Shown here piece after piece: positions 1-46,875 of a stretch of DNA of 46,875 nt (position 1 is its first letter; the number at the start of each line of letters is the position of its first letter). Source of the DNA: an uncultured Chryseobacterium sp. (GTDB lineage Bacteria; Bacteroidota; Bacteroidia; Flavobacteriales_F; PHOS-HE28); NCBI GenBank assembly GCA_964464935.1, contig CAYXKE010000003.1, positions 6,844-53,718 of the forward strand, given 5' to 3'. Both the position numbers and the translations under genes were made by a program. The notes beneath the pieces were generated by a model. It was not told where the DNA came from and made no database searches. It worked only from the letters and a program-made list of their open reading frames with translations.

Positions 1-1
1 C

Positions 2-595
2 GATGTGCAGGAGCTGCAGTTCTGGTTCCGCGCGCCCGAGCCGGGTCAACGCATCGTTGCCTTCCCCGGCGCCGGTGAGCGCGTGCCGATCTGGTTGCTG
101 GGCAGCAGCCTCTTCAGCGCGCAGCTGGCCGCACACCTCGGTCTGCCCTTCGCCTTCGCTTCGCACTTCGCGCCCGAGCACATGGCCCAGGCCCTCGCGC
201 AGTACCGCACGCGCTTCCAGCCGAGCGAGCAGCTCGACAAGCCCTACGCCATGCTCGCGGTGAACGTGTTCGCCGCCGACACCGATGCCGAGGCACAGCG
301 CCTCTTCACCAGCATGCAGGTGCAGTTCGTGAACCTGATCCGCGGCGTGCCCGGTGAAGTGCAACCGCCCGTGGACGACATCGAGGCCTACTGGACGCCG
401 CAGGAGAAGGCCTGGGTGGAGAAGTCGCTCGAGCGGTCGTTCGTGGGCAGCGCCGACACGGTGGAGAAGGGGTTGCGTGCCTTCCTCGACCAGTTCCGGC
501 CGGACGAGCTGATCATCAGTGGCCACTTCCACGATCCCGCGGCCCGGCTGCGCTCCGTAAGGATCACGGCGGAGGTACGGGAACGGTTGGGCTGA
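2..595 (+). CDS. LLM-class (luciferase-like) flavin-dependent oxidoreductase, 5'-truncated by the window edge
   Basis: Reading frame is open from the window start. Motifs [28 protein letters not shown] and VGSADTV...DELII are typical of YhbW-like LLM proteins. Confidence 0.88.
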
Positions 596-596
596 A

Positions 597-1334
597 CTAA
601 CCGTGCACCGCTTCGCACATGGCGAAGATCAGGTCAGGGTCGTGCTCGAAGGCCGTGCCCACCACGAGCACATCGGCACCGGCGGTGCAGAGCGCCCGTG
701 CCTGTTGCGCATCGCGGATGCCACCACCCACGATGATCGGCAATTGCACCTGGGCACGCACGGCCGCGACCATCTCCGGCGAAACCGGGCGATCCGCGCC
801 GCTGCCGGTGTCCATGTAAATGGTGCGCAGGCCCAGCAGCTCGCCGGCCAATGCGGTGGCCGCAGCGATGCCCGGCTTGTCATGCGGGAGGGGCACTGTC
901 TGGCTCACGTAGCTCACCGTGGTGGCCTTGCCCCCGTCCACCAGCATGTAGCCCGTGGGGATCGCCTCGATGCCCAGGGCTTTCACCGTGGGCGCGGCAG
1001 TGACGTGGTGGCCGATGAGCAGCTCGGGGTTGCGGCCGCTGATCAGGGAGAGGAAGAGCACCGCATCGGCGTGGCGGCTCAGCTGGGCCGGGCTGCCGGG
1101 GAAGAGCACCACGGGGCGGTCGCTCCAGCGGCGCACCAGCTCCACGCACCGGTCGAAGGAGGTGGTGGTGAGCAGGCTGCCGCCCACGAGGATCAGGTCG
1201 GCCTTGGCCATGCACGCCTGCTGCACGGTGTGCTCCAAGCGGGCCTCGTCGGCCCCGAAGTCGGGGTCGATCAACACGGCCAGGAGCTTGCGGCCTTGGG
1301 CGCGGGCGGCTTCGAGCAGGGGGAGCACGGGCAT
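597..1334 (-). CDS. Geranylgeranylglyceryl/heptaprenylglyceryl phosphate synthase (GGGPS/PcrB family, group II-like)
   Basis: C-terminal 245 aa of the 597..2846 ORF, from ATG 1334 (MPVLPLLEA). Motifs [58 protein letters not shown]. Confidence 0.92.
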
Positions 1335-1339
1335 GGCTG

Positions 1340-1347
1340 CGAACTTA
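1340..1347 (-). promoter_or_regulatory. Bacteroidota sigmaA -7 element variant (TAAGTTCG) for GGGPS
   Basis: Near-match to TAnnTTTG, ending 5 nt before the ATG at 1334. Confidence 0.55.
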
Positions 1348-1390
1348 CTCCGTATGCGCCAGCCCGCACCGAAGCGGTGTTGCGCAGGCC

Positions 1391-1421
1391 TTTGTCCTTC
1401 GGGCCCAGCGCCGTACCTTTG
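1391..1421 (+). promoter_or_regulatory. Bacteroidota sigmaA promoter for ahcY (TTTG-N19-TACCTTTG)
   Basis: TTTG at 1391-1394 and TACCTTTG at 1414-1421 match the -33/-7 consensus and spacing. Confidence 0.8.
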
Positions 1422-1442
1422 CGCCCCCAAGTAAGAAACGTC

Positions 1443-2756
<1,314 letters not shown>

Positions 2757-2776
2757 TCCGGATCGACGACAAAAGC

Positions 2777-2804
2777 GAAGGGCCGCCCGAATGGACGGCC
2801 CTTC
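2777..2804. terminator. Probable bidirectional intrinsic terminator between convergent ahcY and the Rieske-like gene
   Basis: GAAGGGCCG-cCC-gaat-GGa-CGGCCCTTC stem-loop, with AAAA upstream and TTCGTT downstream. Confidence 0.7.
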
Positions 2805-2861
2805 TTCGTTCCCGGTCACGTGGTCCGTTGGCGGCTCATCGGCCAAGCGGCCATGCGTGCC

Positions 2862-3290
2862 CTAATTGTAGATCCGCAGGATCGTGCCGTTGAAGGACGT
2901 GTTGTACTGGCGCAGGTTGATCGCCGCCGGTCCTTCCACCACGCTGCCGTCCATGATCAGAAAGCGCGAGCCGCAGCACAGGGTGTCCATGGCCAGCACC
3001 TCGCTCTCGTCCACGAACACGCGGCACATCTCATTGGGCTGGTACGTGCAATGCCGGTCCAACGCCACGAACTCGGTGGGCGACTTGCGGTACACAATGA
3101 GGCCCATGGAGCCACCGGTCAGGTAGAGCCACCCGCCGGTTACGGCCAGGTCCTGGTAGGCCGGCAGGTCCACGTTGATCTCGAAGTACACCGATACCGG
3201 AGGCACCCCGCCCACTTCGTCGCGCTTGCAAGCACACAGGCCAAGCGCGATGGCCAGGGCCAGAAGGAGGGACTTGCCGAGGGATGCCAT
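2862..3290 (-). CDS. Rieske-like (2Fe-2S-fold) lipoprotein
   Basis: ATG 3290 (MASLGKSLLLALAIALGLCAC, lipobox-like). The segment FVALDRHCTY...C...CCGSRF...DGSVVEGPA..NLRQY follows the Rieske pattern. TACCTTTA at 3297-3304 upstream. Confidence 0.7.
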   Translation of the reverse strand: MASLGKSLLLALAIALGLCACKRDEVGGVPPVSVYFEINVDLPAYQDLAVTGGWLYLTGGSMGLIVYRKSPTEFVALDRHCTYQPNEMCRVFVDESEVLAMDTLCCGSRFLIMDGSVVEGPAAINLRQYNTSFNGTILRIYN

Positions 3291-3345
3291 GAAGTGTAAA
3301 GGTAGCATGGGCGGGAGGCCACGCCCGATGGCGTATCCTTGTGCC

Positions 3346-3642
3346 ATGCGTTCACTGTTGCGCACATCGCTCGTGCTGGCCTTGCTGCTGGCGGCACCCA
3401 TGATGGCCAGTGCCCAGGAGGGCATCAGTCGCAAGAAGCAGGAGAAGGTATTGGCCAGGAAGGAGAAGGCCGACGCCAAGGCCAAGGTGCGCAAGGAGAA
3501 GGAGGACCGCAAGCGGCACCTCTCGATCCAGGACAAGGAGACGCGCAAGCGCATCAAGCGCCACACGCGTCGGGCCGACCGGCACGGCACGGGCGTCCAC
3601 CGCGATGTCTTCCCCCGGAGCCTGTTCCAACGTCGGCGTTGA
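3346..3642 (+). CDS. Small, very basic secreted hypothetical protein (98 aa)
   Basis: ATG 3346, signal peptide MRSLLRTSLVLALLLAAPMMASA|QE, Lys/Arg-rich mature part. TATCCTTG at 3334-3341 ends 4 nt before the ATG. Confidence 0.7.
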   Translation: MRSLLRTSLVLALLLAAPMMASAQEGISRKKQEKVLARKEKADAKAKVRKEKEDRKRHLSIQDKETRKRIKRHTRRADRHGTGVHRDVFPRSLFQRRR

Positions 3643-3747
3643 TCGACCGCATCCTGGGGCACGAGGACCTTTCCTCTCTGTGCGCGGTGGTCCAAAAGGA
3701 TGTGAACGATATCTTGCCGCCGTGTTGTGGGTGCTCCTGTAACACAC

Positions 3748-3861
3748 CCCCCTCGTAGCGTTGCCATGTGGCTTGAAACCCTTGCTGGACGGGCTTTTCC
3801 CGCGATCGTGAAAAAATCCCAACGATCGGGGAAACTCCTATATTTACGCCCCCTCGTAGCG
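3748..3861. repeat. 13-bp direct repeat CCCCCTCGTAGCG (3748-3760, 3849-3861) flanking an imperfect inverted repeat (3796-3834)
   Basis: Read directly from the sequence. A third partial copy, CCCCTCGT, is at 3882-3889. Confidence 0.75.
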
Positions 3862-3891
3862 CACAACGCTGAACGTTAAATCCCCTCGTTG

Positions 3892-6800
3892 ATGGTGAGA
3901 AGGCTATTCTCCACGATCGCCCTGTTTTCTTTGGTGGTGGCTGTGAACGCCCAGACGGGCTCCGGCCAGCTCCGGGGCAAGATCACTGATAGCAAGACCG
4001 GTGAACCTCTGCCGTTCGTGAACGTGGTGGTCGAGCGGTCCGGCCAACAGGTCACCGGTAATGCCTCGGACTTCGACGGGGTGTACGACATCAAGCCGAT
4101 CGAACCGGGTACATATGACGTGGTGGTGACCTTCGTGGGTTACCAACCGCACAAGCGTACCGGTGTGGTGGTGAACGCCAACCGCATCACCTTCCTCGAT
4201 CTTCAGCTCAATCAAGGTATCGAGCTGAAGGAGTTCGAGGTGGTGCAGTACGCTGTGCCCCTGATCGATCGTGACGGTGGCGCTTCCGGGGGTACCATCA
4301 CGCGTGAGGACATCGCCAAGATGCCCGGTCGTAGCGCGGCATCCATCGCCACCACTGTGGCCGGTACCACCGATGCCGGTACGGGTGGCGGCATCAGTAT
4401 CCGCGGTGCGCGTGCGGAGAACACCTATTACTATATCGACGGGGTGAAAGTGCCGGCCGGTGCCGGTACGGGGCTGCCCAAGAGCGCCATTGAGGAAGTG
4501 CAGGTGATCACCGGTGGTGTGCCCGCCAACTACGGTGACGTGACCGGTGGTCTGATCAACATCACCACTCGTGGTCCCAGCCGGTCATTCTTCGGTGGGG
4601 TGGAATACCTTACATCTGGATTCAAGGTCGGCGACGACATTACTGACGTGGTGGGTCTGGATAAATACGGCTTCAACCAGCTCGAGGCGAGCCTCAGCGG
4701 TCCGCTGCTGTTCAAAAAGGACAGCGTGGGCAACAAGACCCGTCCGCTGATCGGCTTCTTCCTCTCCGGTCAGTACACCAACATCCTCGACCCCCGGCCG
4801 CTGCACGGTGGCGACATCCGTGTGCTGCCCAGCGTGCGCGAGCAGCTGCTGAGCAACCCGGCCATGCTGTTCCCCATCGGTCCGAACGACTGGACCCTGC
4901 AGTACAACAGCCAGCTGCTCCGCGCTTCCGATCTGGAGCGCATCCCCACCCGCCAGAACGCCGGTGAGGTGTCCTACCTGGCCTCCGGCAAGATCGACAT
5001 CACCACCACGCCCACCATCAACCTGAGCGTGGGTGGTTCGTTCGACCACAACAACCGCCAGAGCTACAACCGCGCCAACTCCTTGCTGAACGCGGAGAAC
5101 AACGTGCGGATCAAGGAGACCACCTGGCGTGGCTTCCTTCGCTTCACCCAGCGTTTCCAGAACAGCCCCGAGGAGCAGAAGACGGCCACCCTCAAGAACG
5201 CCTTCTACTCTCTGCAGTTGGACTACTCGCGCTACACGAGCAACGTGCAGGACTTCGAACACGGTGATCGGCTGTTCGACTATGGCTACGTGGGCAAGTT
5301 CGTGACCCACCGTGCGCCCCAGTTCGAACTGCGCAATGGTCGGTGGGAGCAGGTGGGTATGCAGGACACCCTGATCACCTTCACCCCGGGCTCCCAGAAC
5401 CCCGACCTGGCCTCGGTGACCAACTTCTACTTCAACTCCTTCCCCTACGAGCAGTTCCCGCTGGCCAACCTCTTCGGTGGTGTCGATCCGAGCTACGTGG
5501 GCTATTACCAGAACTTCCAGGAGACCTCCTCGCGCGGTGCGCTCTGGAACGGTGCCACGCCGCCCAGCCTGTACAGCCTGTGGAACAACGTCGGCCACCT
5601 CGACATCCCCAACGAGGCCGAGTACCGCAAGCGTCAGAACGACCAGCTCCGCTTCTCGGCCATGGGTAGCGCCGACATCGGCAACCACGCCGTGCAAGTG
5701 GGTGTGGAATACGAGCAGCTTGTGCAGCGCCGCTACGACCTGGCCCCCATCGGCCTGTGGACCCGTGCCCGCCAGCTGGCCAACTTCCACATCCAGGAAT
5801 GGCAGGACACCCTCGTGACCGACATCCTGCAGCTGCCCGGCAGCCCGCTGGACTTCTACATGTACTCGCGCAACAACGGTGGTGACCAACGCTACTTCGA
5901 CCGCAAGCTGCGCGAGGCCCTGGGCCTGGACCCCAACGGTCTGGACTTCGTCGATGTGGACGCTCTGGACCCCAGCGTGTTCTCGCTCGACATGTTCAGC
6001 CCCGACGAACTGGTGAACGACGGTAACTCGCTGGTGAACTTCGTGGGTTATGACCACCTCGGCAACCGCATCAGCGGCCGCCCCAGCTTCAACGACTTCT
6101 TCGACGCCCGCAACAGCGACGGCCAGTTCACCCGTGTCCAAGCCCCCTTCTCGCCGATCTACATGGCGGGTTACGTGATGGACAAGTTCGCCTTCGATGA
6201 CATCATCTTCAACGTGGGTGTGCGTGTGGACCGCTACGACGCGAACCAGAACGTGCTGAAGGACAAGTACCTCTGGCAGGATGCCTTCAAGGCCGGCGAC
6301 GCCGTGCCCGACCCCGTGATCGCCAGCCAGCTCGCGAACCGGCCGAGCAACATCGGCAGCGACTTCGTGGTGTACGTGAACAACCTGGAAGACCCGACCA
6401 GCATCAAGGGTTACCGCGATGGCGATACCTGGTACAGCGCTTCCGGTGTGGAGCTGGCCGACGGCTCGCCCCTGCAGGAAGGGGGTACCGTGCAGCCCTA
6501 CCTGGTGGAGCGCGGCAACGCTTCCAGCCTCTCGGGCTCCTTCCTGAGCAAGAGCGCCTTCACCGACTACACTCCCGCGGTGAACGTGATGCCCCGTATC
6601 GCCTTCTCGTTCCCGATCAGTGACGAGGCGGTGTTCTTCGCCCACTACGACGTGCTGACCCAGCGCCCCAACGCGGTGCAATCGCGCCTGGACCTGATGG
6701 GCTACGCCTACATCCACAACACGGGCGACATTCTGACCAACCCCGCGCTGAAGCCCACCAAGACGATCGACTACGAACTGGGCTTCCAGCAGGTGCTGTC

Positions 6801-7632
6801 GAAGACCTCCTCGCTGAAGATCTCGGCCTTCTACCGCGAACTGCGTGACCAGATCCAGATCCGCAACGTGTTCGATGCCTGGCCGCGCAGCTACCGTACG
6901 TACGACAACTTCGACTTCGGTACGGTGAAGGGCTTCACCACCACCTACGACCTGCGCCGCACGGGCAACATCTGGCTGCGTCTGGGCTACACCCTGCAGT
7001 TCGCCGATGGTACCGGTTCGGGTCCCACCTCGGGCATCAGCCTGGTGAACTCCGGCATGCCCAACCTGCGCACGATCGCTCCGCTGAACTTCGACCAGCG
7101 TCACCGCTTCCAGCTGACGATGGACTTCCGCTACGGCGGTGGCAAGGACTACAACGGTCCGGTGCTGTTCGACAAGCCGATCTTCCAGCGCATGGGTCTG
7201 AACGTGACCTCGATCCTGGGCAGCGGCACGCCGTACAGCCGTTCGCTGACCGTGTACAACGAAGGTGCCGAGACCGGCAACTACCGCTTGGATGGTACGC
7301 TCAACGGTTCACGCCTGCCCTGGCAGTTCACCACGGACCTGCAGCTTGACCGCGACATCCCGCTCAGCTTCGGCGGTGGTGAGGGCGAGAAGGCGAAGAG
7401 CGCCAACCTGAACATCTTCCTGCTGGTGACCAACGTGTTCAACACGGCCAACATCATCGACGTGTACCGCTACACGGGCTCGCCGGTGAACGACGGTTAC
7501 CTGGCCCAACTGCTGGACTTCTCGCAGCTGGACCCCACCTCCTACCGTGAGCTGTACACGGCTCGCGTGGACAACCCCTTGAATTTTGGCATGCCGCGGC
7601 AGATCCGTCTCGGTGTCCGGTTCGACTTCTGA
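3892..7632 (+). CDS. TonB-dependent receptor-like outer-membrane protein with N-terminal carboxypeptidase-regulatory-like domain
   Basis: Signal peptide (VNA|QTG), GKITDSKTGEPLPFVNV domain, plug motif ISIRGARAENTYYYIDGV...IEEVQVITGGVPANYGDVTGGLINITTR, GVRVDRYD strand, C-terminus PRQIRLGVRFDF. ATG 3892 (alternative TTG 3889). Confidence 0.88.
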   Translation: MVRRLFSTIALFSLVVAVNAQTGSGQLRGKITDSKTGEPLPFVNVVVERSGQQVTGNASDFDGVYDIKPIEPGTYDVVVTFVGYQPHKRTGVVVNANRITFLDLQLNQGIELKEFEVVQYAVPLIDRDGGASGGTITREDIAKMPGRSAASIATTVAGTTDAGTGGGISIRGARAENTYYYIDGVKVPAGAGTGLPKSAIEEVQVITGGVPANYGDVTGGLINITTRGPSRSFFGGVEYLTSGFKVGDDITDVVGLDKYGFNQLEASLSGPLLFKKDSVGNKTRPLIGFFLSGQYTNILDPRPLHGGDIRVLPSVREQLLSNPAMLFPIGPNDWTLQYNSQLLRASDLERIPTRQNAGEVSYLASGKIDITTTPTINLSVGGSFDHNNRQSYNRANSLLNAENNVRIKETTWRGFLRFTQRFQNSPEEQKTATLKNAFYSLQLDYSRYTSNVQDFEHGDRLFDYGYVGKFVTHRAPQFELRNGRWEQVGMQDTLITFTPGSQNPDLASVTNFYFNSFPYEQFPLANLFGGVDPSYVGYYQNFQETSSRGALWNGATPPSLYSLWNNVGHLDIPNEAEYRKRQNDQLRFSAMGSADIGNHAVQVGVEYEQLVQRRYDLAPIGLWTRARQLANFHIQEWQDTLVTDILQLPGSPLDFYMYSRNNGGDQRYFDRKLREALGLDPNGLDFVDVDALDPSVFSLDMFSPDELVNDGNSLVNFVGYDHLGNRISGRPSFNDFFDARNSDGQFTRVQAPFSPIYMAGYVMDKFAFDDIIFNVGVRVDRYDANQNVLKDKYLWQDAFKAGDAVPDPVIASQLANRPSNIGSDFVVYVNNLEDPTSIKGYRDGDTWYSASGVELADGSPLQEGGTVQPYLVERGNASSLSGSFLSKSAFTDYTPAVNVMPRIAFSFPISDEAVFFAHYDVLTQRPNAVQSRLDLMGYAYIHNTGDILTNPALKPTKTIDYELGFQQVLSKTSSLKISAFYRELRDQIQIRNVFDAWPRSYRTYDNFDFGTVKGFTTTYDLRRTGNIWLRLGYTLQFADGTGSGPTSGISLVNSGMPNLRTIAPLNFDQRHRFQLTMDFRYGGGKDYNGPVLFDKPIFQRMGLNVTSILGSGTPYSRSLTVYNEGAETGNYRLDGTLNGSRLPWQFTTDLQLDRDIPLSFGGGEGEKAKSANLNIFLLVTNVFNTANIIDVYRYTGSPVNDGYLAQLLDFSQLDPTSYRELYTARVDNPLNFGMPRQIRLGVRFDF

Positions 7633-10600
7633 TGAAAAATTACACGCAAACCATGAAAGGCTTTCAAAGCGCACTTCTGACCAGGACCTTCGCTCTGGGC
7701 CTCTTCTCGCTCTTGGTGGCGCATGCGTCGGGCCGTTCCCTGCCGACCCCGTCCAACAACGCGAACCCCGGTGCGGGTGCCGCGGGCATGGCGAAGGCGG
7801 CAGGCTGCGCGCCGGCCACGCAGATCCGCTTCCTGGAGTACAACAACGTGCGGGCCATCATCGAGAACGGTGGGAACAAATGGCAACGCCGGATCTCCCC
7901 GACCAACTCCGGTTATGAGGTGCCCAAGACGGATGATAACTCCGGCCCCAAGGCCATCTTCGCCGGCGGTCTCTGGATGGGTGGCATGTCCCCGGACAAC
8001 CAGCTGAAGATCGCCGCGGTGATGTTCCGGCAGGGGGGGCAGAACGACTTCTGGCCGGGCCCGCTCACCACCGGTGGCGATGCATCGGTCACTCCGGACG
8101 TGTGTGCCGCCTACGACAAGTTCTGGTATACCGAGCGCGTGATGGCCGAGACCCACGTGAAGTGGAAGAACTGTCAGGAGGACCCCGACTGCAACATGGA
8201 GGAGGAGTTCCCCAACGGCTACTCCATCCCGCAGGTGTTCTACGACTGGCCGGCCATGGGCAACACCAACGCGGGTCAGGCCCTGCATCTGGCACCTTTC
8301 GTGGACTGGGACGGTGACCTGGAGTACGATCCCTCGCAAGGTGACTACCCCGACTACGGTTTCAACACCAGCGTGGAGGAGTGCAAATCGAAGAACCGGG
8401 AGACCCCTGTGTCGCTTTTCGGTGACGCCAACTTTTTCTGGATCTTCAACGACAAGGGCAACAACCACACGGAGACCAATGGCCAGCCCATCGGTCTGGA
8501 GGTGCACGCCCAGGCCTTCGCCTTCAGCTCGAACAACGAGATCAACAACATGACCTTCTACAACTACGTGGTCATCAACCGGGGCACGCAGACCCTGTTG
8601 AACACGTACTTCGGTCACTATGTGGATCCCGACCTGGGCTGTGCGGATGATGACTTCGCGGGCTGCGACGTGCAGCGCGGTCTCGGCTTTGTGTACAACT
8701 GGGACGATGTGGACGCCAACTGCGGCAGCCAGATCGGTTACGGTGGTCCCAACCCGCCGCCGCCCGCCATCGGCATCGACTTCTTCGAAGGTCCTTACCA
8801 GGACTACGACGGGCTCGACAACCCCGGCCCGTCCGCCGGTCTGAGCTGCCAGGAGTACGTGGCGCAGAAGGGTATTCCCTATGATGGCCTCGGTATCGGC
8901 TATGGTGATGGGGTGGTGGACAACGAGCGCTTCGGTATGCGCGCGTACATCTACTTCAACCGGGAGAGCTCCAACAACAACATGACCGACCCCGCGTCGG
9001 CCACCCACTTCTACAACTATCTGCGCAGTATCTGGAAGGACAACCGCCCGCAGACCTACAGTGGTAGCGGCTACAGCACGGACCCCAACGCGGTGCGTGC
9101 CTACTACATGTTCCCCTGGGATACGGACCCCCTGGGTTGGGGTACCGGCTGCGTGCCGCAGCCCGACTGGCGCGAACTGGAGCAGACCCCGACCCAGCCT
9201 GACCGCCGCTTCTGCCAGAGCGCAGGCCCCTTCACCCTGGAACCCGGCGCCTACAACAACGTGACCGTGGGTGTGGTGTACGGCCGCGCCACCCAAGGCG
9301 GTGCCACCGCCAGCGTGGAGGTGATGCGTGTGGCCGACAACAAGGCCCAGGCCCTGTTCGACAACTGCTTCAAGATCCTCGATGGCCCGGATGCACCTGA
9401 TCTGACCATCAAGGAACTGGACCGCGAACTGATCGTGTTCATCACCAACCCCGCGGGCAGCAACAACGAAGGTGAGCGCTATGAGGAGCTCGATCCGGTG
9501 ATCCCGCCCGTGAACTCCAGCGGGGAGGAGAACGATCGCTACTACCGCTTCCAAGGCTACAAGCTGTACCAGCTTCGTGATGCCAACGTGAGCGTGAACG
9601 ATCTGGACGACATCAACGCGGCCCGCCTGATCTATCAGGGGGACATCAAGGACAACGTCGCGCAGATCATCAACTATCCGATGAGCGATGCCATGGGCAT
9701 CCCCGTCCCCACGGAAATGGTGAACGGTGCGAACGAAGGGATCACCCACGCGATCCGCATCACCGAGGACGCGTTCGCCCAAGGCGACAAGCGGCTGGTG
9801 AACTTCAAGACGTACCACTACATGTGCATCGCGTACGCCTACAACAACTACGAGGACTACAACATGAGCACGGGCACCGGCCAGGCGTTCCCCTACCTCG
9901 TGGGTCGTAAGGCGGCGTTCGGGTCCATCCGCTCCTACAGCGGCATTCCGCACAAGCCGGCCCCCAGCCAGGGAGGCACGGTGCTGAACAGCCAGTTCGG
10001 TGACAAGCTGCAGGTGACCCGCTACGAAGGCCAAGGCAACGGCGCCAATGTGCTGATGCTGGCCAAGGAGAGCGAGGACGCCATCATGAGCGGCCCGCCC
10101 TGGCGCAGCGACAAGCTGGTGTACGAGCGCGGTGCCGGCCCGGTGGACGTGCGGATCATCGACCCGCTGAACGTTCGTGCCGGTGACTTCGAGATCTGGA
10201 TGCTCGACTCCGTCACCCCCGCCACGCTGAACGACGCCTACTGGAAGCTCGTGCACCTGCAGACCGGTGATGAGATCTACAGCGATCGCACCATCGACAT
10301 GGAGTACGAGCAGTTGTTCCCGAAATGGGGCTTCTCGGTGCGGCTCGGCCAGCACTACTATGCTGCCGGCGTGGGCCCGCTGCAGACCACCTCGCCGATC
10401 GGTACGGGCATCATGCGCTTCGATGATCCTACCAAGGCCTGGCTCACCGGTATCCCTGACGGCGAAGGGGTGAACCCGCTGAACTGGATCCGTTCGGGCA
10501 CCCAGACCTTTACGGACGACGATGACGTGTACTCCGACAAGGTGGGTTACGACGATGACCAGGAGTACGAAGGGCTCCTCGGCGGTACGTGGGCGCCTTG

Positions 10601-11792
10601 GACCCTGGCCGGTGCGGCACCCTTCCAGCCGGTGAACTCGATCCAAGCGTTCAGCAACTCGCAGGGCTCCTCCAACATCCTGGCCTCGGCCCTCAACCTC
10701 ACGCCCAGCATCCAGCTGGTGATCACCAAGGACAAGTCCAAGTGGTCGCGCAGTGTGGTGTTCGAGAACGAGCATGTGGCCTCGCTGAACGAGGGCAACT
10801 CCTACAAACTGGGTCTGCGCGACGCACCCAGCGTGGACAAGGAAGGCCGCATGTCCGGCACGCCGGGATGCAACGAGGAGGAAGCCACCCTGGGCGGCAC
10901 CCAGCCGCGCGGTGCGGGCTGGTTCCCCGGTTACGCGATCGATCTGGAGACGGGTGAGCGTCTGAACATCGCTTTCAGCGAGAACAGCTTCTGGGGCGGT
11001 GGCATTGGCCGCGACATGCTCTGGAACCCGAGCTCCGAGCTCTTTAACCAAGGGTCCGGCCAGCCGGTGTTCGGTGGTGCCCACTGGATCTATGTGTTCC
11101 GCAACGACCGTCGGGTGCGCGGCGCGCTGACCCCCCCGCAGAACCCGGACCAGTGCGTGCCCGCCTACGACGAGTGCCGGTATATCTACAACAACATTTC
11201 GCCCACGGCGCCCACCGGTGGCACGAGCCAGATCTCGACCGCACGTCTGTTCCGTGGTGTGGCCTGGGTGGGTAGCGCCATGCTGGTGCCCGGCCGTGAG
11301 TTGCTGGAGACCGATGTGCGCATCGTCCTGAACGTGGCCAAGCCCTACGAGCGCTACGTGGACTACCCGGGTTCGCTGAGCCCGATCCAGCCCGAGCGTA
11401 ACGAGGGTCGCCCCCTGTACGCCTTCAGCACGTCCGGTCTCACCGAGAACAACGTGCACGAGGTGGCCGTGGAGGCACTGGACATGATCAACGTCGTGCC
11501 CAACCCGTACTACGCCTTCAGCGGCTACGAGACCTCGCGTCTGGACAACCGGGTGAAGTTCATCAACCTGCCCAAGACGTGCACGATCTCGATCTACAAC
11601 ACCAGTGGTACGCTGGTCCGGAAATTCCGCAAGGACAACGACCTCACGTACCTGGATTGGGACCTGAAGAACCTGCATAACATCCCCATCGCCGGCGGTG
11701 TGTACATCTGCCACATCGACGTGCCCGGCGTGGGCGAGAAAGTGCTCAAGTGGTTCGGTGCCCTGCGTCCGGTTGACATGCAGAACCTGTGA
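7632..11792 (+). CDS. Large secreted protein with T9SS-like C-terminal sorting domain, function unknown
   Basis: ATG overlaps the TBDR stop (TGATG); alternative ATG 7653. Signal peptide, acidic Asn/Gly/Cys-rich body. C-terminus INVVPNPY...FINLP...ISIYNTSGTLVRK...WDLKN...GGVYICHID...KVLKW resembles a CTD/FlgD-Ig-like sorting domain. Confidence 0.8.
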   Translation: MKNYTQTMKGFQSALLTRTFALGLFSLLVAHASGRSLPTPSNNANPGAGAAGMAKAAGCAPATQIRFLEYNNVRAIIENGGNKWQRRISPTNSGYEVPKTDDNSGPKAIFAGGLWMGGMSPDNQLKIAAVMFRQGGQNDFWPGPLTTGGDASVTPDVCAAYDKFWYTERVMAETHVKWKNCQEDPDCNMEEEFPNGYSIPQVFYDWPAMGNTNAGQALHLAPFVDWDGDLEYDPSQGDYPDYGFNTSVEECKSKNRETPVSLFGDANFFWIFNDKGNNHTETNGQPIGLEVHAQAFAFSSNNEINNMTFYNYVVINRGTQTLLNTYFGHYVDPDLGCADDDFAGCDVQRGLGFVYNWDDVDANCGSQIGYGGPNPPPPAIGIDFFEGPYQDYDGLDNPGPSAGLSCQEYVAQKGIPYDGLGIGYGDGVVDNERFGMRAYIYFNRESSNNNMTDPASATHFYNYLRSIWKDNRPQTYSGSGYSTDPNAVRAYYMFPWDTDPLGWGTGCVPQPDWRELEQTPTQPDRRFCQSAGPFTLEPGAYNNVTVGVVYGRATQGGATASVEVMRVADNKAQALFDNCFKILDGPDAPDLTIKELDRELIVFITNPAGSNNEGERYEELDPVIPPVNSSGEENDRYYRFQGYKLYQLRDANVSVNDLDDINAARLIYQGDIKDNVAQIINYPMSDAMGIPVPTEMVNGANEGITHAIRITEDAFAQGDKRLVNFKTYHYMCIAYAYNNYEDYNMSTGTGQAFPYLVGRKAAFGSIRSYSGIPHKPAPSQGGTVLNSQFGDKLQVTRYEGQGNGANVLMLAKESEDAIMSGPPWRSDKLVYERGAGPVDVRIIDPLNVRAGDFEIWMLDSVTPATLNDAYWKLVHLQTGDEIYSDRTIDMEYEQLFPKWGFSVRLGQHYYAAGVGPLQTTSPIGTGIMRFDDPTKAWLTGIPDGEGVNPLNWIRSGTQTFTDDDDVYSDKVGYDDDQEYEGLLGGTWAPWTLAGAAPFQPVNSIQAFSNSQGSSNILASALNLTPSIQLVITKDKSKWSRSVVFENEHVASLNEGNSYKLGLRDAPSVDKEGRMSGTPGCNEEEATLGGTQPRGAGWFPGYAIDLETGERLNIAFSENSFWGGGIGRDMLWNPSSELFNQGSGQPVFGGAHWIYVFRNDRRVRGALTPPQNPDQCVPAYDECRYIYNNISPTAPTGGTSQISTARLFRGVAWVGSAMLVPGRELLETDVRIVLNVAKPYERYVDYPGSLSPIQPERNEGRPLYAFSTSGLTENNVHEVAVEALDMINVVPNPYYAFSGYETSRLDNRVKFINLPKTCTISIYNTSGTLVRKFRKDNDLTYLDWDLKNLHNIPIAGGVYICHIDVPGVGEKVLKWFGALRPVDMQNL

Positions 11793-11825
11793 TCACGGCG
11801 AACTGACCCATAGAACATTCGGCTG

Positions 11826-12875
11826 ATGCGATCGATGAAACGAGCTGTTGTGGTGGCCGCCCTGGTCGGGCTGGCCGGAGCGCCCTGCTGGGCGGGAAAC
11901 CCCGAACGGGCGGGCGCGGCCGGTGCCACCCAATTGCTGATCAACCCTTGGGCACGGTCCTCGGGTTGGGGTCTGGCGAACTCCGCGAGCGTTCGCGGTG
12001 CCGAGGCCATGTTCGGCAACGTGGCCGGCCTGGCCCATGTGCCCCGCACCGAGGTGCTCTTCAGCAATACCCAGTGGCTGTCCGGTGCGGGCGTGCAGAT
12101 CAATAGTGTGGGCCTGGGCCAGAAGCTCGGCGCCTCCGGTGTGCTGGGCTTGTCCGCCACGGTGATGGGCTTCGGTGACTTGGAGGTGACCACCTACGAC
12201 AACCCCGAAGGGGGCCGTGGGACCTTCTCGCCCTCGCTGGCCAACATCGGGCTGGCCTACTCGAAGAGCTTCTCCAACAGCATCCACGGGGGCATCCTCG
12301 TGCGGGTGATCAGCGAGTCGATCGCCAACGTGCGCACCAGCGGCATCTGCTTCGACGCGGGTATCCAGTACGTCACCGGTCCGCTGGACAACGTCCACTT
12401 CGGCATCGCGCTGAAGAACGTGGGCCCCGCCATGCAGTTCGCCGGCGATGGTCTCTCGGTGCAGGGCTTCCTGATCCAAGGCAGCGACCAGCTCACCCTG
12501 GAGCAGCGCTCTGACCGCTTCGAGATCCCCTCGCTGCTGAACATCGGCTTCGCCTACGACTGGCACCTGGCCGAGATGCACCGCCTCACTTTGGCCGGTA
12601 CGTTCATCTCCAACTCCTTCACCAAGGACCAAGGGGTGTTCGGCGTGGAGTACGCCTTCCGCAAGATGTTCCACCTGCGTGGTGGCTACATGTACGAGGC
12701 CGGCATCACCGACGACGCCGAGCGTACCACGGTCTTCACCGGCCCATCCGCCGGTCTGAGCGTGGACTTCCCCTTCGGAAAGGAGAAGCAATCCGCACTG
12801 GCCATCGACTATGGCTACCGCAGCACCAACCCGTTCTCGGGCGTGCACAGCCTCGGCTTGCGGATCACGCTCTGA
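11826..12875 (+). CDS. PorV/PorQ-family (FadL-like) outer-membrane beta-barrel
   Basis: Signal peptide then GAAGATQLLINPWARSSGWG...A...EAMFGNVAGLA, matching the PorV-like N-terminal motif. Amphipathic strands (FDAGIQY, FGIALKNVG, GVEY, IDYGY) and C-terminus HSLGLRITL. Start may be ATG 11835. Confidence 0.8.
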   Translation: MRSMKRAVVVAALVGLAGAPCWAGNPERAGAAGATQLLINPWARSSGWGLANSASVRGAEAMFGNVAGLAHVPRTEVLFSNTQWLSGAGVQINSVGLGQKLGASGVLGLSATVMGFGDLEVTTYDNPEGGRGTFSPSLANIGLAYSKSFSNSIHGGILVRVISESIANVRTSGICFDAGIQYVTGPLDNVHFGIALKNVGPAMQFAGDGLSVQGFLIQGSDQLTLEQRSDRFEIPSLLNIGFAYDWHLAEMHRLTLAGTFISNSFTKDQGVFGVEYAFRKMFHLRGGYMYEAGITDDAERTTVFTGPSAGLSVDFPFGKEKQSALAIDYGYRSTNPFSGVHSLGLRITL

Positions 12876-12890
12876 TCACATATCTTCAAC

Positions 12891-12928
12891 GCACGGAAGA
12901 GGGTCCCTCGCGGGATCCTCTTCCGTGC
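12891..12928 (+). terminator. Strong 17-bp hairpin after the PorV-like gene (terminator or greA leader)
   Basis: GCACGGAAGAGGGTCCC-tcgc-GGGATCCTCTTCCGTGC followed by TGTTG (weak U tract). Confidence 0.65.
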
Positions 12929-13003
12929 TGTTGCCCTACCCCGAACCGACCAATAAAACCCATTCGACGCCCTGTTCCGAGCGTCGTCGACAATGAATAG
13001 ACC

Positions 13004-13477
13004 ATGAGCACACCGGCCTACTTCACCGAGGAAGGACTGCGCAAACTGCAGGAAGAGCTGCACCGTCTGCGCACGGTCGAACGCCCCCATCTCAGCCAGC
13101 AGATCGCGGACGCCCGGGACAAGGGCGACCTGAGCGAGAACGCCGAGTACCATGCCGCCAAGGAGGAGCAGGGCCTGCTCGAGGCCCGCATTGCCAAGCT
13201 GGAGGAGACGCTGGCCAGCGCCCGCGTGGTGGATTCGTCCCAATTCGATGACAGCCGGGTCTACATCCACTCCCGTGTGGTGGTGCGCAACCCCGACAAT
13301 GGCATGCAGCGCGAGTTCACGCTGGTGGCCGAGAGCGAGGCTGACATCAAGTCGGGCAAGATCAGTGTCACATCCCCCATCGGTAAGGGACTGCTGGGCA
13401 AGTCCCGTGGCGAGCTGGCCGAGATCATGACCCCGGCCGGAACGACCCGGTTCGAGGTGGTGGACATCAGCCGCTGA
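13004..13477 (+). CDS. greA: Transcription elongation factor GreA
   Basis: Motifs ARDKGDLSENAEYHAAKEEQ and ISVTSPIGKGLLGK. Confidence 0.97.
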   Translation: MSTPAYFTEEGLRKLQEELHRLRTVERPHLSQQIADARDKGDLSENAEYHAAKEEQGLLEARIAKLEETLASARVVDSSQFDDSRVYIHSRVVVRNPDNGMQREFTLVAESEADIKSGKISVTSPIGKGLLGKSRGELAEIMTPAGTTRFEVVDISR

Positions 13478-13480
13478 TCC

Positions 13481-13870
13481 ATGGCGAGCATCTTCACTCG
13501 GATCGTGCGTGGGGAGATCCCCTGCCACAGGGTGGCCGAGGATGATCGGTTCCTGGCCTTCCTGGACATCCAACCGCTGCGGCAGGGCCACACCCTGGTG
13601 ATCCCCAAATTGGAGGTGGACCGCTTCTTCGACCTGCCCGACGAACTCTTGAGCGGGATCATGCCCTTCGCCCGCGATGTGGCGAAGCGCATCCAGGCCG
13701 TGGTGCCCTGCGACCGTGTGGGCGTGGCCGTGGTGGGGCTGGAGGTGCCCCATGCGCATGTGCATCTGATCCCCCTCGATCGGGTGAGCGACATGGACTT
13801 CGCCCGGCCGAAGCTGCAGATGACGCCGGAGGAAATGGCGGCCCTGGCGGAACAGATCCGTCAGGCCTGA
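13481..13870 (+). CDS. HIT family hydrolase
   Basis: SIFTRIVRGEIP, AFLDIQP..GHTLVIPK and histidine triad VPHAHVHLIP. Confidence 0.95.
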   Translation: MASIFTRIVRGEIPCHRVAEDDRFLAFLDIQPLRQGHTLVIPKLEVDRFFDLPDELLSGIMPFARDVAKRIQAVVPCDRVGVAVVGLEVPHAHVHLIPLDRVSDMDFARPKLQMTPEEMAALAEQIRQA

Positions 13871-13882
13871 CACCAAGGGAGA

Positions 13883-14479
13883 TCAGACGAGCCGGTCCGG
13901 ATTGTTCCGGATGAAGGCCTCCCAGCCGTTGCCGCCCCCGCCACTGCTGCGGCGCGGGGCCGGACGGGGCCGCTGGTGCCCGCTGAAGTGATGGCACACG
14001 GCCACGGCCACCGCGTCCGTGGCATCGGTGCTGTCCGGCAGGCCGGGCAGTCCGAGGATGCTCAGCAGCATCGCGGCCACCTGTTCCTTGCTGGCCTTCC
14101 CGTGCCCGGTGATGCTCTGCTTGATGCGCGATGGGGCATACTCGGTCACGCTCATGTCGAACTGCAGGGCGGCCGCGATGGCCACGCCTTGGGCCCGGCC
14201 CAGCTTCAGCATGCTCTGCACGTTCTTGCCGAAGAACTGCGCCTCGATCGCCAGCTCGTCCGGATGGTGCCGTTCAATGATGGCCGTGGTCTCGCGGAAG
14301 ATGGCCCGCAGTTTCCGGGTGTGGTCCTCACCGATGGCGAACCGGACGGCCCCGGCCTCCAGCAGGCGTACGCCCCCCTGCGCCACGTACAGCACGCCGA
14401 ACCCCATCACCGTGGTGCCCGGGTCGATGCCCAGGATGATGCGTTCCCCGGGAGGGCGGCTACTTTTGAGCGTGCCCAC
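13883..14479 (-). CDS. ruvC: Holliday junction endodeoxyribonuclease RuvC
   Basis: ILGIDPGT, LAIEAQFF, LGRAQG, EYAPSRIKQSITGHGKASKEQV, DATDAVAVA. Start uncertain (GTG 14479 or ATG 14512). Confidence 0.93.
   Translation of the reverse strand: MGTLKSSRPPGERIILGIDPGTTVMGFGVLYVAQGGVRLLEAGAVRFAIGEDHTRKLRAIFRETTAIIERHHPDELAIEAQFFGKNVQSMLKLGRAQGVAIAAALQFDMSVTEYAPSRIKQSITGHGKASKEQVAAMLLSILGLPGLPDSTDATDAVAVAVCHHFSGHQRPRPAPRRSSGGGGNGWEAFIRNNPDRLV
14461..14468 (+). promoter_or_regulatory. sigmaA -7 element TACTTTTG for the flippase-like/GT2/permease operon
   Basis: Exact TAnnTTTG, ending 3 nt before an in-frame GTG at 14472. Confidence 0.6.
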
Positions 14480-15455
14480 CCCCCGATCAGTATCGGTGTT
14501 CTCCGGTCCCATCTGGCTGCGGCTCCTTCGCTGGGGCGTGCTGGTGGCGGCTGCACTGTTCCTGTACACGCACCTCGATGCGGAGCAAGGTACGGCAGCC
14601 ATGACCGCTCTTGGGAGCCTTGGAGGGGATGCCAGGGCCTGGGTGGTCCTGGCCCTTGTGCCCGTGAATTGGGGCCTGGAGTCGGCCAAATGGCGACTGC
14701 TGATGGAGCCGGTGCAGCCCTTGGGGCGCTGGCGGTCTTTCGTCGCCACGCTCGCCGGCACCGGCATCGCCCTGGTCACCCCGAACCGTACCGGTGAGTT
14801 CCTGGGCCGTGTGCTCTACCTGGACCCGGAGCACCGGGTGGCGGGCGGCTTCGCCACGGCATTGGGAAGTATCGCGCAATGCGTGGTGACGCTGGTGGCC
14901 GGTGCGGTGGGCTTGGTGGTGCTCGCCGCACGCAGTGCGCCCTTGCCGTGGTCGTCCGGCGGTGCGACCCATGTGTTGGCCGCGCTGGCCCTGGGGGTGG
15001 CGGGTTCGGGCCTGGTGTGCTATTTCCACCCGGGGTGGGTGCGGAGGGCCTTGCTGAGGGTGCCCATACTGCGTCGAACGGGATCGGCCACGGAGGTGCT
15101 CGAACGGTTCCGCGGGGACCAGCTTGCCTTGGTGTTGGGCATCAGTGCCCTGCGATACGTGGTCTTCACGGGACAGTTCGTGCTGCTGTGCCTGGTGTTG
15201 AACACGGGGCTGGGGGCGGTGGATGCTGCGCTGGCGGTGGCCGTGGTGTATCTCATCACCACGCTCGTACCCACCATGTTCATTTCCGAGCTGGGCGTGC
15301 GGGGCAGTGTGGCTTTGGGGGTGCTGGTGCCGCTGGGCAGCGCCCCGGCCGCAGCGGTGGCGGCTTCGGGCCTCCTGTGGTCGTGCAATGTGGTCCTGCC
15401 GGCGGTGGTGGGGAGCGTCCTGCTGCTCACCGTGCGCATCCGTACCCGGTCATGA
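14472..15455 (+). CDS. Lysylphosphatidylglycerol-synthase-TM / flippase-like multipass membrane protein
   Basis: Many hydrophobic helices with NWGLESAKWRLL, TPNRTGEFLGRVL and ELGVRG motifs typical of this family. Start inferred at GTG 14472. Confidence 0.75.
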   Translation: MPTPRSVSVFSGPIWLRLLRWGVLVAAALFLYTHLDAEQGTAAMTALGSLGGDARAWVVLALVPVNWGLESAKWRLLMEPVQPLGRWRSFVATLAGTGIALVTPNRTGEFLGRVLYLDPEHRVAGGFATALGSIAQCVVTLVAGAVGLVVLAARSAPLPWSSGGATHVLAALALGVAGSGLVCYFHPGWVRRALLRVPILRRTGSATEVLERFRGDQLALVLGISALRYVVFTGQFVLLCLVLNTGLGAVDAALAVAVVYLITTLVPTMFISELGVRGSVALGVLVPLGSAPAAAVAASGLLWSCNVVLPAVVGSVLLLTVRIRTRS

Positions 15456-16570
15456 GCGTGGTGGTCGTGCTGCTCATGTTGCTCGCCGTTCGGCATGGCA
15501 CCATCCTGTTGCATTGGTGCCGCCTGATCCGCGCATACCGCCCACCCGCCGCCGGCTCTGCGGCGCCCCTGTCGGTGGTCGTGCCGGTGCGCGATGGGGC
15601 GGGGACCCTACCCGATCTGCTCGGTGATCTGCGGGCGCAACGGGGCGCGGACTTCGAGGTGGTGGTGGTGGACGACCACAGTGCCGATGGCACGGCCCAA
15701 CTGGTGCGGGAACATGCGCGCGAATGGCCGGCCCTGCGGTTGGTCTCCGCCACCGCCGACGGGCACGGCAAGAAATCGGCCATCATGCGCGGAGTGGCCG
15801 TGGCGGCTAACGACCACCTGCTGTTGCTTGACGCGGACGTGCGCTGCGGACCGGACCATGTGCGGCGGGTGGGCGCGTGCCTGAGGGCCACCCACGCTGA
15901 TCTGCTGATCCTGCCGGTACAGGTGGCGGGCGGACATGGGATGGTGGGCTGGTTGCAGCGACGGGAAGGCGCGGCGCTCCAGGGCGCCGCATGGGGCAGT
16001 GCGCTCAGCGGTACGCCCGTGCTGGCGAACGGGGCGGACCTGGCCTTCCGAAAGGGGGCCTTCGTGGAGGTGGGCGGCTACTCGGGCGATACGGTCTCCA
16101 GTGGCGATGATGTGTTCCTGCTGCAACGCATGAGGCAGCGCGGCATGCGGATCTCGGTGATGCCCGAGGCGGCCGTGACCGTACGGACGGCCCCAGAAGG
16201 GAACTGGCTTGCCGCAGCAACGCAACGTCTTCGCTGGGCCGGCAAGATGTGGCGGTCCGGTGGCCAGGTCGTCGGGGTGGGGGCGATGGCCGTACTGCTG
16301 CCGTGGGCGCTGGCAGTGGTCACCGTATGGGTGGCCCTGCAGCATGATGGGGCAGCGCTTCCCGCCGTGGGACTGGCCTTGGCCTGGATGGCCTGGGCAG
16401 TGCCCGTGCTGCAGCTCACGGCCGCCGTCGATCGGGTGTTCGGCAGCTCCGGCCGCATGCGCCTCACGGACCTGCTGGCATTGGCGCTTTTCATGCTCTA
16501 TGCCCCGGTGATCGTCATCCTCTCGATATTCGTGCGGCCGCGCTGGAAAGGCCGCCGTGTGCGCATATGA
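15452..16570 (+). CDS. Membrane-anchored GT2 glycosyltransferase
   Basis: ATGA overlap with the upstream stop. SVVVPVRD, VVDDHSAD, GKKSA, LLDAD, NGADLAF, SGDD, QRLRW, plus C-terminal TM helices. Confidence 0.9.
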   Translation: MSVVVVLLMLLAVRHGTILLHWCRLIRAYRPPAAGSAAPLSVVVPVRDGAGTLPDLLGDLRAQRGADFEVVVVDDHSADGTAQLVREHAREWPALRLVSATADGHGKKSAIMRGVAVAANDHLLLLDADVRCGPDHVRRVGACLRATHADLLILPVQVAGGHGMVGWLQRREGAALQGAAWGSALSGTPVLANGADLAFRKGAFVEVGGYSGDTVSSGDDVFLLQRMRQRGMRISVMPEAAVTVRTAPEGNWLAAATQRLRWAGKMWRSGGQVVGVGAMAVLLPWALAVVTVWVALQHDGAALPAVGLALAWMAWAVPVLQLTAAVDRVFGSSGRMRLTDLLALALFMLYAPVIVILSIFVRPRWKGRRVRI

Positions 16571-17694
16571 ACGAGGCATCGGACCAAAGCCTGGCCCGGC
16601 TGGCGTGGGAGCGCCTCCGACGCGACCGGACCGCCGTGGCGGGAATGATCGTGATCGCCCTGGCCGTGTGCGTGGCCCTTTTCGGGCGGTGGGTTCGCCC
16701 GGACAGTTCGCCGTGGGCCAATGAACAGGTGCCGGGCATCCGCGATCGGGCGCCCGGGGCCGAGGCCCGCCTGCTGCACCTGCCCACTGCGGCCGGTGGG
16801 GGCGTCCTGCCGGTGCATGCGTTGCAGGTGGAGGGGAACGAGCTCGTGGTGGTGGAGGACAATGGCCACAATGACCTGGTCCCCGGCCGGACGCACCGCA
16901 TCGCTCTGCACCTGTTCCCGGACCATGCCCAAGGGGCATCGGAGCCATGGGCGTCGCATCTGGAGCGCCGCCGTTTCGTGCTGGGCACGGACAACCTGGG
17001 GCGCGATGTATTGAGCCGGCTCATGGCCGGCACGGCCATCTCGCTCGGCGTGGGCCTCGTGGCGGTGCTCATCTCGCTGGTCATCGGCATTCCGTTGGGG
17101 GCTTTGGCGGGCTATTTCCGGGCCGAGGCGCCCGGTTCCCGCCTGCTGGGCCGTCGCTTCCGCTGGCCGGTGGATGATGCCGTGATGTGGCTCGTGAACG
17201 TGATCTGGAGCATCCCCACGCTGCTGTTGGTGATCGCCATCACGTTGGCGCTCGGCAAGGGGTTCGTGCAGGTGTTCGTGGCCGTGGGCCTCACCATGTG
17301 GGTGGAGGTGGCGCGCCTGGTGCGTGGCGAGGTGGTGCGCGTGCGGGCGCTCGAGTACGTGGAAGCGGCGCGCGCGCTGGGCTACGGTCATGCGCGGATC
17401 ATCTGGCGCCACGTGCTGCCCAATGTCATGGGCCCGGTGATCGTGGTGAGCGCGGCCAACTTCGCCTCGGCCATCCTCATGGAGGCGGGCCTGAGCTTCC
17501 TGGGCATCGGTGCCCAGCCGCCCATGGTGAGCTGGGGGGGCATGATCCGCAGCTACTATCCCTACATCACCACGGACCTGTGGCACCTGGCACTGCTGCC
17601 GGGCGTGTGCATCATGGTGCTCACGCTGGCCTTCATGCTGGTGGGCAACGGCCTGCGCGATGCGCTCGATACCCGGAGCATCACCGTGCGTTGA
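16567..17694 (+). CDS. Peptide/nickel ABC transporter permease (DppC/OppC-like)
   Basis: AWERLRRD N-terminus, LGTDNLGRDVLSRL, EAA loop EYVEAARALG, RHVLPN, EAGLSFLGIG, GNGLRDALD. Confidence 0.9.
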   Translation: MNEASDQSLARLAWERLRRDRTAVAGMIVIALAVCVALFGRWVRPDSSPWANEQVPGIRDRAPGAEARLLHLPTAAGGGVLPVHALQVEGNELVVVEDNGHNDLVPGRTHRIALHLFPDHAQGASEPWASHLERRRFVLGTDNLGRDVLSRLMAGTAISLGVGLVAVLISLVIGIPLGALAGYFRAEAPGSRLLGRRFRWPVDDAVMWLVNVIWSIPTLLLVIAITLALGKGFVQVFVAVGLTMWVEVARLVRGEVVRVRALEYVEAARALGYGHARIIWRHVLPNVMGPVIVVSAANFASAILMEAGLSFLGIGAQPPMVSWGGMIRSYYPYITTDLWHLALLPGVCIMVLTLAFMLVGNGLRDALDTRSITVR

Positions 17695-17700
17695 CGGCGT

Positions 17701-18327
17701 TCAGTCATGCGGGCGCAGATCGCGCCACAATTCGCCCACGAAGAGGCGCAGCCCGAAGGTGTAGATCGGGGCGGTGAGATCCTCGCCCAAGGGCGTGTTC
17801 ATCTGCCATACGAGCCGGAAACCCCAGCCCGCCCCCACGCCCAGATAGCGCATCAGCCGGTACTGCACGGTCATCGCGGGCTCGTATACCAGCAGCATGG
17901 TGCGGCGGTACACCTGCTTGCGCCCCAGCACGTCGGCATACACCTGCGAGCCCGCCCCGAGGCCCAGTTGCACGGGAATGCGCACCTCCCACGGCCCGCG
18001 TTGGTAGAACGCATAGTCCACGTAGGGGGCCACGTAGCCCAGGCGCAAGCGGAGCTCAAGCGGGGGGCCATCCTCATGGGTATGCGAACGGCGCACAGGG
18101 GAGAGCAGGAAGCTGTAGCCCACGCCGTACTGCAGGCGCCCGGCATGCTCCACGCCCACCTTGGCGCCGGCGATGCGCGCCTGGTGGTTGCTGATGAAGC
18201 TCCCGCGCAGGTCGAGCTTGGCCACGAAACGGGCGGGCTGGGCGGCGAAGTGGGCGATGCTGTCGAAGAGCTGGCCATGCACGGCGCCGGCCAGGAGCAG
18301 GCACAGGGAAAAAGCGAGCGGCCGCAT
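17701..18327 (-). CDS. Hypothetical secreted / small outer-membrane beta-strand protein
   Basis: ATG 18327 (MRPLAFSLCLLLAGAVHG|QLFD), alternating amphipathic strands (YGVGYSF, LGVGAGWGFRL, YTFGLRLF). CACCTTTG at 18333-18340 upstream. Confidence 0.65.
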   Translation of the reverse strand: MRPLAFSLCLLLAGAVHGQLFDSIAHFAAQPARFVAKLDLRGSFISNHQARIAGAKVGVEHAGRLQYGVGYSFLLSPVRRSHTHEDGPPLELRLRLGYVAPYVDYAFYQRGPWEVRIPVQLGLGAGSQVYADVLGRKQVYRRTMLLVYEPAMTVQYRLMRYLGVGAGWGFRLVWQMNTPLGEDLTAPIYTFGLRLFVGELWRDLRPHD

Positions 18328-18407
18328 CCCCACAAAGGTGGGGCCTGCGGCCGCTGCGACGATGAAGGATGCTATCCGCCGGGATGGCCGTGCGGGAAGC
18401 AGCTTGT

Positions 18408-20189
18408 TCAATGCTCCTCTTCGCCGGCTTCGACGGGAACGGTCTGGGGCACGAAATCCTCCTCCTTGCCCGGCTTGCTGTAGTCGTAGGGCCAGCGATG
18501 CACCACCGGCAGGGGGCCCGGCCAGTTGCCGTGGATGTGCTCCACCGGGGTGGTCCACTCCAGGCTGTTGCCGCGCCAGGGGTTCTGCACCGCCTTGGGA
18601 CCACGGAACACGCTGTAGAAGAAGTTGTAGGTGAACACCACCTGAGCCATCGCGCCGATGATGGCGAACACCGTCACCAACACGTTCAGGTCGAGCACGC
18701 CCTCGAACATGGGGAACTCGGTGTAGCTGTAGTAACGGCGCGGGGCACCGGCCAGGCCGATGAAGTGCATCGGGAAGAACACCCCGAAGGCGCAGATCAG
18801 CGTGGTCCAGAAGTGCACGTAGCCCAGTTTGGTGTTGAGCATCCTGCCGTACAGCTTCGGGAACCAGTGGTAGATGCCGGCGAACATCCCGAAGATGGCG
18901 CTCATGCCCATCACGATGTGGAAGTGCGCCACCACGAAGTAGGTGTCGTGCACGTTGATGTCCAGCGCGCTGTCGGCGAGGATGATACCGGTGAGACCAC
19001 CGGCGATGAAGGTGGCGACCAGACCGATGCTGAACAGCATGGCGGGGGTCATCACCAGGTTGCCGCGCCACAGCGTGGTGAGATAGTTGAACACCTTCAC
19101 GGCCGAGGGGATGGCGATCAACAGCGTGGTGAACACGAACACGCTGCCCAGGAAGGGGTTCATGCCCGTGACGAACATGTGGTGGCCCCACACGATGAAG
19201 CTCAGGAAGGCGATGGCCAGCATGGAGCCGATCATGGCGCGGTAGCCGAAGATGGGCTTGCGGGCGTTGGTGGAGATGATCTCCGAGGTGATGCCCAGGG
19301 CGGGCAGCAGCACGATGTACACCTCGGGGTGGCCCAGGAACCAGAACAGGTGCTGGAACAGGATCGGGGATCCGCCCATGTTGTCCAGCGCCTCACCGGC
19401 GATGTGGATCTCGCTCAGGTAGAAGCTGGTGCCCATGGAGCGGTCCATCAGCAGCAGCAGGGCGGCGCTGAGCAGCACGGGGAAGCTGAGGAGACCCACC
19501 ACGGCCGTGAGGAACAGCGCCCACACGGTGAGGGGCAGGCGGGTCATCTTCATGCCTTTGGTGCGCAGGTTGAGCACGGTCACGATGTAGTTCAGACCGC
19601 CCATCACTGAGCTGGCGATGAAAAGCACCATGCTCACCAGCCACAGGGTCATGCCGGCACCGGACCCGGGAATGGCCTGGGGCAGTGCGCTCAGCGGTGG
19701 GTACACGGTCCAACCGCTGGAGGCCGGGCCACCTTCCACGAACAGCGAGGCCAGCATCACCACGCTGCTGAGGAAAAAGAACCAGTAGCTGAGCATGTTC
19801 AGGAAGCCGCTGGCCATGTCGCGGGCGCCCACCTGCAAGGGGATGAGCAGGTTCGCGAAGGTGCCCGACAGACCGCCGGTGAGCACGAAGAACACCATGA
19901 TGGTGCCGTGGATGGTCACCAGCGCGAGGTACATGTTGGGGTCCAGCACACCGCCCGGCGCCCACTTGTCACCGAGGAAGAAGTTGCTGAACGCGAAGCC
20001 TTCACCCGGCCAGGCGAGCTGGAGACGGAAAAGGATGGACATGATGACCGCCACCCAGGCCATGAAGATGGCGGTGACCAGGAATTGCTTCCCGATCATC
20101 TTGTGGTCCTGCGAGAAGATCCACTTCGAGATGAAGCTCTCCTCGTGGTGGTGGTGGGCGTGGTGGCCCGCTTGGGCGGTGGTGGCCAT
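18408..20189 (-). CDS. ctaD: Cytochrome c oxidase subunit I (A-family heme-copper oxidase)
   Basis: DHKMIG, IHGTIM, GWTVYPPL, WFLGHPEVYI, WGHHMF, HDTYFVVAHFH, PRRY. Confidence 0.97.
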   Translation of the reverse strand: MATTAQAGHHAHHHHEESFISKWIFSQDHKMIGKQFLVTAIFMAWVAVIMSILFRLQLAWPGEGFAFSNFFLGDKWAPGGVLDPNMYLALVTIHGTIMVFFVLTGGLSGTFANLLIPLQVGARDMASGFLNMLSYWFFFLSSVVMLASLFVEGGPASSGWTVYPPLSALPQAIPGSGAGMTLWLVSMVLFIASSVMGGLNYIVTVLNLRTKGMKMTRLPLTVWALFLTAVVGLLSFPVLLSAALLLLMDRSMGTSFYLSEIHIAGEALDNMGGSPILFQHLFWFLGHPEVYIVLLPALGITSEIISTNARKPIFGYRAMIGSMLAIAFLSFIVWGHHMFVTGMNPFLGSVFVFTTLLIAIPSAVKVFNYLTTLWRGNLVMTPAMLFSIGLVATFIAGGLTGIILADSALDINVHDTYFVVAHFHIVMGMSAIFGMFAGIYHWFPKLYGRMLNTKLGYVHFWTTLICAFGVFFPMHFIGLAGAPRRYYSYTEFPMFEGVLDLNVLVTVFAIIGAMAQVVFTYNFFYSVFRGPKAVQNPWRGNSLEWTTPVEHIHGNWPGPLPVVHRWPYDYSKPGKEEDFVPQTVPVEAGEEEH

Positions 20190-20215
20190 GGATCTTATGC
20201 GGTCTTCGGTTCGGT

Positions 20216-21457
20216 CTACTGTTCGGTCAGGGCGGCGGTGGCGGCTTCCTGGGCACCTGCGGCTTCAGCCTCTTCGGCGGTGGCGGGGGCCTCGAACGGT
20301 TTCTTCTGGGCCTCGGCGTACCAGGCCTGGTATTCCTCGGGCGTGGTCACGATCAGCGGCATCTGCATGTTGTAGTGGCTGGCGCCGCAGATCTTGTTGC
20401 ACAGCAGCACGTAGTTGAACTCCTCGTCCTTGAGGATATGCGTGCGCATGCTGTCCGTGGTGATCGTGGGGGTGAACTTGAAGCGGGTGGTCATGCCGGG
20501 CACGGCGTTCATCTGGGCGCGCATGTGGGGGATGTACATGCTGTGCAACACATCGCGCGAGCGGATCAGCAGGTTGGCTTCCAGGCCCTTCGGCAGGTAG
20601 AAGTCCTTGGTCACGATGTCGTCGGCACCGGCCAGGTACACGCTGGCGGGGCCTTTCTCGGCGATGTCCTGTTCCATCACCTCGCGCAGGTTCACCAGCC
20701 GCAGCATGTGCCGACGCAGGCGGGCCGCCTGATCGGTGAGCTCCTCGCGGCGGTTGTCGGCCAGGATCGAGTGGGCCAGTAGGCTGTCGATCTCGGCGAT
20801 CTCCGCATTCATCTCGTCCATGCGGGTGGTGAGACTGGTCGGGGTCACCACACCCAGGGGGTTGGTGCCGCTGATCAGTCGGAAGTCGGAGGCGCCCAGG
20901 ATCCCATCCTTGCCCGGGTAGCGGGCGGTCCAGTCGAACTGCTTGCCGTAGATCTCCACTTCCACGGCACCGGGGCCGGCGGGGGAGGTGATACGGTTCC
21001 AAGTGGTGAGACCGTAGATGATGATCACGGCCAGTACCGCGGCGGGGATCACCGTCCACACCAGCTCCAAGCGGTTGTTGTGCGGATACCAGTGGGCGCG
21101 GCGGTCCTTGTTGTAGATGTATTTGTAGCTGAACCAGAACAGCAGCACGTTGGTGAGGACGAACGCCGTGATCAGCACCAGCCAGTTGAAGTTCAGCAGG
21201 GCGTCGGTTTCGACACCATGTGCACTGGCGGCCACCGGCAGCATGCGGTCCTTGTACCGCAGCACCAGCCAGAGGAAGAAGGCGAAATAGGCCACCATGA
21301 ACACCAGCATCATGCGGCCATTGAAGCGGTTGTCCGCATCGGAGATCTCCTCCTCCCGTTTACCACGCAGCCGGGAAGTGAGTTCGTAGACCCGCGCCAA
21401 CTGGGCGATCGCCAGGATGCCCAGAATGATGACGAGCAGGATCAGGAGCTTGGTCAT
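20216..21457 (-). CDS. ctaC: Cytochrome c oxidase subunit II
   Basis: LELVWTVIP, GKQFDW, DVLHSMYIP, CuA motif CNKICGASHYNM. Confidence 0.93.
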   Translation of the reverse strand: MTKLLILLVIILGILAIAQLARVYELTSRLRGKREEEISDADNRFNGRMMLVFMVAYFAFFLWLVLRYKDRMLPVAASAHGVETDALLNFNWLVLITAFVLTNVLLFWFSYKYIYNKDRRAHWYPHNNRLELVWTVIPAAVLAVIIIYGLTTWNRITSPAGPGAVEVEIYGKQFDWTARYPGKDGILGASDFRLISGTNPLGVVTPTSLTTRMDEMNAEIAEIDSLLAHSILADNRREELTDQAARLRRHMLRLVNLREVMEQDIAEKGPASVYLAGADDIVTKDFYLPKGLEANLLIRSRDVLHSMYIPHMRAQMNAVPGMTTRFKFTPTITTDSMRTHILKDEEFNYVLLCNKICGASHYNMQMPLIVTTPEEYQAWYAEAQKKPFEAPATAEEAEAAGAQEAATAALTEQ

Positions 21458-21510
21458 TGGTCGTTCACTGTATCGAAGCCCACCCGGGGCTGTGGTTCAT
21501 GCTTGCCGGT

Positions 21511-22776
21511 TCAGATGCTGTGGTGCACACTTTCCTCCAGATAGGGGTGCTGCACGGGGGTGAGCGGCGCCTGGGTGAGCTGCGCGAACACCCGGTTGAT
21601 GAACAGACCGAGGAAGGCCAGGAACAGGCCCACCTCCAAGAGGCCCACGCCGTGGAGATCGTGCCCCAGCGTGCCGGGCATCACGATCATGATCACATCC
21701 AGCCAGTGGCCGATGAAGATCACCGCACCCACGCCGATCAGGAAGCGGGGGTTGCGCTTGGCGTCACGGCTCATCAGCAGCACCATCGGCACCGCGAAGT
21801 TGATGAAGAAGGTGCCCCACATCAGGACGGGGTGATGGTCGATCCGCTGCACGAAGTAGATGCTCTCCTCGGGGATGTTCGCGTACCAGATCAGCATGAA
21901 CTGGCTGAAGTAGAGATAGCTCCAAAGGAAGCTCACCGCGAACACCCACTTGCCCATGTCGTGGATGTGGCTGTTGTTCACCTGGGGCAGGTAGCCCTTG
22001 CGCTTCAGGTACAGCACCACCACTACCCCGGTCACCATGGCGCTCACCCACATGCCCGCGAAGACGTACCAGCCGAACAGGGTGCTGAACCAGTGCGTGT
22101 CGATGCTCATGAGCCAGTCCCAGGCCAGGGTGGTGCTGAACACGGCGAAGAACACCAGGAACAATGCGCTGCGGCGGTACACCAGCAGGTGGCGCTTCAC
22201 CAGGGACTCACCGGAGAGTTCGTCCAGGGCCAGGCTCTGCTGGCGGAACCAGCGGGCGAAGAAGAGGAACACACCGAGGTAGGCGATGGTCCGGATCCAG
22301 AAGAAGGGCAGGTTCAGGTAGGCCTTCTTGCCGGCGATGATGGGGTCGTAGTTCGGGTTGGCCACGGCGCCGGGATCGGAGGCTGCCGCCGGGCGGGCCA
22401 CATCCCCGTCCATGATCACATGCTCGTGGTAGAGCGAGCCGTCCATCCAGTGGTAGAGATGGTTCCAGTGGAAGGATGCGGCCAGCAGCACCACCACCAG
22501 GGCGATGGTGCCGATGGGCAGGGCGCCGAAGATGGCTTCGTACACGCGGCGCACCAGCACGGACCAAGCGGTCTCCGTGGCGTTCTGCAACGCATAGAAG
22601 AACAGGGCACCAGCGCTGATGCCGAAGAAGAAGAAGGCGTTCACGAGCAGGGCGGACCAGGACCGCTGATGGTGGTCCGTATGGTCGCCCAGGATGCCGA
22701 TGATGGCGCCCACCACGCCCAGGACGATCAACGCCAGGCTGATGGTGCGGGCCTTTTGGGTGAAAGTGAAGTTCAT
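21511..22776 (-). CDS. actF: Alternative complex III subunit ActF
   Basis: Multipass NrfD-like paralogue (WDWLMSIDTHWFSTLFG, HDMGK, FSQFMLIWYANIPEE) in the act operon position. Confidence 0.88.
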   Translation of the reverse strand: MNFTFTQKARTISLALIVLGVVGAIIGILGDHTDHHQRSWSALLVNAFFFFGISAGALFFYALQNATETAWSVLVRRVYEAIFGALPIGTIALVVVLLAASFHWNHLYHWMDGSLYHEHVIMDGDVARPAAASDPGAVANPNYDPIIAGKKAYLNLPFFWIRTIAYLGVFLFFARWFRQQSLALDELSGESLVKRHLLVYRRSALFLVFFAVFSTTLAWDWLMSIDTHWFSTLFGWYVFAGMWVSAMVTGVVVVLYLKRKGYLPQVNNSHIHDMGKWVFAVSFLWSYLYFSQFMLIWYANIPEESIYFVQRIDHHPVLMWGTFFINFAVPMVLLMSRDAKRNPRFLIGVGAVIFIGHWLDVIMIVMPGTLGHDLHGVGLLEVGLFLAFLGLFINRVFAQLTQAPLTPVQHPYLEESVHHSI

Positions 22777-22800
22777 CACTGCGATCGCGTTATCGTCCGG

Positions 22801-23481
22801 TCAGTTCCCCGTGGATGCGGTGGCTTCGGCCGTGGCGCCCCCGGGCATGGTGCCGCCAGCCTGCAGGTATTTCACGTAGTGCACCACCAGCCAGCGCTCA
22901 CGCTTGTCCAGTTGGGAGGCGTGGCTACCCATCATGCCCTTGCCGTAGGTCACGGTGTGGTACATCTTGCCCTCGGGCAGGTCCTTCAGCGGTCCGCTGT
23001 AGGAGTTGGGCGGCGGATATTTGCCATTGCTGCGCTCCACCACGGTGCCGTCGCCTTCGCCCTTGGGCCCGTGGCAGTGGATGCAGAACTTTTCGTAGAT
23101 GGCCTTGCCCTGCTCCACGGTGGCGGGGGTCATGGCAAAGGGGCTGCGCAGCTCACGGCCGGCCTGCTCGTACCCCTCCGGGGTGTTGGGGTAGGGGTAG
23201 GGGTGGGCGAAGAACGCGGCGTCCGGATCGTCCACGAAAGGGATCGTGCCCGGAGCGGGCTTTCGGGCGCTGGGGCGCTCGCGCTGCTCAAGGGCCAGGT
23301 CGTTGCTGTAGTGGTACGGGTCCTGGCCGTAGTCCACGTAGGCCTCGATGGCCGGACCGCGGTACATGTCGGGCATGTACTCCCGGCCGGGGCTGTTGGG
23401 GTCGCCGCTGCAGGAGGCCATCAGCAGCACCGTGGTGAGCGCGGTGCCCAGGGCGTGGCTGTGTTGGATGCGCGTGCTCAT
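22801..23481 (-). CDS. actE: Alternative complex III subunit ActE (monoheme cytochrome c lipoprotein)
   Basis: Lipobox LLMASC, EYMPDMY, single CIHCH heme motif, GMMGSHA. Confidence 0.9.
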   Translation of the reverse strand: MSTRIQHSHALGTALTTVLLMASCSGDPNSPGREYMPDMYRGPAIEAYVDYGQDPYHYSNDLALEQRERPSARKPAPGTIPFVDDPDAAFFAHPYPYPNTPEGYEQAGRELRSPFAMTPATVEQGKAIYEKFCIHCHGPKGEGDGTVVERSNGKYPPPNSYSGPLKDLPEGKMYHTVTYGKGMMGSHASQLDKRERWLVVHYVKYLQAGGTMPGGATAEATASTGN

Positions 23482-23484
23482 GGT

Positions 23485-24018
23485 TCAGTACTGGCGTTCA
23501 TTGATCTCGAACACCGGGGTCTGGCGCAGCAGGCCGGTGATCTCCTCGGCACTGTGACCGTGGTTGTCGCCGGTGCGCACTTCAATGATGAACTTGTCGT
23601 CCGTGCTGCGCGGGTCCGGGTTGCGGGCCGGCATGCCGGGCAGGGTCTTGTTGCGGATCAGGTAGGTGATCGCCATGCCATGGGCGGCGCAGAGCACGGT
23701 GAACTCGAACATCACCGGCACGAAGGCGGGCAGGTTCTTGTATAGCGCCTGGCTGGGCTTGCCGCCGATGTTCATCGGCCAGTCGTGGATGTTCATGTAC
23801 CAGATCCCCAGCAGGGCCAAGCAGGTGCCCGTGATGCCGAACATGAAGCTGACGATGCCCAGGCGGGTGCGCTTGATGCCGATGATCGGGTCCAGGCCGT
23901 GCACCGGGAACGGCGAGAACACGTCCTTCACCTTCACCCCGTTGGACACGAGCTTGCGGGCCCCGTCCTTCAGCTGCTCGGGATCCTCGTATACGGCGTA
24001 GATGACCTTGTTCGCCAT
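23485..24018 (-). CDS. actD: Alternative complex III subunit ActD (DUF3341)
   Basis: VFSPFPVHGLD, DWPMNIGGKP, PVMFEFTVL, DPRSTDDKF. ATG 24018 (alternative TTG 24027). Confidence 0.9.
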   Translation of the reverse strand: MANKVIYAVYEDPEQLKDGARKLVSNGVKVKDVFSPFPVHGLDPIIGIKRTRLGIVSFMFGITGTCLALLGIWYMNIHDWPMNIGGKPSQALYKNLPAFVPVMFEFTVLCAAHGMAITYLIRNKTLPGMPARNPDPRSTDDKFIIEVRTGDNHGHSAEEITGLLRQTPVFEINERQY

Positions 24019-24023
24019 GTCGC

Positions 24024-25409
<1,386 letters not shown>

Positions 25410-25431
25410 GGTCCTAAGGGTCCTTGGTCGT

Positions 25432-28400
25432 TTAGGCGGTGGCTTCCTCCTCGTTGCGCACCTTCACCAGGTAGTTCACGTTGGGCTTCACGCCGATCTC
25501 CTCCAGCATGTGGTAACTGCGGTCGCTGGTGGCCAGGGCGCGTACACGGCTCTTCTTGTCATTGAGGTCGCCGAACACGATCGCACCGGTGCCGCAGGCG
25601 GCGCTGCAGGCGGTCTCGATGGCGCCGTCCTCCACGGGTTTGCCGGCTTTCTTCGCGGCCAGTTTGCCCTCCTGGATGCGCTGCACGCACATGCTGCACT
25701 TCTCGATCACGCCGCGGCTGCGCACCACCACATCGGGGTTCAGCACCATGCGGCCCAGGTCGTCCCATGCCGGGTTCACCTCGCCGAACTTCTCGGTCAC
25801 GTAGTTGAACCAGTTGAATCGACGCACCTTGTAGGGGCAGTTGTTGGCGCAGTAGCGGGTGCCGATGCAACGGTTGTAGGTCATCTGGTTCAGGCCCTCG
25901 TTGCTGTGCGTGGTGGCGGCCACCGGGCACACCGTTTCGCACGGCGCGTGGTTGCAGTGCTGGCACATCACCGGCATGAACACCACCCGGGGGTTCTCGC
26001 TGGGCACCTCCATCCGGAGGTACATGGGGATCTTGCTCAGCCCTTCCTCCTTCGCTCGCTCCTTGGTCATGTCGGAGCTGAAGTAGCGGTCCAGGCGCAG
26101 CCAGTGCATCTCACGGCTTCGGCGCACCTCGTCCTTGCCCACCACGGGGATGTTGTTCTCCACGTTGCAGGCCGTCACGCAGGCACCGCAGCCCACGCAG
26201 CTGTTCAGGTCGATGCTCAGCCCCCAGCGGTGGCCCACGCCTTCCACCGGGTGCTCCTCCCACAGGTCGAACTCCGCCACGGGCTTCTTGTCCTGGGCGT
26301 TGATCACACCGTCACCGTTCACGTCCTCGTGCACGGCCAGGCCGTGGGCCGGGTTGTAGGCGGTCTTGTCGCCGGCCTTGTACACGCTCCACGTGGTCTC
26401 ACGCACCACGCTATGGCGGTCCATGTGGGTGAGGTGGGTCTGGGTGATGGCCACCGGGTAGGTGTCACCCGTCCGGGTCACCTGCACGTTCAGCTGGTCG
26501 TAGCTGATGTGCTCACCCACGAAGGCGGTGAGCGGGTAGGCGTTGCGTCCCACGGGGCTCAGCTTGCCGGTGTGGTCGGTCACACAGGCGGCGCGCCCCA
26601 CTTGTTCGCCGTTCTCTCCGCGCCCATAGCCCAGTGCGATGGCCAGGGTGCCGCTCTTCTGACCGGGGCTGGGCACCACCGGCAGGGTGATCTCGCGGCC
26701 GTTCACGGACACGGTCACCAGGCTGGCGGGGGCTTTCTCGCCCAGGTACATGTTCAGGCCCAGACGCTCCACATCGACCGGGGCCATGCACACGTAGTTG
26801 TCCCACGTGATCTTGGTCAACGGGTCGGGCATCTCCTGCAGCCAGGGGTTGTTGGCATGCTGGCCGTTGCCGATGGCCTCGGTGGTGTACAGTTGGAGCT
26901 CCCACTCACCGGCACCTTGAGCGGCGTTGCGGGCCGACGCGGCGGCGGCGTTGATGTCACCGGCGAAGGTGACCGCCTCTGCGCTCGCGGTGGGCACCTC
27001 CACCACACCGTTCTGCACGGCGGTGTTCCAGGTGTCGGTGAAGGCCGCGGCGAGACCCATGCCCGGGGCGATGCGATCGGCCCAGTGCTGCTTCAGGAAG
27101 TCGTACCAAGTGCTGTCCACACCACTCCAGCGCAACAGGCTTTCCTGCCACTGACGGGTGCTGAACAGCGGAGAGATGGCCGGCTGCGACAGCGCGTAGT
27201 GGCCCACTTGCGGCTGGTGGTCGTTCCAGCTTTCCAGGTAGTGGTTGTCCGGCGCGATCCAGTCGCACAGGCTGCCGGTCTCGTCGGCGTAGCCGCTGAA
27301 GCTCACGCTGAAGGTCTTGCCCAGGCCGGCCTTGAAGTCGGCGGCGTTGGGCAGGGAATAGGCGGGGTTCACCCCGTGGATGAGCAGGGCGCCCACCGTG
27401 CCGGCGTTGAGGTCTTTCACCAGTTGCGCCACAGCGGCGTCGTCACCCTGTTTCAGGAAGGTGTGGTTGGTGATGTCGATGGTGCTGCCGTAGTTGCCCA
27501 GCATGCTGTTGATGCTGTTCACCAGCACCTGCACGCCTTCATCGTTGCTGCCGGCCATCACCACGCTGCGGCCACGGGCGGCCAGCAGGGCTTCGGCGGC
27601 GGCACGCGTGGCGGCGTCGATCGTTTCGTTGCTGCCGCCCACGGTGGGGGCACCCAGCTTGCGAGCGACCTGGTCATGCAGGCTGATCACGGCCAGGGGC
27701 AGTTCGCTCACCTTCAGGGGCACACGCACATCGGCGTTGGCCCCGGTGATGGTCATGCGCGCCTCGAACTGGAAGTGGCGGTTCATCTGGCCGTCGGGGT
27801 TCCGGCGGCTGGCGTACTGCCAGGTGTTCGCGGTGGCGTTGCCCCAGCTGCTGAGGAAGTCGGCGTCCACACCCACCACCACATCCGCCTTGGTGAGGTC
27901 GTAGCTGGGCAGCACGCGCTTGCCGAAGCTCTTCAGGTTGGCGTTGGTCACGCCGCAGTAGCTCACCGTGTCGTGTTGGATGTGCTCCACGGTGGCGTAT
28001 CGCTCCTTCATGCGGGCGATGGCCGCCTTGGTGCTGGGGCTGATGATGGTGCCGGTGAGCAGCACGATGCGCTTGCCCGCCGCGGCCACCTCGTCCAGCT
28101 TGGCGGTAATGGCGGCATCGGCCTCCTCCCAGGTGCTGGTGGCGGGGCCGTTGGCGCCCCGCTTCATGGGGCCTTTCAGGCGCACGCTGTCATAGAGCTC
28201 CAGCACGCTGCTGGTGATGCGGGCGTTCACCGTACCCACGCGCAGCGCCGGGTTGCGGTTCAGACCGAAGCGCGGGTTGCCCTTCACGAAGATGGGGCGG
28301 CCTTCACGGGTCTTCACCAGGATGCTCGCGAAATCCTCCCCGTCGTAGAAGGTGCTGGCATACCAGTTGGCCACGCCCGGGGTGATGTCCTCGGGCTTGT

Positions 28401-28641
28401 TCACGTAGGGGATGCTCTTCACCACCGGGGTCTCGCAGGCGGCCAGCGTGGCAGCCCCGATACCGAAGCCCAGGAATTTCAGGAAGTCGCGCCGGCCGGT
28501 CTGCGCGCCGGTGAGTTGGTCGTCGCCCAGCACCTGATCGATGGCGAGCCCCTGCGGGAACTCATGCTCACGTCCGGTGATGGCCTCGGGCGCCTGGTGC
28601 AGCTCACCGAGGTCTTTCCAGTATCGCTTCGTGCTCGACAT
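25432..28641 (-). CDS. actB: Alternative complex III subunit ActB (Tat-exported molybdopterin-oxidoreductase-like plus Fe-S domains)
   Basis: YWKDLGE N-terminus, Tat motif GRRDFLK with LAAC, Fe-S motifs CVGCGACVTAC, CQHCNHAPCETVCP, CIGTRYCANNCP, KCSMC. Confidence 0.95.
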   Translation of the reverse strand: MSSTKRYWKDLGELHQAPEAITGREHEFPQGLAIDQVLGDDQLTGAQTGRRDFLKFLGFGIGAATLAACETPVVKSIPYVNKPEDITPGVANWYASTFYDGEDFASILVKTREGRPIFVKGNPRFGLNRNPALRVGTVNARITSSVLELYDSVRLKGPMKRGANGPATSTWEEADAAITAKLDEVAAAGKRIVLLTGTIISPSTKAAIARMKERYATVEHIQHDTVSYCGVTNANLKSFGKRVLPSYDLTKADVVVGVDADFLSSWGNATANTWQYASRRNPDGQMNRHFQFEARMTITGANADVRVPLKVSELPLAVISLHDQVARKLGAPTVGGSNETIDAATRAAAEALLAARGRSVVMAGSNDEGVQVLVNSINSMLGNYGSTIDITNHTFLKQGDDAAVAQLVKDLNAGTVGALLIHGVNPAYSLPNAADFKAGLGKTFSVSFSGYADETGSLCDWIAPDNHYLESWNDHQPQVGHYALSQPAISPLFSTRQWQESLLRWSGVDSTWYDFLKQHWADRIAPGMGLAAAFTDTWNTAVQNGVVEVPTASAEAVTFAGDINAAAASARNAAQGAGEWELQLYTTEAIGNGQHANNPWLQEMPDPLTKITWDNYVCMAPVDVERLGLNMYLGEKAPASLVTVSVNGREITLPVVPSPGQKSGTLAIALGYGRGENGEQVGRAACVTDHTGKLSPVGRNAYPLTAFVGEHISYDQLNVQVTRTGDTYPVAITQTHLTHMDRHSVVRETTWSVYKAGDKTAYNPAHGLAVHEDVNGDGVINAQDKKPVAEFDLWEEHPVEGVGHRWGLSIDLNSCVGCGACVTACNVENNIPVVGKDEVRRSREMHWLRLDRYFSSDMTKERAKEEGLSKIPMYLRMEVPSENPRVVFMPVMCQHCNHAPCETVCPVAATTHSNEGLNQMTYNRCIGTRYCANNCPYKVRRFNWFNYVTEKFGEVNPAWDDLGRMVLNPDVVVRSRGVIEKCSMCVQRIQEGKLAAKKAGKPVEDGAIETACSAACGTGAIVFGDLNDKKSRVRALATSDRSYHMLEEIGVKPNVNYLVKVRNEEEATA

Positions 28642-28668
28642 TGCGGCGTGCGTTCGTTCTTCTCTGTC

Positions 28669-29985
28669 TTAGTAGTGGCACTTGGCGCATTCCAGACCAC
28701 CGAGCTCACGCACGGTGATCTTGCCGTCCTGCAGGTACTTCTTCAGCTCGCTGTGGCCCTTGTCGGTCTCCATCAGGCGGGCCATCACCTCGTCGTAGTA
28801 GCCATTGCCGGCCATCTTCACCTCACGCTCGTTGTGGCAATCGATGCACCAACCCATGGTGAGGGGCGCCCACTGCTCGGCCACCGTCATCTCGGTGTCG
28901 ATGGGACCGTGGCAGTCCTGGCATTCGAGCCCGGCCACCGCCACGTGTTGGGCGTGGTTGAAGTAGGCGTGGTCCGGCAGGTTGTGCACTTTCACCCAGC
29001 GGATGGGCTCCTCCTTGCCGGTGTAGCTCTGTGTGGTGGGATCCCAGCCCACGGCGGCGTAGATCTTGGCGATCTCCTTCGTGCCGGTCTTGGTGCCGCT
29101 GTCCACCGCCTTGTGGCAGTTCATGCACACGTTGGCGCTGGGGATGCCGGCGTGGCGGCTCTTCGAGGCACCGCTGTGGCAGTACTGGCAATCGATGGCC
29201 AGGTTGTCCTTGCCGGCGTGCAGACTGTGGTCAAAGGCGATGGGCTGCTCGGGGCGGTAGTGCTCCACTTCGGGCCCACCGTACACGCCGATCACCCACA
29301 GGGCGCCCCAAGCTTCCACCACGAGCCACACCACCAGGATGAGGCCGAGGAAGCTGGCGAACATCTTGTTGTTCCAGGCCCAGGCACGCACGCCGCCCCA
29401 GAAGGTGTACTTCGGCGGGGCGGGCTTGCCCTCGGCTTCGGCCACGGCCGAAGCGAGGCCCTGGCGCACACTGTTCAACGAGAGGATCACCACCAGCAGC
29501 AGCAAGGCCACCACCAGCAGCCAGAGCCAGTCGTTCCCGCTGCGGTTGTTCTCGGTCGCCGGGGCGGAGGCACCCTTGTCGTCACCGGGTGCGGCCGCCG
29601 GCGCGTAGTTGTCCACGTAGTACAGGATGGCGTCGATCTCCTCGTCCGTCACGGCGGCCGGGGTCATCACGCTCTTGTTCCACTTCTCGAAGATGGCGGT
29701 GGCATAGGCGTTGCCGGTCTTCAGGTAGCGCTGGCTGTCCTTGATCCAGGCATAGATGTCACCTTGGCCATCCCAACGCTCGCGGGAGCCCTTCAGGGCG
29801 GGGCCGGTCATGTCCTTGTCCGGCTTGTGGCAGCTGGCGCAGTTCCCCCGGAAAAGCTTCTCGCCTTGGGCGTACAAAGCATCGTCGGCACGGGCCGAGG
29901 AGCTGAGGAAGAGCGCCAGGACAAGCGCGAGGGCGCCGGAGAGGATATGGGCGGTTAATGCTGAAAGCCTTGATAGACGGGACAT
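28669..29985 (-). CDS. actA: Alternative complex III subunit ActA (monoheme plus pentaheme cytochrome c)
   Basis: ATG 29985. Six CxxCH motifs (CASCH, CQYCH, CMNCH, CQDCH, CIDCH, CAKCH), with PEQPIAFDH and LPDHAYFNHAQH. Confidence 0.93.
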   Translation of the reverse strand: MSRLSRLSALTAHILSGALALVLALFLSSSARADDALYAQGEKLFRGNCASCHKPDKDMTGPALKGSRERWDGQGDIYAWIKDSQRYLKTGNAYATAIFEKWNKSVMTPAAVTDEEIDAILYYVDNYAPAAAPGDDKGASAPATENNRSGNDWLWLLVVALLLLVVILSLNSVRQGLASAVAEAEGKPAPPKYTFWGGVRAWAWNNKMFASFLGLILVVWLVVEAWGALWVIGVYGGPEVEHYRPEQPIAFDHSLHAGKDNLAIDCQYCHSGASKSRHAGIPSANVCMNCHKAVDSGTKTGTKEIAKIYAAVGWDPTTQSYTGKEEPIRWVKVHNLPDHAYFNHAQHVAVAGLECQDCHGPIDTEMTVAEQWAPLTMGWCIDCHNEREVKMAGNGYYDEVMARLMETDKGHSELKKYLQDGKITVRELGGLECAKCHY

Positions 29986-30027
29986 TCCGAACGTTTTAGG
30001 AAGGACAGCCCACCGCTGGTCCGGCGG

Positions 30028-30035
30028 CAAAAATA
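30028..30035 (-). promoter_or_regulatory. sigmaA -7 element TATTTTTG for the act-cta operon
   Basis: Exact TAnnTTTG on the minus strand, about 40 nt upstream of actA. Confidence 0.7.
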
Positions 30036-30090
30036 GGTTCCCTACGGAACCCGGAGGGAGGAAGGGCGCTTCGTGCCATGGTGTTGTCAC

Positions 30091-30111
30091 TATATAGAAC
30101 TGTTCTAAATA
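30091..30111. promoter_or_regulatory. AT-rich 10-1-10 palindrome, candidate Fur-family operator
   Basis: TATATAGAAC-T-GTTCTAAATA (one mismatch) in a GC-rich background, between divergent promoters. Confidence 0.6.
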
Positions 30112-30165
30112 GCAGGAAGTGGCAAGGTGCTTGCAATTCAGGTCGTTCCCCCTTCCGGGCCATTC

Positions 30166-30173
30166 TACCTTTG
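30166..30173 (+). promoter_or_regulatory. sigmaA -7 element TACCTTTG for the SPOR gene
   Basis: Exact TAnnTTTG, ending 9 nt before ATG 30183. Confidence 0.7.
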
Positions 30174-30182
30174 GCAGCGTTC

Positions 30183-30665
30183 ATGCGCCCACATTTTCCG
30201 ATGGCTTGGCAACCCCGTTGCGTACTGACCGCCGCCCTGCTCCTGTGCGGCACGTACCTGTCCTGGGCACAGGACCCGGCGGCACCACGCACCTTCCAGC
30301 CATACACGCCCGTGGACACGCCCCAGCGCACCATGCCGCGCGCGGGCCAGGTGGACGTGAACGAGGATCCCGCGGTGATGCGCCTCATGCAGCAGTACCG
30401 GGAGAAGCCCATGACGCGCCCCGGCTACCGGGTGCAGATCTTCCTGGGCGAGCGCAGCTTGGCGGAGGAGCAGAAGCGCATCTTCCTGCAGCGCCATCCC
30501 GAGGTGCCCGCCTACCTGAGCTGGCTGGCGCCCAACTTCCGGCTGCGGGTGGGCGATCTGCGCACCCGCCTGGAGGCCGAGCGGCTGCTGAACGAGCTGC
30601 GTGAACAGTTCCCCGGCAGCTATGTCGTGCCCGACGAGATCGAGATGCCGCGGCCGGGGATCTGA
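30183..30665 (+). CDS. SPOR domain-containing secreted protein
   Basis: Signal peptide (SWA|QDP), GYRVQIFLG, PNFRLRVGDLRTRLEAE, FPGSYVVPD. Confidence 0.85.
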   Translation: MRPHFPMAWQPRCVLTAALLLCGTYLSWAQDPAAPRTFQPYTPVDTPQRTMPRAGQVDVNEDPAVMRLMQQYREKPMTRPGYRVQIFLGERSLAEEQKRIFLQRHPEVPAYLSWLAPNFRLRVGDLRTRLEAERLLNELREQFPGSYVVPDEIEMPRPGI

Positions 30666-30722
30666 TCACTTCATGCCTGGTGCGCGTGCTCCAGCGACCG
30701 CGCACGGCCACGCACAGGGTGA

Positions 30723-30755
30723 AATGAAAAAGCCGGGGGGGCCGGCCTTTTCATT
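30723..30755. terminator. Bidirectional intrinsic terminator between the SPOR gene and infB
   Basis: AATGAAAA-A-GCCGG-GGGGG-CCGGC-C-TTTTCATT inverted repeat with A and T tracts. Confidence 0.75.
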
Positions 30756-30772
30756 GGGTGTCAGCTGGCCGA

Positions 30773-33409
30773 TCACTCGCCCAGCGTACGTTTCACTGCC
30801 TCGATGGTGAACGCCTCGATGGTATCGCCCACCTTGATGTCGTTGAAGTTCTTGATGGAGAGGCCGCACTCGTAGCCGTGGCTCACCTCCTTCACGTCGT
30901 CCTTGAAGCGCTTCAGTTCGTTCAGCTCGCCGGTGTACACCACGATGCCGTCACGGATCACGCGCACCTTGTTCTTGCGCTCGATCTTGCCGTCCAGCAC
31001 GTAGCAGCCGGCCACGGTGCCCACCTTGCTGATGCGGAAGGTCTCGCGCACCTCGGCGGTACCGGTCACCTTTTCCACCTCCTTCGGCGCGAGCATGCCT
31101 TCCATGGCCTGCTTCACCTCCTCGATGGCGTCGTAGATGATCGAGTAGAGGCGGATGTCGATCTCCTCGGCCTCGGCCAACTTGCGTGCGCCCGGCGTGG
31201 GACGCACTTGGAAGCCGATGATGATGGCGTTCGAGGCGGTGGCCAGCAGCACATCGCTCTCGGCGATCGGGCCCACCGCACGGTGGATCACGTTCACCTT
31301 GATGCGCTCGGTGGTGAGCTTCAGCAGCGAGTCGGTGAGGGCCTCCACGGAACCGTCCACGTCGCCCTTGACGATGAGGTTGAGCTCCTTGAAATCACCG
31401 ATCGCCAGACGACGCCCGATCTCGTCGAGCGTGATGTGCTTGTGCGTACGGATGCCCTGCTCGCGCTGCAGCTGCTGGCGGCGGGTGGCGATGGCGCGGG
31501 CATCACGCTCGTCCTCGAACACCTGGAAGGTGTCGCCCGCGTTGGGCGCGCCGTCCAGACCCAGGATGGACACCGGGGTGGAGGGCGGGGCTTCGCTCAC
31601 GCTCTGGCCGCGTTCGTTGAACATGTTCCGCACCCGGCCGCTGTACTGACCGGCCAGGATGATGTCGCCCTTGCGGAGGGTGCCGGAGTCCACCAGCAGG
31701 GTGCTCACATAGCCGCGGCCCTGCTCCAGGGAGCTTTCGATCACCACACCGTGGGCGCGTTTGCCGGGGTCGGCCTTGAGGTCGAGCATTTCGGCCTCCA
31801 GCAGCACCTTGTCCAGCAGCTGGTCCACACCGGAGCCCTTCTTGGCACTGATCTCCTGTGTCTGGAACTTGCCGCCCCACTCCTCCACGAGGATGTTCAT
31901 CTGCGAGAGCTCCTCGCGGATCTTGTCGGGGTTGGCCTGGGGCTTGTCGATCTTGTTGAAGGCGAACACCATGGGCACGCCGGCGGCCTGCGCGTGGTTG
32001 ATGGCCTCGCGCGTCTGCGGCATCACACTGTCGTCAGCGGCGATCACAATGATCGCGATGTCGGTGACCTGCGCGCCACGTGCACGCATGGCGGTGAAGG
32101 CCTCGTGACCCGGGGTGTCCAGGAAGGTGATCTTCTTGCCGCTCTCCAGCTTCACGCTGTAGGCGCCGATGTGCTGGGTGATGCCCCCGGCCTCACCGGC
32201 GATCACGTTGGCTTTCCGGATATAGTCGAGCAATGAGGTCTTGCCGTGGTCCACGTGACCCATCACGGTGACGATGGGCGGGCGCGGCACCACGCGGGCG
32301 GGGTCGTCCTCCTCCTGCTGGATGTTCTCCTGCACCTCGGCCCCCACGAACTCCACCTTGAAGCCGTACTCATCGGCGATCACGGACAGGGTCTCGGCGT
32401 CCAGGCGCTGGTTGATGCTCACCATCATGCCCAGGCTGAAGCAGGCCTTGATGATGTCGGTCACGGGCAGGCCCATCATGGAGGCGAGCTCGCTGGCGGT
32501 CACGAACTCGGTGACCTTGATGGTCTTGCCGGCCAGTTCGCGTGCGGCTTGTTCCTCCTCGAAGCGCTGATAGCGGGCATCGCGCTTCTCCCGGCGCAGG
32601 CGGGCGCCCTTGCTCTTGCCGGATCCGGTGAGGCGAGCGAGGGTCTCGCTCACCTTGCGTTTCACGGCGTTCTCGTCCAGTTCGCCCGGACGGCCACCGG
32701 TCGAGGAGCTCTGTTCCTGCTGCACGGCCCGGTCGATGTTCACCGGACCCGGTTTCACGATGCGTTTGCGGCGACCGCGATTGGTCTGGCCGCCACGCGG
32801 CTCGGCGGGTTTGCGCTCGCGCGGGGCGGGCAGTTCGATCTTGCCCAAGGTCTTGGGCCCGGCGAGCTTCTCCACCTGCACCCGGATGGTTTCCGGCTCA
32901 TTGGGCTTGGCGGGCGGCTGCGGCGGTTCGGGGGCCTTGGCCTCCACCACGGGCGTGGCCGCTGCCGGTGGCGGTTCGGGGGCCTTCTCCTCCACGGGTT
33001 TGGCGGGCGGCGCGGGCTCGGGGGGCTGCGGCTTGCGCTCCAGGTCGATGCGGCTCACCACCTTCACCTGGGCGGGGGCGGCGGGGCGAGCGCGGATCAC
33101 CTCGGGCTCGGCGGGCTTGGCCGGCGCGGGGGGCTCTGGGGCCTCGGCGGGGGGCGCATCATCGGTCAGGGAGATCGTTTCCCGCTCCTGGCGCTGCTGC
33201 ACCACCTTGCGGCTCTTCTGCTTGATCTCCTTGTCCGTGCCGAATTCCTCCTGGAGGAGATCGTACATCTCCCCAGTGATCTTGGTGTTGGGGTTCGCCA
33301 CCACGTCGTGCCCCTTGGAGTTCAGGAACTCCGCCAGCGTGGCCACGGCCAGGTTGAATTCCCTGGCCACCTTGTTCAATCGTATGCCCTTATCCGTCGC
33401 TTCGCTCAT
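30773..33409 (-). CDS. infB: Translation initiation factor IF-2
   Basis: [12 protein letters not shown]-domain, [41 protein letters not shown]-terminal ECGL. Confidence 0.99.
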
Positions 33410-33436
33410 GCAATGTGCTTTGTCCGCCTACCCGCT

Positions 33437-34675
33437 TCAGGCCTCCAGCTCTTCGCGCAGGATGCGGATCACTTCGTTGATGGTCTCTTCCTCCAGATCG
33501 GTGCGGCGCACCAGTTCGTCGGCGGGGATCTCCAGTACGCTGCGCGCCGTATCGCAGCCGATGTCCTTCAGGATGTTGATGATCCACGCATCGATCTCGT
33601 CGGCGAAATCGTCCAGCGCCACGTCGTCGGTCACCTCGTCGGTCTCGCGGTACACGTCGATCTCAAAGCCCGTGAGCTTGCCGGCGAGCTTGATGTTGTG
33701 GCCGCCTTTGCCGATGGCCAGAGCCACTTGGTCGGGCTTCATGTACACCTCGGCCCGGCGGTTCTCGTGGTCCAGCTTGATGTCGCCCACCTTGGCCGGG
33801 CTCAGCGCACGCTGGATCAGCAGTTGGTCGTTGCTGGTGAAGTTGATCACGTCGATGTTCTCGTTGCGCAGCTCGCGCACGATGCCGTGGATGCGGCTGC
33901 CCTTCATGCCCACGCAGGCGCCCACCGGGTCGATGCGGTCGTCGTAGCTCTCCACGGCCACTTTGGCACGTTCACCGGGCTCGCGCACGATGCGCTTGAT
34001 GGTGATCAGGCCATCAGCCACCTCGGGCACCTCATGCTCGAACAATTTGGCGAGGAACTCGGGGGCGGTGCGGCTCAGGATCACCACGGGGGTGTTGTTC
34101 CGCATCTCCACCTTCCACACCACGGCGCGCACGGTGTCGCCCTTCTTGAAGAAATCGCTCTTGATCTGCTGGTCCTTGGGCAGGATCAGCTCGTTGCCCT
34201 CGTCGTCCAGCACCAGCGTCTCACGCTTCCACACCTGGTACACCTCGCCAGCGATGATGTCGCCCACGCGCTCCTTGTACTTGTTGTAGAGGTGGTCCTT
34301 CTCCAGTTCCATGATGCGGCTCTGGAGGTTCTGCTTCAGCGCCAGGATGTTGCGGCGGCCAAAGTCCTCGATCTTCACCTCCTGGCTCACCTCTTCGCCC
34401 ACCTCGAAATCGGGGTCGATCTTCCGGGCCTCGCTCAGCTCGATATCCAGATTGTCGTCCTCGCTCATGCCGTCCTCCACGATCACGCGGTTCAGCCAGA
34501 TCTCCAGGTCACCCTTGTCCGGGTTGATGATGATGTCCACGTTGGCCTCTTCGCCAAAGCGCTTCTTCACCACGCTGCGGAAGACATCCTCCAGGATGCC
34601 CATCAAGGTCACACGGTCGATGTTCTTGAAGTCCTTGAACTCGCTGAAGGACTCGATGAGGTTTACGGTGCTCAT
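33437..34675 (-). CDS. nusA: Transcription termination/antitermination factor NusA
   Basis: ATG 34675 (MSTVNLIESFSEFK), FEHEVPE, REPGERAKVAV, DPVGACVGMKGSRI, LAIGKGGHN. Confidence 0.98.
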   Translation of the reverse strand: MSTVNLIESFSEFKDFKNIDRVTLMGILEDVFRSVVKKRFGEEANVDIIINPDKGDLEIWLNRVIVEDGMSEDDNLDIELSEARKIDPDFEVGEEVSQEVKIEDFGRRNILALKQNLQSRIMELEKDHLYNKYKERVGDIIAGEVYQVWKRETLVLDDEGNELILPKDQQIKSDFFKKGDTVRAVVWKVEMRNNTPVVILSRTAPEFLAKLFEHEVPEVADGLITIKRIVREPGERAKVAVESYDDRIDPVGACVGMKGSRIHGIVRELRNENIDVINFTSNDQLLIQRALSPAKVGDIKLDHENRRAEVYMKPDQVALAIGKGGHNIKLAGKLTGFEIDVYRETDEVTDDVALDDFADEIDAWIINILKDIGCDTARSVLEIPADELVRRTDLEEETINEVIRILREELEA

Positions 34676-34683
34676 GGCACGTT

Positions 34684-35145
34684 TCAATTGAACTTGATGG
34701 TTGCTTTGGTATGTTGGACCTGGTCCAGGGGGATGAACGTGACCTCGGGGTCCAGCTTGGCGGGCCGGCCCTTCACCTTCGCGGGGTGCTCGATGCGCAT
34801 GCCCAGCGTGCCATCGCCGTAGCTGGTCAGCTCGCCCCGCAGCGTGCGCCCGTCCAGGAGCTGCACGTCCACCAGGCGGCCCAGATGCTTTCGGTACTGC
34901 TGCTCCACCTTGAAGGGGCGGCCCGCACCGGGGCTGCTGAACTCCACCTCGAGGTCATCGGCGGCGGTGCCCAGGTCCTCGCGCACGGCCCGGTTCAAGG
35001 ATGCCAGGTCGTTGATCGTGATGGCCTTGGCGTCGTCCACCTCCACCACCAATTTGCCCGGGCGCACCGCCACATCCACCAGGAAGTGGGAGGTGCCCTC
35101 CAGGTGCTTCAGCACCTTTTCACGGACCAATTGTTCGGTGATCAT
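34684..35145 (-). CDS. rimP: Ribosome maturation factor RimP
   Basis: LEVEFSSPGAGRPF..QY.KHLGR motif; first gene of rimP-nusA-infB. Confidence 0.92.
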   Translation of the reverse strand: MITEQLVREKVLKHLEGTSHFLVDVAVRPGKLVVEVDDAKAITINDLASLNRAVREDLGTAADDLEVEFSSPGAGRPFKVEQQYRKHLGRLVDVQLLDGRTLRGELTSYGDGTLGMRIEHPAKVKGRPAKLDPEVTFIPLDQVQHTKATIKFN

Positions 35146-35171
35146 CTTACTGCTCGCTGACAGCGGGTAAC

Positions 35172-35194
35172 AAAAAAGAGGGGGGGCCCCTCTT
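35172..35194 (-). promoter_or_regulatory. rimP leader terminator/attenuator hairpin
   Basis: Minus strand AAGAGGGG-CCC-CCCCTCTT-TTTT lies between the promoter TACATTTG (35221-35228) and the rimP ATG. Confidence 0.75.
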
Positions 35195-35220
35195 CCTCGT
35201 CAACCACCAACTGTCGGGCA

Positions 35221-35228
35221 CAAATGTA
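35221..35228 (-). promoter_or_regulatory. sigmaA -7 element TACATTTG for rimP-nusA-infB
   Basis: Exact TAnnTTTG. Confidence 0.7.
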
Positions 35229-35261
35229 CGACTTCCTGAGCGAAGCCCGACACGCACCCGT

Positions 35262-37751
35262 TCAGGTCCATCCGCGCACGTACACGCGTTTCACGCGCGG
35301 GGCGATGCTGGTGAGCACCTCGTAGGGGATGGTGCCCAGCTGTTGGGCGAGCACCTGCACCGGCTGTTCCGGACCAATGATCCAGGCCGGGTCGCCCACG
35401 GCGCAGGGGATGCCGGTGACGTCGACCATCACCATGTCCATGCACACATGGCCCACGATGGGGGCGCGGCGGCCCTGCACCCAGGCGGCGCCCACGCCGT
35501 TCCCGAGCCGGCGCGAGAGGCCGTCGGCATACCCGATGGGGAGCGTGGCGATGGTGCGTGGGGTGGGGGCGGCGTCGCGGGCGCCGTAGCCCACGCCGTC
35601 GCCGGCGGGCACCTGCCGCAGCTGGGCGATGGGCGTGCGCAATGAGGCGGCCGGGCGCAGCAGGGCGGTCTCGGCCGCATCGTGCCCCAGCCCGTGCAGC
35701 CCGATCCCCAGCCGCACCATGTCGAAATGGGCCTCGGGGAAGCGGCTCACCGCGGCCGTGTTGGCGATGTGCCGCAGGGGGCGGTGGTCCAGCACGGCGT
35801 CGATGGCGTCGGCCATTTGGGTGAAAAGGGCGATCTGCCGATGGGTGAAGGCGTCCATGGCCGGGTCTTCACTGGCCACCAAATGCGAGAAGATCGTGGC
35901 CACCCGCAACCGCGGTGCCTGGCGCAGGGCGGACAGTAGGGCGGGCAGGTCGTCCGCACCGAAGCCCAGGCGGTGCATACCGGTGTCCAGCTTGATGTGG
36001 ACGGTGAGCGCACCGGGGTGGAGGCGGGCGAACTCCACCACCTCGGCCAGCGTGCGGGCGTCGTACACCTCGGGCTCCAGATCGAACCGTTGCAGGGTGC
36101 CCAGCTCCACGGGCTCGGGGTTCATCACCATGATCGGCAGGTCGATGCCCGCCTGCCGCAATTCCACCCCTTCATCGGCATAGGCCACGCCCAGGCAGTC
36201 CACACGCTCGTGGGCCATGAGGCGGGCCAGCTCCAGGGCGCCGGCCCCGTAGCCGAAGGCCTTCGCCATGGCCATCACCCGCACACCCGGGGCCAGCTTC
36301 GCGCGGAAGTGGTTGAGGTTGTGGCGGATGGCTTCCAGGTCCACCTCCAGCAGGGTGCCGTGCACCTGCCGCTGCCACCGGGCCACCACCTTTTCCAAGG
36401 CGAACTGGCGCGCGCCCTTCACCAGGATGGCGTGGCCGGCCAGGTCGTGCAGTTCCACACCGGTGAGCAGTGCGGCGGTGTCGGGGAAGAAGCGTGCGGT
36501 GGGCGGCATGTGCACGGTGGCTGCGGCAAGCTCGGGGCCCACGCAGAGCACCTGTGCCACGCCGCCGCGGGCCAGCAGCTCGCCCACCTGCCGGTAACGT
36601 TGGTCGGGTGGGTCGGGGCTGTCATGCAGGTCGGTAAGCACCACCGCCTTGGGTCGGCCGGCGGCCACCTGGTCCAAGTGGTCCAGCGCGATGGCCAGCG
36701 AGGTGGGGTCGTTGCTGTACGCGTCGTTGATCAGGGTGGTGCCGTGCCGCCCGTCCACCGTTTCCAGGCGCATGGCCACGGGGGGCAGGTGCGGGGTGCG
36801 CGCGGCGATCCACGCAGGCTTGTGCCCCAGGTGGAGCAGCAGCGTCACGCAGTGCAGCACGTTCTCCACCGATGCGGGGTCGGTGAAGGGCACTTCGAAG
36901 GTGAACCCATGCCGGTCGGTGAGCACGGTGATGCGGGTGCCGTGGCCGTGGCGCTGCTCATGCGTCACGTGCAGCCAGGCGGGCGTGTTCCGCCCCCAGG
37001 TCACCTCGGTGAGTCGCTGGCCCAGCCCGGTTCGGCGCACGGCATCGGCCACCACGGTGTGGTCCGCGCAATGCACCAGCACCTCGGCACCGGCGAACAG
37101 GCGCAGTTTCTCCTCCACCTTGTGGGCGTCGTCGCGGAAGCCGCTGCCGTGGGCGGGGCCGATGTTGGTGAGGATGCCGATGGTGGGGTGGATCATGGCG
37201 CGCAGGCGGTCCATTTCGCCCGGCCGGCTGATGCCCGCCTCGAAAAGCCCCAGGGTGTGTTCGGGGCGCATCTGCCACACGCTCAGGGGCACGCCCACCT
37301 GCGAGTTCCAGCTGCCCGGGCTGCGCACAATGTGGTGCTCGTCGCGCAGCAGGTGGAAGAGCCACTCCTTCACCACCGTCTTGCCGTTGCTGCCGGTGAT
37401 ACCCACCACGGGGAAGTGGTGCTGGGCGCGGTGCCATGCGGCCATGCGTTGCAGGGCGTCGAGCGGGTCGGCCACCACGATGAAGTTGAGGCCCTCCAGC
37501 GCGGTGCCGGTGGGCAGGACGAAGTCGCGCGCCACCACGAAGTCGCGCACGCCGCGTTCGATCAGTGCGGGGATGTAGCGGTGGCCATCGTGTCGCTCCC
37601 CGCGCAGGGCGATGAACAGCGACCCATCGGCGGGCAGGGGTTTGCGCGAGTCGATGCACAGGTGGTGCACCGGTCGGTCAGGTGCGGTGCCGTGGAGCTG
37701 GCCGTTCACCGCGGCGGCCAGATCGCCGATGCGATGCGGGCGACGCATCAT
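35262..37751 (-). CDS. alr: Bifunctional MurF-like ligase / alanine racemase
   Basis: MurF half: [40 protein letters not shown]. Alr half: [46 protein letters not shown] overlap with the tdk stop. Confidence 0.93.
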
Positions 37752-38335
37752 TGCGCAGTGGCTTGGCGGGCGGCGTGGAAGCAGCTGCGGCAAAGGGGCT
37801 GGTAGCTGTCGGTCTCGCCCAGCACCACCAGGTCCTTGCTGGCGGTGAGCCGATTGCTGAAGGAAGCCAGCCCGCCGCAGTTCACGCAGATGGCGTGCAC
37901 CTTGGTCACGTACTCGGCCATGGCCATCAGGCGGGGAATGGGTCCGAACGGCCGACCTTGGAAATCCATGTCGAGCCCGGCGGCGATCACGCGCACGCCG
38001 GAGGCCGCCAGTTGCATGCACACCTCGGGCAGGCCATCATCGAAGAACTGCGCCTCGTCGATGCCCACCACCTGGATGCCGTCGGCCAGCAGGAGCAGGT
38101 TGCCGCTGCCGTTCACCGGGGTGCTGCGGATGGAGTTGGCGTCATGGCTCACCACCTCCTCCACGGAGTAGCGCGTGTCCACCGCGGGTTTGAAGATCTC
38201 CACCCGCTGGCGGGCGATCTCGGCGCGGCGCAGGCGGCGGATGAGCTCCTCGGTCTTGCCCGAGAACATGCAGCCACAGATCACCTCGATCCATCCCTTG
38301 CGCGGGACGTGGTGACCGGTCTGCTCCAGGAACAT
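37748..38335 (-). CDS. tdk: Thymidine kinase
   Basis: ATG 38335. [35 protein letters not shown], Zn motifs CVNCG and PLCRSC. TATTTTCG at 38383-38390 upstream. Confidence 0.96.
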
Positions 38336-38422
38336 GCTTGGGTGGGGCGATCGGCGTGTGGGCCCGATCTTGGAGGGTGCGGCGAAAATAGGGATCTTCG
38401 CACTGGCCGACCGGCCAACGGC

Positions 38423-38977
38423 ATGATGGGAGAGGAGAACGTCTACCACCGCACCGCCGACCTGATCGAGGCCCTTGTGGCCGCCCAACGTGACCTGGAG
38501 CAGGGTCGCCTGGACTTGCATGGGTTGGATCATGCCTGCGATACGGCCCGCGAACTCTACGAGCGCTTGGTGGTGGTGCGCCACAAGGTGCGCGAACAGC
38601 GAACACCCGGCCGCGCCGCGCCGGCCGCCTCGCAGGAGCCCATCCGGCTGGACACCCGGCCCATGGGGCTGCCGGGACAGACCTCGTTGATCGATGCCAT
38701 CGCGGCCACCGAGCAGGAGCAGTCCGCCACTGCGACCCCGCCCGTGAAGGACCTGGCCAAGGCCATCTCGCTCAACCACAAGTTCTGGTTCACTGCCGAG
38801 CTGTTCAACGGCGACCGCCAGGCGTACGAACAGGCCATCGCCCGGCTCAATGCCGTGCCGGACAAGGCCTCCGCGCTGGACATGCTGCGCGAGGAGGTCA
38901 TGGCCCGCCTGGACAAGGAACCCGATGCGGAGGCCCTGGCGGCCTTCACCGAATTGTTGGAACGTCGATTTGCATGA
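38423..38977 (+). CDS. Hypothetical cytoplasmic protein
   Basis: ATG 38423/38426. Helical N-domain, low-complexity linker, C-domain [22 protein letters not shown]...LLERRFA. Stop overlaps the next ATG. Confidence 0.75.
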
Positions 38978-40242
38978 GGAGAGGGATCTGTGCCGCAGGT
39001 GCGGTGTTGCTTGCGTTGGCCGGTGGGGCCCAGACTGGAACGGATGTGCGGGACCAGGGACGCCGCATCCTGGAGGTGCTTACCGCCCCGGACATGCACG
39101 GGCGCGGCTATGTGCAGGACGGTGATTCGCTGGCCGCAGAATGGATCGCGGCCCAATTCCGCGCCATCGGCCTCAAACCGGTGAAGGACACCTACTTCCA
39201 GCCCTTCCACTTCGCGGTGAACACCTTCCCCGACAGCATCGGTGTGGCCGTGGATGGGCAGCTGCTGCGCCCCGGCACGGACTATCTGGTGCATCCCGCC
39301 TCGGGCTCGGCGGTGGGGCGCTATCCTTTGGTGCATGTGGGCATGGCCGATGTGATGCTGCCCGAGCGCCGCTCCATGACCATGGGGCTGATCACCGGCT
39401 CGGCCGTGCTGCTGCGCCCGCCCACCAGCACCAATAGCGACTCACTGGCCATGTTCCGCGCCATCCAAAAGGAGCTCATGAACCATGGGCCGGTGGTGGT
39501 GCCCGTGAAGGACAAGCTCACGTGGAGCGTGGCGCAGGAGGCACGGCCATTCCCGCTCATTCAGGTGCGCGAGGAGCTGCTCACGGACTCCACCCTGCAG
39601 GTGGACCTGCACGTGCGCCACACCATGCGCCCGCGCCACGCGGCGCGCAACGTGCTCGGCATGGTCAAGGGCCGCGGCAAGCAGTGGATCGTGGTGGGTG
39701 CGCATTATGACCACCTGGGCCGCATGGGCCCCGAAGCCCTCTTCCCCGGCGCCAACGACAACGCCAGCGGGGTCGCCATGCTGCTGGAGCTGGCGCGAAG
39801 CATCGCCCGCCGGCCACTCAAGTACAACGTGCTGTTCGTGGCCTTCGCCGGCGAGGAGGTCGGTCTGCTGGGCAGCGAATGGTTCATCAAGGACCGCCCC
39901 ATCGACCTGGCGGCCATCCGCCTGATGCTCAACCTCGACATCCTGGGCACCGGCGACGACGGCATCACCGTGGTGAACGCCACCGCGCAGCCCGCGCTCT
40001 TCGACAAGCTGGTGGCCATCAACGCCCGTCAACAAGGCCTGGCCGATGTGAAGGCCAGGGGCCCCGCCTGCAACAGCGACCACTGCCCCTTCGCCAACCG
40101 CGGCATCCCCGCCCTCTTCATCTACACCATGGGCGGGGCATCGCACTACCACGATACGTTGGACCAGGGCGCCACGCTGCCGCTGACCAAGTTCAACGAA
40201 CTCCACGCGCTGCTGATGGAGTTCCTGGGCACGGTGAAGTGA
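38974..40242 (+). CDS. M28 family metallopeptidase (secreted)
   Basis: Signal peptide, [35 protein letters not shown]. Confidence 0.92.
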
Positions 40243-40279
40243 GCGCCCGTTCCCGCATCGCTGCATTTACCTTGTGCCC

Positions 40280-40963
40280 ATGGCCGCATCGCACGCGCAG
40301 TTGGTCGTCGTTCCCACGCCCATCGGCAACCTCGCCGACCTGACGCCACGCGCCGCCGAGGTGTTGGCCGAAGTGGACCTGGTGGTGGCCGAGGATACGC
40401 GGGTGACCGGTCGCTTGCTGCAGCACCTGGGCATCAACAAGCCGCTGGCCAGCTTCCATGCTTTCAACGAGCACCGCACCGTGGATGGCTTGGTGCGCCG
40501 CATGCAGAACGGGGAGCGCCTGGCCCTGGTGAGCGATGCGGGAACGCCCGCCATCAGTGATCCCGGCTTCCTGTTGGTGCGGGCGGCGGTGCAGGGCGGC
40601 CTGACCGTGGAGTGCCTGCCGGGCCCCACCGCCTTCGTGCCAGCCCTGGTGGTGAGCGGCCTGCCGTGCGACCGCTTCGGGTTCGAAGGCTTCCTGCCGC
40701 CGAAGAAAGGCCGCCGCACGCGCTTGGAGGAGCTGGCCCGTGAGCGGCGCACCACCGTGATCTATGAGAGCCCCCATCGCCTGGAACGCACCTTGCGCGA
40801 ACTCGCCGCGGTGTGCGGCCCGGACCGTCCCGCCAGCGTGTCGCGCGAGCTGAGCAAGCTGCATGAGGAGACCCGCCGCGGCACCCTGCAGCTGCTCGCC
40901 GATCACTTCTCGCAGCATCCGCCGAAGGGCGAATGCGTGGTGGTGCTTGGCGGAGCGGAATGA
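40280..40963 (+). CDS. rsmI: 16S rRNA (cytidine1402-2'-O)-methyltransferase
   Basis: VPTPIGNLADLT, AEDTR, VSDAGTPAISDPG, FEGFLP, YESPHR, RELSKLHEE, KGE. Confidence 0.96.
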   Translation: MAASHAQLVVVPTPIGNLADLTPRAAEVLAEVDLVVAEDTRVTGRLLQHLGINKPLASFHAFNEHRTVDGLVRRMQNGERLALVSDAGTPAISDPGFLLVRAAVQGGLTVECLPGPTAFVPALVVSGLPCDRFGFEGFLPPKKGRRTRLEELARERRTTVIYESPHRLERTLRELAAVCGPDRPASVSRELSKLHEETRRGTLQLLADHFSQHPPKGECVVVLGGAE

Positions 40964-41059
40964 TGCGCCATCCACCATGGCCGGTGGATGATCGGATCCC
41001 GTGCAGGAATGGCTGCGGCATTTTCGCAGCTACCTTCGGAGGACCAGCGCCGCCCATTG

Positions 41060-41665
41060 ATGCCGCTTCGCTTCATCTGCCTGTCGTTCGCCGTGGCCAT
41101 CACCGCTTCGCTCGTGGGCCAGGAGGCCGTGGTCCATGTCACGGCCGCGGACCATCGTGCGGGCCGGGGCGACAGCGTGGGAACCTACACCGACATCCGG
41201 CGCAAAGGCGGTGAGTACGTGCTGCGCTTCTCCGGGAAGGTGGGTGTGCGGGAAGTGGCCTGTGCGGACATCTGGGGCTTCACGGTGAACGATGTGCTGT
41301 ACCGCATCCACCCCGTGGAACGGGTGCCGGTTCGGCTCATGGCCCAGGGTGCCGTGTGCTACTACGAGAACGGCTTCGCCCACCTGCGCATGCAGCGCAC
41401 GGGCAGTGAACTGGAGCCCTCGGGACCCGGTCATCGGTCGTACGTGGGGCGTACGTTGGAAGGGGACATCGTCCCGGCCGTGTTCGCTGCGGGCGATGGG
41501 GGTGCGGCCGGCCGGTTCCGCGCGCAACACCCCGAGCTGGAGCTCCTCTGCGCATGCATCGGTGCTGATGACGACCTGCACCGCACCCGGCAATGTGTGG
41601 TGGATTTCGAGGCCATGCTCGAGGGCGATGACCACCTGCGGCAAGTGATGCGTGTGGACCGATAG
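41060..41665 (+). CDS. Hypothetical secreted protein
   Basis: ATG 41060 with signal peptide MPLRFICLSFAVAITASLVG|QE; fills the gap between rsmI and DAHP synthase. TACCTTCG at 41031-41038 upstream. Confidence 0.6.
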   Translation: MPLRFICLSFAVAITASLVGQEAVVHVTAADHRAGRGDSVGTYTDIRRKGGEYVLRFSGKVGVREVACADIWGFTVNDVLYRIHPVERVPVRLMAQGAVCYYENGFAHLRMQRTGSELEPSGPGHRSYVGRTLEGDIVPAVFAAGDGGAAGRFRAQHPELELLCACIGADDDLHRTRQCVVDFEAMLEGDDHLRQVMRVDR

Positions 41666-41697
41666 ATCGAGGGCATGGGGGAGGATACCTTTGCCCC

Positions 41698-42849
41698 GTG
41701 CCGCAAGCGACCACCTCGTTGAACGTGCTGCCGTTCCATGCCTGGGGGCTGGGACAGGGGCGCCCGTTGCACATCGCCGGGCCCTGCAGCGCGGAGAGCC
41801 CGGAGCAGCTGCTGGCCGCAGCCCGTCCGCTGGCGGCCCAAGGCCATGTGCATGTGTTCCGTGCGGGCATTTGGAAGCCCCGCACCCGTCCCGGCGGTTT
41901 CGAAGGGGCCGGTGTGGTGGCACTGGAATGGCTGCGCCATGTGCGCGAGGAGACCGGCCTGCCCGTGATGACCGAGGTGGCCACCGCCCGCCACGTGGAG
42001 GCCTGCCTGGAGGCCGACATCGACATGCTGTGGATCGGTGCGCGTACGACGCCGAACCCGTTCAGCGTGCAGGAGATCGCCGATGCCCTGCGCGGGGTGG
42101 ACATCCCGGTGTTCGTGAAGAACCCGGTGAACCCCGACCTGCACCTGTGGACCGGCGCACTGGAACGTCTTTCCGCGGCGGGCATCCGGCGATTGGCGGC
42201 CGTGCATCGCGGCTTCAACTGGTTCGAGCACACCCACCTGCGCAACGCGCCCATGTGGGAATTCCCCATCCGCCTGATGGCGGCCCATCCCGAGCTGGAG
42301 GTGGTGTGCGACCCCAGCCACATCGCCGGCGACCCCGTGCACCTGCGCGCCGTGGCCCAGCGCGCCATGGAGCTGGGCATGGGGGGGCTGATGGTGGAGG
42401 TGCATGCCGATCCGGCCAATGCCTGGAGCGACGCCCGCCAGCAGATCACGCCGGAGGAGCACGAGGCGCTGGTGCGCGATCTCACCTGCCGCACCGCCCA
42501 TCCGCCGCCGGAGCTCGATGCCCACCTGGCCGAGCTGCGGGCCGAGATCGACCGGATCGATGAACGCATCGCGCGTGAGCTGGGCGAGCGCATGGCCGTG
42601 GCTGCCCGCATCGGTGCCCACAAACGCGCCCACCGGGTGGCCATCGTGCAGCCCGAGCGCTGGGAGGCCATCCTGGAGCGGCTGCTGGACATGGCGCCCG
42701 AGTTGGGCCTGGGCGAACGGTTCGTGCGCGAGTTCATGGACTGCGTGCACCGCGAGAGCATCCGCAAGCAGACCTCCGGCCCCGATACGGCCGAAGGATC
42801 CCCATCGAGCGGTTCGAACGGGCATCGACAGCCCGGGCGAATACCCTAA
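41698..42849 (+). CDS. Bifunctional DAHP synthase (type I beta) / chorismate mutase
   Basis: IAGPCSAE, RAGIWKPRTRPGGFEG, WIGART, KNP, HRG, DPSH, MVEVH...SDA.QQ, then AroQ motif LRAEIDRIDE...RM...IGAHK...Q.ERW. GTG start 4 nt after TACCTTTG (41686-41693). Confidence 0.93.
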   Translation: MPQATTSLNVLPFHAWGLGQGRPLHIAGPCSAESPEQLLAAARPLAAQGHVHVFRAGIWKPRTRPGGFEGAGVVALEWLRHVREETGLPVMTEVATARHVEACLEADIDMLWIGARTTPNPFSVQEIADALRGVDIPVFVKNPVNPDLHLWTGALERLSAAGIRRLAAVHRGFNWFEHTHLRNAPMWEFPIRLMAAHPELEVVCDPSHIAGDPVHLRAVAQRAMELGMGGLMVEVHADPANAWSDARQQITPEEHEALVRDLTCRTAHPPPELDAHLAELRAEIDRIDERIARELGERMAVAARIGAHKRAHRVAIVQPERWEAILERLLDMAPELGLGERFVREFMDCVHRESIRKQTSGPDTAEGSPSSGSNGHRQPGRIP

Positions 42850-42904
42850 TTTTCGACCTCCCCGGCCAAACCTGCATCGCCGTGGGCCAGTAATTCGCGC
42901 CACC

Positions 42905-45733
42905 ATGCATCGAACCTCTACACTGGTCGGGCTTGTCCCGGCGGTCCTCCTTGCGGCTTCGGCCCAGGCCCAGTTCTCCTTCATCAACGCCACCGACATC
43001 AAGTCCAGCACCACCCACAGTGGCGGGTGCATCGGCGTGGTGGACATGAACGGCGACGGACTGGACGACATGGTCTTCCTGGACCAGTCCCGGATCCTGC
43101 GCATCGACTATCAGAACCCCGACGGCTCCTACGCCTTGGTGACCTATGGCGCCGTGCACAACAGCGAGGAGCAATGGGGCATGTCCGTGGGTGACATGGA
43201 CAATGACGGGCACCGCGACCTGCTGAGCGGCGGCTTCTATGATGGGGTGCACCATGTGCGCATCACCGCCTTGGGCGAAAGCACCATGGGCACGCTGCCG
43301 AACAGCTCGATGTACATGCAGTGCAACAACGTGGCCGACATCAACAACGACGGCCACAACGACTTCTTCGCCTGCCACGACCACGCCGCGCCCAAGCAGT
43401 GGCTCAACGATGGCAACGGCAACCTCCTGTACGACGAGGACATCCTGGACCACAGCTCCGACCCGCCCAGCGATGGCAGCGGCAACTACGGCAGCGTGTG
43501 GACCGACTTCGACAACGATGGTGACCTGGACCTCTACGTGGCCAAGTGCCGCCAGGGCGTGAACAACCCCGAGGACCCGCGCCGCTGGAACCGCCTGTAC
43601 GTGAACAACGGCGATGGCACGTACACCGAGCGCGCCGCCGATTTCGGCATCCAGGTGAAGAACCAGTCGTGGACGGCCGACTTCGGCGACATCGATAACG
43701 ATGGCGACATGGACCTGGTGATCACCAACCACGATGCCACCATCCAGCTCTTTGAGAACGACGGCGCCGGCCATTTCACCGAGATCACCGCGGGCAGCGG
43801 CCTGCAGCAGACGGGCTTCTACCTGCAGAGCAAGTTCGTGGACCTGGACAACGACGGCTTTATCGACCTGATCGTGTCCGGTGGCACCCACCGCGTGTAC
43901 CGCAACAACGGGAACCGGACCTTCAGCATCGTGAACAACGTGTTCCCCGCACCGAAGACCATGCACAGCTTCGCCACCGGTGATCTGAACAACGACGGCT
44001 TCATCGATGTGCTGGCCAGCTACGGCGACACTTACGTAAGTCCGAACATGAACAACCCCGACCGCGTGTGGCTCAACGCGGGCAACGACAACAACTGGTT
44101 CAGCGTGCGCCTGGTGGGTACGGTGAGCAACCGCGACGCCATCGGTGCGCGCGTGACCATCACCGGGCCGTGGGGCACCCAGATCCGCGAGGTGCGCTCG
44201 GGCGAGAGCTATGGCATGGTGACCAGCTTCGCCTGTCACTTCGGTCTGGGCACGCATGACGTGGTGCCCTCGGTCACCGTGCGCTGGCCCAGCGGCCTGG
44301 TGGAGACCTTCACCGACCTGACCCCCAACCAGACCATCACCGTGGTGGAAGGCGTGTGCGTGAGCCCGGTGGCCGCCATCAGCAGCAGCACCCCGCTGAT
44401 CGTGTGCGGCGATGGGCATGAGATCACCCTCACCGCCAACGATGGCTATGCCTACAGCTGGAGCACCGGTGAGACCACCCAGAGCATCACCGTGTCCGAG
44501 CCCGGCAACTACGCCGTGACCATCGACGACGGCGAGGGCTGCAGCGCCACCACCAGCGTGTTCGTGGCCCTGGCACCCGATGAGACCCCGACGGTGACGG
44601 TGGAAGGCCCCACCACTTTCTGCGAAGGCGGTGCCCTGGTGCTCACCTCCTCGTCCGCTTCCGGCTACACCTGGAGCAATGGCACCACCGGTCCCACCAC
44701 CACGGTGACCGAGGCCGGCAGTTACACCGTGACCATCGATGGCGCTTGCGGACAGTTCCAAAGCGCCCCCGTGCTGGTGAACGTGCTCGACGCACCCCCG
44801 GCGCCCCAAGCCAATGGGGTGACCCTGCCCGAGCCCGGCAGCGCCACGCTGACGGCCACCGGCGACCAGGTGAGCTGGTACGATGTGCCCGAAGGCGGTT
44901 CGCCCCTGGCCACCGGCAATGTGTTCGAAACGCCCGTGCTCACCGAGTCCACCACGTACTGGGTGGCCGATGAACTGGTGCATAGCACCGGTGAGCAGAG
45001 CGGGGCCAAGGAGGCGCGCAGCCTCACCGGCCAGTTCCACACCAACGCCGACAACTACCAGCTCTTCACCGCTTTCGAGCCGTTCCACATCCGCAGCGTG
45101 CGCGTGTACGCCAACAGCACGGGGAACCGCACCTTCGGCCTGATCGACCGCGCGAACGGCTCCACGGTGGTGACCGCCACCATCATGGTGCCCAATGGGG
45201 AGAGCGAGGTGGAGCTCAACTTCTTCGTGCCCTCGGCCGGCGACTACGCCCTGCGCATCATGAGCGGCAACCCGCAGCTGTGGCGCGATGGCCTGGGCAG
45301 CGCGCAGAACTATCCGTACCCGCTGGGCACCGTGGGTGAAATGACCAGCAGCAGCGCCACGGGCGCCAACGCCACGGCCTACTACTACTTCTTCTACGAC
45401 TGGAAAGTGGAAGGCCTGAGCACCACCTGCTCCAGCGTGCGGACCCCGGTGGATGTGTTCGTGGGTGGTGAGGTGGGCATTGACGAGATGAGCGCCGATG
45501 GGGTGCGCATCTGGCCCAACCCCGCCATGGACGTGGTGAACGTGGTTCTGAGCGGTCGCACCAGCGGTCGAGTGATCGCCGAGCTGTTCGACATCACCGG
45601 TCGTCGGGTGGCGCAGGTGCAGGCGGTGGGTGGTCGCATCCAGGTGCCGGTGGCCGGCTTGGCCACGGGCGACTATGTGTTGCGCCTGCACCATGCCGAT
45701 GGCACCAGCTCGCACCGGGTGATGGTGCATTGA
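42905..45733 (+). CDS. T9SS-secreted FG-GAP/CRTAC1-like beta-propeller protein with ASPIC/UnbV and Ig-like domains
   Basis: ATG 42905, signal peptide (AQA|QF), seven DxxxDGxxD repeats, ASPIC/UnbV motif SNRDAIGARV...HFGLG...VRWPSG, YxWSxG Ig-like repeats, type A CTD (IWPNPA...FDITGRRV...GDYVLRL). Confidence 0.88.
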   Translation: MHRTSTLVGLVPAVLLAASAQAQFSFINATDIKSSTTHSGGCIGVVDMNGDGLDDMVFLDQSRILRIDYQNPDGSYALVTYGAVHNSEEQWGMSVGDMDNDGHRDLLSGGFYDGVHHVRITALGESTMGTLPNSSMYMQCNNVADINNDGHNDFFACHDHAAPKQWLNDGNGNLLYDEDILDHSSDPPSDGSGNYGSVWTDFDNDGDLDLYVAKCRQGVNNPEDPRRWNRLYVNNGDGTYTERAADFGIQVKNQSWTADFGDIDNDGDMDLVITNHDATIQLFENDGAGHFTEITAGSGLQQTGFYLQSKFVDLDNDGFIDLIVSGGTHRVYRNNGNRTFSIVNNVFPAPKTMHSFATGDLNNDGFIDVLASYGDTYVSPNMNNPDRVWLNAGNDNNWFSVRLVGTVSNRDAIGARVTITGPWGTQIREVRSGESYGMVTSFACHFGLGTHDVVPSVTVRWPSGLVETFTDLTPNQTITVVEGVCVSPVAAISSSTPLIVCGDGHEITLTANDGYAYSWSTGETTQSITVSEPGNYAVTIDDGEGCSATTSVFVALAPDETPTVTVEGPTTFCEGGALVLTSSSASGYTWSNGTTGPTTTVTEAGSYTVTIDGACGQFQSAPVLVNVLDAPPAPQANGVTLPEPGSATLTATGDQVSWYDVPEGGSPLATGNVFETPVLTESTTYWVADELVHSTGEQSGAKEARSLTGQFHTNADNYQLFTAFEPFHIRSVRVYANSTGNRTFGLIDRANGSTVVTATIMVPNGESEVELNFFVPSAGDYALRIMSGNPQLWRDGLGSAQNYPYPLGTVGEMTSSSATGANATAYYYFFYDWKVEGLSTTCSSVRTPVDVFVGGEVGIDEMSADGVRIWPNPAMDVVNVVLSGRTSGRVIAELFDITGRRVAQVQAVGGRIQVPVAGLATGDYVLRLHHADGTSSHRVMVH

Positions 45734-45751
45734 TCGATCCCGATCGGCGGT

Positions 45752-45782
45752 GGCCCCCGTTCCGTCATGCGGAGCGGGGGCC
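45752..45782 (+). terminator. GC-rich hairpin after the FG-GAP gene (terminator-like, no U tract)
   Basis: GGCCCCCGTTCCG-tcatg-CGGAGCGGGGGCC. Confidence 0.5.
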
Positions 45783-45802
45783 GCGCGCTTACATTGGGTG
45801 CC

Positions 45803-46390
45803 ATGTCCGCTCCCGTTCCATCGCCCGATGGCCGCGTGCGCTGCGGCTGGTGCATGAAGGACCAGCTCTACATGGACTATCACGACCAGGTGTGGGGCCG
45901 GCCCGAGCACGATGACCGCGCCCTCTTCGCCAAGCTGATCCTCGATGGTGCGCAGGCCGGTCTGAGCTGGTACACCATCCTGGTGCGCACCGAGAGCTAC
46001 CGCCGCGCATTCAGCGATTGGAACATCGCACACATCGCGGCGTACGGTCCGAAGGACGTGGAGCGGCTGATGAACGACCCCGGCATCATCCGCAACCGCG
46101 CCAAGATCGAGAGCACCATCCGCAATGCGCAGGCCTGTTTGCGGATCATGGAGCACGGCCCCGGCGCGTTCGATCACTTTCTGTGGAAGCACGTGGGCCA
46201 CAAGCCCCTCGTGAACCACTGGGCAGAGCTGCGCCAGATCCCCACCCGCACACCGGTGAGCGATGCATTGAGCAGGGACCTGAAGCAGGCCGGCTTCAGC
46301 TTCGTGGGCACCACCATCGTGTACGCGTTCATGCAGGCCGTGGGCATGGTTGACGACCACTTGGTGAGCTGCTGGCGACGCACCGGGTGA
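45803..46390 (+). CDS. tag: DNA-3-methyladenine glycosylase I
   Basis: RCGW, YHDQVWG, QAGLSW, IIRNRAKI, LKQAGFSFVG, MQAVGMVDDHLVSC. TACATTGG ends 5 nt before ATG 45803. Confidence 0.95.
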   Translation: MSAPVPSPDGRVRCGWCMKDQLYMDYHDQVWGRPEHDDRALFAKLILDGAQAGLSWYTILVRTESYRRAFSDWNIAHIAAYGPKDVERLMNDPGIIRNRAKIESTIRNAQACLRIMEHGPGAFDHFLWKHVGHKPLVNHWAELRQIPTRTPVSDALSRDLKQAGFSFVGTTIVYAFMQAVGMVDDHLVSCWRRTG

Positions 46391-46414
46391 AGGCACCCGC
46401 CTATCTTCGTCCCC

Positions 46415-46875
46415 ATGGCCCGGACCGCAACCCTTCCGTCCATTCCGCGACCGCACACCACGCCCACCATCGACCAGGTGGGCATCGAGGAGCGCGTGGC
46501 GCGGATCCGCGCGCGGAGCATCAAGAACGAGGCAAAAGTGCAGGGGCTGCACATGGCCCTGAGCATGATCGACCTCACCACCCTCGAGGGCGCTGACACG
46601 CCCCAGAAGGTGCGGCAGATGTGCTACAAGGCCCTGCACCTGCACGACTCACTGCCCGGCCTGCCCACCGTGGCGGCCGTATGCGTGTACCCCTCGCTGG
46701 TGAAGGTGGCCAGGCAGGCCCTGGCCGGCAGTGGTGTGAAGGTGGCCAGCGTGAGCACCGCCTTCCCCAGCGGGCAGGCGCCGCGCGCAGTGAAGATCGC
46801 CGACACCAAGTTCGCCGTGAGCGAAGGTGCCGACGAGATCGACATGGTGATCAGCCGCGGCCGCTTCCACAACGG
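46415..46875 (+). CDS. deoC: Deoxyribose-phosphate aldolase, 3'-truncated by the window edge (not in the ORF track)
   Basis: Manual translation: MARTATLPS...SMIDLTTLEGADTPQKV...AAVCVYP...VASVSTAFPSG...GADEIDMVISRG. TATCTTCG at 46402-46409 ends 5 nt before the ATG. Confidence 0.93.
   Translation, partial: MARTATLPSIPRPHTTPTIDQVGIEERVARIRARSIKNEAKVQGLHMALSMIDLTTLEGADTPQKVRQMCYKALHLHDSLPGLPTVAAVCVYPSLVKVARQALAGSGVKVASVSTAFPSGQAPRAVKIADTKFAVSEGADEIDMVISRGRFHN

Follow-up and report, generated by a model that had tools for sequence, protein, structure and literature searches.

Locus organization

The window analyzed herein, a stretch of 46,875 nucleotides from an uncultured Chryseobacterium sp., holds three genes that, as read from their open reading frames, all lie on the plus strand in the order transporter, secreted protein, small barrel. 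The features of this unit, in window coordinates, are as follows.

3838-3861, plus strand: promoter-like or leader block CTATATTTACGCCCCCTCGTAGCG, 31-54 nt 5' of the gene 1 ATG, from a cross-locus alignment
3892-7632, plus strand: gene 1, with its ATG at 3892 and an ORF that opens at TTG 3889; product of 1246 aa with a signal peptide, ending in ...RFDF
7632-11792, plus strand: gene 2; product of 1386 aa (150 kDa) from an unnamed family
11826-12875, plus strand: gene 3; product of 349 aa, an outer-membrane barrel of the PorV/PorQ family
12887-12933, plus strand: terminator-like hairpin that closes the trio, with an inner 17-bp stem at 12891-12928 and a 4-nt loop

This layout bears out the first-pass annotation, which had described three co-oriented genes, the first two coupled at TGATG and the third some 30-40 nt later, closed by a 17-bp hairpin. 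Specifically, the gene 1 stop and the gene 2 start share a single base (7632) within TGATG at 7630-7634, gene 3 follows gene 2 after 33 nt, and the hairpin has a free energy of -38.6 kcal/mol, compared with -17.3 +/- 2.5 for shuffled sequences (z -8.5; 0 of 200 shuffles as stable), with no U-tract after it. As had also been claimed, the three-gene unit contains no SusD, CAZyme, or regulator. The trio is flanked on its 5' side by ahcY and a small Rieske-like ORF on the minus strand, and on its 3' side by greA, a HIT gene, and ruvC; none of ahcY, greA, HIT, or ruvC hints at a substrate or a catabolic role.

An Rfam scan of the window revealed neither a riboswitch nor any other RNA family, and a sigma-70 promoter and terminator scan performed no better than on shuffles. 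When the 330 nt before gene 1 were aligned for the window and 12 orthologous loci, the CTATATTTACGCCCCCTCGTAGCG block, together with GAACGTAAAACC...GTTGATG, was the sole well-conserved stretch. Within this block, TATATTTA resembles the Bacteroidota -7 box. RNA-library contigs match parts of the stretch, and such libraries may hold DNA; there were no such contigs at 3000-3383 or in several bins in X18-X20, which is uninformative either way.

The transporter

Gene 1 is divided as follows.

3967-4209, plus strand: CarboxypepD_reg-like N-terminal extension (Pfam PF13620, 1.6e-15)
4231-4251, plus strand: TonB-box-like EFEVVQY, aa 114-120, between the extension and the plug
4291-4551, plus strand: plug (PF07715, 4.1e-10, 40.6 bits against a cut-off of 23.9)
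C-terminal to the plug, plus strand: barrel region of ~1000 aa (PF00593 in 5 of 8 ortholog regions)

Judged by these domains, gene 1 is a TonB-dependent transporter. The earlier assignment of it as TBDR-like holds, with the CarboxypepD_reg and plug domains present. The SusC/RagA model TIGR04056 found no match at E<=0.01, which by NCBIfam places gene 1 outside the SusC/RagA type. The EFEVVQY motif, which is kept as EVEVV.Y in 41 orthologs, is a candidate TonB box, similar to that of SusC-type transporters. A profile built from the same number of orthologs retrieved the plug domains of Cir, PirA, and PfeA (E 4.5e-13 to 1.5e-6), and only its N-terminal extension resembles a SusC homolog, namely the N-terminal domain of 9hfj; searched as a single sequence against the PDB, gene 1 yielded a carboxypeptidase-D domain as its sole match. 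As to a 22-strand TBDT barrel, which orthology suggests for gene 1, PF00593 exceeded its cut-off in 5 of 8 ortholog barrel regions (28-47 bits against 27), and the barrel region of the window's own gene 1 gave no match to it at E<=1. The idea that gene 1 might itself be the channel by which gene 2 leaves the cell was dropped on general grounds, as a plugged barrel of this type would be too narrow to let through a folded protein of 150 kDa.

A barrel outside the known PorV and PorQ clades

Gene 3 scored 139.3 bits against the family model PorV_fam (NF033709, cut-off 90) and fell far under the equivalog cut-offs for PorQ (64.9 against 220), PorV (48.7 against 250), and PorV2 (34.7 against 325). 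It belongs to a clade distinct from all three (SH-aLRT 99), so that the initial view of it as a paralog separate from the housekeeping proteins held for PorV and PorQ alike. The same genome encodes a separate PorV (454.6 bits), PorQ (345.2), and PorV2 (488.8), as well as SprA, PorU, PorU2, and a true PorZ (428.5 bits), with PorU-PorV and PorU2-PorV2 as adjacent gene pairs. Given that PorU-PorV, PorQ, and PorU2-PorV2 are thus all accounted for, gene 3 is an extra barrel.

BamG was ruled out as an identity for gene 3. In the BamG-BamH pair of the Bacteroidota BAM, a 14-stranded FadL-like barrel offers its extracellular loops as an attachment platform for a surface protein (PMC12578637). BamG itself falls in the FadL/Toluene_X family and is paired with a lipoprotein, BamH, and the two come with neither a T9SS tail nor a TonB transporter, unlike the trio.

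The secreted protein

Gene 2 carries the following regions.

aa 1-33, plus strand: signal peptide, an N-terminal hydrophobic Sec signal read from the translation
7806-9377, plus strand: galactose-mutarotase-like beta-supersandwich (aa ~59-582), by fold search
9384-9956, plus strand: Fn3-like domain (aa 585-775), by fold search
9984-11456, plus strand: central domain of ~490 aa (aa ~785-1275), without a fold match
10911-11093, plus strand: near-invariant motif GWFPGYAID.ETGERLN.AF.E.S...D..WNP...GG.H (invariant columns) in the central domain (aa 1094-1154)
11478-11789, plus strand: T9SS-type C-terminal domain (aa 1283-1386), the proposed gene 3 docking module, by VIA, Foldseek, and NCBIfam

Whole gene 2 had no match in Pfam or NCBIfam at E<=0.01, and no hydrolase family was found by sequence (Pfam, NCBIfam, or a profile against PDB sequences). 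That profile retrieved the PorZ tail alone (E 0.077), Foldseek against the PDB gave weak matches to the supersandwich and the tail only, and the nearest clusters in the ESM Atlas were unnamed relatives. AF2 models of aa 36-1200 (pLDDT 86.7, pTM 0.71) and aa 585-1386 (pLDDT 88.5, pTM 0.85) were used to characterize the folds. The N-domain aligns with the galactose-mutarotase-like fold at Z 18.4 (rmsd 3.2-3.8 over 250-254 residues), and the matches cover the beta-supersandwich only (model residues 13-547). In the glycoside hydrolase and phosphorylase families GH15, GH65, GH94, and GH116, an N-terminal supersandwich domain is followed by a catalytic (alpha/alpha)6 barrel; C-terminal to its own supersandwich, the gene 2 model is mostly beta strand. 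The label "glycan-binding" is weak for this domain, because the supersandwich is also purely structural in many enzymes and in YidC. The central domain (aa ~785-1275) had no fold match in VIA lists that were filled by the N-domain, the Fn3-like domain, and the tail, and that thus barely probed it; aa 780-1280 gave no usable match to named clusters of the ESM Atlas. Its motif includes the near-invariant polar residues R1110, E1117, S1119, D1128, and H1151.

A PorZ-like tail and its predicted docking

The C-terminal tail aligns best with that of PorZ (VIA against 5m11, Z 10.5, rmsd 2.4, 90 residues, 23% identity; Foldseek, E 2.3e-4), followed by that of PorU (6za2, Z 9.2), and it also aligns with the CTDs of mirolase, RemZ, and NucA. 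In NCBIfam, the PorZ tail was the top match in all five gene 2 family members, with the PorZ model NF052228 reaching 18-29 bits (cut-off 260) at only positions ~653-757, which are its tail; outside the tail, gene 2 has no similarity to PorZ or PorU. On its own, the tail scored 21.0 bits against TIGR04183 (cut-off 23) and 16.6 against PF18962 (cut-off 27), and four homologs gave 17.7, 16.5, none, and 14.7 bits, TIGR04183 staying at 21 bits or less, so that by these sequence cut-offs gene 2 does not classify as type A cargo. Type B families gave no match to the tail at E<=1. Sources nevertheless label gene 2 homologs as T9SS type A or C-terminal target proteins. With a Sec signal, a beta-sandwich tail of CTD fold, and a T9SS in the genome, gene 2 has the general features of T9SS cargo, and the first-pass description of a CTD-bearing secreted protein is confirmed, albeit with a tail under the type A cut-off.

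The tail is also the most conserved region of gene 2, at 61% mean identity compared with 35-47% elsewhere. The tails of PorU and PorZ are reported to be uncleaved, and PorQ to anchor PorZ (PMC10947112). A PorZ/PorU-like tail that is also the best conserved region therefore favors permanent anchoring over shuttling. Paralogs offer a further comparison. Short paralogs that share the N-domain have a canonical type A tail in four of four cases (24-50 bits, cut-off 23), with no conserved neighbor in common and no private barrel, and eight stand-alone long gene 2 paralogs retain the special tail at 56-70% identity. Exactly one gene 3-type barrel was found in each of five further genomes, even where gene 2 is present in two copies.

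These observations bear on an alternative in which gene 3 would only ferry gene 2 from SprA, the tail would be cleaved, and gene 2, either released or linked to LPS, would act as an extracellular enzyme of new fold whose products gene 1 imports without a stable complex. The gene 3 profile does match a solved PorV (6h3i, E 1.1e-15), a known shuttle; the polar residues of the central motif could form an active site; and the tail lies barely under the type A cut-off, at 21 versus 23 bits. Yet a signal destined for removal would not be expected to be better conserved than all the rest of the 1386 aa, and the top structure and sequence matches are to precisely the two tails reported as uncleaved. 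Further, ordinary type A cargo, the short paralogs included, needs no private barrel, and no catalytic family was recognized for gene 2 in sequence, Foldseek, or ESM Atlas searches. We consider this alternative rather unlikely.

The first-pass annotation had also suggested modeling the cargo CTD together with its PorV paralog, and an interface was predicted: the gene 2 tail, modeled in complex with the gene 3 barrel, scored 0.89, whereas the best of three controls, with neither housekeeping PorV nor PorQ among them, scored 0.00. Runs shared at least 90% of contacts, with partner pLDDT of at least 80. Of 80 solved complexes, 58 reach the mark set for this score, as do 2 of 110 mismatched pairs; these counts apply only roughly here because our own alignments were used. 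Solved PorV-tail complexes exist (8gl8 and 8glk), and the score may therefore reflect likeness to them. On this model, the gene 2 tail probably docks on the gene 3 barrel.

Conservation, linkage, and distribution

In 41 related genomes, each trio gene has one strong ortholog, and the three are adjacent in the same order and on the same strand. Among 16 genomes from other families, the full trio was present in 8, was cut by contig ends in 4, and was lacking in 4. Different families of the class share this order, and the trio lies within a conserved housekeeping block (ahcY ... greA-HIT-ruvC): of 15 loci, 14 have greA and HIT near the trio and 12 have ruvC. In the 55 named loci whose flanks were long enough, the trio is present in 45. 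Distance matrices among the trio genes correlate at r 0.90-0.96, above the 0.73-0.81 seen with flanking greA and HIT (38 loci). The synteny and the phylogenetic congruence that the earlier proposal had named as checks were thus both found, and many uncultured Bacteroidota inherit the trio as a unit. A literature search found no study of the trio, in agreement with the suggestion that it was undescribed.

Co-inheritance and perhaps cotranscription, with no joint function and a transporter that does not depend on genes 2 and 3 for its work, could also produce this picture. The surrounding block, unrelated housekeeping genes included, is itself syntenic across families, so synteny here is weak evidence for interaction; moreover, two of the 55 loci lack gene 3 but keep the other two genes, and eight hold gene 2 alone. 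Against this stand the 1-nt overlap of stop and start in the window and the gaps of at most 54 nt in the eight other-family loci that were read, the absence of any full-length gene 1 ortholog apart from a gene 2 ortholog in the 41 genomes searched, and the trio's greater congruence internally than with its flanks. In our estimation, mere neighborhood is distinctly unlikely. The link between gene 1 and gene 2 is nevertheless drawn from adjacency, overlap, and congruent divergence, which co-inherited neighbors may show as well.

Among 401 Bacteroidota genomes in an even draw, only 16 yielded the module, whereas T9SS is much more widespread. The gene 2 family itself comprises 6725 clusters at 50% identity (E<=0.001); its relatives turn up on at least 597 stretches from species-representative genomes, and it is abundant in uncultured Flavobacteriales from compost, manure, soil, and sediment metagenomes.

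This distribution is relevant to a second alternative, wherein the trio would be an envelope-biogenesis module, a lineage-specific housekeeping part of the machinery for T9SS and attachment or for surface glycans. It would then supply a third pair of the PorZ-PorQ kind, with gene 2 binding a surface glycolipid or polysaccharide and gene 1 serving as a scaffold or conduit rather than a nutrient importer. Its position within a vertically inherited core block, the conserved promoter or leader with no regulator, the PorZ-like tail, and an N-domain of glycan-binding-type fold all fit such a role, and the PorU2-PorV2 pair in the same genome indicates that PorV-family barrels do pair with machinery proteins. 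However, gene 1 bears hallmarks of energized import in its N-terminal extension, its TonB-box-like motif, and its plug, gene 2 is unlike PorZ apart from its tail, and a module so much more restricted than T9SS is not a general part of it. We regard this role as unlikely.

Discussion

The reading that we favor, at a probability of roughly 0.45, is that gene 2 is exported by T9SS, kept docked on gene 3 as PorZ is on PorQ, and serves gene 1 as its capture subunit. Gene 2 would leave through the genome's own type IX secretion system, and its tail would stay uncleaved, seated in the outward-facing side of its dedicated barrel, gene 3, much as PorQ holds PorZ and PorV holds PorU. Fixed in this way at the cell surface, the 150-kDa protein would lie beside the cotranslated transporter, where its carbohydrate-binding-type N-domain and its conserved central domain could capture a large substrate, for which a glycan is the likeliest candidate, and perhaps process it, for import by gene 1. 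SusD, BtuG, and other surface lipoproteins are the substrate-capture partners of TonB-dependent transporters, and gene 2 would do the same job while being delivered by T9SS rather than by lipoprotein export.

The closest known system is the Porphyromonas gingivalis attachment complex, in which PorZ-PorQ and PorU-PorV likewise place a T9SS-exported surface protein on a PorV/PorQ-family barrel, a pairing that is predicted here. The gene 2 tail is closest to those of PorZ and PorU, with which it shares the tail only, and gene 3 differs in its separate clade and its scores under the PorV, PorQ, and PorV2 cut-offs. The attachment complex comes without a TonB-dependent transporter, while the trio has one in its operon and is narrower in distribution. 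PorQ is proposed to collect PorZ from the translocon (PMC10947112). SprB-SprF follows a common logic, that of a cognate, co-encoded barrel for one T9SS cargo: this type B CTD cargo needs its co-encoded outer-membrane barrel for secretion or anchoring (PMC9143113). That barrel is of the PorP/SprF family rather than PorV/PorQ, and the tail type differs too.

On the uptake side, SusC-SusD, RagA-RagB, and BtuB-BtuG resemble gene 1 in that a transporter with an N-terminal extension and plug adjoins a large surface partner, the putative substrate capturer. In contrast to SusD and BtuG, gene 2 is not a lipoprotein and is like neither of them, having instead a Sec signal, a T9SS tail, and what we propose to be its own anchoring barrel. 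Gene 1 likewise departs from SusC/RagA by TIGR04056, and the trio lacks the enzymes and regulator of a PUL. More tentatively still, the trio may represent a third way to give a Bacteroidota TonB-dependent transporter a surface subunit, one that is neither a lipoprotein (as SusD and BtuG are) nor absent, and that would be core and vertically inherited in whole families of uncultured Flavobacteriales and Bacteroidales, with the central domain as a new ligand-binding or catalytic fold.

If true, the proposed arrangement would join TonB-dependent uptake with surface partners and T9SS barrel anchoring, two well-studied Bacteroidota systems that have so far been treated separately, and the docking of surface proteins on PorV-family barrels would prove to be general rather than confined to the attachment complex. 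With its conserved tail and private barrel, the pair would allow a specificity code for T9SS anchoring to be tested directly, and the very large, unnamed gene 2 family would gain a function.

Gene organization and expression

Our results are best read as a three-gene unit in which the secreted protein (gene 2), which would be exported by the T9SS and held on the cell by an uncleaved C-terminal tail seated in its neighboring PorV/PorQ-family barrel (gene 3), may act as a capture or processing subunit for the co-encoded TonB-dependent transporter (gene 1), a reading to which we assign a probability of roughly 45%. The unit lies in a window with a G+C content of ~65%, and its flanks are housekeeping genes:

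Upstream of the trio: PcrB-family gene, ahcY, and a small Rieske-like ORF
2862-3866, minus strand: the Rieske-like ORF, divergent from gene 1
3892-7632, plus strand: gene 1, 1246 aa
7632-11792, plus strand: gene 2, 1386 aa
11826-12875, plus strand: gene 3, 349 aa
12887-12933: closing hairpin after gene 3 (extended stem; inner 17-bp stem at 12891-12928)
13004-13477: greA, downstream of the trio
13481-13870: HIT gene, downstream of the trio
Beyond greA and HIT: ruvC (minus strand), then genes for an LPG_synthase_TM-like protein, a GT2 glycosyltransferase, and an oppC-like permease

The gene 1 stop and the gene 2 start have the A of TGATG (7630-7634) in common, gene 3 follows gene 2 after 33 nt, and the hairpin folds at -38.6 kcal/mol (z -8.5), a stability equaled by 0 of 200 shuffles. 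Re-reading the ORFs, overlap, gap, and hairpin left every coordinate of the first-pass annotation as it was, and its remark that the unit holds no SusD, CAZyme, or regulator was upheld; no Rfam element is present either. In an alignment of the window with 12 orthologous loci, CTATATTTACGCCCCCTCGTAGCG at 3838-3861 is the sole well-conserved upstream stretch and looks like the promoter and leader of the operon. Further, CCCCCTCGTAGCG is present twice 5' of gene 1 (3747-3760 and 3848-3861, 101 nt apart), with relatives keeping only the proximal copy. The window also contains other very long ORFs, at 25375-29958 (plus strand, 1527 aa), 30773-33409 (minus strand, 878 aa), and 42404-45733 (plus strand, 1109 aa).

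All three genes bear metatranscriptome contigs, which come from four runs belonging to two studies (compost and manure), and the junctions are bridged in three runs for genes 1 and 2 (X17 record 3, X19 record 18, and X20 record 25) and in one for genes 2 and 3 (X17 record 5); such RNA-library contigs give no information on strand or on a single transcript, and the libraries may hold DNA. Another RNA-library contig, of 357 nt (3523-3879), ends 12 nt before the gene 1 ATG and may reflect the divergent Rieske-like ORF, a longer leader, or DNA carry-over.

Gene 1 carries an N-terminal extension of the CarboxypepD_reg type and, after it, a plug, with a conserved EVEVV.Y motif lying between the two. 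Its barrel region spans ~1000 residues; PF00593 recognizes this region in five of eight orthologues and misses it in the window's own copy, nor was gene 1 among the matches of the SusC/RagA model.

Distribution and linkage

Across 41 related genomes, matches were found to gene 2 in 38, to gene 3 in 38, and to gene 1 in 34 at E<=1e-20. For gene 3, 36 genomes each hold a single strong orthologue (E<=1e-71), the next-best E being 2.9e-19. The first-pass annotation had made its proposal dependent on the trio recurring elsewhere, and it does: as read from coordinates, the trio is complete and adjacent in 8 of 16 genomes from other families, interrupted by contig ends in four (G026, G027, G029, and G034), and absent from four (G030, G035, G036, and the 0.5-Mb G039). 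Species-representative genomes yielded at least 597 stretches that code for a gene 2 relative; the 80 listed are all MAGs or uncultured records, with Flavobacteriales, Crocinitomicaceae, Cryomorphaceae, Fluviicola, Taishania, and Bacteroidales among those named. At the 55 listed loci with enough flank on both sides, the trio stands in 45, gene 1 only accompanies gene 2 in 2, and gene 2 is alone in 8. The long form occurs in 16 of 401 genomes drawn evenly across the phylum and clusters in a handful of families (8/8, 3/3, 1/1, 1/1, and 2/21), while in the largest families sampled it was not found (0/87 and 0/28). SprA was present in all five genomes checked. Another reading, of the trio as a lineage-specific envelope-biogenesis module, we hold improbable.

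The conservation extends to the surroundings. In a comparison of the window with 14 loci from 11 families, gene 3 is followed by greA and HIT in 14 of 15 loci and by ruvC and the LPG_synthase-like gene in 12; the block includes a GT2 gene in 11/15 and the Rieske-like ORF in 10/15. The order at 597-17694 (ahcY, Rieske-like ORF, trio, greA, HIT, ruvC, LPG_synthase_TM-like, GT2, oppC-like) is preserved in as many as 11 families within the class, an unusually long-range synteny for Bacteroidia. Because the surrounding block is syntenic too, the trio is a vertically inherited core trait rather than a mobile PUL-like island, and for the same reason its synteny is weaker evidence of interaction. Mere co-inheritance of the three genes may account for such a pattern, and we give it a smaller chance still. 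Congruence of the three genes, raised in the first-pass annotation as a further check, is seen over 38 loci, with mutual correlations of r 0.90-0.96 versus 0.73-0.81 with greA+HIT, and partial correlations of 0.78-0.90 once greA+HIT are controlled for, values that are only suggestive given kinship and the short control genes.

Gene 2 family and fold

As a whole protein, gene 2 found no family match in Pfam or NCBIfam. Its own family is huge, with at least 5475 similar proteins and, counted as clusters at 50% identity, 6725 at E<=0.001 and 1571 at E<=1e-30; sources that name relatives label them as T9SS C-terminal target or type A sorting domain proteins, from MAGs of Flavobacteriales. Two AlphaFold2 models from 67-row alignments were graded confident (aa 36-1200, pLDDT 86.7, pTM 0.71; aa 585-1386, pLDDT 88.5, pTM 0.85). 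Residues ~59-582 are predicted to adopt a galactose-mutarotase-like beta-supersandwich fold interrupted by large insertions. Its best VIA matches (Z 18.4; rmsd 3.8 and 3.2; 250 and 254 residues aligned) fell to a GH94-type module and a dextran dextrinase, in each case on the N-terminal domain; next in rank came GH15, GH65, and GH116 N-domains, mutarotase-like proteins, and the periplasmic domain of YidC. D-rich motifs lie at aa 332-361. Over residues 585-775 the fold is Fn3-like (Z 8-10). Residues ~785-1275, which bear the near-invariant motif GWFPGYAID.ETGERLN.AF.E.S...D..WNP...GG.H, gave no fold match, and were barely tested in this respect because other domains took up the lists. Within gene 2, R1110, E1117, S1119, D1128, and H1151 are invariant. 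The T9SS tail fold takes up the final 104 residues. The reading in which gene 3 is a shuttle and gene 2 a secreted enzyme is unlikely, if less so than the two alternatives discussed for the linkage data.

A PorZ/PorU-like tail and its proposed barrel

The tail is the best-conserved region of gene 2, with a mean identity of 61% versus 35-47% for the other domains (66 homologues). Compared with all solved chains, it matched PorZ best (5m11; Z 10.5, rmsd 2.4, 90 aligned, 23% identity), then PorU (6za2, Z 9.2), with the cleaved type A tail of mirolase lower (Z 7.8); Foldseek concurs (PorZ, E 2.3e-4). Further, the PorZ tail was the top NCBIfam match in each of five family members examined, at E 3.4e-7 to 8.5e-4, while the type A model gave <=21 bits on family tails, below its cut-off of 23. 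PorU and PorZ tails are described as uncleaved, unlike those of other cargo, and PorZ as anchored by PorQ, which probably collects it from the translocon (PMC10947112). PorZ-PorQ is the closest known pair to gene 2 and gene 3.

The PorV/PorQ family model scores gene 3 at 139 bits, above its cut-off of 90; the equivalog models for PorV, PorQ, and PorV2 score it far under theirs. The window's genome encodes SprA, adjacent PorU-PorV, PorZ, PorQ, and adjacent PorU2-PorV2, so that gene 3 is an extra barrel beside the housekeeping set. Its standing as a separate lineage, on which the first-pass annotation had relied, is borne out by a tree of 26 PorV-family proteins from six genomes (weak rows G025_e, G012_e, G025_f, G000_p5, and G038_e excluded), where the gene 3 orthologues form their own clade (SH-aLRT 99) apart from PorV (99), from PorQ, and from PorV2 (100). 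PorV2 (370 aa; NF052325, 488.8 bits) lies directly upstream of PorU2 (1708 aa; NF052324, 578.6 bits; PorU/PorZ-like tail) on contig C16 of this genome (locus L148, 1259-7494, minus strand). Since PorU2-PorV2 is a second sortase-like pair, one genome holds three adjacent pairs of a tail-bearing protein and a PorV-family barrel.

Modeling gene 3 (aa 23-349) in complex with the tail (aa 1272-1386) returned the interface that the first-pass annotation had anticipated, scoring 0.89 (runs 0.90, 0.89, and 0.89), with at least 90% of contacts in common among runs and partner pLDDT of at least 80; the best of three controls, housekeeping barrels not among them, scored 0.00. The mark is reached by 58/80 solved complexes and 2/110 mismatched pairs, rates that hold only roughly because we supplied our own alignments. 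Since PorV-tail complexes have been solved (8gl8 and 8glk), the high score may reflect resemblance to them instead of specificity.

A different module stands in a genome of another family (L145, G038:C1:2684000-2699000, at 710-12787). It starts with three CTD-type secreted proteins, one ExeM/NucH nuclease-like and two above the type A cut-off; the 702-aa protein among the three lacks a family match, yet its tail matched that of gene 2. A lipoprotein and a conventional TonB receptor of 941 aa come next, the receptor's stop overlapping the start of a PorV-family barrel (334 aa) that belongs to a further clade, "c"; an NHL-like lipoprotein follows. The clade "c" barrel keeps the NHL-like neighbor, and not the receptor, in two other genomes.

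Paralogues and the proposed role

Related genomes encode short paralogues of 557-679 aa that join the gene 2 N-domain to a canonical type A tail:

~5630-7730, minus strand: short gene 2 paralogues (loci L149, L150, L151, and L152)

These pass TIGR04183 in 4/4 cases (24-50 bits) and have no conserved neighbor in common; none was seen with the gene 2 query in the window's own genome (completeness 90.6%). Eight full-length paralogues that stand alone retain the special tail, which is 56-70% identical to that of the window's gene 2, and exactly one gene 3-type barrel was found in 5/5 further genomes, including those with two long copies. Two full-length copies with a single such barrel occur in G401 (C15:30212-37387), G126 (C169 and C192), and G138 (C13 and C31), and in one two-copy genome the copies lie in tandem just past gene 3. 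On comparison of short type A with long paralogues, the private barrel thus tracks the special tail, not the protein body.

In the full-text literature, supplements aside (these could hold proteomic mentions), we found no paper on the trio, on a PorV-family barrel dedicated to TonB-linked cargo, or on the gene 2 family. Returning to the reading we prefer, we infer the contact between gene 2 and the transporter, the retention of the tail, and the substrate alike. Specifically, gene 2 would be exported by the T9SS to the cell surface, its uncleaved tail, seated in gene 3, would keep it on the cell, and there it would assist the co-encoded TonB-dependent transporter as its capture or processing subunit.
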